In this document: positions 1 through 64,000 of the stretch, piece by piece
How the letters are laid out: every line of letters starts with the position of its first letter
Position numbering within the stretch: position 1 is the first letter of the stretch
Source of the DNA: Fibrobacteria bacterium
Lineage (GTDB): Bacteria; Fibrobacterota; Fibrobacteria; UBA11236
Assembly: GCA_043745805.1 (NCBI GenBank)
Contig: JAYTSD010000044.1
Coordinates: forward strand, 1-64,000
DNA: 64,000 nucleotides
Direction of reading: 5' to 3'
Notes under the pieces: generated by a model
The model's input: the letters and a program-made list of their open reading frames with translations, nothing else
Told to the model about the DNA's origin: nothing
Database searches by the model: none
Translations under genes and position numbers: made by a program

Positions 1-152
1 TCGTTTGCTATACGGCGATAGCCGTAAGTTTGTCTACTTATATTGAAAAGGGCTTCTATCTCCACTATTAAGCGAGCATCTTTTTGCGGATTGCCTAAAT
101 GGTTTTTCCAAGTATGGTAACCGCTACGAGACACACGCATTACTCTGGACAT
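1..152 (-). mobile_element. IS3-family transposase OrfB N-terminal fragment (runs off window start)
   Basis: Manual minus-strand translation from ATG at 152: MSRVMRVSRSGYHTWKNH...DARLIVEIEALFNISRQTYGYRRIAN. Matches the IS3 OrfB pattern (CRVLGVSRSGYY...I..IF..SR.TYGYRRI). No orfA or left inverted repeat upstream. Confidence 0.8.
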
Positions 153-153
153 A

Positions 154-258
154 GCCGCTCTTAAAGTAAAAGTGAAGGCTCGCCTATCAGCTGATGCTAA
201 TGGCCATATCACCTATAGTGCCCGAGCAAATGCTATAAGCGGACAGGTTCCGAATTAA
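154..258 (+). pseudogene. Orphan 3' tail of a probable class I SAM-dependent methyltransferase
   Basis: Frame +1 reads AALKVKVKARLSADANGHITYSARANAISGQVPN*. This resembles the 'L.AD..G.I.YSARANA..G.VP' C-terminus of a methyltransferase family. No start codon; abuts the IS3 fragment. Confidence 0.5.
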
Positions 259-453
259 CATACAATTGTCAATGCTTGCCCAATCCGCAAAATTCTAAGT
301 CATCCAATTGAAATTAATACCTTAAGGATTTAGACAGGCCGTTTCTTTAACTTTCAGGATTGACCCATTTTCAATATTTATAGTAATATCGAGCTATAAA
401 TAATTCCAAAACTTACACAACTCATTTTTGGAATTAAATAGTGAGGGTTATTT

Positions 454-1419
454 GTGAATAAGAAAAAACTTCAAACTGATTTTTTAAAAAAGTTGGGCGG
501 ATATGGTTTTATTACAGCCATATTTAATGCTTTTCCGGATACACATATTTTTGTAAAAGATTTAAAGGGTCGGCATATATTTCAAAATGATTTGTTTGCT
601 TTGAAAAGAGGCTTTACGAGATCCGAAGATGCCATTGGTTATACTGCCTATCATTTCTCTCCCAAGGTTATAGCTGATAAATATACCATGGATGATAATT
701 CTGTATTTCAATCGGGCAAACCAATTATTAATCGCGAAGAAAAAATCTATTCGAGTACAAATAAACCGAAATGGTTTTCTACTACTAAAGTTCCGCTCTT
801 TGATGCAAAGGGAAAAGTTATAGGTTTAACAGGTATCTCCCGAGATATTAGTGAACTTAAATTGCTTGTGAAAAAAGTAGAATCGCAAAAAAAAGAATTG
901 GAAAAACAAACCATTCGAGATTCCTTGACCAATGCGCATAATCGAAGATTTCTCGAAAGTAATTTGGAAGTAGTATATGAATCCAGTAAGCGTTTAAATA
1001 AAGGAAGTTCACTTATAACCTTTGATTTAGATAAATTTAAAAAAATTAATGATACATATGGGCATGGGGCTGGAGACATTGTGCTTAAAAAATTTACCGA
1101 ATGTGTCTCGAGTACTCTGCGAAGGAAAACTGATTTTTTTATCCGTCATGGGGGTGATGAATTTATTTTATGCTTACTCGGAGCGGAAGTTGATTTTGCT
1201 GAAGGTTTAGCCGAAACTATTTTGAAAAACATTAAACTAATTAAATGGCCAAAACAAATATTTAAAGATGCGTCTTTTGCTTTATCTGTTTCTATTGGTA
1301 TTGCATCAGATACTACTACTGCCCCTGAAAAAAAATCTCTCGAAGATCTTTTGAAAAAAAGTGATCTCGCCGTTTATGAAGCTAAAGAAAAAGGCGGGAA
1401 TTGTGTGGTTTGTAAGTAA
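454..1419 (+). CDS. PAS-domain diguanylate cyclase (PAS + GGDEF)
   Basis: PAS/PAC motifs (IFVKDLKGR; STTKVPLFDAKGKVIGLTGISRDI), DSLT..HNRR, FDLDKFKKINDTYGH, intact GGDEF with an RxxD I-site (RKTD) five residues upstream. Confidence 0.95.
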   Translation: MNKKKLQTDFLKKLGGYGFITAIFNAFPDTHIFVKDLKGRHIFQNDLFALKRGFTRSEDAIGYTAYHFSPKVIADKYTMDDNSVFQSGKPIINREEKIYSSTNKPKWFSTTKVPLFDAKGKVIGLTGISRDISELKLLVKKVESQKKELEKQTIRDSLTNAHNRRFLESNLEVVYESSKRLNKGSSLITFDLDKFKKINDTYGHGAGDIVLKKFTECVSSTLRRKTDFFIRHGGDEFILCLLGAEVDFAEGLAETILKNIKLIKWPKQIFKDASFALSVSIGIASDTTTAPEKKSLEDLLKKSDLAVYEAKEKGGNCVVCK

Positions 1420-1468
1420 ATAAATTTGCCAATAGAATTTTTATTACTGTTTCAAGCGCCACGAAGGT

Positions 1469-2343
1469 CTATCGGTATTTTCTGATTACCTTCGTGACGA
1501 ATATTTCCCTACTTCGACTGCTTCTCGGATATGCGTATAAAGCATAATCCTGAAATGTTGGATTTGATCAATACCGTCGAAGCATCTCCGCTGATGTTTC
1601 CGGATTGAAGCACCTTGCCCGAGTAGTCAAAAACGGAAATGGAAATCTGCTTCCGCATGAACCCAGCCTCGAACCATGACCAATTCGCATGGCCGGTGTC
1701 CAAGTTTTCATCGCCCCAAGTCTCGAATCCGTGGTGGAGGGTATCTGATTGGATGAGCGACGTTCCGGAACCGATCTGGATCATTTTCTTATTCGGATCG
1801 AATTCCATCACTCCGATACTTCCATTAGCACCCAAACCGTTATAGCAATAAACGCGTCCGTCATCATCTAGAAATAGATTGGGATCGCCGCGCTCGCTAC
1901 GAGCGATTTATCGATGCCATTCCAGATGTCCGCTCCACAGACTCCGCCTTTGGGATCGGTCGTTGCATACATGCTGCCGCCCTCAGAAAATGTATAATAC
2001 ATGGCGTCTCCCTTGACCATGACACCTGGCGCATACTTGACAAGTCAAGGCCCGTAGGGATCACAAAATGCCAATCCCGCATATCGGAGGACCACCAATA
2101 TCCGCCCGCATGGGATGAAAAAAGGGGAAAATCTCCCTTGTATACGACCATATCCGGATCGGCCCCTTCGCGATAGGCTTACCCGTTGCGAACCTCCCAG
2201 AAGTTATAGTTGATATCGATCGGGTTGCAATAAGTGTTCTTCAAGGGATTTACTGGCGCTGCCGACACCCTTGCGGACAACGCGGCGCCCGCCATGAAAA
2301 CCAAGAATGTACCGACAATAGAGGTTACGTATGTCTTTTTCAT
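1469..2343 (-). pseudogene. Degraded secreted GH43-like glycoside hydrolase with T9SS-like tail
   Basis: ATG 2343 and signal peptide, then TYCNPIDINY, in-frame TAA (2181-2179), YREGADP, GGYWWSSD, frameshifts, DPNLFLDDDGRVY and WFEAGFMRK. It then jumps directly to a CTD-like tail (ISVFDYSGK...GLCFIRI). Covers track ORFs 1897..2151 and 1509..1835; visibly more GC-rich than its flanks. Confidence 0.8.
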
Positions 2344-2365
2344 AGTTCTAATATAAACCCAAACC

Positions 2366-2824
2366 TCAATTCCAATTATCGATTTTCACATCATTTGGTG
2401 AAGGTTTTCCTTTACCAGTTTCAACCAACTGTTTTAGACTCAACATAAATGTGGCCCATTTCATACTACAATGACCCATAAATTCGAGTGGCTCTCGCCA
2501 ATTTTTATGGTAGAAAAGCACAATAGAATAATCGTCTACTTGTGAAAGCTCAAATACCACATCCGTACCTAACCATTCTTCAGGCCCTTTTGTAAAACGC
2601 CATTGAACTTTTTTATTCGGAATAAGCTCCGTCACCTCAAGATTCATGCTTCCAATTTCAATACTCTCTAAAGTAAGAAAGCGAACCTCAACTTTTCCTC
2701 CCGCCTTGGATTCACCGGTTGTTGAGGTCGTCCACCAATTAGCTATTCCATCCACTGTAGCCACAGCTGCATAGACATCTGCTATCGGGGCTTTAATTCC
2801 AACTCTATGAAATATATCTACCAT
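2366..2824 (-). CDS. SRPBCC/AHSA1 (START-like) domain protein
   Basis: I.API..VY.AVAT..GIA.WW at the N-terminus, W...L.SLKQLVETGKG.P at the C-terminus. Confidence 0.9.
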   Translation of the reverse strand: MVDIFHRVGIKAPIADVYAAVATVDGIANWWTTSTTGESKAGGKVEVRFLTLESIEIGSMNLEVTELIPNKKVQWRFTKGPEEWLGTDVVFELSQVDDYSIVLFYHKNWREPLEFMGHCSMKWATFMLSLKQLVETGKGKPSPNDVKIDNWN

Positions 2825-2903
2825 ATTTACTCCTTCTTGAATTTGGATAACCTGATTTACTTTTATTACTTGTATTTTGCAAGTAATAATTTATTTTTAA
2901 GGG

Positions 2904-3353
2904 GTGAGAATTTCTGATACAAATCTAAGATCGCATTGTCCTATCAATTTCGGTTTAGAAGCTTTTGGTGACAAATGGTCTTTATTGATATTGCGAGATA
3001 TTATTTTTCGCGGAAAAAATGCTTATGGAGAATTTCTTAAGTCGGAAGAAAAAATTGCCACTAATATTTTAGCCGCTCGATTAGTCAAATTGGAAGAAGT
3101 TGGAATACTTAAAAAACATAATAACCCCGAGGACGCTCGCAAGGACATTTATTTTCTTACTGAGAAAGGTTTGGATTTAATTCCGCTGTTATTTGAAATG
3201 ATTCTATGGAGTGCAAAATATGATTCCAAATCCGAAGCCAATAGAATTAAACGTTTAATGAAATTGATTCATGTTAATAATCGTAAAATAAGCCAAAAAA
3301 TTATGACAAAAGTTAAAAATGGGAAAGGAATTTTTCCGGAATATTTGGATTAA
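2904..3353 (+). CDS. HxlR-family winged-helix transcriptional regulator
   Basis: RSHCPINFGLEAFGDKWSLLILRD...IATNILAARL..LE..G...Y.LTEKG; divergent from the SRPBCC gene. Confidence 0.92.
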   Translation: MRISDTNLRSHCPINFGLEAFGDKWSLLILRDIIFRGKNAYGEFLKSEEKIATNILAARLVKLEEVGILKKHNNPEDARKDIYFLTEKGLDLIPLLFEMILWSAKYDSKSEANRIKRLMKLIHVNNRKISQKIMTKVKNGKGIFPEYLD

Positions 3354-3610
3354 GAATTTTTATTCCCTAGTCATGTAGAAGCGTTTCGGAATACTCGGAC
3401 TGGGCTGGTTGGGAATATCAGATAATACCCTGACTTGAGAAAACATCTATAATCTTGCTTAAATAGTTCCATTAATTTCTACTTGATGTTATTGTATTAA
3501 CCGCAAAAATTAAGCAAATTTTATTTAGCGTCATTAGATAGTGGCATGCTTTATTTATCTATGTCAAAATAGGATTAAGGAATTTCGTCGCTTAGCGAAA
3601 TGGGTTAGCC

Positions 3611-6187
3611 GTGAAAAAAATTTGGATATTTTTAATTCCCCCGATTATACTCCTTGGTCTATTGGCGTATTTCCTCATCCATAATCCCCTCACAAAAATT
3701 GTTTCCGACATTGTTTTAAATCTCCCCGAACTTCACTCCTTGCATATAAAAATGGGCAAAGTATCTCCCACCCTTTCGGGTAAGGTAAACATTAAAGATT
3801 TATCCATTTTTGGGGAAAATATATTACGTATCCCAACGGTTACCTTTACGGTTTCACCTACGCAATTATTGTTGGGGAAAATACGCATACAGACGGTATC
3901 AATCGATACCCTCAGCCTGGCCCCAATGGAGTTTATGAAAGCAAAAAATGAACTTCCTTTGAGTCGCATGAATTGGCTGCGCGGCAAATTAACGGATATG
4001 CAAATCTCTGACCTAACTGTGGATTATACGCAAAGTTTATCCGGACCTTTATTCACATGCGGGAGAATAAAAGTGCATAATGCAAATATTTCACAAAATA
4101 ATTTACAAGTGCAGTTACAAGCGGAAAATATTGCATTTACAAAATATCCCAAAATAAATGCCGTAACTTTCACGTTAATTTCGGATTCCAATAAAACAGC
4201 GATTAATAATTTACAAATCCACAGCAACGACGGTGTAGCAAAAGGGGCAATGGCTATTAACATAAAAGCCTCTACTTTTCCCTTTCAAGGGCAATTGGTT
4301 TTTAGCAAAATAAATTTGCAACCCCTTAGCGCAAGCGGTTTATTTGATAAAGCCCTTGTACGTGGATGGGCCAATGGACAAATGAAGTTTAATGGTTTAT
4401 TAACTGATAAAAATAGCCTTACTGCTACCGGACATTTGAGTGTATTGGAATTGAGCCTAAAAAACTTCCCGTTGCAGCAGCATCGCCTAATTGACACTTA
4501 CTTTTCAGATTTAAAAGATTTAAAATTCGATAAATTGGAAATCGCTGATTTTAGCTTTCAACAAAATCATGTAGTACTTTCAAAAGTAGTGGGCCAAGGC
4601 AAGCAATGTTCTTTTATTGGACAAGGAAATTTTACCGTCAAAACAAATACCCCTTTTCACTTTGTCTTCAATTTGGCCCCTAGTAAAAATTTCTGTGGGC
4701 TACCTGTCTCTTGGAAGGAAATGAAAATTAATGTCGAAAGAAATACGAATAAACTTCTCCGAGCAAATATTGAATCTAAAGATTTACTAATCCCCAACTT
4801 ACCTCCAATAAATTCTGTAACTTGTGCGTTAAGTGCCGATACAAAAAAAATTGCCTTAAATGATTTACAAATGCAATTTGCGGAGGGTGAAGTTAAAGGT
4901 GAGTTAATTTTAGCTATCGAGTCCATTCATTTTCCTTTTAATGGGCATTTGGTTTTTGATAAAATAAATTTGGAACGCTTTTCCAAAATGGTTTTTTTTG
5001 ATCAAGGGGTAATTAGCGGGCAGGCCCAAGGACAAATTAAACTGCGAGGATTATTGACCGATAAAAGTAGCTTAGAGGTAGCGGGAGATTTAAATATTCT
5101 GCAAATGCGTTTAAAAGATTTTCCCTTTCAACAAGGCCCAGCGGTTGTCCAATTTTTATCTAGTTTGAAGGAACTCAGTTTTTCAAACCTGTCCATTCCC
5201 GATTTTTATCTGAAAAAGGGCCACCTAGTCGCTGCTAAAATTATGGGGCAAGGAAAACAAATTTGCATTGCAGGCACTGGAAATATTGAGGTAAATGGAA
5301 CTCATACTTTTCAATTAAATCTCAATGTTGGGCGCAGTAAAAATTTATTGGGACTCCCTTTCTCTTTAAGTGAAATGAAAATTTATGTCGAAAGAAACTG
5401 TGATCGCATTCTCTATTCCAATATTTTTATACGTGACATCGTTGCCTCTAAATTTCCAACATTGAATACCGTAACATTCAAGTTAATCGCTGATTCCAAA
5501 AAAGCCGCCATTAATGACTTGCAAATTCATGGAGCTGATGGGGACGTCAAAGGGAATGTGGTAGTGGAAGTAAAATCTGCGTCTTTACCCTATAATGGAC
5601 AATTGACTTTTAGTAAAATAAATTTGGATCGCTTTGCAGCCAGAGGATTTTTTAATCATGCCCTAGTTAAAGGTATCGTTCAAGGACAGGTGAAATTCCG
5701 AGGGATTTTAACTGATAAAAATAGCTTAGATGCGAAAGGAAGTTTAAGCGCTTTTAATATGCGATTAAAAAACTTTCCTTTTCAACATGAGCAGGCTATC
5801 GATAAATATTTGCCTAGTTTAAAAGACCTTAATTTTCGCTTGCTAAGTATTCCTAATTTTCAATGGCAAAAAAGCCGCATGAATATTACACAGGTAACCG
5901 GCCAAGGTGATCAACTTTCCTTTTTAGGAAAAGGGAAAATCTCAAGTACCGGCACTCATGCCTTTCATTTGCAATGTCGCTTAAGTCAGAAATGTTATCA
6001 GTCTTTAAATATTATTGTCCGTCAAGGCGTAACGAATGCCAAAGGCGAACCGGAATTTGGCTTTGTAGTGAAAGGCAATTTAAATGATCAGTCAGTGATA
6101 CTGGATAGAACTATAGGTACTATCGTTAAAGAAAAAATCAAAAGGCTCGGTAATGATTTTCTCGATGAATTTGATTTAACGCTTTGA
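3611..6187 (+). CDS. Membrane-anchored AsmA-like beta-rich protein with three 218-aa internal repeats
   Basis: N-terminal TM helix, alternating beta-strand pattern, G(L/I)LTDK motif at 4394, 5048 and 5702 (654-bp period), AsmA-like C-terminus (F.VKG.L..). Confidence 0.7.
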   Translation: MKKIWIFLIPPIILLGLLAYFLIHNPLTKIVSDIVLNLPELHSLHIKMGKVSPTLSGKVNIKDLSIFGENILRIPTVTFTVSPTQLLLGKIRIQTVSIDTLSLAPMEFMKAKNELPLSRMNWLRGKLTDMQISDLTVDYTQSLSGPLFTCGRIKVHNANISQNNLQVQLQAENIAFTKYPKINAVTFTLISDSNKTAINNLQIHSNDGVAKGAMAINIKASTFPFQGQLVFSKINLQPLSASGLFDKALVRGWANGQMKFNGLLTDKNSLTATGHLSVLELSLKNFPLQQHRLIDTYFSDLKDLKFDKLEIADFSFQQNHVVLSKVVGQGKQCSFIGQGNFTVKTNTPFHFVFNLAPSKNFCGLPVSWKEMKINVERNTNKLLRANIESKDLLIPNLPPINSVTCALSADTKKIALNDLQMQFAEGEVKGELILAIESIHFPFNGHLVFDKINLERFSKMVFFDQGVISGQAQGQIKLRGLLTDKSSLEVAGDLNILQMRLKDFPFQQGPAVVQFLSSLKELSFSNLSIPDFYLKKGHLVAAKIMGQGKQICIAGTGNIEVNGTHTFQLNLNVGRSKNLLGLPFSLSEMKIYVERNCDRILYSNIFIRDIVASKFPTLNTVTFKLIADSKKAAINDLQIHGADGDVKGNVVVEVKSASLPYNGQLTFSKINLDRFAARGFFNHALVKGIVQGQVKFRGILTDKNSLDAKGSLSAFNMRLKNFPFQHEQAIDKYLPSLKDLNFRLLSIPNFQWQKSRMNITQVTGQGDQLSFLGKGKISSTGTHAFHLQCRLSQKCYQSLNIIVRQGVTNAKGEPEFGFVVKGNLNDQSVILDRTIGTIVKEKIKRLGNDFLDEFDLTL

Positions 6188-6193
6188 AAAATA

Positions 6194-6844
6194 CTAAATC
6201 GTTCCCAACCGTTCCACAATAAGCCCTCTAGCCCTATGCAAGCGCACTCGAATTAAGGTTTCGGAAATGCCCAGAATTTCTGCAGCATCTTCTCCGCCGA
6301 CACCATCCAAATCTCGAAGCTGATAAACATCTCGATAGATTTTTGGAAGTTGATTTGAAATTTTTAAAATATTATTGACCAATTTATTTTGAAAATACAT
6401 TTCATCGATAGGTAACTCACGTGTATCGGAAATTTCCCACACTTCTTCGAAAGCAATATTTTCCATCTCAAAATTTTTATAGCGATACTTTTGTGCCAAG
6501 GCATCGCATGCTTTTCGATAAGCTAAAGAATAAATCCAAGTGCTAAGCTTGCATTTTCCCTCGAACCGCTTTAATCCGCGATGCACACCCAAAAATGTTT
6601 CTTGCAAGGCATCTTGAATAGTTTCTTCATGGGATAGGTAACGTCTAAGAAACTGGGTTATTTTTGGAGTTAGATTAATCACTAATTTCCGAAAAGCTTT
6701 TTGAAACAAAACCTTTTCACTTTTCAATGCTTGTAAAAATTCTTGGGAATTGATTTCGGCAAAAGAGCCTAGAGAAATATTTTCTTCCAAGGGCATTCCC
6801 TTTAATTTTATCTGCGGCTTTTGCTTAACAAGCAGTAATTCCAT
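6194..6844 (-). CDS. ECF-type sigma-70 factor
   Basis: Region 2 DALQETFL...F.GKCKLSTWIY; region 4 LP..YR.V..LRD.DG...E.AAEILGISE..IRVRLHRAR. Confidence 0.92.
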   Translation of the reverse strand: MELLLVKQKPQIKLKGMPLEENISLGSFAEINSQEFLQALKSEKVLFQKAFRKLVINLTPKITQFLRRYLSHEETIQDALQETFLGVHRGLKRFEGKCKLSTWIYSLAYRKACDALAQKYRYKNFEMENIAFEEVWEISDTRELPIDEMYFQNKLVNNILKISNQLPKIYRDVYQLRDLDGVGGEDAAEILGISETLIRVRLHRARGLIVERLGTI

Positions 6845-7048
6845 TTTGACTCCCTATTTATCCGAGGAGTAATCCTTAGACTGGAATAAAATTACCACTT
6901 GATTTTGTTGGAGCACCCTCAAAAAATATAATATCCGTATACATTTGTTAACAAAGGATCTATTTTTAATCTTGGAATATGGCCTTATTTCAGGTACACT
7001 TAAATGACCTAATTAAGCCATGTACTGAGGGCTAGAATCGATATTATT

Positions 7049-7882
7049 ATGGAAAAGCAAGAACCTGACATTCTGCACTATTCTAACTTTAGAATTTATT
7101 TAAATGATTATTATGATTTTAAGAAAATACAGTTGCCGATATTCTCTCATCGCTATTTCGCTCAAAAAGCAGGTCTTTCTAGTCCCAATTATTTAAAGCT
7201 GGTGATGGATGGGCAAAGAAATTTAACCCAAAAATCCATGCTTAAATTTCAAAATGCTTTAGGCCTCAAAGGAAAGCGCGCAGAATTCTTTGAAAATTTG
7301 GTATTTTTCAATCAGGCTACTTCTAGCGGAGAGAGAAATCTTTATTATGCTAATATTCTCAAGGTACGTGCAAAAGCAGGGCTTCGAAAATTGGAAGAGG
7401 CAGAATTTCAACTTTTCAATGATTGGCGCCACATTGTGATTCGTGAATTAGCCGCGGTAAAGGGATTTAGAACCGATGCCCATTGGATTGCTAAAAAAAT
7501 TGGATCGGGAATAACCGAAAAAGAAGCGGAAGAATCTTTGAAATTACTTTCGGCTTTAGGTTTACTTAAAAAAACCGCCAATGGTTTAAAACAAACGAGT
7601 GTTAATATTACTACATCTGATGAAGTCCGCTCCTTATTGGTAAAAAACTATCATCGCCAAATGTTACAATTAAGTATGACGGCTATGGAGCGTGTTCCTG
7701 CAAAATTAAGAGATATTTCCTCTATAACAATCCCTATTCATATTCGCGATTTATCCAAAATCAAAGAACAAGTGCAATTAATGCGCAAAGAACTTTTGAA
7801 TATGGCAGCCGAACCCGGAGAAGGGGAGGATATTCTCCAAATTAATATTCAACTTTTTCCTCTAACCGAACCTGTGGTTTAA
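7049..7882 (+). CDS. TIGR02147 (DUF4423) family protein, putative HTH regulator, copy 1
   Basis: Y..FR.YL.DYY...K...FSHRYFAQKAGLSSPNYLKLVMDGQRNL; W.H.VIREL; RDISSIT; QINIQLFPL. Confidence 0.9.
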   Translation: MEKQEPDILHYSNFRIYLNDYYDFKKIQLPIFSHRYFAQKAGLSSPNYLKLVMDGQRNLTQKSMLKFQNALGLKGKRAEFFENLVFFNQATSSGERNLYYANILKVRAKAGLRKLEEAEFQLFNDWRHIVIRELAAVKGFRTDAHWIAKKIGSGITEKEAEESLKLLSALGLLKKTANGLKQTSVNITTSDEVRSLLVKNYHRQMLQLSMTAMERVPAKLRDISSITIPIHIRDLSKIKEQVQLMRKELLNMAAEPGEGEDILQINIQLFPLTEPVV

Positions 7883-7886
7883 ATTA

Positions 7887-8597
7887 ATGTTAACTTATAG
7901 GTTACTATTATTTTTCGCTTTATGCTTTGCAAGCTGCGAATCCAATCGTATCGCAGGAACCGAAGTGGGCAATCCAGAATTAACAGTTTCTGCCCGTTTT
8001 ATAATCATAGGCAATAATGATTCTCTCACGCTTACCGATATGCAATTTAAATGCATGGGAATGGCTTATCATAGTAATTCTACCGCTGATAGTATGCTAT
8101 GGAATATGCCTGCAGGTAATATGGTTAATCTTGCTGAGTCCTCTTTATCTGAAAATTTAAAACCCATCACTATTAAATCGGATAGCTGGAATAAAGCGGA
8201 AATGTTCTTGAATACGCCATTAGGCAACTCTAGCTTGCCCGATACCACGGATTTTAAAAATTGGACTAATCCACGTTATGCTAAAATTATTAAGCTTCAT
8301 CAAAGTGAAGAACAGCATTATCTTTTTGAGATGCCGCAAGGCATGAGAATTAAATTAATGTTTGATAAACCCACCATCAGCTCATGGATTAAAAAAGATA
8401 CCATGGCAATCACAATTCCTTTCGATGCGGTCAAATGGTTTTCCGTTTTAATGCAGGAACCTGCCTTGCAATCTCGTAAAGACGGGCTTGGGATGGACTA
8501 TCATATTTTAAGTTCAACCGAAAACACTAAGACTTATAATCAATTGAAGTCTATGTTACCGCAATGTTTTAAGTCGGATTCTACGGTAATGTTTTGA
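7887..8597 (+). CDS. Lipoprotein with AGTEVGNP motif after the lipid Cys
   Basis: Lipobox FASC, then ESNRIAGTEVGNP; starts 4 nt after the TIGR02147 stop. Confidence 0.8.
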   Translation: MLTYRLLLFFALCFASCESNRIAGTEVGNPELTVSARFIIIGNNDSLTLTDMQFKCMGMAYHSNSTADSMLWNMPAGNMVNLAESSLSENLKPITIKSDSWNKAEMFLNTPLGNSSLPDTTDFKNWTNPRYAKIIKLHQSEEQHYLFEMPQGMRIKLMFDKPTISSWIKKDTMAITIPFDAVKWFSVLMQEPALQSRKDGLGMDYHILSSTENTKTYNQLKSMLPQCFKSDSTVMF

Positions 8598-8605
8598 AAG
8601 ATCGA

Positions 8606-9211
8606 CTAGTTTTTAAACCAACCGGTAAAACTAAATCGGTCCATTTGATTCAATAGAACCTCATGTTCAAATTCACGACTTAAAAAACACACAAGAGTTC
8701 CACCTATTGGCTCAATATCTCTAGAAATTTCTTTATCATGAATCCTTAAGACGCCCCCATCTTCGCTTTTCCATTGATTATTTAAATACAGAATTATGGA
8801 AATCGTACGTTTATCATCATCCTTAAAACTATCCAAATGCCTTTTATAAAATCCCCCCTTGGGGTAACTTGCATAATGCCCTTCAAATTCTTTGAGCCCC
8901 AAATAAAGTGTCCGATTGAAAGCTTGTTTTAAGAAATTTATTTTTTTCCAAAGTTCTTTTTGAATTAAGTTTGCCAACAATTCATCAAGCCAAAAAATTT
9001 CATCTCGCCTAACTTGATCGTGAATACCTAAATCTATTCCTTTGCCTATGCCTGCGCGCTTAAACTCACCTAATTCGTAAATACGCTTAAGATCCCCTAA
9101 AACCTTTTGCAACATTTCCGCATTTAAAAAATTAGGAGTTACGCATATTCCAGTAGCACCTAGTTTTTTCGCAAGGGACTCAAATTTTATCAATACGGGC
9201 CTTCCCAGCAA
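8606..9211 (-). CDS. 2OG-Fe(II) oxygenase, PHD/EGL-9-like prolyl-hydroxylase type
   Basis: R.D.I.W; Y..GGFYKRHLD (HxD); LYLN..W...DGG.LR; EHEV (distal His); R.S.TGWF. Confidence 0.88.
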   Translation of the reverse strand: MLGRPVLIKFESLAKKLGATGICVTPNFLNAEMLQKVLGDLKRIYELGEFKRAGIGKGIDLGIHDQVRRDEIFWLDELLANLIQKELWKKINFLKQAFNRTLYLGLKEFEGHYASYPKGGFYKRHLDSFKDDDKRTISIILYLNNQWKSEDGGVLRIHDKEISRDIEPIGGTLVCFLSREFEHEVLLNQMDRFSFTGWFKN

Positions 9212-9243
9212 GTGTTCTTGCTTAAGTATTCTGACCTTAATAA

Positions 9244-9555
9244 AGTAGTTTCAATAGTCACATTTTAAACTATGCATTTTTCACCTTTGATGATGGAAGT
9301 TCACAATTCGAATTTAATCCTAATAATGGAACTAGTAACATAAAATTTTCTATTGGAGAAGGGGGTATCATTTCCGCGAGTTACACTAATGGAGTGTTCC
9401 GAGAGCTTTTTCAAATTCCGCTTGCAGATTTTCCCAATAAAAATGGACTAAAAGTTGTAGGAAAGAAATCTTTATTAGAAACAAAAGCATCGGGAAAGCC
9501 GTGGTTACCGGAATATGTTATAGAAAGTTATACGATAACTTTTAATCTGTCCTAA
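9244..9555 (+). pseudogene. Flagellar hook protein FlgE-like remnant (no start codon at its 5' end)
   Basis: Stop-to-stop frame +1 reads ...FTFDDGSSQFEFNPNNGTSNIKFSIGEGGIISASYTNGVFRELFQIPLADFPNKNGLKVVGKKSLLETKASGKP... Matches FlgE 'SI...G.I...YSNG..R.L.QI.LA.F.N..GL...G.....ET..SG.P'; the terminal D0 helix is missing. Confidence 0.7.
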
Positions 9556-9646
9556 CTATACTTTTTTCTCCTTATTTTAATTATTTTACCCCGAAGCGTA
9601 GTTAGTTAGTTGGAATTAATTAATTCAATATAAACTGTGAGGATAA

Positions 9647-10012
9647 ATGATGAATACCCTATTTCAATCCATTTTAGTCGGAATTGTTTTGGTATTTTGC
9701 TCTTGCGCACCCCCAATGGCAGGTTCTCCATCTTTTAGTATGGCAAGTGATCAAAATGAAAAGATGAATAAATACTACACCCCCATTAGCAGTGAAATTA
9801 AAGATAAAGACTGTTATTTTATTGGACCATTGTTTTTGATTGGTTTTGGAATCCAACCTAATCATGAAGCTCTTTTATCTAAGATGTTAGCAGAGGCAAA
9901 GGCAGATGTTTTATTAGATGCTACTTTCAAAACAAGTAGCTTTTGGTTTCCTTATTTATTTTACAACAATTGCGTTTCAATCGCTGGCACCCCTGCAAAA
10001 TTGAAGAAATAG
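9647..10012 (+). CDS. Small lipoprotein (TRL/YbjQ-like fold suspected)
   Basis: Lipobox FCSC; C..F.G.....ADVLLD....C.SI.GTP pattern with a Cys pair. Confidence 0.6.
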   Translation: MMNTLFQSILVGIVLVFCSCAPPMAGSPSFSMASDQNEKMNKYYTPISSEIKDKDCYFIGPLFLIGFGIQPNHEALLSKMLAEAKADVLLDATFKTSSFWFPYLFYNNCVSIAGTPAKLKK

Positions 10013-10021
10013 GAGCCATAA

Positions 10022-10486
10022 ATGAAAAATCTAATTTTATTAAGCGTTTCAATTTTTTTTATTTCCTGTGTACGAAACACCTTTCATACGGGAATTACCG
10101 CTTCCACAACCTTAAATTCAGTTAAAGACTATAAGATTTTAGGAAGGGTAGAGGAAACGTCCTGTAATCGATTCATTTTTGTTCTTTTTTGGGGTGCCGA
10201 CTATAAAAACATGTACAAAAAAACTTTTGAAGACGTCCAAGCACTAGGAGGCGATGCTATGATTGATTTTCAAGTTAGACCCAAAAATACTTTCTACGTA
10301 ATATCACCTTTTGGTGTTTTTTTTAGCGACTGTTGGGAGGCTACTGGAATAGCTATTAAAATGGGTACTGGAAACAGTTTTGATGAAAAACCTTCTCAAT
10401 GGGATAAAACTCCTGATTCAGAAAATTTCGAAAAGAAAAAAGTCGTCCCGTCAAAATGGGATGCCGCTCCAAAGAAAACACATTAA
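10022..10486 (+). CDS. Small lipoprotein (TRL/YbjQ-like fold suspected)
   Basis: Lipobox FISC; DYKILG.VE..SC...GGDAMID...C.EATG.AIK; similar layout to the upstream gene. Confidence 0.6.
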   Translation: MKNLILLSVSIFFISCVRNTFHTGITASTTLNSVKDYKILGRVEETSCNRFIFVLFWGADYKNMYKKTFEDVQALGGDAMIDFQVRPKNTFYVISPFGVFFSDCWEATGIAIKMGTGNSFDEKPSQWDKTPDSENFEKKKVVPSKWDAAPKKTH

Positions 10487-10543
10487 TATGAATACTTTGT
10501 ATCGTAATTGATGCGATTTTATTTTAAAACTTAAGAGGTAAAT

Positions 10544-11497
10544 ATGTTTAAAAAAATTCTACTCTCAATTGCTGTAATAGGGATCGCGTCCCAAGCCAAG
10601 GAAAAAATTTGCACTCCTTTTTTTGAGCTAATCAATGTCCCCGCCGATTACAAACTGTCCACCATTCGAATTCTTAAATCAAAAGTTGAGGGTAACAATT
10701 TCCGTGATATGATAACTCCCGGTAAAGATGAAGTACGTTACTCAGATATGAGTTTAGATTCAAATATTACTTGGGCTAAAGCAAATACATGTCAATATCT
10801 ATTGCTGGGATCTTTAACTCGATTAGGGGAAACGGTACAGTTCTCTGCAAAAGTTATCGATATTCAAACTAATAATAGCGTCTTTGGCAAAGCCTATAAA
10901 GCCAATGATCCCGATGATTTAGATCCCATCTTTGGTCAAGTAGCAAGTTCATTAAGTCAATCAAAATTTGTGTCTCAACAATCTGTCTACGATGTATCAA
11001 ATACCGATGTCGCCCATTTAAAGCAAAAACGTTCAAATACCAGTTATGTCATTGGCATTGGTTATTTAGGTTTCCCTGCACAATCGGATAATACCTTTGG
11101 ATTCAGTGGAGCCATGTTATGGGATGCCCGTAAATTTTTAGGTGAATTGGAATTAACCTCATTTACCATGGGAAATAATAATGGGGCTAGTTTAATTACT
11201 TTTGGTTTAAATTTATTCAAACCCTTAACCGATAATGAAAATGCTTTTTATCTCGGTGGTGGCACGGGCATAGGCATTTTTGGGCGAAAAACATGTAGCA
11301 CTGAATTGGGCTTTGAAACGTGCTCAGCTAAAGATGAAACTACATTGCTATTACAAGGAAGCGGTGGATATATGATCGGAAGAGCTTCTGACTTCAATGC
11401 ACGCTTGCAAGCTGATGTTAAAACTGGCTTAACTAATATCAATGGTTCGCTTCCCTTCGCACTTGGTTTTAGAGTTTTAATTGGTTTTGATTACTAA
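10544..11497 (+). CDS. Secreted protein: CsgG/TolB_N-like domain plus probable outer-membrane beta-barrel
   Basis: Signal peptide; YLLLGSLTRLGETVQFSAKVIDIQT; C-terminal amphipathic strands (FYLGGGTGIG, GFRVLIGFDY). Confidence 0.6.
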   Translation: MFKKILLSIAVIGIASQAKEKICTPFFELINVPADYKLSTIRILKSKVEGNNFRDMITPGKDEVRYSDMSLDSNITWAKANTCQYLLLGSLTRLGETVQFSAKVIDIQTNNSVFGKAYKANDPDDLDPIFGQVASSLSQSKFVSQQSVYDVSNTDVAHLKQKRSNTSYVIGIGYLGFPAQSDNTFGFSGAMLWDARKFLGELELTSFTMGNNNGASLITFGLNLFKPLTDNENAFYLGGGTGIGIFGRKTCSTELGFETCSAKDETTLLLQGSGGYMIGRASDFNARLQADVKTGLTNINGSLPFALGFRVLIGFDY

Positions 11498-11537
11498 CAC
11501 GATTATTCTCTCATTCTGAATATTGCATCAAAGCCAT

Positions 11538-11569
11538 AAAAAAAGCCACCCCTAGAAGTGGCTTTTTTT
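11538..11569. terminator. Bidirectional rho-independent terminator
   Basis: A7-GCCAC-8 nt loop-GTGGC-T7 between convergent genes. Confidence 0.85.
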
Positions 11570-11586
11570 ATGCTCATTAGATTTAA

Positions 11587-12426
11587 TTATTTAAGAACTT
11601 TGACTATTCCTTTATCAGTCTTGATAATGCAAATTCCCGTATTAGCCTTACCAATATTTAAGGAAGAAACATTACTCGACTTGCTAATAGTTTTTCCGGT
11701 AACATCTATAAGTTCAGCAGATTTAACCATTTGATTAAAGCGTACTTCATTTCCATTAATAATGGTTTTGAATTTATTCGCATTACTTAAGGATTTAATC
11801 CCAGTTACAGGAGTAATAATTACTGGACCTGCAACGATGGACGTTGGGTAAGTAACCTCGTCAATATTTAAAATAATTCCATCCGCAGTTTGTCCATTGT
11901 GAAGTATTTGTACAACGCCCAAGCTTGTGGAAGGAGCTCTAAAACCAAAATCAGCTGCAATAACAACTACAGTTGTTCCGGAAGCATCTTGAGCGGAAAC
12001 CGAATACTTGCTGGTAATTGGATTAATAGTAAACCATATATAATAGGATTTGGTATAATCAAATTTTATATCATTTGCAGGCTTACCGATTGCGGCTCCA
12101 TTGCGAGCATCAATAACGCCAGTCAAAGTTCCCGTATTACCAAAGCGAACATAAGTAGAATACTCACTCCATTGGGTGCAAGACGCGGTGGAGAGGGCTA
12201 TGCCATTATCAACTAGTCCTCCTCCGGCGGCAATACTTCCAGGAATATGATCGATAAAGTGTACGGTTACTCTAACAATGGAGTTAGCGGCAGTAATGGG
12301 ATTAGGGATTGTTATTTGTTGATCATTATTAAAATTCGCGCCAGTTTGAGCAAATGCTGTTAAAGACGAACATAGTACCATGCTGCTAATCAATGATTTG
12401 ACTTTAAAATTAAAACGATTTTTCAT
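11587..12426 (-). CDS. Secreted beta-sandwich protein with T9SS-like C-terminal domain
   Basis: Likely start MKNRF at 12426 (track starts at 12465); signal peptide ending AFA; tail ELIDVTGK...GICIIKTDKGIVKVLK. Confidence 0.7.
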   Translation of the reverse strand: MKNRFNFKVKSLISSMVLCSSLTAFAQTGANFNNDQQITIPNPITAANSIVRVTVHFIDHIPGSIAAGGGLVDNGIALSTASCTQWSEYSTYVRFGNTGTLTGVIDARNGAAIGKPANDIKFDYTKSYYIWFTINPITSKYSVSAQDASGTTVVVIAADFGFRAPSTSLGVVQILHNGQTADGIILNIDEVTYPTSIVAGPVIITPVTGIKSLSNANKFKTIINGNEVRFNQMVKSAELIDVTGKTISKSSNVSSLNIGKANTGICIIKTDKGIVKVLK

Positions 12427-12706
12427 AAGATCCCCATTTCTATTGTTATTTGTAAAAACTGACATTGTGACTTAAAATCAAAATTTCAGTATTTGTGATT
12501 TAAATACCATTAAAAATGATTTGCACTCGCAAACCAAATCCATTTTTAACAACTAAGAAATAACGATATATTTGAATTTTTGCTTTATTTAATTTTTTTT
12601 TTGAAGAGTGCAGAATCAAATTTGACCTGCACTTTAGTGGAAATATATCCCAAAACAACAAATAATTGTTTTGGGGTAACTTCTTATGGAGTTCAGAGCG
12701 CCATTA

Positions 12707-15700
12707 TTAATTTCCGTAAATTCGCGCTTCCCAAATAGAATAGCCATATCCTGTGCATCGCGTTGCACCCAACATACGAACATATCTATATGCTGCACCA
12801 CTGGATACCGTCAAACTATCGGTACGTACTCCACAAGTAGTGGAAATATAATGCGATAATTCTAAAGGTGTTCCACCGAATGCTGGATCATTACTGGCTT
12901 GTACACGATAGTCTTTTCCTGCTGCCGCTTCCCATGAAAATACCACGCTGGAAATATTTTTTGCGCTGCCCAAATCAAATGTAATCCATTGTGGATCGGA
13001 AGCCGTACTTGACCAACGAGTACCATTATTATTGTCTATGGCCATAAGCGGACCAAGGCCAGCCCCACCGCCTTCAATTGAGGATGCGGTTGCCGTAGCA
13101 ATTGGCAGTTTTGCCATCGTTACCGTCGCCGTTACTGTAACAGATGCTGTTGCATTTTTTGTCCCGGATATCGCTGTTATAGTATGTGGGCCACCGGCAA
13201 CCGTTCCCGCTGTAAATAAGCCTCCCGTACTAATGCTTCCTCCACCTGAAACTGACCAAGTAAATACAGGTTGGGTAACAAATACCGTGGCGAATTGATC
13301 TTTTGCTGTAGCCGTAAATTGCTGAGTTTTAGTTATCGATACCGATGCTGTAGTTGGGGCTATGGTGATGCTGGTTAATGTTTGGGCCACGGTAACATTA
13401 ACAATACTTGTAATTGTGGCATTTTGCGCATCCTTAACTGTTACTTGAAAAGCATAAGCTCCCGCCTTGGTAAAGGTGGCGACGGTATTTTTAGCCGCAT
13501 TGGTCGCATTGACGGAAAAGTTTACTGCGGCAGGTGGAGTGCCTGTTGTAGCCCAATTGTATGTTAGATTTGCTTCTCCGTTATCATCTGCGCCCACCGC
13601 ACTTAAATTTGTGGTTAACCCATTTACCGGATTCGGGTTTGCCGAAGCCGCCGTGACTATGGTAGGTGGATTATTAACGGTGCTAGTTCCAGCATAAATA
13701 CGAACATCAAAAAGAGAATAGCCATAAACGCTGCAACGCTTGACTCCAAGCATACGAACATATCGATAAGCCGTGCTAGTCGCAATCACATCCATGCTAT
13801 CAGTGCGCGCACCACAAGTGGTGGTTAATATTTTATGGACTAACTCATAAGGCGTTCCACCAAATGCGGGGTCATTACTAGCCTGCACCTTATAATCCAT
13901 ACCGGCTGCCGCTTCCCATTTAAACACCACCTTACTTAGAATAGCAGGTGTTCCTAAATCAAATACAATCCATTCATTGTCAGTAGCGGCACTTGACCAA
14001 CGAGAATTTTGGTCCGCATCTATAGCCAAATTCGCTGTGTAGGTAGTTCCGGTTTGTACCGATGAAGCAGTGGCGGATGCAATAGTAAGTTTGGAATTTG
14101 GATCAGTTACGGTAGTTACCGTAACGTTAACTAAACTCGTAACCGTTGCGTTTTGTGCATCTTTTAGGGTAACTTGAAAGGTATAGGTTCCGGCATTGGT
14201 GAACGTGGCTACGGTATTTTTAGCCGCATTGGATGCGTTGATAGAAAAAGTTACCGGCGCAGGAGGCGTGCCCATAGTGGCCCATGTATAAATAAGATTT
14301 GCTTCACCATTATCATCCGCACCTAAAACACTTAACGTGGTGGTTTTTGCAGTCACAGGATTTGGTGTAGCGGCTGCGGTTGCGGCCACTGTGGGAGGAC
14401 TATTGGAAACTCCATTTATCACAAGGTTCACATTGTCAAAGGATTGCAATTGACCGTCCGTTGCGGTTAAGCGTAGTACATAATTTCCATTAACCGAAAA
14501 TGAGGCTTGCGCATCTTTACGCGTTGCATCCGAAAAGGTTACGGTGCCAGGACCGGACACTTTAGACCAAGTTAAGGAAAGCGTGCTTCCAGTCGGTAAA
14601 TCGTCATCCTCAACCATGCCCGCTAATGTGGCTGGGCTTGCCGTAGCTTGCGCAGCCCCTGCATAAACAAAAGGTGCTGTATTGGGTTGTGCTTGATTCA
14701 ATACCAAAAATCCCCCTATATTTTGCGCACCAACTTGAGTAGCATAAGCCACCGAGGTGAAATGAATTTTTCCACCCTCTACAGATATATCCGACAAAAT
14801 TTGACTTGCGAGGAACGGACTAGATGTGGAAACGAGAGCAAGGCTGGATTTATTTGTGAGATCAATCATTTCCATTACATTTCCTGAACCTAGATAAGCA
14901 TAATTACCCTTTATTTGCATTTTCGTAGCGTTGCTTGGATAAAATGCTGTTTTTACAGGAGTTAAAATGCTTCGCATATCATAGACATATAATCCAATAT
15001 CGGTGAGAATATAAAGCATATTCCCTTTGGCCAGCATATCATAAACGTTTCCATTAAGAGGCATATCCTTTAAAAATACAGGCGCGGCAAGATTAGCAAT
15101 ATCAAAAATTTGAATTTTGAATATTTCTAATCCCACGAATAAGTAATTTCCGCTTGCAGCCACGCAACGTATCAAATTTGAGGCCGTGTCAACGGGTACT
15201 GACGCTATGGTAACTGGGTTAGATGGATTTGTCACATTAATAATATTAACTTCGTTAAGCATGGATGGTGCAAAAAGTGTTTTACCAACGAGTGCTGTTT
15301 TAGTTGAAAACATATTGGGCGGCCGATAGGTAGACAGCAAGATTGGACTGGCGGGATTTGTCACATCAAATGTGTACATAAAACCATCGGTAATAAAATA
15401 GGTAAAATTACCTTCCGATTTAATATCTAAAAGATTCCAATTACTAACATTTGTACTACTTACTTGCAATGGAGTAGAAGGATTGGTGGCATTTATGATT
15501 CGAAAAACGGTTTGATTGGTAATTACTGAACCAACTTGATTAGAAATAACTTCACCAATATAGGCCATTCCATTTTTGACGTTAAGTCGTAAAGGTCCTC
15601 CAGGATTCCATGTAATATTTCCGAGTGTATTGGTTTGACTCGCATATAGCGTCATCGCATCGGTGGACTGTATTTGTCCATCATTAGCCCGAAGTTGTAT

Positions 15701-17479
15701 GCCATAAGTGCCTGCAAGCGAAACATTTGCGGTGGTAGTCAAGGCGGAGGGTGACCCAAAGGTTACTATTCCGGGACCGCTGATTTTTTCCCAAGTAGTT
15801 TGCACGGTGTTACCCGCGGGAAGATTATCATCCAACATACTACCTGTAAGGGTAATCGGTGCTCCGGAGGGTAAGAAAATTTCTTTATCTAAACCCGCAT
15901 TAATCATAGGAGGATAATTAGTTGGACCTTGCTGGCGTGCGTAGGGAACATTAACCATGGCAGTGGTAACATCCACTGTTTTGGGTAGACCCGGACAAGT
16001 TACTGTAGTATTATTTCCTTGTTGATCTAAAATACTGAAGGCTTTGAGAATTGCTGGATTCCCAGTTTTATTATCGGTTATGCTGGCATACCATTTTTCA
16101 GTTACATTAGCGGGTATTAAATTTTTTTCCAATAAATCGGATAAGTCAAACGCAAATCCGCCATCGATGGCCGTTGTTCCTCCATCATAGGCGATTGATC
16201 CGCCATTGAGGGATGTATTATAATTATGTGTAAACGGAATTAAAGTATACGTAGGAATGGTAGACGCAGTATTTCCAATGCCAAAAGAGAGTTGAATTTC
16301 ATTGCGTCTTGCCGTATTAACGGTCGCTAATGCTAGCATACGAGGCTTATACGAAGCTTTGGCTTGTAACCAATACACATCATTATTATACCAAGCGGTA
16401 GTGCGGAATGTAGGGCCGTTGACTACGGCTGAATGCGCCTTCAAAGCATCGTAGGCCACCCACACAAAACCATTATTAGCCCAGGTGGTACCCCATGAGT
16501 TGGCAACTTTAAAAGCTCCTTTTTCACCGGCATCTACGACACCATTGCTATTTATGTCCGTCCAAACATCTTCATTATAGCCTACGATAGTCATTTCATG
16601 TCCACCCAAATAGGTAGGCTGTACATATTGAAGTACCCATTGACTAGCTAGTGCATCGTCAACTGAGGTAGCTGGATCGTTACTGGTAAGAATAAGCTGC
16701 CATGAACCCACACTAGTTCCGTAGGTTAACACATAGCCATCTAGCAAAAGCTGCTTAACCCGCAAAAACGCATCAGGATCTTCATCCAAGCCATGAATAA
16801 CACCCACCGCATTGGCACGATAATTTATAGCATCTTTCCAAATCGCTTGATCCGTTGGCCATATAAATTCATTTTGTGAATATGGAAATTGGGTAATATC
16901 GGGTGCCCCATGCTCCATAAGAATGCGAAAGCTACCTTCAACGGTGCTCATCCCACCGAGATTATGCGTCCATTGCGCCGAAAAAATTTTGTTGTTATTG
17001 GTCCAACCTCGTGCTAGCCCATTCATATGTGTTTGTAAATAATAAGTGATGGAAAAGGGTACGCAACTCCCAATACCGCCTTGATCGCCAATAGGCGGAA
17101 AAAATGCAAAAGTACTATTGTCTACTGAGGAGGGAAGACTGGCTGCACTTACTGCTAATGACTGAGAGGCACTAGGTTGCTGCGCCACTAAATTATTCAC
17201 TACAATTTCCTGACCTGCCGCAACGGGATTTGCGGCGGCGACTGATTTTTGAACAAACCCTTTAGCTTGTGCATTTTTATTCAGACGTTCAACAGCAATT
17301 TCATTGGGTAAAACCGTAATCGGATTATCGATAATGTTTTTTTTCGCCCAAGCTTGTTCGCTCGGAGTAGGTTTACGAACATTGTTTTGAAACATGCGTG
17401 GGTCGCTGGGCTGACCTTGAGTAAGTGAAAAAACAGCCATCCCTGCAATGATTGTGATATTTGCGAATTTTTGAAACAT
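12707..17479 (-). CDS. Secreted multidomain C1 (papain-like) cysteine peptidase with PKD/Ig, LVIVD and two F5/8 (discoidin) domains
   Basis: DQGGIGSC (Gln/Cys), GGHEMTIVGY (His), KVANSWG (Asn). PKD-like W.K.SGPG.VTF; LVIVD repeats (FDVTNPASP); two RWSS...W..FDLG...WE...YRYVRM domains. Confidence 0.9.
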   Translation of the reverse strand: MFQKFANITIIAGMAVFSLTQGQPSDPRMFQNNVRKPTPSEQAWAKKNIIDNPITVLPNEIAVERLNKNAQAKGFVQKSVAAANPVAAGQEIVVNNLVAQQPSASQSLAVSAASLPSSVDNSTFAFFPPIGDQGGIGSCVPFSITYYLQTHMNGLARGWTNNNKIFSAQWTHNLGGMSTVEGSFRILMEHGAPDITQFPYSQNEFIWPTDQAIWKDAINYRANAVGVIHGLDEDPDAFLRVKQLLLDGYVLTYGTSVGSWQLILTSNDPATSVDDALASQWVLQYVQPTYLGGHEMTIVGYNEDVWTDINSNGVVDAGEKGAFKVANSWGTTWANNGFVWVAYDALKAHSAVVNGPTFRTTAWYNNDVYWLQAKASYKPRMLALATVNTARRNEIQLSFGIGNTASTIPTYTLIPFTHNYNTSLNGGSIAYDGGTTAIDGGFAFDLSDLLEKNLIPANVTEKWYASITDNKTGNPAILKAFSILDQQGNNTTVTCPGLPKTVDVTTAMVNVPYARQQGPTNYPPMINAGLDKEIFLPSGAPITLTGSMLDDNLPAGNTVQTTWEKISGPGIVTFGSPSALTTTANVSLAGTYGIQLRANDGQIQSTDAMTLYASQTNTLGNITWNPGGPLRLNVKNGMAYIGEVISNQVGSVITNQTVFRIINATNPSTPLQVSSTNVSNWNLLDIKSEGNFTYFITDGFMYTFDVTNPASPILLSTYRPPNMFSTKTALVGKTLFAPSMLNEVNIINVTNPSNPVTIASVPVDTASNLIRCVAASGNYLFVGLEIFKIQIFDIANLAAPVFLKDMPLNGNVYDMLAKGNMLYILTDIGLYVYDMRSILTPVKTAFYPSNATKMQIKGNYAYLGSGNVMEMIDLTNKSSLALVSTSSPFLASQILSDISVEGGKIHFTSVAYATQVGAQNIGGFLVLNQAQPNTAPFVYAGAAQATASPATLAGMVEDDDLPTGSTLSLTWSKVSGPGTVTFSDATRKDAQASFSVNGNYVLRLTATDGQLQSFDNVNLVINGVSNSPPTVAATAAATPNPVTAKTTTLSVLGADDNGEANLIYTWATMGTPPAPVTFSINASNAAKNTVATFTNAGTYTFQVTLKDAQNATVTSLVNVTVTTVTDPNSKLTIASATASSVQTGTTYTANLAIDADQNSRWSSAATDNEWIVFDLGTPAILSKVVFKWEAAAGMDYKVQASNDPAFGGTPYELVHKILTTTCGARTDSMDVIATSTAYRYVRMLGVKRCSVYGYSLFDVRIYAGTSTVNNPPTIVTAASANPNPVNGLTTNLSAVGADDNGEANLTYNWATTGTPPAAVNFSVNATNAAKNTVATFTKAGAYAFQVTVKDAQNATITSIVNVTVAQTLTSITIAPTTASVSITKTQQFTATAKDQFATVFVTQPVFTWSVSGGGSISTGGLFTAGTVAGGPHTITAISGTKNATASVTVTATVTMAKLPIATATASSIEGGGAGLGPLMAIDNNNGTRWSSTASDPQWITFDLGSAKNISSVVFSWEAAAGKDYRVQASNDPAFGGTPLELSHYISTTCGVRTDSLTVSSGAAYRYVRMLGATRCTGYGYSIWEARIYGN

Positions 17480-17711
17480 ATAGCCCCTTTATTTGTGTTA
17501 TTTCAATTTAATTTGATTCTCAAGTACAATTTTAATGTTGTCATGGCAATATTTAAAATAAAACTTCTGTATTTCAAAATCATTACAGAGTTTGCTTTTT
17601 GGCCGCATGCATTCTCGGTCACCGATTCCTTGGACAATCTACGGTCACCATAGGAGGCAACGAAGGCCAAGGTAGATGCAGATACGATAACCCCTTTCGG
17701 CGGCTATAGCT

Positions 17712-17969
17712 CTATCGTGGCTCGTCGCCACCGTCTAAAAGATTGACATTCACCAGGCCCGCGGGCCCATGGCATACTGCGGAAACAATTCCACCGTTTT
17801 CATAAATGTCGGCGTCGTGCAGGGCCTTCCAAGGATGCGAGGCCTCAGACAATTACCAGCCGGTCGGTTTAGACTTGAAACGTCCAGACCCGAATTTCCA
17901 TTCTTCATCTGTCAGGCAGCTAATGGCTTCGATATGAGCGCGAAAGAGGGGATAGGTTTTATTTTCCAT
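17712..17969 (-). pseudogene. Chimeric remnant: Crp/Fnr-like N-terminus fused to internally deleted DJ-1/PfpI (Hsp31-like) pieces
   Basis: Reads MENKTYPLFRAHIEAISCLTDEEWKF...KPTGW*LSEASHPWKALHDA|DIYENGGIVSAVCHGPAGLVNV...*. SAVCHGPAGL is the DJ-1/PfpI nucleophile motif; TAA at 17855-17853. Confidence 0.75.
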
Positions 17970-18003
17970 TATTATTTTTTTAATAAAAAAAAGATAATTT
18001 GAG

Positions 18004-19305
18004 TTACCGTAACTCATAAGATACGGTATTTTTCAGAGCTTTCCCTGCCAAGTCGAAAAACTCAACAACCTCATTACCTGCCTTTTTTAATTCAATTTGT
18101 AGTCGACCCTTACACGATAGAGACAATTTTAAATTGGATTGAGATGCGGCTTTGTTTGCTGAGCCGAAGTTAAGATTGGTGGTAGGTTCAGTATCTCCGT
18201 ACCAAACCTTGGTGAGCTTACCTGTGGTATAACGGACATTTTCCGTTTGACAACGAGTGGTAACATACATAGCACCCACAGCATCCATCTTTACATCGAT
18301 AGGACATATAAAATCGCCAAATTTTATGGCTGCGCCTTGATGATCCGCATGATAAGCCCATAAGAAATTACTCGCCACATTTCCAAAGAAATACAAATCC
18401 CTCCAATCCGTTGAGAATTGAGTTCCCGTATACCAAAGCGATCCAATCATGGCTCTTCCATAACCCGCGCCCGAAGCTTGCCAGGTCCATAAAGGAGTTG
18501 GAGCTCCAGCGCGATTCAAAAATCCATAATCGGTACCGGGCGCTCCACCTTCCAGAACCTTGTCATTGCCACTTAAATTTTGCACTTCACTGAACCAAAG
18601 CGCTTTGGTTTTTGAGTTGAAGGACATCGTGAATGGGTTTCGCAGGCCGAGATAATACACCGCTCTGGCATCGCCAGTATTTGTGGCATAGAAGGGATTG
18701 TCGGTAGGAATATCACCTTCAGGGATATTGATTCGAAGAATTTTTCCTTCTACTCGATTTTTATCCGCTGCATTTGAAGGGCCGGGTGCTCCGTCATTAA
18801 TTGCACCACGGCATCCGGAAGCGATATACAGCTTGCCATCGGAACCAATCGCGAGGCCGCTGCCATGATGATAGTCTTTGCCTGCATCACCCAAACCGAT
18901 CATCAACTTTTCCGAAGAGGTATCTACCGCGTCACCTATGACTTTGAAGCGGCTTACCTGATCTCGTCCATTTGCGCCTTCACGTTTATTGGTATACCAA
19001 ACATAGATGTAACCATTAGTGGTGAAACTTGGATCCGCTACTATGGCCATCATGCCTTTTTCGTATTGGCTATTGGTATTGGTTTCCCAATTCAAGAAAG
19101 GAGCTTGTTGTGCCACTCCATTTTTAACCAAATGCACTAACCCAAATTTTTCGATGGCTAAAACTTTTCCATCGGGGAGTATCGCGGAAGATACGGCATC
19201 CATATCCGTTACCAAATCCTTTTGATGGTATCCCAAGGGCAATGCCTGTAAACATTGGACCAAATACAATATTGCCGTAAAACCAATAATTTTGTGATTA
19301 GTCAA
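18004..19305 (-). CDS. Secreted PQQ-dependent glucose/sorbosone dehydrogenase-family beta-propeller
   Basis: EKGMMAIVADPSF..NGYIY; HHGSGLAIGSDGKLY; GKILRIN...P.DNPF; GLRNPF. The CTD-like tail (FFDLAGK) appears truncated. Confidence 0.85.
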   Translation of the reverse strand: MTNHKIIGFTAILYLVQCLQALPLGYHQKDLVTDMDAVSSAILPDGKVLAIEKFGLVHLVKNGVAQQAPFLNWETNTNSQYEKGMMAIVADPSFTTNGYIYVWYTNKREGANGRDQVSRFKVIGDAVDTSSEKLMIGLGDAGKDYHHGSGLAIGSDGKLYIASGCRGAINDGAPGPSNAADKNRVEGKILRINIPEGDIPTDNPFYATNTGDARAVYYLGLRNPFTMSFNSKTKALWFSEVQNLSGNDKVLEGGAPGTDYGFLNRAGAPTPLWTWQASGAGYGRAMIGSLWYTGTQFSTDWRDLYFFGNVASNFLWAYHADHQGAAIKFGDFICPIDVKMDAVGAMYVTTRCQTENVRYTTGKLTKVWYGDTEPTTNLNFGSANKAASQSNLKLSLSCKGRLQIELKKAGNEVVEFFDLAGKALKNTVSYELR

Positions 19306-19676
19306 AAGAAGTGCTCCTGTTATAAGGATTGTTAATGCTTATCATAGCTTTCAAAACCATTTTGTCAATTCATTTTCGGGTAAGCAACTTTAGCTATTTA
19401 TCCTATTGACATAAATAGTTCGTTTTGGAATGTTACAAAGTTATCCGAGAGCAAAACAAGAGCGAAGGTATTATCGATTCTATAGTTTAACGGACTGATA
19501 AATCCATTTATCGCAATACATGGAACATCGCTTGGCTTTAAACATAGGTAACACCAAAGTTATAAAATTTGACTCCTAATTTCATTTTATAATCTTCTAC
19601 CGTTCTCTAAAAAAGAACCCATTTTCACCAAATTGCTTTTTTTCCGGTTAATCTTGGGGTATATTTCTCATACAAC

Positions 19677-20504
19677 ATGAACAACTCTATTTTTCAATTC
19701 CTTAATTACCGAGAGTTTTTGCAAACTTATTATAATGAGCAAAAATCACTCAACCCTAATTTCTCCTTTCAAACAATGGCTTGGAAAGCTGGCTTTCGTT
19801 CGAAAAGTTTTTTTAAAGATGTGATGTCGGGGAAAAAGAATCTCTCCTCCGCGTCTATTTTTTCCATTGCCAAATCCATTGGGCTCGAAGGCCAAGCGTT
19901 CTCCTATTTTGAAGCACTTGTTACATTTAATCAAGCTAAGCTTATGGCTGAAAAAGACCATGCCTTTAGAACCCTTGCCCAGTATCATAAACGAGGAAAA
20001 GCTCAGATCATTACTCAGGATCAATTTGAATTTTATTCCAATTGGGTTCACAATACCATTCGCGAATTAGTCACCCTTTCGGATTTTGGAGAAGACTATT
20101 CTAAGCTGGGGAAATTACTAAAGCCTGCCATCAGTACAAGAAAAGCCAATGCCTCAGTTAAATTATTACTCCGACTTGGATTACTGAAGAAAGAAAAAAA
20201 CCGCTATTTACAAACTGACAAATCTATTACTACGGGTGATGAAGTAAAAGGGGTCGCTATTGGCAGCTTCCATAAACAAAATATGGAATTAGCATCTGAA
20301 ATTATCGACACCCTTCCCGCCGCAGAAAGAGATATTAGTTGTCTTGTCGCTGGTCTTTCACCAGCCGGATTTGCCATTGTTAAAGCTGAAATTCAAAATT
20401 TCCGAAAAAAATTAATAGAAATAATTAGGAATGATGCGCCTGCGACTCAAGTCTATCATATCAATTTTCAAATTTTTCCAACAAGTGAAAAGTCCCATGA
20501 TTAA
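19677..20504 (+). CDS. TIGR02147 (DUF4423) family protein, copy 2
   Basis: IFQFLNYREFL..YY...K..NP.FS....KAGF.SKSF...V..GKKNL; W.H..IREL; RDIS; YHINFQIFP. Confidence 0.9.
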   Translation: MNNSIFQFLNYREFLQTYYNEQKSLNPNFSFQTMAWKAGFRSKSFFKDVMSGKKNLSSASIFSIAKSIGLEGQAFSYFEALVTFNQAKLMAEKDHAFRTLAQYHKRGKAQIITQDQFEFYSNWVHNTIRELVTLSDFGEDYSKLGKLLKPAISTRKANASVKLLLRLGLLKKEKNRYLQTDKSITTGDEVKGVAIGSFHKQNMELASEIIDTLPAAERDISCLVAGLSPAGFAIVKAEIQNFRKKLIEIIRNDAPATQVYHINFQIFPTSEKSHD

Positions 20505-20799
20505 ACATACTCCTAAAAAAATTGTTGGAAACTGGAAATACCTTATCACCTTAATAATGTGCAGTCTTGGTTTTTTCATTGTGAACTGCGGTGAAATAAT
20601 TATTGCCGGAGGAACCTCAGAAGTCGGAAATCCCAATTCATCTGCTTACAGTAACAACCAAGATACCTCTTCCCAAAAAATCGAAGGTATTGAAATCAAT
20701 GCCCAAGGCATTCCTATTCGCATCATCCGAAAAAAATCGCCAACAAAGTCCGATTCAATCAGTAATCAATTGTCAATTGACTCCATAGTATTACCCTAA
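20497..20799 (+). CDS. Short lipoprotein with AGGTSEVGNP motif
   Basis: Likely ATG 20497 (MIKHTPKK), overlapping the TIGR02147 stop by 8 nt; hydrophobic stretch ending IVNC, then GEIIIAGGTSEVGNP. Confidence 0.65.
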   Translation: MIKHTPKKIVGNWKYLITLIMCSLGFFIVNCGEIIIAGGTSEVGNPNSSAYSNNQDTSSQKIEGIEINAQGIPIRIIRKKSPTKSDSISNQLSIDSIVLP

Positions 20800-20819
20800 A
20801 TAAAATTTAAGGAAAGAAC

Positions 20820-21548
20820 ATGAAAAATAATTTCGCCCTAAAATTAACGCTAACTATTGTTTCCATAGCCTTAAATGCATGGACCTCCGATTCCCATCGT
20901 TTACCTATTCGTGAAATAGATCGATCGCTTATTCTTCCAAAACATATGGGTCGCGAATCCTTAATTCAAAATTCCATTATTGACTTAAATGACGAGTCAG
21001 CAAAGAGCGATGAAACAACTGTCGGTTTTATCCCCAGTTTACCATCCTATTCTTTAACCGATAATTTACTCTGGGAGGCAATACCCGTGCCGCTTTTCCG
21101 TTATTTACTTACTCACAATAACATAAATCTCGAAAATGGATCGACGGTAAAAAATTTAAGTGTAACCTTAGATGGTGGAATGACTTCTTTTGTTATTACT
21201 CCCGAAGGCAGTACCGTGGGAAGTACACTTGGTTTCAGTGCTAAAAAGCCTTTATTAAATTGGCTTTGGAGTGAAGGAAATGTGAAATCTTTTTTTGAAA
21301 ATATGGAATTACTTTCTTTGGGATCATCATTAGGATTGGGATGGCAAATTTCTGATAAATCGTATTTAATATCAAGTTATAACTTGCAACATATTTTCCT
21401 AAAGGGAGATAGGCTATACCATGGCTTAACTCTTGAAGCGGGTGTGAATTTTAACTCCAATATCACCTTTGCATTTCATCTCTCCGAGATTTTTGGAACG
21501 AAAAAACAAATATTAAATCCTGGAGCAACACTATCTTTACAATGGTAA
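20820..21548 (+). CDS. Probable outer-membrane beta-barrel protein
   Basis: Signal peptide, amphipathic strands, C-terminal aromatic residue (GATLSLQW). Confidence 0.6.
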   Translation: MKNNFALKLTLTIVSIALNAWTSDSHRLPIREIDRSLILPKHMGRESLIQNSIIDLNDESAKSDETTVGFIPSLPSYSLTDNLLWEAIPVPLFRYLLTHNNINLENGSTVKNLSVTLDGGMTSFVITPEGSTVGSTLGFSAKKPLLNWLWSEGNVKSFFENMELLSLGSSLGLGWQISDKSYLISSYNLQHIFLKGDRLYHGLTLEAGVNFNSNITFAFHLSEIFGTKKQILNPGATLSLQW

Positions 21549-21592
21549 AGAATGCTCTTAATACCTATGTATCCAAAAAGGACATTTCTAAA

Positions 21593-22123
21593 ATGAAAAT
21601 TCGTGGATTACTATTATTTTTCCTTATGTCCCTTTTATTTGGTTGTGGGCCAAAAAAATTGATTTCTTATAAACCTGACAATAAAATTCGGGCTGATTAT
21701 TTAAACGATTCCGTACGAGTACGATTTACCATTCTGCCCTTTTGTCATCAATTCATTTTTACATACTTTTATTGGTCGGAAAAATGCAAAGAACCATATT
21801 CCATACAGGTTACGGTAACCTCAAAAGTTCAAAATAAGGATTCCAATCTTATTATTTATAAAAGTTTAAAGCTTTCCACACTAAATAGGGAATACGAATT
21901 GATAAATACTCAAGATACAGCGAGGGCCATAATGATGGAGCCTCAAGCAAATGGCACATCCATGAATAAAATGATTTTAGATCTAGGAAAAATAATAAGC
22001 AAAGAAAAAACTAAAACGTTCAAGATTACTCTTCAATATCGTTTTAATTATCAAACCGGAAATAATATAGTGGAAAAAGAATTCGAATTGTTTGAAGAAA
22101 GTCATTTCAAGTCAATATTTTAA
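21593..22123 (+). CDS. Hypothetical lipoprotein
   Basis: Likely start MKIRG at 21593 (AAGGA upstream), lipobox LFGC. Confidence 0.7.
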   Translation: MKIRGLLLFFLMSLLFGCGPKKLISYKPDNKIRADYLNDSVRVRFTILPFCHQFIFTYFYWSEKCKEPYSIQVTVTSKVQNKDSNLIIYKSLKLSTLNREYELINTQDTARAIMMEPQANGTSMNKMILDLGKIISKEKTKTFKITLQYRFNYQTGNNIVEKEFELFEESHFKSIF

Positions 22124-22256
22124 CCAGGTCATGCTTTCGCTTTTCAACCCTGTATAATATCCACTGGCCTCTAAAAAAATAAAGGGTTTTCGCCAGCCCA
22201 GAAAAGGACTAACCAAAACCCCATTAAAAACCGCTGAGGATTATGCCAGCGAATTC
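22072..22256 (+). repeat. Collapsed, diverged copy of the 26405-28200 segment (lipoprotein tail + epimerase tail + TetR tail)
   Basis: About 22072-22168 aligns with about 26405-26502; about 22172-22256 aligns with about 28117-28200 (gggttttcgccagcc..gaaaaggactaaccaaaacc..attaaaaaccgctga.gattatgcca). Confidence 0.85.
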
Positions 22257-22274
22257 TTTAAGCTTAAATAAATG

Positions 22275-25073
22275 TTACTGAATAGGGATATACTTCGGGG
22301 TATTCCTAAAATTACCCGCTCCACCTGTACCATCTCCAAATTGGTTAGATTCATTATCTCCATTGGCCCAAAGCGAACCATCGTTTTTCAGAATCATGTT
22401 GAAATAAGTTCCCGACACGACACTCTTTGCACCACTAGACATATTTGATACCGGAACTAGCGTGTTACTATTGGTAAATGTTCCATTACCTAATTCTCCA
22501 TGACTATTATTTCCACAGGCCCAAACTGAACCATCTCTATTGATAACCATGGTATGGTAACCGCCAGCTGACATGCTCTGTACTTGTGTGGCAGTTGGAA
22601 TAAAAGTAGCAGAAAGACGATTTGTATTTGTACCGTCACCAAATTGACCAAGGTCATTTTGTCCACTTCCAAAAAGATTACCAGCGGTTTGAAGAAATAA
22701 ACTGTAAAATCCTCCGGCGGCAATAGCCGTCATACCCGAATAAAGCGCGACCGGTATATTTTTATCTACCTGAGTTCCATCACTTAATTGGCCATCGGTA
22801 TTGCTTCCACAAGAGTAAACATTACCTACAGTTGTAAGAATCAAAGTATGATTCCATCCTGAGGCAATACTCTTTACCCCACTTCCCATGCCCGATACAG
22901 GCACAGGTACCGTTCTAGTAATATTAGTTCCATCTCCCAATTGGCCTTCAGCATTTCTTCCACAGGCCCACAATGAACCATCTGTTTTTAGAATGAGCGA
23001 GTGACGTCCTTTAGTACAAATACCTTGTACTCCACTACTCATGCCCGATACAAGTACTGGCACCGTTCTATTAGTGGTAGTTCCATCTCCCAATTGGCCC
23101 TCGGAATTTAAACCACAAGCCCAAAGTGATCCATCGGCCTTGAGAAATAAGCTATGATAACTTCCAGCGGCTATACTTTGTACTCCAGTACCCATACCCG
23201 TAACAGCAACTGGCATACTTTTGTCTGTAGTGGTACCGTCACCAAATTGTCCAAAGAAATTGCTTCCGAAAGCCCATACTGAACCATTTGTCTTTAGAAT
23301 CAACGTGAAATATTGTCCCGTTGAAACTTGTTTAATGTTTTGTAGCCCAATACTTTTAACTAAGTAAGCGGTTAAAGCATCAAGAGTAGATTGCTTTAAG
23401 CTTTCAAACCCGATGACCTGAGAGGCAATGGTTGTGCTGGAATTAACAATGTTTGGTCCTTGTGGTCCAATAGGTCCAGTTGAACCCACTGGACCATTTG
23501 CTCCGACCGGTCCTTGAGGGCCTGCTGCACCACTAACACCCGCTGGACCCACTGGTCCTTGTGGCCCAACCGAAATTTCCGCCATGGTTTCCCATGCATT
23601 GTTATGGTATACGTAAGATTTGTTATCGACATTATTATGATAAGCTAATCCTTCTTTAAGAGCAAGCAAAGCCGCCTGAGCCGTGGATAATGTACCCGCC
23701 CATTCGATGGCGGCACTAACTGAGGCAACCGTCAAAATGGCTTGCGCACTGGTTATGTTTCCAGCGGCATTAGTGACCACTACATCGAATTTAGCTTGAT
23801 TGTCTGCGGCAATGGTTGCGGGTGTTGTATAAGTAGCTGAGGTTGCACCGCTAATAGCCGTGCGTACGCCTCCGCCGCCGATGGGAGTTTTAAACCATTG
23901 ATAGGTGGGTGTAGGTGTGCCTGTTGCTATCACTGTGAATGTTGCCGTTGCGGGTGGAGTTACCGATTGATTTGCAGGTTGAGTGGTAATACCTGGAGCC
24001 ACATTGCTAGTAGATACCGTTAACCTAGCCGTTGTGCTGGTAACCGTTGCTACAGTGTTGGTTACCACTACGTCAAATAGGGCAAGATTATCGGCACTTG
24101 TGGTGGCTGGGGTGCTATAGGTTGAGGAGGTTGCTCCGCTGATCGCAGCACGAACACCGCCGCCGCTCGGAGTTTTGAACCATTGATAAGTGGGTGTGGG
24201 TGTGCCTGTTGCTACCACAGAAAAGGTAGCAGGATTGGGTACAATAACCGATTGGTTAACCGGTTGTGTAGTGATTACAGGAGCCACATTGCCCGTTGTA
24301 ACCGTTAAGGTAGCTTGTGCGCTGGTTATGTTGCCTGCGGTATTGCTTACCACTACATCGAATTTGGCTTGATTGTCTGTGGTAGTAGTAGCGGGTGTTG
24401 TATAAGTTGAGGAGGTTGCGCCTACAATACTTGCACGCACTCCGCCACCGCTAGGTGTTTTAAACCATTGATAAGTGGGTGCGGGTGTGCCTGTTGCTAC
24501 CACTGTGAATGTTGCTGTGGCAGGCGTGGTCACCGATTGATTTGCGGGTTGCGTGGTAATCACTGGAGCCACATTGCCTGTTGTTGCGGTTCCAAAGCAA
24601 TCTACTTCATAGACTTGCACCACACCAGTTGTGCTTTGAAAGAAATAACGCAAATTTGTCACATTAGCAATTGGGGCACTAGGCGTATATTTCGAAGGAT
24701 TAGTGGTGGAAGAGGTACTAGCCGTGGTTTGAGTGGGGCCAGTAACAAAGGTCGCTCCATTATTAGTAGAGTAGTCAAGACGCCAAGTATTAACTCCCGA
24801 GCCCGTTCCATGATCTTCAAATATTCTCGCAAAAGATATTGTGGATGGTGCAGCTAAATTAATTTGTACGGTTCCTGGTGTAGCATTTGCCATCGAGGTA
24901 CTACCGGTGGTAATGCCATCCGTCATAAGGGCTAAATTAATGCCCACCCATGCAGGGTCAGAGGCCGCAGGGCTAACAATGGTGGGCAAAATTCCCTGTA
25001 GCAAATTTATATCGGCAGACCATACGGTCGAAAGACCGAAAATCAAGAAAGCAAGAAAACGTAATTGTTTCAT
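22275..25073 (-). CDS. Secreted surface protein: discoidin-like domain, 3 Ig (I-set-like) repeats, collagen GXY stretch, RCC1 beta-propeller
   Basis: Signal peptide; three NVAP.ITTQP.NQSV...YQWFK repeats with a 285-bp period; 13 Gly-X-Y triplets; repeated DGSLWACG.N..GQLGDGT RCC1 units. Confidence 0.9.
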   Translation of the reverse strand: MKQLRFLAFLIFGLSTVWSADINLLQGILPTIVSPAASDPAWVGINLALMTDGITTGSTSMANATPGTVQINLAAPSTISFARIFEDHGTGSGVNTWRLDYSTNNGATFVTGPTQTTASTSSTTNPSKYTPSAPIANVTNLRYFFQSTTGVVQVYEVDCFGTATTGNVAPVITTQPANQSVTTPATATFTVVATGTPAPTYQWFKTPSGGGVRASIVGATSSTYTTPATTTTDNQAKFDVVVSNTAGNITSAQATLTVTTGNVAPVITTQPVNQSVIVPNPATFSVVATGTPTPTYQWFKTPSGGGVRAAISGATSSTYSTPATTSADNLALFDVVVTNTVATVTSTTARLTVSTSNVAPGITTQPANQSVTPPATATFTVIATGTPTPTYQWFKTPIGGGGVRTAISGATSATYTTPATIAADNQAKFDVVVTNAAGNITSAQAILTVASVSAAIEWAGTLSTAQAALLALKEGLAYHNNVDNKSYVYHNNAWETMAEISVGPQGPVGPAGVSGAAGPQGPVGANGPVGSTGPIGPQGPNIVNSSTTIASQVIGFESLKQSTLDALTAYLVKSIGLQNIKQVSTGQYFTLILKTNGSVWAFGSNFFGQFGDGTTTDKSMPVAVTGMGTGVQSIAAGSYHSLFLKADGSLWACGLNSEGQLGDGTTTNRTVPVLVSGMSSGVQGICTKGRHSLILKTDGSLWACGRNAEGQLGDGTNITRTVPVPVSGMGSGVKSIASGWNHTLILTTVGNVYSCGSNTDGQLSDGTQVDKNIPVALYSGMTAIAAGGFYSLFLQTAGNLFGSGQNDLGQFGDGTNTNRLSATFIPTATQVQSMSAGGYHTMVINRDGSVWACGNNSHGELGNGTFTNSNTLVPVSNMSSGAKSVVSGTYFNMILKNDGSLWANGDNESNQFGDGTGGAGNFRNTPKYIPIQ

Positions 25074-25363
25074 TCAAAAAATCCCTTCCGAGGAGTTGTG
25101 GGTAAAATGACTTTTTTCAAAGTATTCCTAGCAAATATAAATTAGATGCATGTGGGTTAGAAATTGTTTCATGGATAAGTCGAATAGTATTAAAAACGTT
25201 GTAATCCTCTCCATTGGGCTGTACTACATGGAAACAGGCTTCTTCAATAAATCCCGCCATAATGCCCAATGCAAATATTCGCGGAATATCAAATCAAAGT
25301 AGTGCACCTAGAAATACATCTGCAATTCTGATATACTGTCACTACATCCTAGGGAAAATTGTA

Positions 25364-26395
25364 ATGAACATCATTTCTAAAAAAAAACTGCCTTATCTCA
25401 TCGCCCCTGCACTTAAGCAATATCTCACGGAATATGGCCGTTATAAATACCTGCCTTGTAAATATGAAGAACTCTTTCGCTTCATGGAAATGATTCCTAT
25501 ACTCGATAAAGATGGTAACGACACCTTATGGGCCAATTGTGTTTATAGTCATTCTAATGCCGAAGAAATTTTTAAAAACCTTGTCACCATCTATGCGATT
25601 TTAAAGGGCCATATCGATCAGTCGGGAATGGATCATCTTTATATTGAGCGAGTAGATTTTTGCACTTTTGGAAATTCGAAGCCGTTCAGGGTGCGAGTCG
25701 TGAATCAATACAATGATAATCATGATCACTTTTATGTGAAAGTTGCCGACGCCTCAAGAATTTACGGACTTGAAGTGGAGGATATATTAAGTCCCAATCA
25801 AATTCATTATTTAGTGGATGGTAACACCTTAATTGAAGAACATATTGCAGGCATTCCTGGAGATATATTTCTGAAAAATAATCTGCAAAATAACCAAGTC
25901 AACAGAGTCCGACTTGCAAAAGAATTCGTCAAATTCAATGAGCGATGTTTTGTCCGATTATTAGGGGATATGCGTCCCTACAATTATGTCATCGTCGAAA
26001 CACCTGACTTCGAGGAATCTCAATACCGTGTCAGAGCGATTGATTTTGATCAACAAAGTTATGAAGGTAAAACCACAGTGTATTTATCGCAATTTTTTCA
26101 GGGTAACGCCCAAGTAGTACAACTTTGTTCCGAAATGTTAAATCCCAAAACCATTCGTCAATATCAAATGGAAGAGCGGGCCTTAATGTCACGACGATTA
26201 CGTTTTTCGGATAGCAAAATCAATAGTCTTATGGTGGCCATGCGAGGCGATGAGTTATCTCCACCCGAAAAGGTTCAAGAATTAAAAGAGGGCTTGGGAA
26301 AATTTCACAAAACCCGTCGCTTTGAAAGCTGTACAACCATGGGGGATATACTGTGGATGAATATTGAAATCCTTCTGGAAATTCAAAGGGCTTAA
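25364..26395 (+). CDS. Conserved hypothetical protein with atypical (PI3/4K- or HipA-like) kinase motifs
   Basis: Likely start MNIISKKK at 25364; TFGNS, FYVK, LLGDMRPYNY, AIDFD. Confidence 0.6.
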   Translation: MNIISKKKLPYLIAPALKQYLTEYGRYKYLPCKYEELFRFMEMIPILDKDGNDTLWANCVYSHSNAEEIFKNLVTIYAILKGHIDQSGMDHLYIERVDFCTFGNSKPFRVRVVNQYNDNHDHFYVKVADASRIYGLEVEDILSPNQIHYLVDGNTLIEEHIAGIPGDIFLKNNLQNNQVNRVRLAKEFVKFNERCFVRLLGDMRPYNYVIVETPDFEESQYRVRAIDFDQQSYEGKTTVYLSQFFQGNAQVVQLCSEMLNPKTIRQYQMEERALMSRRLRFSDSKINSLMVAMRGDELSPPEKVQELKEGLGKFHKTRRFESCTTMGDILWMNIEILLEIQRA

Positions 26396-26456
26396 TAACC
26401 TTGCGGAAAAGGAATTCGAATTATTTGAAGAAATTCATTTTCAATCCATATTTTAG

Positions 26457-27443
26457 CTAAATCATCCCTTCACTTTTCAACCAAGTATAACAATCCACTA
26501 GCATATCTTCTACAGTCACTGTTTGTAAACCCAATTCTGTTTGTGCCAATTTACCGGAATACAAACATTGACTACTCAATATATGCGCCACATCCGGTGT
26601 TAAATCCGGTGCTTTTTGTGTGAATAGGGAAATGCTTTGCGAAACCCATCCAATGGTGGACAATAAAAAAGCAGGAACAGGTTTTAGACGGGGAACACGC
26701 CCCAATAAAGTTTCAGCATGGCGAAATAGGTCTAAAAAACTCGCATCGCTCGTGGATAAAATATACCGTGCCCCATTTCGTCCCTTATCCACCGCTTCAA
26801 TATGCGCTTCTGCCACCGCTTGTGCATGGACAAATGATCCTTTGCCTTGAGGTGCTCCGCCGGTTTTGCCCTCGCGAATCATACGGAAAAGTCTTCCCCA
26901 ATTTTTTGCATCATAGCGACCTAAAATATTAGCAGGTTGAAGAATAACCGCATCGAGGCCGCGATCTAAACCTCTCTGCACTTCGGCTTCCGCGCCAGCC
27001 TTGGTACTTAGGTATGCCGTCTTGGAATGTAAACCCTCATGGGGGAAACTTTCATTTACTATTTGGCCCGGCTGGTAGCCATATACTGCTACACTAGAAG
27101 TATGAATAAGTCGGCCAACATGGCGCGCTAAGCAAGCCTCCACTAAATTGCGAGTACCTATCACATTAGCTTGATGCATAAGCTTTTTCTCGCCAGACCA
27201 AAAGGAAACTTTGGCTGCCGCATGGAAAACCGCGTCCACAGCCTCGGGAATAGCTTGGATTAAGCTCGCAGGATTTTCCACATCGCCCAGCCTCAATTCA
27301 GCCCCTAAAGCCTTGAGCCTTGATGTATCCGCGTGGGGACGATGCAGAGCAATAACCTTCCACTGACGCTTACGCAGAGATTCAACTAAATGCGATCCCA
27401 AAAATCCCGTTCCTCCGGTTACGAATGCCGTACGTTCCTGCAT
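26457..27443 (-). CDS. NAD-dependent epimerase/dehydratase (extended SDR, DFR/HpnA-like)
   Basis: VTGGTGFLG; VFHAAA; HTSS; YLSTK (YxxxK). Confidence 0.92.
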   Translation of the reverse strand: MQERTAFVTGGTGFLGSHLVESLRKRQWKVIALHRPHADTSRLKALGAELRLGDVENPASLIQAIPEAVDAVFHAAAKVSFWSGEKKLMHQANVIGTRNLVEACLARHVGRLIHTSSVAVYGYQPGQIVNESFPHEGLHSKTAYLSTKAGAEAEVQRGLDRGLDAVILQPANILGRYDAKNWGRLFRMIREGKTGGAPQGKGSFVHAQAVAEAHIEAVDKGRNGARYILSTSDASFLDLFRHAETLLGRVPRLKPVPAFLLSTIGWVSQSISLFTQKAPDLTPDVAHILSSQCLYSGKLAQTELGLQTVTVEDMLVDCYTWLKSEGMI

Positions 27444-27513
27444 TTTATCCTCCTTGTTGAACTATTTTTAATTCTCATTTTAAATCTCCTAAACAACCAA
27501 AGTGTAATAGGGC

Positions 27514-27554
27514 ATGTAAGCAATGATAACATATAATGTAAGCGATGTAAACAT
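27514..27554. promoter_or_regulatory. Tandem putative TetR operators flanking a -10 box
   Basis: ATGTAAGCAATGATAACAT (27514-27532) and ATGTAAGCGATGTAAACAT (27536-27554), each ATGT-N11-ACAT, with TATAAT at 27532-27537. Confidence 0.7.
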
Positions 27555-28234
27555 TGAATAAAGAACCTAGGACTAAAACTAAAACCTCCTCGGCTAAAAA
27601 CTCAAAAGCAAAGCCTTATCATCATGGGGACTTACGCAAAGCTTTATTGGAGGCCGCAATGATATTGTTGCAGGAATCTGGTCAAGAAAATTTGTCCCTG
27701 CGAGAAGTGGCCGTGCGGGCAGGCGTAAGCTCTGGCGCGCCTTATCGGCATTTTGAAAATAAAGAGTTTTTATTAGCCGCCTTGGCCGAGGGAGGATTTT
27801 ATCGCCTTGACGCAGCGATGAGGGAGGCCATTATTAAACATGCCCATCATCCCTTAAAACAGCTAAATGAAATAGCCCGAACTTACCTAGCAATAGCAGA
27901 AGAAAATCCACCTTTTTTCAAAGTGATGTTTGGTCCCTACGAGGTACATGATCCCATGCAAAAAGATGTCATGACTATTTGTGAAAAAGTTTTTGCGAAC
28001 CTAGTAGGAATATTTATAAAAGGAATGTATGAAGGAAGTTTTAAAAAGCTAGAACCTGAGTATACAGCGCTTTCCTATTGGGCCATGCTCCATGGATTGG
28101 CCATGTTACTCATTGATAAAAAACTAGAGGGTTTTCGCCAGCCTGGAAAAGGACTAACCAAAACCCTATTAAAAACCGCTGAAGATTATGCCAACGGATT
28201 TCTTGTCCAAGCCAAGCCGCCTGAGCGGTGGTAA
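27554..28234 (+). CDS. TetR/AcrR-family regulator (WHG-type C-terminus)
   Basis: YHHGDLRKALL; LSLREVA.RAGVS.GAPYRHF; WAMLHGLA. Confidence 0.93.
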   Translation: MNKEPRTKTKTSSAKNSKAKPYHHGDLRKALLEAAMILLQESGQENLSLREVAVRAGVSSGAPYRHFENKEFLLAALAEGGFYRLDAAMREAIIKHAHHPLKQLNEIARTYLAIAEENPPFFKVMFGPYEVHDPMQKDVMTICEKVFANLVGIFIKGMYEGSFKKLEPEYTALSYWAMLHGLAMLLIDKKLEGFRQPGKGLTKTLLKTAEDYANGFLVQAKPPERW

Positions 28235-28302
28235 CTGGATGGTAAGGCAAATTAATATCTCATTAGCATAATTACTAGTTAGAAATTACTCTTAACTCAA
28301 AC

Positions 28303-29388
28303 TCAAAATAAAATCTTTTGCACCGTCTGTTTCGAAGATCCAAACACTTCCAGTAAACACATTTTTTCGCATTGATTATTCGCATTCCATTCAAAGCCAT
28401 TAACCTCTCCAGTATAACTTTGCATCAAAGTTCCTTTAGCGTCAAAAATGCGTAAACCTTGATAAAAACCACTTTGCGTGCTCAATTGCATTTTTTGATT
28501 ATTACGGGAAACTTTTAGGAATGGTTTAACTAAAATTTCATTTTGTGAGTTAAATCGCGATTTCCTATTGATTCCCAAAGACTTTCCTTGCCCTGCCCAT
28601 TCAATGCCCCCAGCCAAATGCTCAATAATATTGGGATTGGAAAAAGAGGCAGTATCTTTTCCTGGGGCAATAAACCAAGACCTGCCGCCGTGAAAAGTAT
28701 GGCGCCAAGAAACCGGATGGCCGGCTGGGAAATTTGGGCTTTTAACGGTGAGTAGTATTTCTATAGAATCGGATTTGGGAATATATTTAATCGTATCCAA
28801 CTTGCGATTGGGTGTCCAATATTCATCGTTCCAGTTAAAGGTAGCCGGTAGGTTAATGGTACTCGGATCATTATATTTTTTCTCTACCGTTATCAATCCA
28901 TTTTCAATAAAGCGCGGTGCCGTTTCCACACATCCTACCAAATCCACAAACCAAGGCCATTCAATACTAGCAGGGTTAGCCGCACCATGTATGCCTACAA
29001 AGCCACCGCCACCTTCAATAAATTTTACGAAAGCGTCTCTTTCGGTTGTGCTCAAAATCGGTTGCGTAGCACTGCCTACATTCGTGTTATTCCATACAAT
29101 CACATCAAATTTAGCAAGTCCATCAGTAGTAAATAAAGTAGTGCCGCTGTCTACTTGAGTAGTCCAATTACGCTTTACCGCGGTTTTTATTATAGCTGCC
29201 GTCGCATTTGGCTTGGAAACATTTTTATAGCCTGTGGCCTTGGTAAAAATAAGTACGCGCAATGGGATAGCCTGTGCTTGGAAATGCGCAAATACAATTG
29301 ACGAAACCATCAAGGCTAAGCTCATCGATAAATTCGTACTGATTTTAATGGCCTCAACCATACGCTTATGAACAATCTTAAAATTCAT
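28303..29388 (-). CDS. Secreted ThuA-like domain protein with T9SS-like tail
   Basis: RVLIFTKATGY; FIEGGGGFVGIHGA; DEYW; HPVSW...GGRSWF..PG; tail IFDAKG...VQKILF. Start uncertain (track 29445). Confidence 0.8.
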   Translation of the reverse strand: MNFKIVHKRMVEAIKISTNLSMSLALMVSSIVFAHFQAQAIPLRVLIFTKATGYKNVSKPNATAAIIKTAVKRNWTTQVDSGTTLFTTDGLAKFDVIVWNNTNVGSATQPILSTTERDAFVKFIEGGGGFVGIHGAANPASIEWPWFVDLVGCVETAPRFIENGLITVEKKYNDPSTINLPATFNWNDEYWTPNRKLDTIKYIPKSDSIEILLTVKSPNFPAGHPVSWRHTFHGGRSWFIAPGKDTASFSNPNIIEHLAGGIEWAGQGKSLGINRKSRFNSQNEILVKPFLKVSRNNQKMQLSTQSGFYQGLRIFDAKGTLMQSYTGEVNGFEWNANNQCEKMCLLEVFGSSKQTVQKILF

Positions 29389-29562
29389 AAAGTCTCGCTT
29401 ATTTTTTGATTGGATAAATTGAAGTTCTTTCTTCAAAAGCGGCATGAGCCTCTTTTGCTAGCTAATCTACTCTTAGCTTTTACAATGCACCGATTGAAAT
29501 TTGGGAATTGGAAAAAAGACGAATTCAGGCTTGGGTTTTTACGGTATCGATATAATTAAATA

Positions 29563-31809
29563 CTAGCGCCTTACAATTTGATGCACGGTTTGGCCTTCTT
29601 TACTATTAACTCTTAAGAAATAAATTCCTGCGGGTTGATTACTTAGGTTAAAACTGGACTCTAAACGCGTAGACGATTTATTTAATTGAATTTCTTTTAG
29701 TGTTTGACCGCAAATACTGGTAACCGAAATATCTACTTCCCCAATATAATCCGAATTCAAACTAAAGTTGAAGAGGGTGTTTTCGGGATTGGCAAATACT
29801 TTAAATTTTTTCACATTCCCTTTTTTAATAATTCCTTGAATAGTACCATCAAGGTTACGTGGCACAATACCCCAATTGGGAACTTCATTAAAACCACTAT
29901 TTAATACTGCTGGCCAATTACTAGCTCCGGTTAATCTAGCCCATGCGGCCGTGGCACCTGTGGCCTTGTGATCCACTGCATAGGCAATAGCGGGCATTAA
30001 ATTTCCCCAAAATCCCGTTGCCGCCGCAGTAGGATCACTTCCCGAAGATCCTTCCAAAATATTAGTGCAAGCAGGGGCTGGAGTAAATGTCGCTTTATAA
30101 ACGGCATCCCAAGTTTTAAACCATCCACTCGGTGCACCGCTTTTTCCATCACTGGTTTTTAAAGTATAAGTAGAAGCTTGCGTAAAACAAAACCCACTAC
30201 TTGTTCCTAAAATCCCTACTACTGCCGAATACATATAATCGCGAACTTCATTATAAATAGTCATATCGGCTAAGGGTTCAAGGTCTGAGCCCATACCGAT
30301 GGATTGAATAAAAAAATGTTGCTGCCAAGGGGCTACGGTTCCCGGACCATAAAGATTAGCATCATATTCATAGAGATAGCCTATTCCCGCAGGGTTAACC
30401 GCATTCTTTACCTTTTTTAAATGCTGCATATTATTTGCGAGTAACAAACTATAATCTGCCGCGATATCATCGCCTGCTGGCGCAATGCCCACATACTGTG
30501 TTAAAGTTCGCATACACCAAGCATAGCCTCGTGTTTGGCCATTATAATAACGGGATGTTCCTAAATTAGGGGACGAAGGATCCGTTGTCCAATCTACCGC
30601 GCCTGCCATGAGATAAGCGGTGGCAACTTGATTTTCCATGGTTTCGAGATAAAAATAATCGCCGGTAATTATATAGGCGAGATAGCCACCAGATCCATGA
30701 TGCGAGTTTTCCCAGCTTAAATTTCCCGCACCCGAATTGGTACTACCACCTTGATCCGCTCCATCAAGACTCCAATTGGGTTTGTTCGAAGGTTTAGTCG
30801 GAAGATTGGTCCCACTCTCATTCCATTCAATAGCATAATTATTAATAGCTTTAGCATTGGCCAGCACGGCTTTATAAGCACGTGGATCACCGAGAGAGGT
30901 TATAAACATCGCATCCCATAGCGGCATAAGACCTAATTGCGCTTGATAACCCGTTTCCCCCATATTCACGGTCCAATCTCCATTTTGATTTGGAGCATAA
31001 TTTTGATAAAGTCCATTTAATACTATTGCGCTTGGGGTATTAATCATATAGTTTGGAACCAACTTAGCGAATTTTAAATATTGCGTATCATGTCTAGGTG
31101 TTACCTGTGGATCCCCGCCAACCCAACCTTCAGCCGTCCAACGGGTATGCGCATAATGCGTTAAACTTGCACCCGCATTATTATAAACTGTTGTTCCACC
31201 AATAATAATGGTGGGAATATAATTTTTATTAGCCGTAGTTTTGTCGAGATAGCCATTTTCAATAACCGTACGTATCCAAATTTTTCCGCCTTTATATAAG
31301 CGAACATAAAACCACACCGCTAAGGTAGCATCGCTGCCCACAGCGGATCGATAATGCGCTTCAACCATTTCGGGACCAATAATCCAAGTGCGAAAAGGCG
31401 TAGCTAAAAGACTAGATAAATTAACTGTTCCTATAGTGCCCAATTTAACGGAAGCAGAAGGATTAGCGGTGGCAATATTTGCAGCGACAAGATTTACACC
31501 TGAAGGAATTAAGGAACTATCCACATTTACCGTTAAGGGGACTCCCGAAGTCAAAGCCACTTGTCCCGAAGCAATAGCATGTTTAACGCTGCCATCATTC
31601 CAGCGTCTTTTAACTATAACTTGCGAGGTAACAATATTTAATTTCGGAACATTCGGAATATCCCCTTTTTTAAAACCAAGCCCCACCGTAAAAGGCAATG
31701 TTCCACTGGTTGCTGAGGTTAATTGAAAAGTAGTGATGGGAGCAGAATAAGTATTGAGACTAATAATGAATTGAGCCAAAACGAAGAGGATGATTTTATT
31801 CATAGTCAA
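29563..31809 (-). CDS. Secreted protein with T9SS-like CTD; possible polysaccharide lyase-like alpha/alpha barrel
   Basis: Signal peptide; PFTVG..F.KG and RWNDGSVKHA (PcRGLX/YetA-like N-domain pattern); W-rich helical core; tail F.NP...PAGIYFLRV...HQIVRR. Confidence 0.6.
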   Translation of the reverse strand: MTMNKIILFVLAQFIISLNTYSAPITTFQLTSATSGTLPFTVGLGFKKGDIPNVPKLNIVTSQVIVKRRWNDGSVKHAIASGQVALTSGVPLTVNVDSSLIPSGVNLVAANIATANPSASVKLGTIGTVNLSSLLATPFRTWIIGPEMVEAHYRSAVGSDATLAVWFYVRLYKGGKIWIRTVIENGYLDKTTANKNYIPTIIIGGTTVYNNAGASLTHYAHTRWTAEGWVGGDPQVTPRHDTQYLKFAKLVPNYMINTPSAIVLNGLYQNYAPNQNGDWTVNMGETGYQAQLGLMPLWDAMFITSLGDPRAYKAVLANAKAINNYAIEWNESGTNLPTKPSNKPNWSLDGADQGGSTNSGAGNLSWENSHHGSGGYLAYIITGDYFYLETMENQVATAYLMAGAVDWTTDPSSPNLGTSRYYNGQTRGYAWCMRTLTQYVGIAPAGDDIAADYSLLLANNMQHLKKVKNAVNPAGIGYLYEYDANLYGPGTVAPWQQHFFIQSIGMGSDLEPLADMTIYNEVRDYMYSAVVGILGTSSGFCFTQASTYTLKTSDGKSGAPSGWFKTWDAVYKATFTPAPACTNILEGSSGSDPTAAATGFWGNLMPAIAYAVDHKATGATAAWARLTGASNWPAVLNSGFNEVPNWGIVPRNLDGTIQGIIKKGNVKKFKVFANPENTLFNFSLNSDYIGEVDISVTSICGQTLKEIQLNKSSTRLESSFNLSNQPAGIYFLRVNSKEGQTVHQIVRR

Positions 31810-32046
31810 CCCTTAAAAAAAGGAATAAGTAAAAAGTTTCTTGGCAGCAATATTAGCCATTGCTAGGGTTAAACTGCAAATAATGTTTAACCCTCACCAA
31901 AAAATAACTGCCTTGCATAGGATTAAGTATCGCACGGAATGGTTGGCTATGTATAGGGGTTTTATCTCCAATTTATCATTTGTTTAGTGAACAAATTTCG
32001 TTCCAAGCTCAAATTGTGGAAATTCCACTAGACCTGATACTTGTAT

Positions 32047-32910
32047 TTAAGGAAAGGGAATTGACTCCAAATTAAAAGTGACGGTGTCTTCGCCTGCATC
32101 TGCTCTGAAAATATTTACCGGAATAAGCATTCTCCACTGAGCATGATTCGCATCGATAAAACGACAAACTGTATTGTAATCAAGCCGGTAGATTTTCATG
32201 TAGGCGTATATGTCGCTGGAATTTTCAGAAAAAGGAATCCAAGCTGTGCTATCCTCTAAATACTGAATCCAGGGTGAAATTATTTTTAGGGATGTAGTAG
32301 GATGCATATAAAAATCAATACGCCCATCTGGAGTGATGTAGGCTTTAAAGGTTCCGTTACCTCCAAAGATGGTATCGTTAGTGCCTTGGTAATTTCCCTT
32401 ATAAATGCCAATCCATTTCGAACTTATTACAGAATTTTTATAGGTAACCTTCATAAATTTAATCACCAATTGAAGATCATTTATTTCATAATCAGTTAAG
32501 GATCCAATTTCTCCCATATCTATGGTTTCGCCAAAAGATAATTTTGCAAAATGAGAAAAATCTACATGGCCACGATATTCAAATACCGGATTTTCAACAA
32601 ACCCATAATTCACATTATTCGAATCTTTTTTTATCAACTGAATAACAAAAGTAAAAAAATCATTTTTACCAATTATCTCCTGATTATAGATATTACTCTC
32701 AATATTTGCCATTTTCAGGGTAACTTTCCCTAAATCCTGAGTTAAGCTAAATCGAATCTTTTGATTGTAAGCAAGACCGAGATCCGAAAAGACATGTCTT
32801 TTTTCAATTCCCAAATGCTTATCGGGACCAGGATTTTCCAAGCATCCATTAAGAACGCCAAGCAAAAAACAAAAAAGGAAATTAACGCCTATGCTACTGA
32901 TAAACTTCAT
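32047..32910 (-). CDS. Hypothetical lipoprotein, paralog B
   Basis: Likely start MKFISS at 32910; lipobox LNGC; homologous over its length to 32959..33774. Confidence 0.8.
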   Translation of the reverse strand: MKFISSIGVNFLFCFLLGVLNGCLENPGPDKHLGIEKRHVFSDLGLAYNQKIRFSLTQDLGKVTLKMANIESNIYNQEIIGKNDFFTFVIQLIKKDSNNVNYGFVENPVFEYRGHVDFSHFAKLSFGETIDMGEIGSLTDYEINDLQLVIKFMKVTYKNSVISSKWIGIYKGNYQGTNDTIFGGNGTFKAYITPDGRIDFYMHPTTSLKIISPWIQYLEDSTAWIPFSENSSDIYAYMKIYRLDYNTVCRFIDANHAQWRMLIPVNIFRADAGEDTVTFNLESIPFP

Positions 32911-32958
32911 ATCCATTCTCCAAAAAGAAATTTCCAAACGAAATGTTTAAGGCAAAAA

Positions 32959-33774
32959 TTAACGTGGAGTAATGGATTCAAAATTAAAAGTAACCGTATC
33001 TACTGCCAACAGACTTTGCCTATAATAATGAGGATTTAACATCATCCATTTACCATGTTTCGCATCTATAAGCCCACCAAGAACATTAAACAATATATGA
33101 TGTTCGCTATAATAATATTCCGCATAATGCCAACCCTCATTATAATAAGGTGCAAAAGGAATCAAGGCTATAGAATCATTTACAAAGGTATTAGCATGCA
33201 AAAAAATATCCGTATTCCCCTGCGCATCAATATAAGCGTGAAAATTTCCTGCATGACCATAAAGGGTATCGCTGGTTCCTAAATAGGTTCCCTTATAAAT
33301 ACCACTCCATTTCGAATTTAAAATCGAATCCTTGTACGAAGCTTTTATGAAATTAATTTGCAATTCGAGATCTTGTATTTCATAATCAACTAGGGATCCA
33401 ATGAGTCCCAAATTTCTGGTTTCATAAGGTGAAAGTTTTTCCATATGACCATAATATTCAAAAACTGCATCTTCCAAAAAATAACGTGTGTCCAAAAGAT
33501 AAGGATTTATTTTTTTTAATTGAATAATAAAATCAAGACTATCATAGATTTCAGGACCTCTAAAATCATTGGTAACTTTCAAGTTAATCTTCCTCAAATC
33601 TTGGGTCAAATCGAATTCAATTGCCTCATGATTTGGAAGTACTGAAGAGAAGTGGGCATGTCTCTTTTCAATTCCCAAATGCTTATCGGGACCAGGATTT
33701 TCCAAGCATCCATTAAGAACACCAAGCAAAAAACCAAAGAAGAAATAAACACCGGTTTTGATTTTTAATTTCAT
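32959..33774 (-). CDS. Hypothetical lipoprotein, paralog A
   Basis: ATG 33774 overlaps the caspase stop (ATGA); lipobox LNGC; shares LENPGPDKHLGIEKRH, VFEY.GH, SKW.GIYKG.Y.GT.DT and DTVTFN.ESI with paralog B. Confidence 0.8.
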   Translation of the reverse strand: MKLKIKTGVYFFFGFLLGVLNGCLENPGPDKHLGIEKRHAHFSSVLPNHEAIEFDLTQDLRKINLKVTNDFRGPEIYDSLDFIIQLKKINPYLLDTRYFLEDAVFEYYGHMEKLSPYETRNLGLIGSLVDYEIQDLELQINFIKASYKDSILNSKWSGIYKGTYLGTSDTLYGHAGNFHAYIDAQGNTDIFLHANTFVNDSIALIPFAPYYNEGWHYAEYYYSEHHILFNVLGGLIDAKHGKWMMLNPHYYRQSLLAVDTVTFNFESITPR

Positions 33775-35846
33775 ATGCGTATACCCAAAAAAAATCCATT
33801 CCATTGAATACCTTGATAATCACCGAACCAATTTTCTCCATCCCTATTAGGGTTTAAATTTGGACGAGTGGCTTTATCCCAAATTTCTGCATTATAATTC
33901 ATACCACCAAAAATGGAAAAATAACGTATCGGGGAATAACCTAAAAATAAACGTAACCTTGAATGATAACTGGTATTGTCCATATCTTGGTCATTATAAA
34001 TTATTCCCACCCCCAAATCCGCATCTGCAAAAAATGGCTTACGGGGGAAATGCATTCCTATACCTGCACTACCTCCCCAAAGATGGTGAGGACTAAGCCC
34101 TTTCATATCGAATGAGAAATAATTGTAATTGTGAGGTCCTCCTAATAGAAAGGCGGTACGTAACATAGACCTTTCATCAAAAGTCATTTCCACATTGTGC
34201 ATGCCATTACCAATCAAATTTATCAATCCTATTACGCCACCTTTACTATGCTTGGCATAATTAATGAGGCCAACTTGTATTCCCTCTGATTCTTTATCAA
34301 CATTTATAACTCCAGCTTGTAAGCCTTTATTTTCATTAGATATATTCAACAAACCCAACTGCAAACCCTTTGCTATTCCCGTATAGTTAACCATCCCAAT
34401 TTGCAAACCTTCCAGTGTATCTACGGCATTAACCAAGCCAGAAATTTGTACACCACAATGTTGCTGCAATTCCGAATTAAAAAGTATTGCAAATTGCAAA
34501 CCCTTCGATCCGCCTTCACTGCTATTTACCATCCCACATTGCAAACCATTCATGTTACCTAAAGTTTTATTTAATCCTAAGCACAGTTGTAATCCTTGAA
34601 TTGAAAAAGCTTTTCCAACTAATAGATTCAAAGAGACATTATGAGAATAGGTAACAGAATCTGTTCCAGGATAACCTACTGAGGGCACTATAGCGGCTCT
34701 GAATGGGATCCATGTTTCTCTTTGAATAGGTGACCTTTCAATATTAGTATTAGTGTCTAGATCCGTATTCAGCGAATCAGTTCCTCCACGACTTTGAGTT
34801 TTCTCTTTGGCTACCGGAGTAAAGTTATTCATACTCACCGGTAAGTGAGCGGATTTTTCCACATTCACTAAAGCCCGAAACAATGACCCGCCTTGTTTTA
34901 GACTGATATCATACATTCCAGGTTCTAAACCTAGTTCTACATTTCGACCCAATGTCTTCTGCAATTCAGCCACCAAGGCACCTGAAGCGGCTCTTACAAA
35001 AAGTCGTCCTTCCATTTTTGCATCCATAACCAATCCAGCTGAAGTGCCACGCAAATCGGTAAGTACCAAATCACCGGTTCCAGTAAGACGCATATCGTAA
35101 CTTGGATGTTGCGCCCCCGCTTGGCTACCCTCGGTTTGAGCCAAAGTTTCTTGAAAAGCAAATTCATAAGCTTCACCTAAGGTCACTTTGCCATCTTGAT
35201 TTCTATCAGCGGCGCCTCTTAATCCCGTCACTAAAAAATGTGTAAAATAGGAAGCGCGAATACGTTCCGATTCTTGCGCGGATTCTGTTCCTGAACTTGC
35301 GGTTAAAAAAGCATACCCAGAAAGATTAGCGCTTTCATCTACTGAAAATGCCGGTAAACGGCTTCCACCCTTTATGCGAGTGAGTGCTCCGGATGCACAA
35401 GCATCTACCACGGCTAAACGAATTTTAGCGGGAGCGGCATCAATGCGCGATCGAAAATCGGGATAAGACAATTTTTCTGCGCCGAACATCAATCCATTTT
35501 CATCGGAATGGCCGGAAAAATAAACTAATAATTCGGGTTTCCATCCGCCATCCTTTGCATTAGCAATGCGGCCACGCAAAATTTGCATCGCTGCTAAAAA
35601 TTGTGCCAGCGTGGGTTCTTTCAATAAAACCATATCGTCGCGTGATACTCCTCCCAATTCTACTAATACATTGGAAAAGGTACTGGCATCGGTATTGGCA
35701 TACCGTAGCTTGACGCGAGAAGAACCACCATCATTCGCTCCCACTACCAGAGCAAAACGCCGAAACCCAAGTTCTTTATCTGGATTAACATCGGCGTTAC
35801 ATAATAATAAAGCAATACCCAGTAGGAAAATCCCAACGAATTTCAT
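33771..35846 (-). CDS. Exported caspase-family (peptidase C14) protein with GLQ repeats and probable C-terminal outer-membrane barrel
   Basis: Signal peptide; RFALVVGAN.G, LRYA..DA, YFSGHS (His), VDACASG (Cys), EF-hand-like DRNQDGKVTLGE; about 9 G[LVI]Q.G..N repeats; amphipathic strands ending GFFLGIRI. Confidence 0.9.
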   Translation of the reverse strand: MKFVGIFLLGIALLLCNADVNPDKELGFRRFALVVGANDGGSSRVKLRYANTDASTFSNVLVELGGVSRDDMVLLKEPTLAQFLAAMQILRGRIANAKDGGWKPELLVYFSGHSDENGLMFGAEKLSYPDFRSRIDAAPAKIRLAVVDACASGALTRIKGGSRLPAFSVDESANLSGYAFLTASSGTESAQESERIRASYFTHFLVTGLRGAADRNQDGKVTLGEAYEFAFQETLAQTEGSQAGAQHPSYDMRLTGTGDLVLTDLRGTSAGLVMDAKMEGRLFVRAASGALVAELQKTLGRNVELGLEPGMYDISLKQGGSLFRALVNVEKSAHLPVSMNNFTPVAKEKTQSRGGTDSLNTDLDTNTNIERSPIQRETWIPFRAAIVPSVGYPGTDSVTYSHNVSLNLLVGKAFSIQGLQLCLGLNKTLGNMNGLQCGMVNSSEGGSKGLQFAILFNSELQQHCGVQISGLVNAVDTLEGLQIGMVNYTGIAKGLQLGLLNISNENKGLQAGVINVDKESEGIQVGLINYAKHSKGGVIGLINLIGNGMHNVEMTFDERSMLRTAFLLGGPHNYNYFSFDMKGLSPHHLWGGSAGIGMHFPRKPFFADADLGVGIIYNDQDMDNTSYHSRLRLFLGYSPIRYFSIFGGMNYNAEIWDKATRPNLNPNRDGENWFGDYQGIQWNGFFLGIRI

Positions 35847-36745
35847 TTTCCCTCCTGAGGGCGAGCATGTGAAGAAGATATTTCTTTCTCAATAGTATAA
35901 GTGTATTGCCTAAATGTACTGGGCAAGGCCATTAAAGTATCGGAAACATTTTGGCTGAAAGCAAATTCCCTGCGAATCAATCTCAGCAGACTATCGCAAG
36001 CAAATGGTTCGGATGAAGTAAGCAAATAAAATCGTTCATACTTAGGAGCCTGATCTAATCGAAATGCATTCGGAAGCCCTTGCATATTACCCTCTTGTAG
36101 TTTTAAGGCTGGCCCCTCCGTTTCAGGAAAATGTAAAGTCATATTTCCCGCACCGTCACGAGAAAATATCATTCCATAAACAGATTTTCGATTATGATAA
36201 AATACCTGCAAAATATCTCCGGCCTTGGCCTTATCATGAGGAAGTAGTAATTCCGTTCCTAATTTGGTTTTTCGGAAAATCACTAAACCCGATTCAGTAC
36301 CTTTTAAAAGAATATCAGGAGTTTCCGTAGCTAGTGGAATAAGGCTTGCATCGGATCCACGAATTTCAACTTGATTTTGCATTGGTCGCAAGGTTAAAAA
36401 AATACCCACTATTAAAGTAGCCAATGCAGGAAATCCATAACGTAGTTTAAACAAATTCTGTCTAAGTGTTTGCCGTCCATTTTCAGCACCGAGTAGGGAA
36501 TATTTTTTTTGTTTAAGATGATTAAGGCGAGTTTGCTGGCGACGTTGAATAGCTATTGCCATTGCTTTAGGTTCATAGGCTGTTAAAATCTCTTCATTCG
36601 ATTTTCGAATACCGTTAACGCGCTCTTGCAATACGCTATCTGTTTCACAAAACATTTGAATCTGTGCATTGCGTTTTGCATCTAATTCACCTGCTACAAA
36701 GCGCTCTAACATTAAATCGGATATTTCATTTAATTCTTGTTTCAT
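35843..36745 (-). CDS. Anti-sigma-like membrane protein with periplasmic DUF4384-like domain
   Basis: N-terminal anti-sigma-like helices (ISDLMLERFVAGEL), single TM (FPALATLIVGIFLTL), GD.LQV.Y...IFSRDG.G..TLHFP...LPNAFRLD.AP..ERF; coupled to the sigma gene. Confidence 0.8.
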   Translation of the reverse strand: MKQELNEISDLMLERFVAGELDAKRNAQIQMFCETDSVLQERVNGIRKSNEEILTAYEPKAMAIAIQRRQQTRLNHLKQKKYSLLGAENGRQTLRQNLFKLRYGFPALATLIVGIFLTLRPMQNQVEIRGSDASLIPLATETPDILLKGTESGLVIFRKTKLGTELLLPHDKAKAGDILQVFYHNRKSVYGMIFSRDGAGNMTLHFPETEGPALKLQEGNMQGLPNAFRLDQAPKYERFYLLTSSEPFACDSLLRLIRREFAFSQNVSDTLMALPSTFRQYTYTIEKEISSSHARPQEGK

Positions 36746-37266
36746 TACGAATCCTTTCCCATCAAGCTTTGGGAGTTACTCTTCTTTTCCCATGCATTGC
36801 CACCTTTTTGGGCAATATGGGTTTTTAAATTTTCTAACCGTCGACGAACGCCCGCCGCCGATATTTCTACTACTTCACTGATTTCAGAATAAGTCAAGCC
36901 ATCCACATAATGCAAAACCGCCATAACCTTGGTACTTTGCGGTTGCCGATGAAATATCCAGTCTATTATGCGCTTCACTTGAAAAGTTTTTTCAATGTCT
37001 TCGGAAGAAGCAATGGTTGCTAATAGTTCATTGTTTTCGCGATACCGATTTTCAGCCAGATTGATTTTATCTAAACAAATTCGCGTGGCAGCGGTAAATA
37101 AATAACTGGTAGGATATTCAATTTCTGAAGGATGATTATTGAGTAGGCGTAGAAAAACCTCCTGCATGGCATCCAAAGCACTGTCTTTATCTCCCAGCAT
37201 TTGCTGGCATCGTCTTAAAACCATGGGTCCATGCTTCCTATACAATTCCTCAATATCCATCACCAA
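36745..37266 (-). CDS. ECF-type sigma-70 factor
   Basis: LYRKHGPMVLRRC..MLG....A.DAMQEVF; YLF..ATRICL; LHYVDGLTYSEI..V..S..GVRRRL. Confidence 0.92.
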   Translation of the reverse strand: MVMDIEELYRKHGPMVLRRCQQMLGDKDSALDAMQEVFLRLLNNHPSEIEYPTSYLFTAATRICLDKINLAENRYRENNELLATIASSEDIEKTFQVKRIIDWIFHRQPQSTKVMAVLHYVDGLTYSEISEVVEISAAGVRRRLENLKTHIAQKGGNAWEKKSNSQSLMGKDS

Positions 37267-37312
37267 TTGAACTTTCCTTTCGGAACCCCTTTAAAAGGCG
37301 CCCTTCAAATAT

Positions 37313-37341
37313 GTAACGGCTCAGAAAACCAAAAGCGTCAC
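37313..37341 (-). promoter_or_regulatory. Candidate ECF-dependent (autoregulatory) promoter
   Basis: Minus strand GTGACG-N17-CGTTAC about 46 nt upstream of the sigma start; ECF-like -35/-10 layout. Confidence 0.45.
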
Positions 37342-37500
37342 TAAAAAATTATTTTTTTGATTTAAGCCGTAAATGGACCAAATGAGTTATTGCAGCAATG
37401 CAAGCAAATATAAATTGCAATATATTTAAAATTCTGCCCGATTCACATTTGTAATATAACTATGCCTGCGCTTGGAAAAGAAAATAATTCAGTCCGTACC

Positions 37501-37524
37501 AAAAAAAGGCCCCTAATTAGGGGC
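37501..37524 (-). terminator. Rho-independent terminator after di-heme gene 1
   Basis: GCCCCT-AATT-AGGGGC stem followed by a T7 run on the minus strand. Confidence 0.7.
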
Positions 37525-37569
37525 TATAAATTTAAAAATATTTAATTGAGGGGGTGGATGAGGATCCCG

Positions 37570-37660
37570 CGGTTCACAGGGGCATGTGGATATGCCCCAC
37601 AATTACCGTGAAGCCGAAGCCAGGGGGAGTATCTTTAGGGTTACCTAAATTATTCTCCCC
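37570..37660. repeat. GC-rich double-hairpin intergenic element (REP/MITE-like)
   Basis: CGGTTCAC..GGGGCAT-loop-ATGCCCC..GTGAAGCCG and GGGGAG..TTTAGG-loop-CCTAAA..CTCCCC. Confidence 0.45.
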
Positions 37661-37670
37661 CTAAGAATGC

Positions 37671-40208
37671 TTATAATGAATTTAAGAATTTAACCACTGC
37701 CGCTGATTCACCAGTGGACAAGGCTTTGAATTTTGCAGCTGCTGCCGCGCCTTCACCACCATGCCAGAGAATAGCTTCTTCAAGAGTACGAGCACGTGCA
37801 TCATGCAAGTAATTTGCATCCGGTTTGCAAGTTTGTTTTTGAATTAAACCCACTACACCACCCGTTGCGCAAGGAGAATTACCAATGCCCCATAGTGGTG
37901 GCGTACGCCATTCCGCACCCGTGGCTTGACCTTCGGGTAAATTATCAGCCAAACCGGCACCCATATCATGAAGTAATAAGTCCGTATAAGGATGAATGGT
38001 TTGATCGCGAAGCTCTGCTTTAGGAGCGAAAGCGCTAGTCTTTAAGGTAGGAATGTGACAAGCCACACAACCCATGCTGGTAAATAAGGCTTCACCTTGT
38101 AAAGCCACTGGGTCTTTATAATCGCGACGAGCGCGTATGCCTAATAAGCTGATATAATCCACTAAATGACTTAAGCTGCTATCCGCAAGCTCCGTACCCG
38201 TTGCACCACAATTGGTTTCTTCCGAACCGCAATCGGGCTTAGGTAACAAAGAAGTCATCACGCCCATATCCGTATTGAAGGCGCCAGCAATTTGATGTTT
38301 CACATCGACTTTACCGGCTTTCCATCCAAAGCGACCCATACGTGGCTGACTGGTTACGGGGTCATTTACAATATTAATACGACCCGAAATACCATCTCCA
38401 TTTGCATCATTGGGGTCTTCCAAGGCTTGAATAGCCGTTTCTGGAATAGCTTCCAATAATCCCATGCCTACTAGTTGAGGTGTTGTGCGAACCGAATAAT
38501 TAATGGGAGTAACACCTGTGAAACCGTAATTTGCTTTACGCAAACCATTACTTTCCACCCAACTCAAAATTTTACCTTCGCCTTCAGAATTTCCAGCCGT
38601 ATTTTGCGGTTGTAATACGCCGCCTAATTTTGGATGAGGATTACCATTGGCATCGCCTACTTTTACCACCATATTATAAAGTGGTCCGCCCACAACTGGC
38701 GTTGTACCACGACCATTACGAATATGACATTGATTACAAGATGTATTAATATAATTGGGACCACCTTTTCCGGCATTTTCTTCCCAAATTGGATTCTCGG
38801 GTTCATCATGTGCACCTGTAATAAAATTGGTATGTAATACGCGACGTCCTAAAACAAAGGGCTGTGCATTTTCACCATCAATATTGGTGGCCATTTGCAT
38901 GAAATTTTTGTCGGGTTCATCGGATATTTGTTTATGCAAAGTTGTGCGTCCGCCTAACCAAGTAGCCTCGTCCATTTTATGTGAGTTTTCTCTTTCCGAA
39001 GCTTGATTTTCCCATACTCCAACAGTGTCCCAGGGAACCATACCGCCCACACCTACTTCATACAAAAATACGGTGCCATAGTAGTTATCGCGACCCACGG
39101 GAGGATTTGGCATAGTGAAATCTAAAAATTGGCTAGCTTCAATTTCCATAAACTGACCTACTGCAAGTGGAGATTCTTTGCCGTCAAGCCCAATCGATGT
39201 TTCAATAGTGTAAATGTATTTCCATTGATGTCCTTGATCACTTATTTTATTGTGATTCTCATCATAAGTACCCACGCCTAATTTTGTAAAGCGTGGCGCA
39301 TAATTGCCATAATATTGCGCTTCACTTCCACGACCCGAATACCAAGCACGGAATTCTGGTAATTGATCAAGCTTCCATTCGGTTACCCAACTCACTTCCA
39401 TAGTATGGCCACCCTTGGCTACATGGTCAGTGATGATATAACGAGCTGTACGAAGTTCCCAATAATGCGGAAGATAATGATCATGACTTTGGAAATTATT
39501 TTCACGGCTATGACGGTCGCGTGCTCTATCGCCCCAACGGGTAACAATGGCGGTACCTATATCTTCGCGGACTAAACGATTCAATTTGGTATTTCCGCTG
39601 AATAATGGAATTATTTTTGGCGTACTGAAATCTACGGTTAAATTTGTGCCCTCTACGATTTGATATACTTGCGTCACATAACCAGTTTTGCTACAAACAA
39701 TAGAAGCCGAAATGGCTGCCGTTTTCGCTAAGGTATTCTGTGTAGCCATGCCTTCGAAAACCAAACCCGAGCCGGTATTTACGAAGCGTCTTTTAAAGGA
39801 TTCTTTGGGAGTAGTGATAGTTATAAAATACAATCCTTTGTTTTGTTGACTGAAAGCAACATGCTCTCCGAGCTTAATAGATTGGTTAAACACCTTTTGA
39901 CCCTTGGTATTTAATATCGTCACCGTGGCTCTTTCTCCAAAAGCAAGAGGGATTTGTGATAGCGAAAAATTTTGTTGGGAATTAGGATTGGATTTATAAA
40001 TGGAATTAACCAATCCATTTAAGGTCAACTTTCCTGCATTATCGGAAGTTCCCGTAGGTCCTCCATTTTGCGCACAAGTTACGCCTGCAATCGGTGCATT
40101 CTTTGCATCTTGCAGCGTAACAATTACTTCTGAGTCGGCCACCTGAAACAGAGTAACCGTTAACAGCGTTGCCAATGTTGTGTTTAGTCCCATTTGCTTT
40201 CCTTTCAT
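37671..40208 (-). CDS. Secreted di-heme oxidoreductase-family (DUF1111/DHOR) protein, paralog 1
   Basis: Two CxxCH (CNQCH, CVACH); PQLVGMGLLEAIP; DP.D.NGDGISGR; GRFGWKA; PYTDLLLHDMG; EWRTPPLWG; YLHD.RARTL.EAI.WHGGE. Confidence 0.92.
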   Translation of the reverse strand: MKGKQMGLNTTLATLLTVTLFQVADSEVIVTLQDAKNAPIAGVTCAQNGGPTGTSDNAGKLTLNGLVNSIYKSNPNSQQNFSLSQIPLAFGERATVTILNTKGQKVFNQSIKLGEHVAFSQQNKGLYFITITTPKESFKRRFVNTGSGLVFEGMATQNTLAKTAAISASIVCSKTGYVTQVYQIVEGTNLTVDFSTPKIIPLFSGNTKLNRLVREDIGTAIVTRWGDRARDRHSRENNFQSHDHYLPHYWELRTARYIITDHVAKGGHTMEVSWVTEWKLDQLPEFRAWYSGRGSEAQYYGNYAPRFTKLGVGTYDENHNKISDQGHQWKYIYTIETSIGLDGKESPLAVGQFMEIEASQFLDFTMPNPPVGRDNYYGTVFLYEVGVGGMVPWDTVGVWENQASERENSHKMDEATWLGGRTTLHKQISDEPDKNFMQMATNIDGENAQPFVLGRRVLHTNFITGAHDEPENPIWEENAGKGGPNYINTSCNQCHIRNGRGTTPVVGGPLYNMVVKVGDANGNPHPKLGGVLQPQNTAGNSEGEGKILSWVESNGLRKANYGFTGVTPINYSVRTTPQLVGMGLLEAIPETAIQALEDPNDANGDGISGRINIVNDPVTSQPRMGRFGWKAGKVDVKHQIAGAFNTDMGVMTSLLPKPDCGSEETNCGATGTELADSSLSHLVDYISLLGIRARRDYKDPVALQGEALFTSMGCVACHIPTLKTSAFAPKAELRDQTIHPYTDLLLHDMGAGLADNLPEGQATGAEWRTPPLWGIGNSPCATGGVVGLIQKQTCKPDANYLHDARARTLEEAILWHGGEGAAAAAKFKALSTGESAAVVKFLNSL

Positions 40209-40458
40209 CTCCTGCGCTCGGCTTTGGTCAGTCCCTATTATAAGCCTTTGCTGCTCACAAACTTATGGCTTATTATGTGGTATGGAACAGCATATTTGCT
40301 TTTTTTCTATAAATTCGCTCATAGCTTGCTCTCATTTTTTCTTTATTTTTGTGAAGTTTGTGGAGCAGGTTTAAATCGTTTTTTGGTTTTTTTGTTTTCG
40401 ACCTCCGCTCTCGAGAATTCCTTGGGGATAATGCGTTATATTAAAAGTCATCTCAACC

Positions 40459-42201
40459 TTGGAGAAGCTTATTTTTATTCCACTTCCTTTTTTGCGACTA
40501 TTCCTAATTGCCTTTTTTTTATTTCCGATTCTCACTTTAGCTGCGGGACAATTAGGCATCAATATTAATTTGGCTGAACAAGGCGGAAGCTTTGTCGATA
40601 TGGTCAAAGAAAATTATCACTGGTCAAGTATAGGTGGAACCGAATTAACTATCTCACAAGTGGATACAAATGGCTGGCCCAAAAGTGATGCCATATTTGG
40701 AATGGATTATCGTCCTGTAGCCGAATGGGCCGGGCAAATTGATGATCCAGAAAAATACCGCCTCGATCTTTCTGGCATCTATAAATGTGATTTCAATGGC
40801 AAAGCAACGGTAGTCGCTACTTCAGGAGCTACTGTTCAAAATATTTTATATGATTCTGCGAGTAATCGCAGCACCTTCGATTTTATTATGGACACTCCCG
40901 CAGCAAATTATGGATTTGTTCAATTGCGATTTACCAATACTCGTCGAACCTCACAAGCTACTTTGGGTTCTGGTTTAACGGGATTACGTATGTATCGCCC
41001 AGGTTACCCATTAAATTCCTCCAAGATATTCACCGATGCTTTTTTAGCCGCTCTTGTAGGTGTAAATTTTTCGGCGATTCGGTTTATGAATTTTCTCGCC
41101 TCCAATGAGAGGGAACCCACATATCCTGCTATTATCGAATGGTCACGGCGAAAAACACCGCACGATGCTTCACAGGTTCCACTTGCCGTATTAGACCGCA
41201 ATGAAGGTGCCGCTTGGGAATATGTAATACAACTTGCCAACCAATCGCACAAAGATGCATGGATCAATATTCCAGTTGCAGCAACTTCAGATTATGTACA
41301 TCAGCTCGCTAAGCTTTTAAAAGATAGTTTGAATCCTAGCTTAAACATTTATGTGGAAAGCGGTAATGAAGTTTGGAATAGTGGTTTTATTCAACAGGCC
41401 TACAACAAAGCTCAGGCTAAGGCCTTGGGCATAGATGAACAAAATAATCATGCTCGTCGCACCGTGGAATTAGCCAAATTATTTCAAGACATATTCGGGA
41501 CAGGCACCTTAAACCATCGTATTCGCATAGTATTATGCAGCCATGCTCCAATGTTGAAATGGTGGTTAGAACCGATGTTACAGTATGTGCAAAAAACATT
41601 TGGGACCCCAGCTGATTTTATTTATGCTATTAGTTGCCAAGGTTATTTCGATCTCCCTGCCGTCGCAGGACAAAGCATTCCCGATATTCTTTCTGCGGCG
41701 CGTGCAAGCATTACATCACAATTAGATGAAACCGGAAGCGTAAATGAGGCGGGCCGAAAACAATGGATAGCCAAAGCGAAAGCTTGGAGTTTTTCCGGAG
41801 GATTTATGATTTACGAAGGAGGTCCTTCCGAGGCAATTGGTAATGTTACCAATGTAGCCAATCGTATTAATGCACAAAGAGATTCGGGAATGGGTGAATT
41901 AATAAAATATAATTATGGAGCTGGCTTTCTTGATTTAGGCGGCACTTTGGCCATGCAATTCACTCTCAGTAGTGGCTTTACACGTTACGGGTGTTGGGGA
42001 CTCACAGATGATATAACAAAACCTAATCGCAATTTTAAATATCGTGCCATGCAAGCCTTGGCAGGTAGTTCAGTCGGAATTGTACCTAAAGCTAAAATCA
42101 AATCGCCTAGTAATCCTTCAAAATGGACGGGCGAACATGGGTTTCAATTATTTTATTGGGGTTGGCGAGATTTATTAGGTAAGAAGTTTTTAAACGATTG
42201 A
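40459..42201 (+). CDS. Secreted glycoside hydrolase-like protein (clan GH-A-like TIM barrel)
   Basis: Signal peptide; AIRFMNF; AWEYVIQLAN...DAWINIP; YVESGNEVWN (putative acid/base); IYEGG (putative nucleophile); short RDLLGKK tail. Family not assigned. Confidence 0.7.
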   Translation: MEKLIFIPLPFLRLFLIAFFLFPILTLAAGQLGININLAEQGGSFVDMVKENYHWSSIGGTELTISQVDTNGWPKSDAIFGMDYRPVAEWAGQIDDPEKYRLDLSGIYKCDFNGKATVVATSGATVQNILYDSASNRSTFDFIMDTPAANYGFVQLRFTNTRRTSQATLGSGLTGLRMYRPGYPLNSSKIFTDAFLAALVGVNFSAIRFMNFLASNEREPTYPAIIEWSRRKTPHDASQVPLAVLDRNEGAAWEYVIQLANQSHKDAWINIPVAATSDYVHQLAKLLKDSLNPSLNIYVESGNEVWNSGFIQQAYNKAQAKALGIDEQNNHARRTVELAKLFQDIFGTGTLNHRIRIVLCSHAPMLKWWLEPMLQYVQKTFGTPADFIYAISCQGYFDLPAVAGQSIPDILSAARASITSQLDETGSVNEAGRKQWIAKAKAWSFSGGFMIYEGGPSEAIGNVTNVANRINAQRDSGMGELIKYNYGAGFLDLGGTLAMQFTLSSGFTRYGCWGLTDDITKPNRNFKYRAMQALAGSSVGIVPKAKIKSPSNPSKWTGEHGFQLFYWGWRDLLGKKFLND

Positions 42202-42213
42202 AAATAGCGGGAT

Positions 42214-42240
42214 AAAAAAAGGGCCTCATTTGAAGCCCTT
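42214..42240. terminator. Rho-independent terminator between convergent genes
   Basis: A7-GGGC-loop-GCCC-TT. Confidence 0.65.
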
Positions 42241-42271
42241 GTAATTGGATGTAAAAGGTTTTTCTGTAAAG

Positions 42272-44704
42272 TTATAATGACTTCAAGAAAGAAATTAATG
42301 CCGCTGCATCGGTAGTGGACATGGCATTAAAAGCGTTGGCTGCCTTTTCACCTTCGCCTCCATGCCATTTTATCGCTTCGGAAAGTGTTCTTGCACGACC
42401 ATCATGCAAATACGCTTCACCACTGCTTACACCTGCAGTATAGCCAATATTCCATAGGGGTGCTGTACGCCATTCTGCTCCAGAAGCATCGCCTTCAGGA
42501 AGATTATCAGCTAAACCAGGACCCATATCATGAAGTAATAGATCAGTATAAGGATGAATAGTTTGATTACGTACTTCGGCCTTAGGATGAAAAGCACCCG
42601 TAACAAAAGTTGGCGTATGACAAGCCGTACAGCCGGCACTGGCAAATAATTCTTCACCATGTATGTTTATTGGATTTTTATAATCGTTGCGAATACTAAT
42701 TCCAAGCAAGGAAACATAATCCACTAAATGCGAGAAATTTGTATCTAATACTTCCGATCCCGTAGAACCGCAATTAGTTTGTGCGGAACCGCAATCATGA
42801 TTTGGATATATTGCCGTGGCTACACCCATATCCGTATTTAAAGCTCCCGCAGTTTGTGCCGCTACCGATTGTTTTCCCGCCTTCCAACCAAATCGACCTA
42901 AGTGAGGAGTTCCTCCATCATAATCCATTACAATACGCATACGGCCTGATATGCCATCTTTATTGCTATCATCAGGATCTGCTAAAGCTTGTATATCTGA
43001 TTCCGCTACGGCCTCTAAAAGGCCCATACCTACTAATTGGGGAGTAATTCTTGCAGAATATTGCGTAGGAATATTTGCGCCCGTAAAAGCGTAAATAGGC
43101 TTCCTTAAGCCATTAGCTTCCGTGGTCCATCCACTAATATTTACTGAACCCTCACTCATTCCACCCGCAACCATTTTAGGTTGTAAAACTGCTCCCAATT
43201 TGGGATGAGGATTGCCATTTCCATCACCAACCTTAACCACATATTGTGATAATTCTGTACCGACGGCCGGAGGTAACGCTCTTCCATTATTGACATGACA
43301 GCCCGCACAAGAGGTATTCACAAAATTTGGGCCAGCTTTTCCCTTTACATCAGGAAAGGAATCATTGCGTGGCTCATCATGTAAACCGGTTACAAAATCT
43401 GAATGAAATACACGGCGACCCTTCATAAAATTTTGTCCATTTAAAGGTGATGTATTAGGCGCCATTTGAATGAAATGATAAAGGGGTTCATTAGACATTT
43501 GTTTAGGTAAGGTCATCCATCCGCCTTCCCAAGCAATCTTTTCGGCTGGCCAGGAATCTTGAGCTAGAGGGGATTGATCTGTAGCCGCTCCATGATTTTC
43601 CCATGGAATCATACCGGTTTGCCCTACAATATAAAGCACCACCGTTCCGTAATAATTAAACTTTTCCCCCTCAGGTAACTTAGTCGTAAATTGGCTGACT
43701 TCGATTTCCATTTTGTCACCAATTTTGAGCGGTCGTTTTTCCTTGGCATTAATCGTTACCACTTTTGTGTAACTTAAACTATCCGGTAAATTTCTCACCG
43801 CCATATCATTATTGTAGTATTGGGCTAAGGTACCCTCTCCTTGGTAAAAGGTGCGCACGTCTCGGGTGGACAATACAAATTGAGTTCTTACATTGATGAT
43901 CACTTCTTTTCCACCTTTAGCCACCTTATCCACAATTTCCACGGCTGCGGTGCGATGTATCCAATAATGGCTTAAATAATGATCATAAATATGGAACATG
44001 AATTCGCGTGCATGGCGATCACGTCCTCTATCGTCAAAGCGAGTTATCAATGCGGTATCCGTTTCGAAAACGGTTTCCGGTTGTAACTGTGTGGATTGAT
44101 CATAAAGTGGCACTAAGGCTATTTTAGTGAAATCCAAGGAAAGTGTGGTGCCATCGGGAATTTGATAGACTTGGCTCGAGTAACCGGATTTGCTACACGT
44201 AACGCCTATGTTTCCACTGACTGCGGCCGATTTAAGTAAGGCGGAAGATTCTGTTTTATTAAGTGCTATGGTTTCAAAATGTAAACCTTCGCCCATGTTC
44301 ATGATGCGTCCATTAAAATTGGAATGAGGCGCGGTAATATTTACAAAAAACACGCCTTTATTCTGGCGAGGAAATTCCAATCTTTCACCCAAAGCAAGGC
44401 TTTGTTGAATAATGACATTTCCTCTCAAGTCGGCTATAGTCAAAAATGCTTTTTCACCTTGTAAAAGAAAAATACGAGAAAAAGAACTTTGATTTTGTTT
44501 TTGCAATTTCGGATTAATGGACATAGGTGCACTGGTTAATACCAAAGATCCACTTCCATCTGAAATAGAAGGTAGCGAGCCTTTTTCTGAACAGGTTACC
44601 CCTGCAATACCCGCATTTTTGGAATCATGCAAAGTAAGGTGAATATCTGACCAACTCAATTGCTGGCCTATTAACAAGCCTAAAAATGCTGTTCTTATTT
44701 TCAT
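42272..44704 (-). CDS. Secreted di-heme oxidoreductase-family (DUF1111/DHOR) protein, paralog 2
   Basis: CAGCH and CTACH plus the same DHOR motifs as paralog 1; shared DR(A/G)RDRH.RE...DHYL.HYW domain. Confidence 0.92.
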   Translation of the reverse strand: MKIRTAFLGLLIGQQLSWSDIHLTLHDSKNAGIAGVTCSEKGSLPSISDGSGSLVLTSAPMSINPKLQKQNQSSFSRIFLLQGEKAFLTIADLRGNVIIQQSLALGERLEFPRQNKGVFFVNITAPHSNFNGRIMNMGEGLHFETIALNKTESSALLKSAAVSGNIGVTCSKSGYSSQVYQIPDGTTLSLDFTKIALVPLYDQSTQLQPETVFETDTALITRFDDRGRDRHAREFMFHIYDHYLSHYWIHRTAAVEIVDKVAKGGKEVIINVRTQFVLSTRDVRTFYQGEGTLAQYYNNDMAVRNLPDSLSYTKVVTINAKEKRPLKIGDKMEIEVSQFTTKLPEGEKFNYYGTVVLYIVGQTGMIPWENHGAATDQSPLAQDSWPAEKIAWEGGWMTLPKQMSNEPLYHFIQMAPNTSPLNGQNFMKGRRVFHSDFVTGLHDEPRNDSFPDVKGKAGPNFVNTSCAGCHVNNGRALPPAVGTELSQYVVKVGDGNGNPHPKLGAVLQPKMVAGGMSEGSVNISGWTTEANGLRKPIYAFTGANIPTQYSARITPQLVGMGLLEAVAESDIQALADPDDSNKDGISGRMRIVMDYDGGTPHLGRFGWKAGKQSVAAQTAGALNTDMGVATAIYPNHDCGSAQTNCGSTGSEVLDTNFSHLVDYVSLLGISIRNDYKNPINIHGEELFASAGCTACHTPTFVTGAFHPKAEVRNQTIHPYTDLLLHDMGPGLADNLPEGDASGAEWRTAPLWNIGYTAGVSSGEAYLHDGRARTLSEAIKWHGGEGEKAANAFNAMSTTDAAALISFLKSL

Positions 44705-44956
44705 CGATTCCCCCGAATCTTATTATTTAAAGCCCCTAAAATTCATATCAGATATGAATACACCTGATATTGGATTTAAAAGTCCTAGCCAATTTCATTA
44801 CCTTGGAATATAGAGGCCATTTTAAAGATACGCTTGACGAAACGACTCATTCTTGGATGTAAAGTAGAATCTCGACAATTCCACTTATACTACTTTTTTG
44901 AGTATTCACTTAAAATGTTCAATACTATTGTGTACCCAAGGTATTTTATTTCGCTC

Positions 44957-46462
44957 TTACGGTAATAACAAAGACTGTATCCATTGCCCTTGATCGTTTT
45001 TAATCTGCACCCAAAGCAAGCCACTAGGCATATTTGCTAGCGATATTTTTTGTTCAGCATTTATGAAGCTTGCTGTTTCATTGGGAATGATTTTTCCGGC
45101 ACTATTATAAAATGTTAATTGCAAAGAATTTAAACTTTTGTTTTTTTGCTTAAAATCCTCTAACAAATACAAATTCTTTCCCACCACTCTAAATTGAACA
45201 GCTGCATTAATCATTGTGTTCTTTTTATAAACACCAGATAACCCTTTTACAAATTTTATTTCCGGTGGATATTGAAAAGCATTATAAGCCTCAGCTATGC
45301 CTGCTGTATCTTGCACACTACGGTTGGCAATCAAAAATCGATAATGCAAAGGTAGGCTTTTTCCTGCAGGAACGGTTGCATTAAAGAAAACTCCAAAACG
45401 CCCATAATTTCGCGTAGGAAATTCAACTGGTTTTGGATTAGAAATATTGTCCATTACTATAGCTAAATATTTAACTCCTCTTACGGGAAAAAGCTGGGTA
45501 AGCCAATGACCCGTTCCTGTATAGGTTCCACCAGTTCTTAAAACTCCATCTTGGGTAAAATGATGGGCATTTAATAGCGAGTCATCACGATTATCATAAA
45601 CTTCATTGGCAGCCGAAAATTGCATGCCCGCATGAGCATTTTCACCTCCGAGAGTAAAACTTTTTCCATTAGGTTCGGTTAATTTAAAATGAAGATCTAA
45701 AAGTGTTACCCCAGGTTTAATCCACCAAGCTTCAACCACTCTGGTTTCTACTAGTTCTTCCACTTTATTATGTTGCCAAGAAATATCTACTGCCACTCGT
45801 GAAAAAACGGGGCCCATAACCGCAACACTTGTATCATACGATTTATGAATTTGTACGGTGCCACCACCATCCGTCCAATAACCATGGCCATTAATATCCC
45901 ACCCCATAAAAATTCCGCGTTGATGAGGATAATTTCCATCTCCTCCCTTGGTGATATATTTTCCATCGCTGCCATACACATGATTAAATGGTCGACGAGT
46001 TTCCCCATAAAAATTTGGGTCATAAATATCTTGATATCGATACACTGGCCTATTTCCATGTAGAATATCTATTCCCGAATCCACTTTTGAGATTTTAAAT
46101 ATTTCTTGTGGGGAGCTTGAGGAATTAGTTGAAATGGTTAATTGATAGTTATAGTTTTTTTGGGGGAGTAATGATTCTTCCATCCACATTACATTTACTT
46201 TTCCCGCATCATTTTTGGACCAAAGTATTTGTACGGATTTATTAACATTTTCACCTAAAAGTTTTAATTGTCCATATAAAGGCGTTCCTGCTTTAGGTAT
46301 AGCAGGATCAAAGTTTGCAGCGGGTATCTCAACAAGCATAGCCTGATATTTACGTGGTAAACTATCGGTTGTAGTCGAAAGTGTCCAATCCCAACTTTGA
46401 GAAAAAACGCTATTGGTAAACAAAAAAATCCCTATAAACCATGAGTGCATTCTCATTTTCAT
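44957..46462 (-). CDS. Secreted DUF6807-like protein with T9SS-like CTD
   Basis: Signal peptide; RPFNHVYG.DG..IT; YPHQRGIFMGW; RNYGRFG; L.YRF; tail FYNSAGK...PSGLLWVQI. Confidence 0.7.
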   Translation of the reverse strand: MKMRMHSWFIGIFLFTNSVFSQSWDWTLSTTTDSLPRKYQAMLVEIPAANFDPAIPKAGTPLYGQLKLLGENVNKSVQILWSKNDAGKVNVMWMEESLLPQKNYNYQLTISTNSSSSPQEIFKISKVDSGIDILHGNRPVYRYQDIYDPNFYGETRRPFNHVYGSDGKYITKGGDGNYPHQRGIFMGWDINGHGYWTDGGGTVQIHKSYDTSVAVMGPVFSRVAVDISWQHNKVEELVETRVVEAWWIKPGVTLLDLHFKLTEPNGKSFTLGGENAHAGMQFSAANEVYDNRDDSLLNAHHFTQDGVLRTGGTYTGTGHWLTQLFPVRGVKYLAIVMDNISNPKPVEFPTRNYGRFGVFFNATVPAGKSLPLHYRFLIANRSVQDTAGIAEAYNAFQYPPEIKFVKGLSGVYKKNTMINAAVQFRVVGKNLYLLEDFKQKNKSLNSLQLTFYNSAGKIIPNETASFINAEQKISLANMPSGLLWVQIKNDQGQWIQSLLLP

Positions 46463-46569
46463 CCCCTTGAATTTCTAATTACGCTTATCGCTTAGATCTA
46501 CTTTAAGGTCAAATGAAAATTCGCACAGGCTAAATTTTAATAAAGTTCTTTTTGTTTTATTGCGAAACC

Positions 46570-46601
46570 AAAAAAGGGTTAAGCTTTAAGCCTAACCCTT
46601 T
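46570..46601 (-). terminator. Rho-independent terminator after PhoX-like gene
   Basis: A6-GGGTTA-loop-TAACCC-TTT. Confidence 0.75.
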
Positions 46602-46636
46602 ATATAAAAATGACTAATAAAGACTTTTTCCTTAAA

Positions 46637-48100
46637 TTACTTAACCACTCTCATCATTAATAATTGTCCTCTTTCTACTAATTCCACATCAGGATTGACA
46701 CTGTGGGCCTGAACGTCTAATAAAAAATATCTATATGTGGCAGTATCATAACCTGCAACACCAGAGAACATGTCCGACACTTCAATAACACCCGAGGATT
46801 CTTCATCATTAGTATGAGGAGCAGTTGGAGGTATTAATAAATCACCAAAACGTGCCACATCATGCTTTGCTAATAGTGATAAAGCATCAGATGTTGGATT
46901 GTAACTCCAAATTTTTCCATTATGTACATTTCCTCCAACGTCTTCTAACAAAATTACCTTACCTGATCCATCAACTGTAATATTATCAAACATTTGTCCG
47001 GCTTCTGTACCGTCCAGTAAAGCTTCAACAAATCCACCAAGTAAAGGATTTGTTATATCTGCAAAAGTGAGCCGCCATAAACGGGAACGTCCAATTGTGG
47101 TACCAACTCCGTCCTTAACTTGATCCATTCTATCGGTAGTAACAAAATAAAAGCGATTAGGGTTTTGAGTATCCCAAGCGCCATCTTCAGGCCTTAAGAA
47201 TTTAGTACCCGTTGTATCACCTGTGGCTACTAATGAGAACGGCGTTCCAGGAGTAGGAACTGAATCACGCACATCAACAGGATAACCATTAATGGCAATA
47301 TTCATATTTTGTCCACCATTTAAACCTGCAGCGAAAGGACCGCTTTGATTGGTTTTAGTAGCACCATGAACAAAAACTTTTCCTGGAGTAGTATCATCCA
47401 TACTAATAACAATGGTATTATCTTGAGCCGTTGGACTGGCGACATTATTTTCCCAGCTGGCTGTTCCTAGATCAGGAAGCTGTATAGCACTGCCTGCAAA
47501 TGGGCCTGTAACCATATGCGCAAAAGCTCTTCCGGTTAAACCGGCCTCTTCTCCATTCATGAAAATACGGCCGTCAAAATATCCTTTATCTGTACTGGCA
47601 TTATAGAAAGCCGTTGGACTTGCAAGGTCGGCGGAACAAAATCTATTAAAAGCTGTGATCCCAGGGGCCCAAGTGCCTGTAACTGCATTATAGAGATAAA
47701 CCGTTTTTATTTGATCTTCACCGCGTAATACTTTTAAGTCGCTTTTACGTATACGGTACTTGGCAACAAAAGCGCCAATAGATCCATGAGCACGAACTAT
47801 ACCCTTGGTATTGGAAAGCTCATGATTCATTAATAAAGTCAAGGTTCCATCTCCATTGTCAAATGCACCTAGTCCATCGGGAATTCCAACCATGCGATAA
47901 ACTGTGTCTGCAGGATTTGCTGGGTTATTCTTGCGAACGGCATCACCGACTGTTAATAAAGAAGTGAATTCTACATTGGTACTTACGGGAGTTAAATAGG
48001 GAGTTTCCGAACTACTTGGGCCAGAAGCGGCATGGCCGCAAACAACTAACATCAGGCCTATAGGGAGGCCAAAGAAATAGTTTCTTAAATTTTTTTTCAT
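46637..48100 (-). CDS. Secreted PhoX/DUF839-like alkaline phosphatase beta-propeller
   Basis: GIPDGLGA; MNHEL; RFCSADL; WEN; FLRPEDGAWD; DNITVD; LEDVG; EESSG. Confidence 0.78.
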   Translation of the reverse strand: MKKNLRNYFFGLPIGLMLVVCGHAASGPSSSETPYLTPVSTNVEFTSLLTVGDAVRKNNPANPADTVYRMVGIPDGLGAFDNGDGTLTLLMNHELSNTKGIVRAHGSIGAFVAKYRIRKSDLKVLRGEDQIKTVYLYNAVTGTWAPGITAFNRFCSADLASPTAFYNASTDKGYFDGRIFMNGEEAGLTGRAFAHMVTGPFAGSAIQLPDLGTASWENNVASPTAQDNTIVISMDDTTPGKVFVHGATKTNQSGPFAAGLNGGQNMNIAINGYPVDVRDSVPTPGTPFSLVATGDTTGTKFLRPEDGAWDTQNPNRFYFVTTDRMDQVKDGVGTTIGRSRLWRLTFADITNPLLGGFVEALLDGTEAGQMFDNITVDGSGKVILLEDVGGNVHNGKIWSYNPTSDALSLLAKHDVARFGDLLIPPTAPHTNDEESSGVIEVSDMFSGVAGYDTATYRYFLLDVQAHSVNPDVELVERGQLLMMRVVK

Positions 48101-48439
48101 GAGGGTATCCTTTTGAAGAGTCTGAAGATTTTGCAGCGGCGATAAATTCTCACTGCCACTTAATCAAGGTACAGGCAAAATATTTCAAACTGATTTATAC
48201 CATGATCTTATTTTGCTTCAATTAAATTGAGTATCGATGTCTTTTTATCCAACTCTATCCTACACGCGGGTTTGGTGGTGGAAGCCAATCAGGAGTGCGC
48301 TCTGGCACATCTTGTTTGCACCTAGCAGACAATCCACAAAAGTGGATAGATAAATTGAGCTTCAGGCTTTAAGCATTTTTGTAAAAGTTTAAAGCTGTTT
48401 ATTTATTGCTAACTCCGAAAATACCATAGTAACTTCGGC

Positions 48440-49735
48440 TTAATTCATCTTTTTGATTTCTACTAAATGATACGTTAAGGTTTGCATATTCTGAGACATA
48501 GAGGTTGCATCCCAGTTAACATTTCCTTCAGTACCTACAATTTGTTTACGCTGAAAACCGTCGAAAATGGCTTTGCGTTCATAATTTTGCAAACTTAATG
48601 AACCATTTCCTTTATCTTGCACAAAGAAAATCACCGGTACTTCCGGCGGTGCTAAAGTTTGATCTGTGGGATAAGAATTTGCATTGGCTGCCACTACATT
48701 ATCACCCATTAAGTACAATTCCAATCGCATTCCATAAGTACCTTTAGCCCAAGCTTGATCAATAGGTACAGAAAATTCATAGATTTCCCGCATGACATCT
48801 TCGCCTTGACGATATGGAATAGCCGTTGCTTTTAAAAATGGCACATGAATATAGGCCGATGAATCTGTATTCATAATATCACTACTAACACTACTATTGC
48901 TTTTATCATCTTTACCTGCATACAGCAAATCTTTAGGATTGAATACCAATAAAACATTCCATTTTCCCGATGGCACAAATTTTATAATTAGAGCGCCTGT
49001 CGAATCGCGTCCAACGGTATCGGGAATGGTGGTAGAACTATCCAAGTCCGCGGGTGTTAAATGCAAAGGTTTTAAAAAACGAAACCAAGTCCCTCCATTA
49101 TTTTTACGGATCACTGCGTCTTCGGAAGGACCTTGTAATAAAGATTTGGAGGGTTCTGTGATATAATATGCATTATCCTTGCTATTGGGATAAAAGTGCG
49201 AAGTAATGGGACCATCATGAGAAAATACCGTGTCGCCATTGGCTAAAGGAATTGTGGAACGTACACGTAAAAAAGGCGACCAATTAACGACTACCCAATT
49301 ATAATCACCCGTATCCTTGAGAGTAAAAGGATTACTAGTAGCAATGCGTTCGAGGCTAGCCGCTTTACAAAAATCAATATAATGAGAAGCCCAAGCAGGA
49401 TTGCGTGCGGTACTTGAATCTAATTTATTATAATCACCTATATCCTGAGAAAAAAGGGATAATGATCCCGATATATTAGACCATCCGCTGCCATTAGTAG
49501 TGAGATCTTTTGCCAAGGAAATATCCGAAACGGCTACTTGGAAACTTTCAACACCTGAAATGCCACTAGGTGCTACTTTGGCTAAGGAATGATTACCGCC
49601 ATTAATAGAAGGAATTAATTGTATGCGACCCGCTGAACTGCTGCGGGATTCATTTCCCGTACTTGAATTGAAACAGCCGTTAAAGTCAAATACGAAAACA
49701 CATCCTATTAATACAAATCCCCATCGGTTCAGCAT
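48440..49735 (-). CDS. Hypothetical lipoprotein
   Basis: Lipobox FNGC, Ser-rich linker, LAKVA motif; RBS GAGG upstream. Confidence 0.75.
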   Translation of the reverse strand: MLNRWGFVLIGCVFVFDFNGCFNSSTGNESRSSSAGRIQLIPSINGGNHSLAKVAPSGISGVESFQVAVSDISLAKDLTTNGSGWSNISGSLSLFSQDIGDYNKLDSSTARNPAWASHYIDFCKAASLERIATSNPFTLKDTGDYNWVVVNWSPFLRVRSTIPLANGDTVFSHDGPITSHFYPNSKDNAYYITEPSKSLLQGPSEDAVIRKNNGGTWFRFLKPLHLTPADLDSSTTIPDTVGRDSTGALIIKFVPSGKWNVLLVFNPKDLLYAGKDDKSNSSVSSDIMNTDSSAYIHVPFLKATAIPYRQGEDVMREIYEFSVPIDQAWAKGTYGMRLELYLMGDNVVAANANSYPTDQTLAPPEVPVIFFVQDKGNGSLSLQNYERKAIFDGFQRKQIVGTEGNVNWDATSMSQNMQTLTYHLVEIKKMN

Positions 49736-49821
49736 AAAAACCTCTTTGCATGTATACAGGAGATATTACGGGATGGTGTAAAAAAAGGAAACAAATATTT
49801 TTCCTTGGAAATTTTTATGAT

Positions 49822-49856
49822 AGCGCGAATAGCATGCAAATTATGCTATTCGCGCT
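49822..49856. repeat. Perfect 14-bp-stem palindrome
   Basis: AGCGCGAATAGCAT-gcaaatt-ATGCTATTCGCGCT. Confidence 0.85.
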
Positions 49857-49959
49857 GATCTTATTGGGACGGATCTGTTAAGCCAAGGACTTCATTTTCG
49901 ATTTTAGGGGTATTCGCTACGTTAACAGGTAAGGAATCTGGGATTCGTTCTCGCAGTTA

Positions 49960-50000
49960 TTAATTGGTAGAGACGCGGGGCAACCGTCTCTACCAATTAA
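49960..50000. repeat. GTAG-type REP-like palindrome (16-bp stem)
   Basis: TTAATTGGTAGAGACG-cggggcaac-CGTCTCTACCAATTAA; core GTAGAGACG...CGTCTCTAC. Confidence 0.75.
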
Positions 50001-50017
50001 ACACTAATACCTTCAGG

Positions 50018-50907
50018 TTATTTTTTCTTCTTTGGTTTCGGTATATCTAATTTCTTTATCGCTTTGTCAAAATCACTTTCAATAAGCTTATCTTGAATGA
50101 TTCTGTATTTCTCAAATTCCTTTTCTGCCAATACTAAAGCTACTTCATGGGTTACCGTTCCTGCATTTTTCAAAACGGCCTCTTCGTTGAACTGCAGAAA
50201 TGCATCCAGCTTTTTTACCCAATCTTTCATATACATTATCACACCTTTGTTTGCCTGATTCTCTGCATAATCAAGATACATGGTTACGATGCGGTTTGTC
50301 CTGTAATTGCCCAATGCAATTTATTTTGAACCGTTGCAAAAAATATTTTTGTAATATCATTATCGCCGCTGTAATCGGCACTGCATTCCGAATAGATGTC
50401 GGTTATTTTCTGATAAAATCTTCTTTCACTGCTGCGTATATTACGAATTCGTGCAAGCTGTTCTTCAAAATAATCTTTACCAAAAATATTGTTTGGGTTT
50501 TTCAGCCTTTTATCATCCATCGTGAAACCCTTGATGATGTACTCTTTCAATCGTTCCGTTGCCCAAATGCGGAAAGCTGTTGCTTGTGAGCTGTTTACTC
50601 TATACCCAACAGAAATAATTGCATCCAAATTATAGAACTGTGTGGAGTAGATTTTTCCATCTGCGGCAGTATGTTCCAAAATGGAAACAACTGAAATTTC
50701 CCGTAATTCGCCTGTTTCAAAAATATTTTTCAGATGCTTGTTAATGGCTGGTCGCTGCACTCCAAACAAATCAGCGATTTTTTGTTGTGTAAGCCAGACA
50801 GTTTCATTTTGTAAATAAATTTCCACTTTCACATTGCAATTTGGTGTTGTGTAAAGCAGTATTTCATTGAACCCTTCTTTGGGCGTAACGTCTTTCTTTT
50901 TTGTCAT
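50018..50907 (-). pseudogene. RhuM-family protein split by an internal frameshifting deletion
   Basis: 5' ORF: ETVWLTQ..IA.LF, YNLDAIISVGYRVNS, IR.IRSSERRFYQKITDIY, VQNKLHWAITGQTA. 3' ORF: NRIVTMYLDYAE.QA...MKDW...LD.FL. The intervening conserved block is absent. Confidence 0.85.
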
Positions 50908-51070
50908 TACTTATTTTTTCTTTCCATACGCAAAATGTTTGGTCAATTTATTCAGAAATAGGTTTAGTCACCCTTTTGAATCGCTTTTTTCAATTCATTT
51001 TCAAATTTTGATACTCTCATATTAATCCATTTCAAAAATTGTGAATAAATAAATGGAAGAACCTAGGTTA

Positions 51071-51230
51071 AACTTCCCCCTCTTGTTAAAGTAGACTACT
51101 TTCTGTCTGCTAAACCGAGGGAAGTTCAAACTGCTTCTTCTTTAAATTCCGATGTATAACGTTTCCCTTGCATACTTCCTCCTTGGTGTAAAATAGACTT
51201 TCTTTTGTCTACTATAACGGGGGAAGTTCA
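51071..51230 (-). mobile_element. Two stacked IS3-family left ends with an OrfA stub
   Basis: Minus strand: TGAACTTCCCCCGTTATAGTAGACA (from 51230), RBS AAGGAGG, ATG 51173 MQGKRYTSEFKEEAV, cut at 51128 by a related end TGAACTTCCCCTCGGTTTAGCAGACA. Confidence 0.75.
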
Positions 51231-51423
51231 TGATTTATTTAAAAATACCTATTGTGAAATATCCCTATTCCAAACACTAATTAAATTCCCAAAATAAATC
51301 TTCATACATTTTGCTTACAAAGCAAAAAGTTAATGGTGACTATCGTAACATAAAAAAGGGAAAATCCGCGGAATTTAAAGGCTTTTTACTCTCCAGCAAA
51401 GAGCAACAGAAGAAGTAGTATAA

Positions 51424-53814
51424 TCAATTACTAATCAACCATTTTTTCAGCAGTCCAAACTCCTTACTATTTGCCATAATTTCCCGCCATTGTTTATCCA
51501 TTTCTTTTTTTGCCGTATACGAAAGCGTCCAACCCAATGGTAATGGGATTTCGCGTTCTTCCAAAACAAACTCCAGATAATGAATTTCTGGATCACCGCC
51601 TTCCGCTGCTTCTTCAGAAAACTTCTCCACTAAATTTTTTATTGCAGCTTGTGAATATGTTCCACGTGATTCGCGAGTATTTAATAAAGTGAATGCTGGA
51701 GATAATAATTCATTTAAAACCTTATTTGCTGGAACTTCAGTAAAAGTTTTTTTCTGCTGAAAGCGTATCAATATTACTATCGGATAAATTCTTTCCCAAA
51801 TTTCATCATTCCCTTTTTGTTGTGCTTCTTTAATTCCCGACAAAACATCATACAAGGAAGCTGCACCCGAATTTTCGAAATACCCACCATCCACAATATG
51901 ACCAAAAACCTTATATGCTTTTTTTAAAGTATCATCGGAGTTAACAAGAGTATGCATCAAAGTGCCGGCAGGACTCACATAAGTGAAGCGCGCGCTTAAA
52001 TGCACCGCCGTACTTAAACGCAAAGGATGATCCGCAATCTCCTCCACATCAATAGCATCGGGGAAATCTTGAGGGATTAATTTTAAATTGCTCGCCAAAG
52101 CGCGTTTACCCGTTTCCACCCAAGTTCCATTTAATAATAAAGCAGGAATTTCATTGGCCGTATCCTTTGCCCAAATTTGCTGTAAAGGTTGTGCAAAAAA
52201 ATCGCTATGCACTATTCTTCTCCAAGCTATTTCCCAAGAATCTTCTAAGGCACGTGCTCTATCAAAATAAGGAATAGGCAAAGGCAATAGACGCTGAATT
52301 AAATCGGGATATAGCATATAAGCTAATGAAGTGGAGAGATAATCTTCACCCAACATCGCGCGTGAGCAAGCCAATAAATTGGTTTTTATTCTTCCATCAT
52401 AGTCTTCACATTGCCGAATTGAGTCAGGATATTGTTGTTTATCGGCAAGCAAAGCAGCAAACACCGAAGAACCTAAACTTCCACCCGATACACCACTTAA
52501 TGCTAAAGTATGTTTGGAGAAATCCGATAAACTATCTTGAATACCACTTAATACTGACGCGGTCCAATAAGCCGCACGAATTCCACCCCCCTCTGCAGCC
52601 ACTAAAAATACCGGAACTTTTTCATGAGCGGGTTTGTTTTTTATTAGTCCAGTTAACCAATTTCGCAAATATTTATCTAAGATCTTATCATCTGCTTTGG
52701 TTATTTTTTCAAGCGTTTTGATTTCGCGTATCGCATGATTATCATTGAAATAGCCAAACAAAATAGACGCAATGAATGCCAATGTTAACAAAGGAAATCC
52801 TGAGCGCAAGCCCAAAAAAACTAACACGGTTCCGCAACCCATTAAGGTAGCTGCTCCAAAAATCAATATGGTAGCTGATCCTAAAAATGGAGGCAAGCCA
52901 CTGCAAAAAAGTATGGTCAGAAAAAACAAAGCATGCGCCGTTAACAAAATGGAAATAAATATTTTTGTAGAAGGCGACCAATCTTTAAATTTTGTATTCC
53001 CTTTCATTTCGGTAGGGACAAAAAAGTTTTTTCTCACCTCTTCATTTTTTTGGCTGTTTTCTGGAGATTTATTCTTTTCTATCAATATTTTTCGCCAATG
53101 AATTGCCCAATGAAAACCAAAAGCCATCCATAATATCACTAGAGCCATTTGATTTAAATGATGCCAAGGATAATATGCATTATAGGCAAAACAGTGACAT
53201 ATACACAAATAAATTAAAGTGTAAACTGTGGCTAAGGCTCCAATAAATTTATGCATCCAATCCGGTTTAAAAAAATAAATAATGAATAAAGGCGTACTAA
53301 AAATCCAAAAATAGAGGTTAAGTTGCGAAGGACTTATTTTAACAAAATACGAATAAGAGGATAAATGCAAAGCCATAGCCACGGCGATAAAGGCAGATGC
53401 TCCTAAAAATCGTGGAATGCCATGACTCCATTTATCGCCTAAATGTTCTTCTTCAACAAATACATCCAATAATACACGACTAAAATACCAACCATTTACT
53501 GCCCATAGACCAACTGAAAAGGCGAAGCAAAAGAGTTTAAAAAAAAGCCGCGTACAAAATTTTTCATGCTCACCTAAATTTCGTAAAGTCTCTTGTCCTT
53601 GCGGTACCATCAATAAAACAAAAGCCACTACTATAATTATTAATACACTAAAACGAGTAAGAAAAATATCTTTCCCTAATTTTTGCGCATTGTCCAAAAT
53701 AAACATGAAGGGATTTTTTACAAAGCGAATAAGGAATATAAAAGCCCCAATAAATATTATGCAAAGCGCAAATGATATTCCATTGGACAAATAAGGATTA
53801 GGGTTCGCTTCCAT
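51424..53814 (-). CDS. Multi-pass membrane protein with patatin-like phospholipase domain
   Basis: About 10 hydrophobic segments; AAEGGGIRAAYW (oxyanion), SGVSGGS (GxSxG), VDGGYFENSG (DGG). Confidence 0.88.
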   Translation of the reverse strand: MEANPNPYLSNGISFALCIIFIGAFIFLIRFVKNPFMFILDNAQKLGKDIFLTRFSVLIIIVVAFVLLMVPQGQETLRNLGEHEKFCTRLFFKLFCFAFSVGLWAVNGWYFSRVLLDVFVEEEHLGDKWSHGIPRFLGASAFIAVAMALHLSSYSYFVKISPSQLNLYFWIFSTPLFIIYFFKPDWMHKFIGALATVYTLIYLCICHCFAYNAYYPWHHLNQMALVILWMAFGFHWAIHWRKILIEKNKSPENSQKNEEVRKNFFVPTEMKGNTKFKDWSPSTKIFISILLTAHALFFLTILFCSGLPPFLGSATILIFGAATLMGCGTVLVFLGLRSGFPLLTLAFIASILFGYFNDNHAIREIKTLEKITKADDKILDKYLRNWLTGLIKNKPAHEKVPVFLVAAEGGGIRAAYWTASVLSGIQDSLSDFSKHTLALSGVSGGSLGSSVFAALLADKQQYPDSIRQCEDYDGRIKTNLLACSRAMLGEDYLSTSLAYMLYPDLIQRLLPLPIPYFDRARALEDSWEIAWRRIVHSDFFAQPLQQIWAKDTANEIPALLLNGTWVETGKRALASNLKLIPQDFPDAIDVEEIADHPLRLSTAVHLSARFTYVSPAGTLMHTLVNSDDTLKKAYKVFGHIVDGGYFENSGAASLYDVLSGIKEAQQKGNDEIWERIYPIVILIRFQQKKTFTEVPANKVLNELLSPAFTLLNTRESRGTYSQAAIKNLVEKFSEEAAEGGDPEIHYLEFVLEEREIPLPLGWTLSYTAKKEMDKQWREIMANSKEFGLLKKWLISN

Positions 53815-53852
53815 TTATACTCCTGGCTAATCAGGAATAGTAGCAGAATTTT

Positions 53853-54266
53853 TTAGGGTGCGGAAGTATTACTCTTAGATACTTCTAAATGGATGATTTG
53901 ATAAATCGGTGGTTTATAGGGTAATTCATTGCCTTTTGTAAAAAACACACATAGGTCATGCTTGCCTTCACTTAAATTCAATACTGTATCCATTTGTCCT
54001 TCATCAAAATGCAGATGCAAATTGTCTCTAAGAACAACTTCATTGGGACTAGGTAAGGCTGCATCTATAATTAAAACTATATGCCCATGACCTTGCATTA
54101 CCCCATGAATAACCGGCTCTATAATTAAATTTTCACTTTTTAATTCCACATTAAAGGGACTATTTACTTTTACTCCCTCCATTAAATTTCCAAAATAAAC
54201 TTTTCCTTTAGGCTTTTCCCCACATCCTAACAACAAAACAATTGCCATAACCCATGTTTTCAACAT
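53853..54266 (-). CDS. DUF4399-like lipoprotein
   Basis: Likely start 54266; lipobox LLGC; V.F..L..G..V.SPF.V; GH.H..LIID; HLHF..GQ....L.L..GKH.L. Confidence 0.75.
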   Translation of the reverse strand: MLKTWVMAIVLLLGCGEKPKGKVYFGNLMEGVKVNSPFNVELKSENLIIEPVIHGVMQGHGHIVLIIDAALPSPNEVVLRDNLHLHFDEGQMDTVLNLSEGKHDLCVFFTKGNELPYKPPIYQIIHLEVSKSNTSAP

Positions 54267-54614
54267 TTTATCCTTAGTTTTGTGATTTCCCATTATAACC
54301 TTCTAAGATTTTCAATATCTATCGACATTTTTCTGGGGATAGATATTTTTTAACATTTAATTTTAAAATTTATAGGGTCTCAGTGTGGGTGTGCATTGAA
54401 AAATACTTTTCAACATCTATTGTGTTCAACCTATATGCAAAAGTTTTGCTTTATCCCTATTTTAAAAACAATCCCTAAATTGTTATAAGTCCAGTAATTT
54501 TAAGCACCTAGACAAAAAAAAACCACTTTTCCTTATCTCTCAACAACCCTAATACTAATCCTTATTTGATCTATAAAATGGATATATAGTAATTATGGTT
54601 TATAGATTTTTGAA

Positions 54615-55508
54615 TTATTTATACAAAGAAAATTTACTAGAATATTTGATTTGTTTTAATTTTGCCAATGCCTTTTCTTTTATTTGACGAACTCTTTCTC
54701 TTGTTAAATTTAATCTGAATCCGACTTCATCTAAGGTTAATTGCACTTCAGTTCCTAATCCAAAATATAGTTTTAACACATTACTTTCTCTTTCGGTAAT
54801 AGAAGTGAGCGCATTTTCAATTTCTGATTTTAAATTCTTTTCTATAAGAATAAATTCAGGATTTCTTTGTTGGTCATCATGTATACTGTTTATCCATTTT
54901 GAATTTTCTTCAGGTATGGAATTTTCTAATGACTTGCAAGGATTTTTTATTTCCTCGTAATTTAATATTTCCTTTAATTCTAATTCTGTATGCAAAGTAA
55001 TTTCTTCAAGAGTTGGATTCCTTCCAAATTTTTGTTCTAAGTGGATTATTGAATTTTTTATTTTTTGAAGAATATTTATTTTATAAACTGGAATTTTAAT
55101 AGTTCTGGATTGTTCCGCTAAGGCCATTATTATTGATTGTTTAATCCACCAAACAGCATAGGTTATAAATTTATAATTTTGAGATTCGTCATAGTTTTTC
55201 GCTGCGCGAATTAAACCAATATTTCCTTCATTAATTAAATCTGAAAGGTTTAATCCTTGGTTTTGATAATTTCGACTAACGGATACTACGAATTTTAAAT
55301 TACTTAGTATGAGTTTATTTAATGCTTGTGAATTATTTTCTCGAATAAGAGGCATCAACTCTTTTTCTTCTGCAATGCTTAATATTTTATGATTGGATAT
55401 TTCTTTAAAGTAAAGATATAACTGAGAATCACCGTTATAGTTTTTATAAAGTCTTTGTGATTCTTTATTTTGGATTATGGAAACATCTACAAAATTCTTG
55501 ATGACCAA
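54615..55508 (-). CDS. RpoD/SigA-family sigma-70 factor lacking region 1.1
   Basis: LYFKEI; NLKFVVSV...YQNQGL.L.DLINEGNIGLI.AA; KFITYAVWWIKQSI; TLDEVG....LTRERVRQIKEKAL. Confidence 0.92.
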   Translation of the reverse strand: MVIKNFVDVSIIQNKESQRLYKNYNGDSQLYLYFKEISNHKILSIAEEKELMPLIRENNSQALNKLILSNLKFVVSVSRNYQNQGLNLSDLINEGNIGLIRAAKNYDESQNYKFITYAVWWIKQSIIMALAEQSRTIKIPVYKINILQKIKNSIIHLEQKFGRNPTLEEITLHTELELKEILNYEEIKNPCKSLENSIPEENSKWINSIHDDQQRNPEFILIEKNLKSEIENALTSITERESNVLKLYFGLGTEVQLTLDEVGFRLNLTRERVRQIKEKALAKLKQIKYSSKFSLYK

Positions 55509-55566
55509 AGTTTCTCCTTGGTAATTAAAGGTTTTATAGTTGGATGATTTCCTTAATTTTTTTGTC

Positions 55567-56538
55567 TCAAGCGTTTATTGATTTAAGCACTAAGGCTATA
55601 ATTTTCTCGACATCTATATTTTCTGCTTCCGCTTGGAAGTTCAATAATATGCGATGATTTAATGTTGGTTTTAAAATGGAAAGAATATCTTTTTCAGTAG
55701 GAATAGGTCTGCCCGCTAATAATGCTTTTGCTTTTGCTGCGAGAATTAAAAACTGAACAGCTCTAGGGCCAGCGCCCCATTTCACATAATTTTTTATTTC
55801 TTTAATTTCATTGTCTTTTTCTGGACGGGTAGCACGAACAACTTTTACTGCAAATTCATAAATATGTTCAGGAACAGTCATAGCCAAAACTTTTTCTTGT
55901 AAGGCTAAGATATTTTCTCTTTCCAACATGGGAATAATGAATTCATTAGTTGTTTGCGTAGTCTTTTTTACAATGGCTAATTCTTCTTCATAGCTTGGAT
56001 AATCTATTTGAATAGAAAATATAAAGCGATCTAATTGAGCTTCAGGAAGGGGATAGGTGCCTTCTTGTTCAATGGGATTCTGTGTGGCTAAAACCATAAA
56101 AGGTTCTTGTAATTTTTCAGTTCGGCCAAAAATAGTTACAATCTTCTCTTGCATAGCTTGCAACAATGCCGCTTGCGTTTTGGGCGGCGTACGATTTATT
56201 TCATCAGCCAATAAAATATTGGTAAAAATAGGGCCATGAATAAAATTCAATTCTCTTTTGCCGGTACTTTTGTTTTCCTGTAAAATTTCCGTTCCTAAAA
56301 TATCGGAAGGCATTAAATCGGGAGTAAATTGAATACGATTAAAATTTAAATGTAAAGCTTGGGAAAAAGCATTCACCATAGATGTTTTAGCTAAGCCTGG
56401 TGGACCAATTAGTAAAACGTGAGCTTTGCATAAAAGGGCGATCACCATTTTTTCAATAGTTGATTCTTGGCCAACAATAACTTTGGCTATTTCTTTTTTT
56501 AAGCGGCTATAATGTTGAGGTATTTCTTCAATTTCCAT
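55567..56538 (-). CDS. MoxR-family AAA+ ATPase
   Basis: [59 protein letters not shown]. Confidence 0.95.
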
Positions 56539-56593
56539 ATTTGTACATCAGGCTATGGAAGAAAGCTATAAATTTTAAATTGAGAATTGCGTT

Positions 56594-56989
56594 TTATGCG
56601 CCGTATTTTTCGTAAACTCTTTCGCGCGATAAGGCTCGTGAAAGAGAACGTTGTGCTCTTGCTACATCCACTTCTTGATGTGATTGAATCCGTCCTAAGG
56701 CTCTTTCTTTCGCCGCTTTGGCTCGTTTCAAATCTATTTCTGAAGGGGTTTCTGCGGCTTCGGCTAATACAATAGCTTTATTCGCATTAAATTCTAAAAA
56801 ACCACCGGATAAATGAAATAGTGTGTCGGTTTGACCATTGCGTATACGTAAAATACCTGGAATCAAACTGGAAAGAATGGGTGCGTGATTTTTATAAATT
56901 TCAAAATTACCATCCTTGCCTGGTGCAAGGATAGAATCTACTTCGCCATCATAGGCTTTCTTTTCAGGAGTTAAAACCTGGATTTGCAT
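56594..56989 (-). CDS. atpC: F1 ATP synthase epsilon subunit
   Basis: TPE...PG..G.F.I...HAP; SGGF.E; ID..RA..A..RA; operon position. Confidence 0.95.
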   Translation of the reverse strand: MQIQVLTPEKKAYDGEVDSILAPGKDGNFEIYKNHAPILSSLIPGILRIRNGQTDTLFHLSGGFLEFNANKAIVLAEAAETPSEIDLKRAKAAKERALGRIQSHQEVDVARAQRSLSRALSRERVYEKYGA

Positions 56990-56991
56990 GG

Positions 56992-58398
<1,407 letters not shown>

Positions 58399-58413
58399 TT
58401 AAATACTCCTGCT

Positions 58414-59262
58414 TTATCCGTTGAGTGCTTCAGCACCCGAAACAATTTCGATGAGTTCTTTGGTAATTGAGGCTTGGCGTGCACGATTCATAATCAAGGT
58501 CAAACGCGAAATCATATCCTTGGTATTTTTAGTAGCACTGTCCATTGAAGCCATACGGGCACTATGTTCGCCCACTGCATTTTCTAATAAGCTGCGAAAT
58601 AATTGTATGGTAACAATTTGTGGTAATAAATCGCTAAACACTTCGGCAATATTGGGCTCCACAATATAATTGGCGGCTGCATTATTTTTCTTTTTGTCTT
58701 GCTTAGGGAAAGGCAAAACTTGCACTAAGGTTGGCGTTTGGCTTAATACCGAATTGAATTTATTAAAAACAACAAAAACCTTATCCACTTTGCCCGAAGT
58801 ATAATCGCTAATAATTTGGGCACCTAAAGTGTTAGCATTCGATAGGCTGGGCATATTAGTTGACTCGGCTTTACCAATAGGTAAACTATTGCGTACAATA
58901 AATTCTTTGGCGCGACGACCAATGCCATGGCATTCTATCGACTTGCCCTTTTCATACTGACGAGCAAAGAATTTTAAAAGATTATTATTAAAGCCACCGC
59001 AAAGTCCGCGATCCGAAGTGAGTACATAGTATGCCGTATGTTTTACTTCACGTGCTTCCATGAGCGGATGATCAAAATCTTCCATGGCTCCAGAAATGCG
59101 TTCCAGCAAATCCAACATTTTTTCATAATACGGCTTGGTGCGTGAATAAGCGTTCTGCGCCTTTTTCAATTTCGCGGCCGAAACCATTTTCATGGCGGAC
59201 GTGATCTTGCTCGTATTTTTGAGCGACTTAATGCGCAGACGGAGTTCTTTAATCGTTGCCAT
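58414..59262 (-). CDS. atpG: F1 ATP synthase gamma subunit
   Basis: KITSAMKMVSAAK; SDRGLCG; RQASITKELIEIVSGA. Confidence 0.98.
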   Translation of the reverse strand: MATIKELRLRIKSLKNTSKITSAMKMVSAAKLKKAQNAYSRTKPYYEKMLDLLERISGAMEDFDHPLMEAREVKHTAYYVLTSDRGLCGGFNNNLLKFFARQYEKGKSIECHGIGRRAKEFIVRNSLPIGKAESTNMPSLSNANTLGAQIISDYTSGKVDKVFVVFNKFNSVLSQTPTLVQVLPFPKQDKKKNNAAANYIVEPNIAEVFSDLLPQIVTIQLFRSLLENAVGEHSARMASMDSATKNTKDMISRLTLIMNRARQASITKELIEIVSGAEALNG

Positions 59263-59273
59263 AATTTATTTGC

Positions 59274-60794
59274 TTAGGAAAATTGCTTTCCGAATTCCGT
59301 AAGAGCTTTTTTAACTTCAGCGGTCAATTCATCATCCAATTTTTTCTTCTCTTCAATAGAGTTGAGCATTTTGGAATAATTAGCATCGAGGAAAGTCAAT
59401 AAATCTTGTTCATACTTGGATATTTTATCTAAAGCGATTTCATCGGTGAAGCCATTCATACCAGCATACACGATTAAAATTGTTTTGGAAATGCGAAAAG
59501 GAATATATTGCCCTTGGCGTAATAAATGAGTCATTCTTTCGCCGCGCGCCAATTGTCTTTGTGTGGCTTTATCCAAATCCGACGCAAATTGGGAGAAAGC
59601 GGCAAGTTCGCGGTATTGAGCTAAAGTCAAACGTAAAGGACCCGATACTTGTTTTGTCGCTTTAATTTGCGCATCACCACCTACGCGCGAAACTGAAAGA
59701 CCTACGTCTACGGCAGGGCGTTGGCCAGCATTGAATAAGTTTGCATCTAAAAATATTTGTCCATCGGTAATAGAAATAACATTAGTAGGAATATAGGCGG
59801 AAACGTCACCGGCTTGGGTTTCAATAATCGGCAAAGCTGTTAATGAACCGCCGCCTTGGGCTTCGGAAAGTTTAGCAGCACGTTCCAATAAACGGGAATG
59901 TAAATAAAATACATCACCCGGATAAGCTTCACGTCCTGGAGGACGACGTAACAATAAAGATAATTGACGATAAGCTTGTGCTTGTTTGGTTAAATCATCA
60001 TAAATCAAAAGCGCATGTCCGCCATTGTACATGAAATATTCGCCCATGGTTACGCCGCAATAAGGCGCAAGATATTGTAGCGAAGCAGGATCGGAAGCAT
60101 TAGCAGCGAGTACGCAAGTGTATTCCATCGCGCCGGCGCTTTTTAATTTTTCCACAATTTGTGCAATGGTACTTTGCTTTTGGCCAATGCCTACATAAAT
60201 ACACTTAACACCTTTGCCTTTTTGATTAATAATGGTGTCGATGGCAATTGCTGTTTTACCGGTTTTGCGATCGCCAATAATCAATTCACGTTGACCACGG
60301 CCAATAGGAATCATGGTGTCAATAGCTTTGATACCGGTTTCTAAAGGTTCGCAAACATTTTGTCTTTCAATAATGCCAGGCGCTTTAACTTCGATAGGAC
60401 GAGTATGTGTCATATCTAATGCAGGGCCACCATCAATAGGTTGGCCTAATGCATTAATGACGCGGCCTAAAATAGTATCGCCCACAGGAACGGATGCAAT
60501 TTTTTTAGTGCGTCGAACCGTGTCGCCTTCTTTAACAGCATTGATATCACCTAAAAGCGCAATACCTACACTGTCGGCTTCTAAATTTAAAACGAGAGCA
60601 GAAATGGTTTTTTGCGAACCTTCTACTTCTACTAATTCACCAGCCATCACGTCGGATAAACCGAAAACGCGCGCGATACCGTCACCTACCTGTAACACAG
60701 TGCCAACGGAATAAGTTTCCGCAGTAGTATCTATGCTCTCGAGTTGTTTTTTAAGTATGGAGGAAATTTCATCCGAACGGATATCTGTGGCCAT
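59274..60794 (-). CDS. atpA: F1 ATP synthase alpha subunit
   Basis: [39 protein letters not shown]. Confidence 0.99.
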
Positions 60795-60801
60795 AATTTT
60801 C

Positions 60802-61335
60802 CTATGCTGCTAATTTTCTTTTTAACACGTTCAACTGCGCTTTTACGCTGGAGTCGGTGATATGGTCGCCTTCCACAATACGGAATCCCGCAATGAGGCT
60901 GGCATCTAAAGTATTTTCAATAATGAATTTTTTTCCTGGCTGACGAGCGGTTAATTTGGAAGAAATTTTTTCCAACTGCTCGCTCGAAAGTTTTACTGCA
61001 CTTACAACCGTAGCGCGTAAAATATTACGGCTATTTTCTTCCAGTACTAAAAACTGTTTGCTAATCGAAGAGAGATAAGCGAAACGATTTTTATGATAAA
61101 GTAAGTGAATAAATTTTTGCGTTAAGGGCTGCAATTTACTGAGCAATGAAGTTTTCAATAAATCCATTTTCTTATCATTGGCTAAGACAGGATTTTCGAG
61201 CACAGCTTGCAAGCGCGGAAAACTTTTAAAGGTTTCCAACAATAATTGAATGTCTTGCAATACCAAAGCTTGTGTGCTTGGTGTACAAGCCTCTAACAAG
61301 GTTTTGGCATATATCGCTGTGACTTTATTATTCAT
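60802..61335 (-). CDS. atpH: F1 ATP synthase delta subunit
   Basis: YAKTL; L.NP; A.V.SA..L; D.SLIAG....GD..D.S; operon position. Confidence 0.93.
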
Positions 61336-61346
61336 TACTTCTCAAC

Positions 61347-61952
61347 CTAAGCTTTATCTTTTACTGAAAGCTCATTGATTAATTGATCCACTACTTGGCG
61401 ATGTTTAGCATCATCCAAGCTTTGTTGCAATAATTTTTCGGCAACTTGTATGGCAAGGTCGGCTGTGGTCTTTTTTAATTCAGACAAAGCGGCACTTTTA
61501 GCAATATCAATTTCACGTTTAGCCGATTCAAGAATTCTGGATTTTTCAGCATGCGCTGCTTCTTCCAGTTTCTTCCGCAATTCTTCCGAAGCTTGACGCG
61601 TATTTTGCAATAGAGCGCTGGCTTCGGCACGGGCTTCCGTTAAAATTTTATTTTGCTCTTCGCCAATGCGTTTGGATTCAATTTGAATTTGATTGGCTTT
61701 ATCCAAGCTATCCTTGATGCGTTTTTCACGTTCATCAACAGAAGCGAGAATTGGGCCCCATGCCATTTTTTTCAGGATGAGCAAAAGCACCACGAAGACA
61801 ACAATAGACCAAATCCCGACACCGGGATCAAAAGTCATTAATTTAGGATCGCCGTGGCCGCTTTCTGCGGATGTTTCCGCATGTGTTTCCCCTGCAGGTG
61901 AACTTTCCGCTTGCGCGAATAATTCATAATTAATTCCTGATGACATAGACAC
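61347..61952 (-). CDS. atpF: F0 ATP synthase subunit b
   Basis: PG..IW..V.F..LL..LKK.AWGPI...DERE..I; coiled coil; start may be ATG 61946. Confidence 0.95.
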   Translation of the reverse strand: MSMSSGINYELFAQAESSPAGETHAETSAESGHGDPKLMTFDPGVGIWSIVVFVVLLLILKKMAWGPILASVDEREKRIKDSLDKANQIQIESKRIGEEQNKILTEARAEASALLQNTRQASEELRKKLEEAAHAEKSRILESAKREIDIAKSAALSELKKTTADLAIQVAEKLLQQSLDDAKHRQVVDQLINELSVKDKA

Positions 61953-61973
61953 TCCGAAGTTACGCCTCAGCCT

Positions 61974-62210
61974 TTATTTGGCTGTAGCTAAAAGAATGCA
62001 AATAACTTGTGCGAACAAGGCCACACCTTCCACCAAAGCGGCGGCGATAAGCATATTGGTACGAATAATACCAACTTGTTCGGGTTGACGAGCAATGCCT
62101 TCGAGAGCAGAGCCAGCCAAGCGGCCAATGCCAATGCCTGCGCCGATAGCGGCCAAGCCAGCACCAATGCCGGCGGAAAGATATCCCATACTAACTGAAT
62201 CAAGTGCCAT
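61974..62210 (-). CDS. atpE: F0 ATP synthase subunit c
   Basis: Likely start MALDS at 62210 (GGAG upstream); GAGLAAIGAGIGIG; ARQPE; ALVEGVALF. Confidence 0.97.
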   Translation of the reverse strand: MALDSVSMGYLSAGIGAGLAAIGAGIGIGRLAGSALEGIARQPEQVGIIRTNMLIAAALVEGVALFAQVICILLATAK

Positions 62211-62230
62211 ACTGATCTCCTTTTTTTTGA

Positions 62231-63088
62231 TTAATGTTCTTGATGCAAGGCCATGCCGATAAACAGCGAGGCCAAAAGCGTAAAGACGAAGGCTTGCAAA
62301 AATGCAACTAAAACTTCGATCATGTAAATGAAAAGCGTAAAACCCAAAAAGGGTCCTACAAAAAGCCAACTCTTAAACACAGCAATTAAACCGAGCAAAG
62401 AAAGAATTAGAATATGGCCAGCTGCCATATTAGCGAAAAGACGAATAGCCAAAGCAAAAGCCTTAGTGAACAAACCAAGAATTTCAATAGGAGCAATAAT
62501 TGGCAAAACAAAAACCGGCACGCCCTTAGGAATAAGATTGGATAAATAATGACCCACGCCATTATGCATCATGCCAGCGATATTAAAAACAATAAAGATC
62601 ATGATGGATAAAGCGGCGGTGATATTGACATTGGAAGCGGCTGAAGGGAAACCTGGAATCAAACCGATAACATTGAGGCCGAGAATAAAAGTGAAAAGCG
62701 TAAGAAAAAATGGCATCCATTTGGGCGCTTCTTTTTCCCCTAAGTTGGGAACAATAATGTCATTGCGTACAAATAAAACCAAAGCTTCCATAGCATAACC
62801 AAATTTAGAAGTGGGTAATAATGCTTGGCGTTTGCCCGCAAGTCCAAACACAACCAATAATAAAACCATAGCCAGAAGCATCATCAACACATGTAAGCTT
62901 ATGCCCATTTCCACGCCGCCAATTTGGATATGCGCAGGCAGAGGAATAATAGGGCCACCGGGAATGGGACGCCATTGATCCGAATTGGCCATATGATGCA
63001 TGATAAATTCGCCGAGACTTTCCGCGCCAAGGCTTGGTAAAGCAAGGAAAGAAAATACTAAGGAAGATAACCAGACTTTAAGCTTCAT
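62231..63088 (-). CDS. atpB: F0 ATP synthase subunit a
   Basis: Likely start MKLKV at 63088; FALAIRLFANM.AGH; E.LVAFLQAFVF. Confidence 0.97.
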   Translation of the reverse strand: MKLKVWLSSLVFSFLALPSLGAESLGEFIMHHMANSDQWRPIPGGPIIPLPAHIQIGGVEMGISLHVLMMLLAMVLLLVVFGLAGKRQALLPTSKFGYAMEALVLFVRNDIIVPNLGEKEAPKWMPFFLTLFTFILGLNVIGLIPGFPSAASNVNITAALSIMIFIVFNIAGMMHNGVGHYLSNLIPKGVPVFVLPIIAPIEILGLFTKAFALAIRLFANMAAGHILILSLLGLIAVFKSWLFVGPFLGFTLFIYMIEVLVAFLQAFVFTLLASLFIGMALHQEH

Positions 63089-63446
63089 GCGGGTAAAACA
63101 ATATCCTTTGATGCGAAATGAAATGGCGGATTTCCACAATTTGAAAAACGACGAAAGCTAAAAGCGAAGTAATAATATAGGCCATTAAAATATCGCGTGA
63201 AAAATATTGCAAGGCAATAAAAACAAGGAGACCAATGCATAGCATACGCGATAACATGCCGGTTACATATAGGCGCATGGGGTTTTGTGATTTAAACCAA
63301 TAAAGAGGAAATACCGCAAAAATGGCATTCAGGGCCATGATGAAAATAGCGCTGAAGCCTAAAATTTTATTATAAGTCGCGATTTTCAAACTGGCCACAT
63401 AAACGAGGCTTGCGAGCACACATCCAATCAAAATTATGTTTTTCAA
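63078..63446 (-). CDS. ATP synthase protein I-like 4-TM membrane protein
   Basis: Four hydrophobic segments between atpZ and atpB; start estimated at TTG 63446 (track extends to 63626). Confidence 0.65.
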   Translation of the reverse strand: MKNIILIGCVLASLVYVASLKIATYNKILGFSAIFIMALNAIFAVFPLYWFKSQNPMRLYVTGMLSRMLCIGLLVFIALQYFSRDILMAYIITSLLAFVVFQIVEIRHFISHQRILFYPHEA

Positions 63447-63573
63447 ATAAACTCGCAATTTATTCCTGTTTCTTTTTTCAATTTTTATGGCCTCAATAGT
63501 AATCAAGGCTAGCGGGGATTTAAAGGTTTTTTTGTTGCAAAAATATCTAAACCCTATTTCTATTAATTGATCT

Positions 63574-63798
63574 TCAGATTTTTTTTGATTTCTGTTCCGA
63601 TTTTTTAATAGCAGAATAAACTGCATAGCCAGAAGTGGCGAAGCCTAGCAGTACTCCCAAGAGCAGGAAAATAGGTGCACTGGCTAATTTTCTATCGAGA
63701 TTAATTCCTGCATAAGTGAATAAGCCCAATGACAAAGCGATAATCCAGCCTAAATTCAAAAATAAGCCAATATCGCTTAAGCCTTTATTTTCTTTCAT
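63574..63798 (-). CDS. AtpZ/AtpI-family 2-TM protein
   Basis: G..LD..L...P.FLL.G.LLG pattern; first gene of the atp operon. Confidence 0.88.
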   Translation of the reverse strand: MKENKGLSDIGLFLNLGWIIALSLGLFTYAGINLDRKLASAPIFLLLGVLLGFATSGYAVYSAIKKSEQKSKKI

Positions 63799-64000
63799 CT
63801 GTCGACATGGAGCAATTACCTTGGAAATGAGCGCCTTCGTTAATTACTAAATCTCGAGTGACCAAATCTCCTTTTAAAGTGGATTTGGATTCTAAGACGA
63901 TTTTTTCCGATGCCTTGATATTTCCCACAATAAGTCCGGCAATAGTGGCGGACTTAACTCTTATATCGCCTTCGATTTTACCGCCCGCACAAAGCACTAA
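63785..64000 (-). CDS. Bactofilin (polymer-forming cytoskeletal protein), 3' part
   Basis: G.IEGDI....A.I.G...GNI.A..KI.L.....L.GD.....L.I.EGA.F.G.C.M; 5' end outside the window. Confidence 0.9.
   Translation of the reverse strand, partial: LVLCAGGKIEGDIRVKSATIAGLIVGNIKASEKIVLESKSTLKGDLVTRDLVINEGAHFQGNCSMSTDERK

Follow-up and report, generated by a model that had tools for sequence, protein, structure and literature searches.

The locus described here raises the question of whether a bacterial caspase homologue, encoded directly behind an ECF sigma factor and its anti-sigma factor, is the protease that releases the sigma factor or one of the products that the sigma factor controls. Bacterial caspase homologues are abundant, but to our knowledge a substrate or function has been assigned to hardly any of them. 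Much envelope signalling runs through ECF sigma systems, many of which have no known site-1 protease. The operon lies in a 64,000-nucleotide stretch of DNA (the window) from a sediment bacterium of the Fibrobacter group. A first-pass annotation had described five co-oriented genes, and the positions of the open reading frames bore this out: all five are on the minus strand, in the order sigma factor (36745-37266), anti-sigma factor (35843-36745), caspase (33771-35846), lipoprotein A (32959-33774, its start overlapping the caspase stop), and lipoprotein B (32047-32910). The three junctions at which translational coupling had been claimed were read as TAATG at 36745, where the anti-sigma gene overlaps the sigma stop, as ATGA at 35843-35846 between the anti-sigma and caspase genes, and as ATGA at 33771-33774 between the caspase and lipoprotein A genes. 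The two lipoprotein genes are separated by a 48-nt gap without overlap. A gene behind a sigma/anti-sigma pair is in many cases no more than a member of the regulon. A terminator-like hairpin of the upstream gene (37509..37524, minus strand) sets the 5' limit of the operon.

The first gene encodes a protein of 173 aa (36745..37266, minus strand), for which TTG 37266, GTG 37263, and ATG 37260 are candidate starts. It matched the Pfam models Sigma70_r2 (2.6e-10, 40.4 bits; cut-off 24) and r4_2 (3.4e-6, 27 bits; cut-off 25.7) as well as TIGR02937 (63.7 bits; cut-off 42.9), and no region-3 match was present in the Pfam and NCBIfam searches. On these sequence matches, the protein is predicted to be a member of the ECF (group 4) sigma-70 factors. 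The ECF-like promoter that had been proposed ahead of this gene was found at 37341-37313 as GTGACG-N17-CGTTAC; read as GTGACGC-N16-CGTTAC (37313..37341, minus strand), it forms a putative self-promoter approximately 47 nt upstream of the sigma start. The layout GTnnC[AG]C-N16-CGT[TC] also occurs in four close relatives (L003, L004, L005, and L006), and the related form GTGAC-N17-GTGT was found in 42 of the 73 regions examined upstream of the sigma gene, compared with a shuffle mean of 2.4. Because both boxes recur at equal spacing upstream of the sigma gene in relatives, the promoter is more than a chance match, and its conservation fits autoregulation. Scanning the genome with the motif yielded no other convincing target, which suggests that the regulon may consist of this operon alone.

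A regulon of this kind would also be consistent with a caspase that is an output of the system. The anti-sigma factor would then sense an envelope cue through its DUF4384-like domain and be cut by housekeeping proteases; the caspase and the lipoproteins would be genes switched on by the sigma factor, and the caspase would act on other envelope or surface proteins. The caspase gene lies downstream of the sigma and anti-sigma genes, a position typical of regulon genes; the outcome of the motif scan suits this explanation; and the gene content downstream of the caspase varies among relatives, comprising lipoproteins, secreted proteins, or a second caspase. The proposed survey of gene neighbourhoods covered 80 loci, the best-scoring among at least 556 related ones; weaker relatives may lack the partners. 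An anti-sigma homologue was located directly upstream of the caspase in 80/80 of these best-scoring loci, with a 4-nt stop/start overlap between the two genes in 48. An ECF sigma gene was present at 72 of the 80, that is, at 72 of the 76 that could be judged, four of the eight misses being contig ends. The loci belonged to Fibrobacterota, Myxococcota, Acidobacteriota, Latescibacterota, Spirochaetota, and Fermentibacteria. At four loci (L044, L066, L069, and L078) the anti-sigma-like/caspase pair occurred without an adjacent sigma gene, and at L061 the pair was kept with the sigma gene on the opposite strand. These five loci suggest that the unit is the anti-sigma/caspase pair and not a sigma factor with its target, and the adjacency of the pair even without a sigma gene argues against the caspase being an output. 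The survey thus supports the sigma/anti-sigma/caspase triplet as one conserved functional unit. An apparent anti-sigma/protease fusion at L058 was discarded as a frame artefact.

The module spans thousands of sequence clusters; of 201 sampled genomes of the phylum, 144 contained it, mostly with one to five copies each. The genome analysed here holds a second, divergent copy of the triplet elsewhere. An association of this type has been in print, without a mechanism, since 2012, when a survey reported four metacaspase operons of Myxococcus xanthus that have a sigma-70-family factor in common, and a sigma-70/metacaspase structure in Anaeromyxobacter, Haliangium, Sorangium, Ralstonia, and Fibrobacter (PMC3501461). 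The sigma-70/metacaspase operons of Asplund-Samuelsson et al. are very probably the module described here. In the parts of that survey on which we draw, the association stands alone, with no anti-sigma factor, DUF4384, outer-membrane anchor, promoter, cleavage site, or mechanism, and the operons are placed in the context of programmed cell death (PMC3501461).

The two lipoproteins, which had been regarded as part of the system, proved to be a lineage-specific addition that is confined to close Fibrobacteria relatives and lies outside the conserved core. Lipoprotein A (271 aa) and lipoprotein B (287 aa) both carry an LNGC lipobox at residues 20-23, and B is a paralogue of A (45% identity), the two being nearly identical over the signal peptide and the first 17 mature residues. 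Lipoprotein A matched no Pfam or NCBIfam family; its phmmer homologues were restricted to the Fibrobacteria loci L003 and L005, and a similar N-terminus was present at L006. A longer open reading frame of lipoprotein A starting at 33804 was set aside, the true start being the ATG at 33774.

We analyzed the anti-sigma factor (300 aa; 35843..36745, minus strand) by using an AF2 model (mean pLDDT 83.3), hydropathy, and the gene overlap. The model comprises a helical, presumably cytoplasmic domain (residues 10-89), a transmembrane (TM) helix (residues 101-119; 36389..36445, minus strand), a disordered tether (approximately residues 120-147), and an ectodomain (residues 148-290). The TM helix, the only one claimed for this protein, corresponds to a single hydrophobic stretch, and a comparable segment was present in 53/53 aligned relatives. 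A gene coupled to that of the sigma factor and a single TM helix are the features of a class I single-pass anti-sigma factor, to which the sequence assigns this protein. The N-terminal domain of that class is helical, binds sigma-2 and sigma-4, and often contains an H-x3-C-x2-C zinc motif. In the window protein the corresponding helices were modelled with pLDDT >90 and the motif L-E-R-x-x-x-G-E-L is conserved, and the domain matched no Pfam anti-sigma model and is without the zinc motif; zf-HC2 was matched in one of the 53 relatives, and the paralogous anti-sigma factor of the same genome does contain H-x3-C-x2-C. The external domain had been described as DUF4384-like. An Ig-like ectodomain of this kind was indeed modelled, but its match to DUF4384 (PF14326) reached 21.3 bits, under the cut-off of 27. 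Because 13 of the 53 relatives matched DUF4384 at E<=0.01 (best 5.7e-6), we call the ectodomain DUF4384-like, a divergent relative. It also weakly resembles macroglobulin-type Ig domains (Z about 8), and a profile search of solved structures with the anti-sigma factor gave no match to Csx30.

The third gene encodes an exported caspase-fold (C14) protease of 691 aa (33771..35846, minus strand; AF2 mean pLDDT 87.7). The signal peptide and the intact dyad that had been reported were both verified, the former as an N-terminal hydrophobic signal (residues 1-22) and the latter as SGHS (His113) and DAC (Cys150). His113, Asp148, and Cys150 are present in 81/81 caspase sequences. The catalytic domain (residues 28-267; 35046..35765, minus strand), which includes a disordered loop at residues 160-173, is of the caspase/metacaspase type: the protein scored 33.2 bits against Pfam Peptidase_C14 (cut-off 21.4), the best structural match of the domain was Arabidopsis metacaspase 4 (6w8r; VIA Z 20.1, rmsd 2.9 over 208 residues), with caspases at VIA Z 18-19, and Foldseek retrieved caspase-3, MALT1, and Yca1. 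Two NCBIfam families with cut-offs of 140 bits gave sub-threshold scores, namely VC2662 (NF047437, 45.1 bits) and the EACC1-associated caspase (NF047832, 52.6 bits). The sequence matches and the model assign the protein to peptidase family C14. In addition, the family profile DsCaSG aligns to the metacaspase DSCHSG. Metacaspases and orthocaspases cut after Arg or Lys and have an acidic S1 pocket that includes the Asp two residues before the catalytic Cys. The window protease would, by analogy with metacaspases and not from its own properties, have the same Arg/Lys specificity.

The earlier reading had also named GLQ repeats and a barrel-like end. Eight GxQ repeats of the LA_2272 type, each of roughly 14-16 residues, were found at residues 418-522, within a predicted beta-helix (residues 376-545; 34212..34721, minus strand). 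Four stretches matched LA_2272_repeat (NF047436) with 58.2 bits, above the cut-off of 25, and the region superposed on the beta-helical protein 3p4g with VIA Z 15.3 and rmsd 1.9 over 165 residues. The repeats model as a stalk, and their number ranges from none to about 17 among relatives; the suggestion that they sense a ligand found no support. The C-terminal region (residues 545-691; 33774..34214, minus strand) was predicted, through VIA comparison, to form a small outer-membrane barrel of approximately eight strands. It matched the N-terminal barrel of OprF (4rlc; VIA Z 15.6, rmsd 2.6 over 123 residues), NspA (1p4t; Z 13.9), OmpW (2f1t; 12.2), and the transmembrane domain of OmpA (2ge4; 11.8). 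The last strand reads F-F-L-G-I-R-I, and shorter relatives gave a sub-threshold OMP_b-brl match. The models therefore place the C-terminus among small 8-stranded barrels of the OmpA/OmpW/NspA type. With the signal peptide, the barrel makes the outer-membrane anchor that had been claimed a predicted one. The protein is thus predicted to combine a metacaspase-type and an Ig-like domain with a beta-helix and an outer-membrane barrel of eight strands, which implies that the protease should face the periplasm; structure prediction placed the caspase and the DUF4384-like domain in this same compartment.

The predicted topology resembles the Fec-type systems (FecA/FecR/FecI), in which an outer-membrane protein, an inner-membrane anti-sigma factor, and an ECF sigma factor form a three-part trans-envelope set, and it thereby brings in signalling by contact. 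The outer-membrane protein would bind the DUF4384-like domain and either shield the anti-sigma factor from other proteases or itself be kept inactive by that domain as a pseudo-substrate, and the signal would be a break in this contact, as might follow a disturbance of the outer membrane. Cell-surface signalling likewise couples a partner anchored in the outer membrane to an anti-sigma factor of the inner membrane, and TonB-dependent transducers are described, in the part of the source used here, as binding anti-sigma factors and protecting them from proteolysis (PMC11637429). The variable length of the stalk and the likeness of the ectodomain to macroglobulin-type Ig domains can also be counted in its favour. 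However, the invariance of the dyad argues that proteolysis matters, and Pfam and NCBIfam searches detected no TonB-dependent receptor, FecR, or signalling domain in the five proteins, the outer-membrane partner carrying a protease instead. We consider contact signalling quite improbable.

If regulated proteolysis does operate, cleavage sites may be recognizable. The candidate site-1 site in the anti-sigma factor is Lys148-Gly149 (36299..36304, minus strand), which ends the disordered tether at the immediate border of the folded ectodomain. Residues 127-146 have pLDDT <50, and the tether cannot otherwise be aligned among relatives; the Lys and the Gly are each present in 53/53 sequences and an Arg two residues before the Lys in 47/53. 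The window protein is without this Arg and reads I-L-L-K-G. The site lies 29 residues past the TM helix (median 22, range 9-38 in relatives). The invariance of Lys-Gly could be structural and not that of a scissile bond. In the caspase, Lys159-Gly160 within R157-x-K-G-G (35367..35372, minus strand) is a candidate autoprocessing site; it begins the disordered loop after the catalytic Cys (residues 160-173, pLDDT <50), and relatives have Arg157 in 76/76, Lys159 in 72/76 (Arg in the other four), and Gly160 in 76/76. Arg353-Gly354 (34785..34790, minus strand), a candidate site for release from the membrane anchor, lies in the disordered stretch that joins the Ig-like domain to the beta-helix (residues 350-374, pLDDT <50 in the AF2 model). 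Arg353 is conserved in 76/76 relatives and in 80/81 of a larger set, and Gly354 in 75/76. In the paralogous module, K-G is retained at each of the three sites. The anti-sigma tether and the post-Cys loop of the caspase have the R-x-K-G motif in common, and prediction places both proteins' parts in the periplasm. This finding again speaks against the caspase as an output, which we regard as rather unlikely.

We favour the view, to which we assign a probability of approximately 0.45, that the operon is a self-contained, autoregulated envelope signalling module working by regulated proteolysis. The cytoplasmic domain of the anti-sigma factor would hold the ECF sigma factor at the inner membrane, and its periplasmic part would present a short disordered tether ending in the invariant Lys-Gly, followed by the Ig-like, DUF4384-like domain. 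The metacaspase-type protease would hang into the periplasm from its barrel through the beta-helix stalk and the disordered linker. An envelope signal would render the protease active, probably through self-cleavage at K159-G160 beside the catalytic Cys and at R353-G354 in the linker to the anchor. The active caspase would then cut the anti-sigma factor after Lys148 and leave a periplasmic stub of approximately 29 residues as the substrate of an RseP-type site-2 protease. An RseP-type M50 protease is encoded in the genome (C46:112244-113482; 213 bits; open frame of 453 aa). The freed sigma factor would transcribe its own operon from the GTGAC...CGTT promoter, with the two lipoproteins included in this lineage. 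In this form the caspase as site-1 protease on the anti-sigma factor is a concrete proposal, plausible and unproven. Of the trans-envelope scheme first put forward, the conserved unit, predicted topology, invariant dyad, candidate site, RseP homologue, and promoter favour it; ligand sensing and the lipoproteins as core components are not supported. A more specific version, which we hold to be possible but doubtful, is a tripwire in which the caspase is a zymogen whose barrel and beta-helix stalk, the latter differing in length between lineages, keep it at the outer membrane; a disturbance of this membrane or of envelope spacing would trigger self-cleavage at Arg353-Gly354 and Lys159-Gly160, and the protease, released and active, would then make the cut after Lys148.

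This scheme is similar to sigmaE/RseA/DegS/RseP of E. coli in its ECF sigma factor, single-pass anti-sigma factor, RseP homologue, and proposed near-membrane periplasmic cut. In RseA the TM helix spans about residues 101-118 and DegS cuts at Val148/Ser149, a geometry that nearly matches residues 101-119 and Lys148-Gly149 here. The site-1 enzyme of RseA is an inner-membrane PDZ serine protease, whereas the present candidate is an operon-encoded, outer-membrane-anchored cysteine protease of the caspase fold, and RseB has no homologue here. DdvS/DdvA of Myxococcus xanthus likewise combines an ECF sigma factor, a transmembrane anti-sigma factor, and a periplasmic caspase-superfamily protease (PMC11506125, PMC6061681). 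As described in the portions of these papers used here, the caspase-like domain of DdvA is a TPR-CHAT unit fused to the anti-sigma factor and acting, if at all, in trans within a dimer; proteolysis is RseP-dependent once the periplasmic domain is removed, and cleavage of a flexible juxtamembrane linker is proposed, and unproven, as site-1 processing (PMC11506125, PMC6061681). By contrast, the present protease is a separate C14 outer-membrane protein without TPR, the anti-sigma factor has 300 aa and an Ig-like ectodomain, and DdvA-like proteins are reported, in the same portions, to be narrowly distributed, unlike this module. In the type III-E craspase, Csx29 (TPR-CHAT) cleaves Csx30, which binds RpoE; DUF4384, a domain that is often fused to protease domains, includes one group of the C-terminal domains of Csx30 (bioRxiv 10.1101/2022.08.17.504292, as far as drawn on here). 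There, as proposed here, a caspase-like protease cuts the linker of a sigma-binding protein; that system is described as cytoplasmic, RNA-guided, CRISPR-linked, and bound to Cas7-11, whereas both partners here are predicted in the envelope.

A further reading makes the caspase an effector of cell death or of phage defence, as has been proposed for other bacterial caspase homologues; the sigma/anti-sigma pair would then gate the synthesis of this killing or defence protease. The sub-threshold score for the EACC1-associated type would fit such a role, as would the reported control of a defence island by DdvS/DdvA (PMC11506125, PMC6061681) and the 2012 discussion of metacaspase operons around programmed cell death (PMC3501461). 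Nevertheless, no defence genes were seen beside the operon among the neighbours examined (a T9SS-sorted protein and a di-haem peroxidase-like protein), the protease is predicted to be exported and membrane-anchored, and the frequency of the module in the phylum looks like that of a housekeeping signalling device and not of a patchy defence island. We judge an effector role very improbable.

On the favoured reading, in which the caspase cuts the anti-sigma factor, the module offers a specific candidate protease-substrate pair, a candidate scissile bond (Lys148-Gly149), and a promoter for a reporter, conserved in thousands of sequence clusters and at least six phyla. The hosts include, according to the part of the 2012 survey used here, the cultivable Myxococcus and Fibrobacter (PMC3501461), and the role of bacterial caspases thus becomes directly testable. 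Cleavage of the anti-sigma factor would tie envelope signalling to the caspase-versus-anti-sigma principle that has recently emerged from CRISPR type III-E and DdvA. If the tripwire operates, a defined physiological substrate would be known for a bacterial caspase homologue for the first time, and regulated intramembrane proteolysis would gain its first site-1 enzyme of the cysteine-protease class. The tripwire would also suggest that caspase-fold proteases in general use DUF4384 for docking or as a substrate, and it would make the envelope system, DdvA, and craspase/Csx30/RpoE variations on one ancient theme in which a caspase cuts an anti-sigma factor. At the Myxococcus locus L066, genes for a GGDEF protein, a sigma-54 activator, and an epimerase/GNAT protein precede the anti-sigma-like gene and the caspase, with no adjacent ECF sigma gene. 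We take this order to match actA-actB-actC-actD of the Myxococcus xanthus act operon; if L066 is act, the locus would represent a branch of the family that lacks the ECF sigma factor and is controlled by sigma-54.

The interval 32047–37341 carries five ORFs on the minus strand, and rereading of the sequence bore out the co-oriented operon described in the first-pass annotation. A gene for a 173-aa ECF sigma factor (36745–37266) is followed by those for a 300-aa anti-sigma membrane protein (35843–36745), a 691-aa caspase-domain protein (33771–35846), lipoprotein A (32959–33774), and, after a short gap, its paralogue lipoprotein B (32047–32910). The overlapping junctions were as claimed, with TAATG at 36745 and ATGA at 35843–35846 and 33771–33774. 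The promoter GTGACG-N17-CGTTAC is likewise present upstream of the sigma gene (37341–37313, minus strand), and a terminator-like hairpin (37524–37509, minus strand) closes the gene upstream of the operon. The domain assignments exceeded the Pfam or NCBIfam cut-offs for the sigma factor (TIGR02937, 63.7 bits against 42.9) and for the C14 domain (33.2 against 21.4 bits) and LA_2272-type repeats (58.2 against 25) of the caspase protein, but the DUF4384 assignment of the anti-sigma remained below its Pfam threshold (21.3 against 27 bits).

The conservation of the sigma/anti-sigma/caspase triplet was examined by scanning one genome per species, which yielded at least 601 pattern matches, of which at least 556 were confirmed; the best-scoring 80 loci were retained, and the other 476 lie outside the counts. 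Among these best 80 of at least 556 loci, phmmer searches with the window proteins revealed an anti-sigma homologue in 80/80, always adjoining the caspase, and a sigma factor in 72/80, in agreement with the expectation that the triplet is conserved across genomes. With naive longest-ORF starts, the anti-sigma stop and caspase start overlapped by 4 nt at 48 of these best 80 loci, as did the sigma stop and anti-sigma start at 35 of the 72 that have a sigma gene. In four of the eight sigma-less loci (L042, L043, L072, and L081), the contig breaks off just upstream, and the other four truly have no adjacent sigma gene (L044, L066, L069, and L078). At a further locus, L061, a second short DUF4384-like ORF stands before the caspase, and the sigma/anti-sigma pair lies on the opposite strand. 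One explanation of the linkage is that the caspase is a mere output of the sigma regulon; we consider this rather unlikely, since the pair of anti-sigma-like protein and caspase persists where the sigma factor is absent or on the opposite strand, and since the two proteins have a sequence motif in common.

The module is real and widespread. The caspase architecture was common (2173 proteins at E ≤ 0.001 among 8000 candidates scored), and its named matches came from Fibrobacterota, Myxococcota, Fermentibacteria, and Spirochaetales. A single-sequence search with the anti-sigma, which was limited by its word index, found 6 proteins, and a profile search found 201; exhaustive comparison of the profile with 1.84 billion cluster representatives returned 8291 proteins at E ≤ 0.001 and 2314 at E ≤ 1e-30. 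Within the phylum of the window, the profile matched 144 of the 201 genomes sampled, a tally that takes in G000 and one unpublished genome, G194; the matches comprised 109/152 high-quality genomes and 40/61 genera. A role for the caspase as a death or defence effector is improbable in view of this broad, near-housekeeping spread and of the envelope location predicted for the protein.

The model of the caspase protein (76 sequences, mean pLDDT 87.7) comprises five parts, beginning with a signal-like N-terminus. The caspase domain (residues 28–267) matched Arabidopsis metacaspase 4 in VIA with a Z score of 20.1 (rmsd 2.9 over 208 residues), and caspases, MALT1, and legumain with Z scores of 17–19; the Foldseek results agreed. 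The model then places an Ig-like sandwich at approximately residues 260–345, a disordered linker at 350–374, and a beta-helix at 376–575 (Z 15.3 to 3p4g), which runs into a small barrel at 545–691. The barrel resembled the OprF N-terminal barrel (Z 15.6), NspA (13.9), OmpW (12.2), and the OmpA transmembrane domain (11.8). In an 8-stranded barrel, both ends are periplasmic and there is no lumen for a passenger, and the protease is therefore predicted to hang into the periplasm. On this model, it should share a compartment with the anti-sigma ectodomain. The proposal that the caspase senses a ligand through its GxQ repeats found no support. In the model the repeats form a beta-helix, and their number varies from none, in caspase forms of approximately 520–550 aa that end in a weak OMP_b-brl match, to approximately 17 elsewhere. 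As modelled, they resemble a stalk whose length can be adjusted.

The AlphaFold2 model of the anti-sigma (53 aligned relatives, mean pLDDT 83) shows high-confidence helices at residues 10–89, a disordered stretch after the membrane helix (pLDDT below 50 at 127–146), and a beta-sandwich at 153–287; the protein has a single hydrophobic helix, at residues 101–119. The fold-match lists were filled by the beta domain and thus cover the ectodomain, not the N-terminal helical domain. For the ectodomain, Foldseek returned generic Ig-like matches only (E 6e-4 or weaker), and VIA returned middling scores for an S-layer protein (Z 9.1), the Pycsar AGS-C domain (8.9), and macroglobulin domains (7–8.3). 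When the anti-sigma profile was compared with the sequences of solved structures, no match had an E-value under 0.5, and neither Csx30 nor DdvA nor any known anti-sigma was among the matches.

The conserved residues of the two proteins include candidate cleavage sites. Lys148 and Gly149 of the anti-sigma were invariant (53/53) in a tether that is otherwise unalignable, with the Lys located a median of 22 residues (range 9–38) past the membrane helix; an Arg stands two residues before it in 47/53 sequences, and Leu takes this place in the window. The caspase carries a similar motif, R157-x-K159-G160-G161, which follows the catalytic Cys and opens a disordered loop at residues 160–173. Arg157 and Gly160 were each found in 76/76 sequences, and Lys159 in 72/76, the other four having Arg. 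A further basic-Gly pair, R353-G354, is located in the disordered linker to the anchor (76/76 and 75/76, respectively). His113, Asp148, Cys150, and Lys159 were present in 81/81 caspases (the window and the 80 loci, the best of at least 556), and the DsCaSG of the family profile aligned to the DSCHSG of solved metacaspases. Metacaspases and orthocaspases cleave on the C-terminal side of Arg or Lys, and the Asp preceding their catalytic Cys lines the S1 pocket. The genome of the window also encodes an RseP-type M50 protease (213 bits).

Taken together, this evidence is most simply read as regulated proteolysis with the caspase as the dedicated site-1 protease of the anti-sigma, a reading to which we assign a probability of roughly 0.45. 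The outer-membrane-tethered, metacaspase-type protease would cut the anti-sigma after Lys148 and leave a stub of approximately 29 residues for RseP, and the freed sigma factor would drive its own operon. The two basic-Gly sites inside the caspase may serve one for activation and one for release from the anchor. Alternatively, the two proteins might signal across the envelope by contact, or inhibit each other, without the caspase cutting the anti-sigma; the invariance of the catalytic dyad argues against this possibility, which we regard as distinctly unlikely. Co-folding of caspase residues 25–350 with anti-sigma residues 120–300, each with its alignment, gave a score of 0.00, which is evidence neither way. 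Some kind of functional pairing between the caspase and the anti-sigma ectodomain seems considerably more probable than the site-1 reading itself.

Regarding the promoter, the region ahead of the sigma gene carries GTnnC[AG]C-N16-CGT[TC] in the window and its closest relatives (loci L003, L004, L005, and L006). Of 73 upstream regions, 42 matched a looser pattern, [GC]T[GC]AC-N17-21-GT[GTC]T, compared with a mean of 2.4 (maximum 9) in shuffled sequences; most matches are located 41–57 nt upstream of the start codon, and the majority read GTGACA[CG]...GGTGT. With CGTTA as its -10 box, the window falls outside the 42; its spacing, GTGAC-N19-GTT, is the same as at L008, L016, and other loci. The recurrence of the pattern upstream of the sigma gene supports a putative autoregulated ECF promoter. 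When the whole genome was searched with two versions of the motif, they returned 10 and 6 matches, both sets including the operon's own promoter, which was the only match preceding a sigma gene; the search revealed no convincing further target.

The proposed mechanism is specific and testable. The module would work in a manner similar to the sigmaE/RseA/DegS/RseP system but stands outside that family, and its candidate site-1 enzyme differs in fold and location. Asplund-Samuelsson et al. (2012; PMC3501461) described operons that combine a metacaspase with a sigma-70-family factor, naming four in M. xanthus and others in further myxobacteria, in Ralstonia, and in Fibrobacter, and the accessible text of that survey mentions neither an anti-sigma nor a mechanism. 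As far as the accessible text of two papers indicates (PMC11506125 and PMC6061681), the anti-sigma DdvA has a periplasmic TPR-CHAT domain within the same polypeptide, and its self-cleavage as site-1 processing was proposed, not demonstrated, by the authors. In type III-E CRISPR systems, according to the available part of the report (bioRxiv 10.1101/2022.08.17.504292), the RpoE-binding protein Csx30 is cleaved by the caspase-like Csx29; in one group of Csx30 proteins the C-terminal domain belongs to DUF4384, which the authors describe as often fused to proteases. The main text of an ECF classification paper (PMC7826278) contains no mention of C14, peptidase, Fibrobacter, or cysteine protease, and the accessible part of its supplement lists DUF4384 only for ECF25 anti-sigmas and never names a caspase. 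A literature search, with most subscription journals outside its scope, found no published mechanism for the triplet. Within that scope, the module is in print only as an association.

A second, divergent triplet was identified on another contig of the same genome (L083 3960–9065, corresponding to C17:117959–123064). All of its junctions overlap. Its genes encode an ECF sigma factor, an anti-sigma of 283 aa that carries an H-x3-C-x2-C zinc motif, a caspase of 526 aa lacking GxQ repeats, and, coupled to these, a protein of 646 aa that matched no family. This triplet keeps Lys-Gly at all three candidate sites; the GTGAC...CGTT promoter was not found in the region upstream of it.

Several other loci differed in arrangement. 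At L066 (1927–9121), on a Myxococcus sp. contig, genes for a GGDEF protein, a sigma-54 activator response regulator, and an epimerase/GNAT fusion precede the anti-sigma-like gene and the caspase, an order that we take to resemble the M. xanthus act operon. L044 and L069, which have no adjacent sigma gene, belong to Archangiaceae. In six Latescibacterota loci (L011, L040, L045, L049, L054, and L070, at approximately 8500–12000), a gene for a secreted protein of approximately 560 aa comes next after the caspase, and beyond it lies a second caspase paralogue, 574–628 aa long. An apparent anti-sigma/caspase fusion ORF at L058 (6086–9295), from a long-read metagenome genome, was rejected; tblastn placed parts of the anti-sigma in two different frames, which makes the long ORF an artefact of frame, probably from a sequencing frameshift and not a natural fusion.

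Lipoproteins A and B are 45% identical, and their lipoboxes and first mature residues are nearly the same. The near-identical signal peptide and mature start, C-L-E-N-P-G-P-D-K-H-L-G-I-E-K-R-H, are encoded at 32836–32910 and 33700–33774, and a C-x-(E/Q)-N-P-x-(P/T)-D start is kept 3' of the caspase in the Fibrobacteria relatives L003, L005, and L006. This likeness could have arisen by gene conversion, or the segment could act as a conserved motif for tethering or sorting. Neither lipoprotein matched a Pfam or NCBIfam family, and their top score in the Atlas was 0.81, an uninformative level. The sequencing runs listed for the sequence were four DNA runs of sediment metagenomes, all from one study, with no RNA run among them.

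The G+C content is 0.33–0.36 across the lipoprotein genes and the 3' part of the caspase gene (32000–34000), compared with 0.40–0.46 on either side. A G+C-rich, partly palindromic segment (37530–37640, minus strand) lies between the stop codon of the gene upstream of the operon and its terminator. An 845-aa di-haem peroxidase-like protein (37671–40208, minus strand; DHOR, 1.7e-65) carries a T9SS sorting-domain-like segment near its N-terminus (residues 74–143; TIGR04183, 31 against 23 bits). This placing is unusual, the T9SS sorting domain being normally C-terminal, as it is in the neighbouring protein encoded at 29563–31809.
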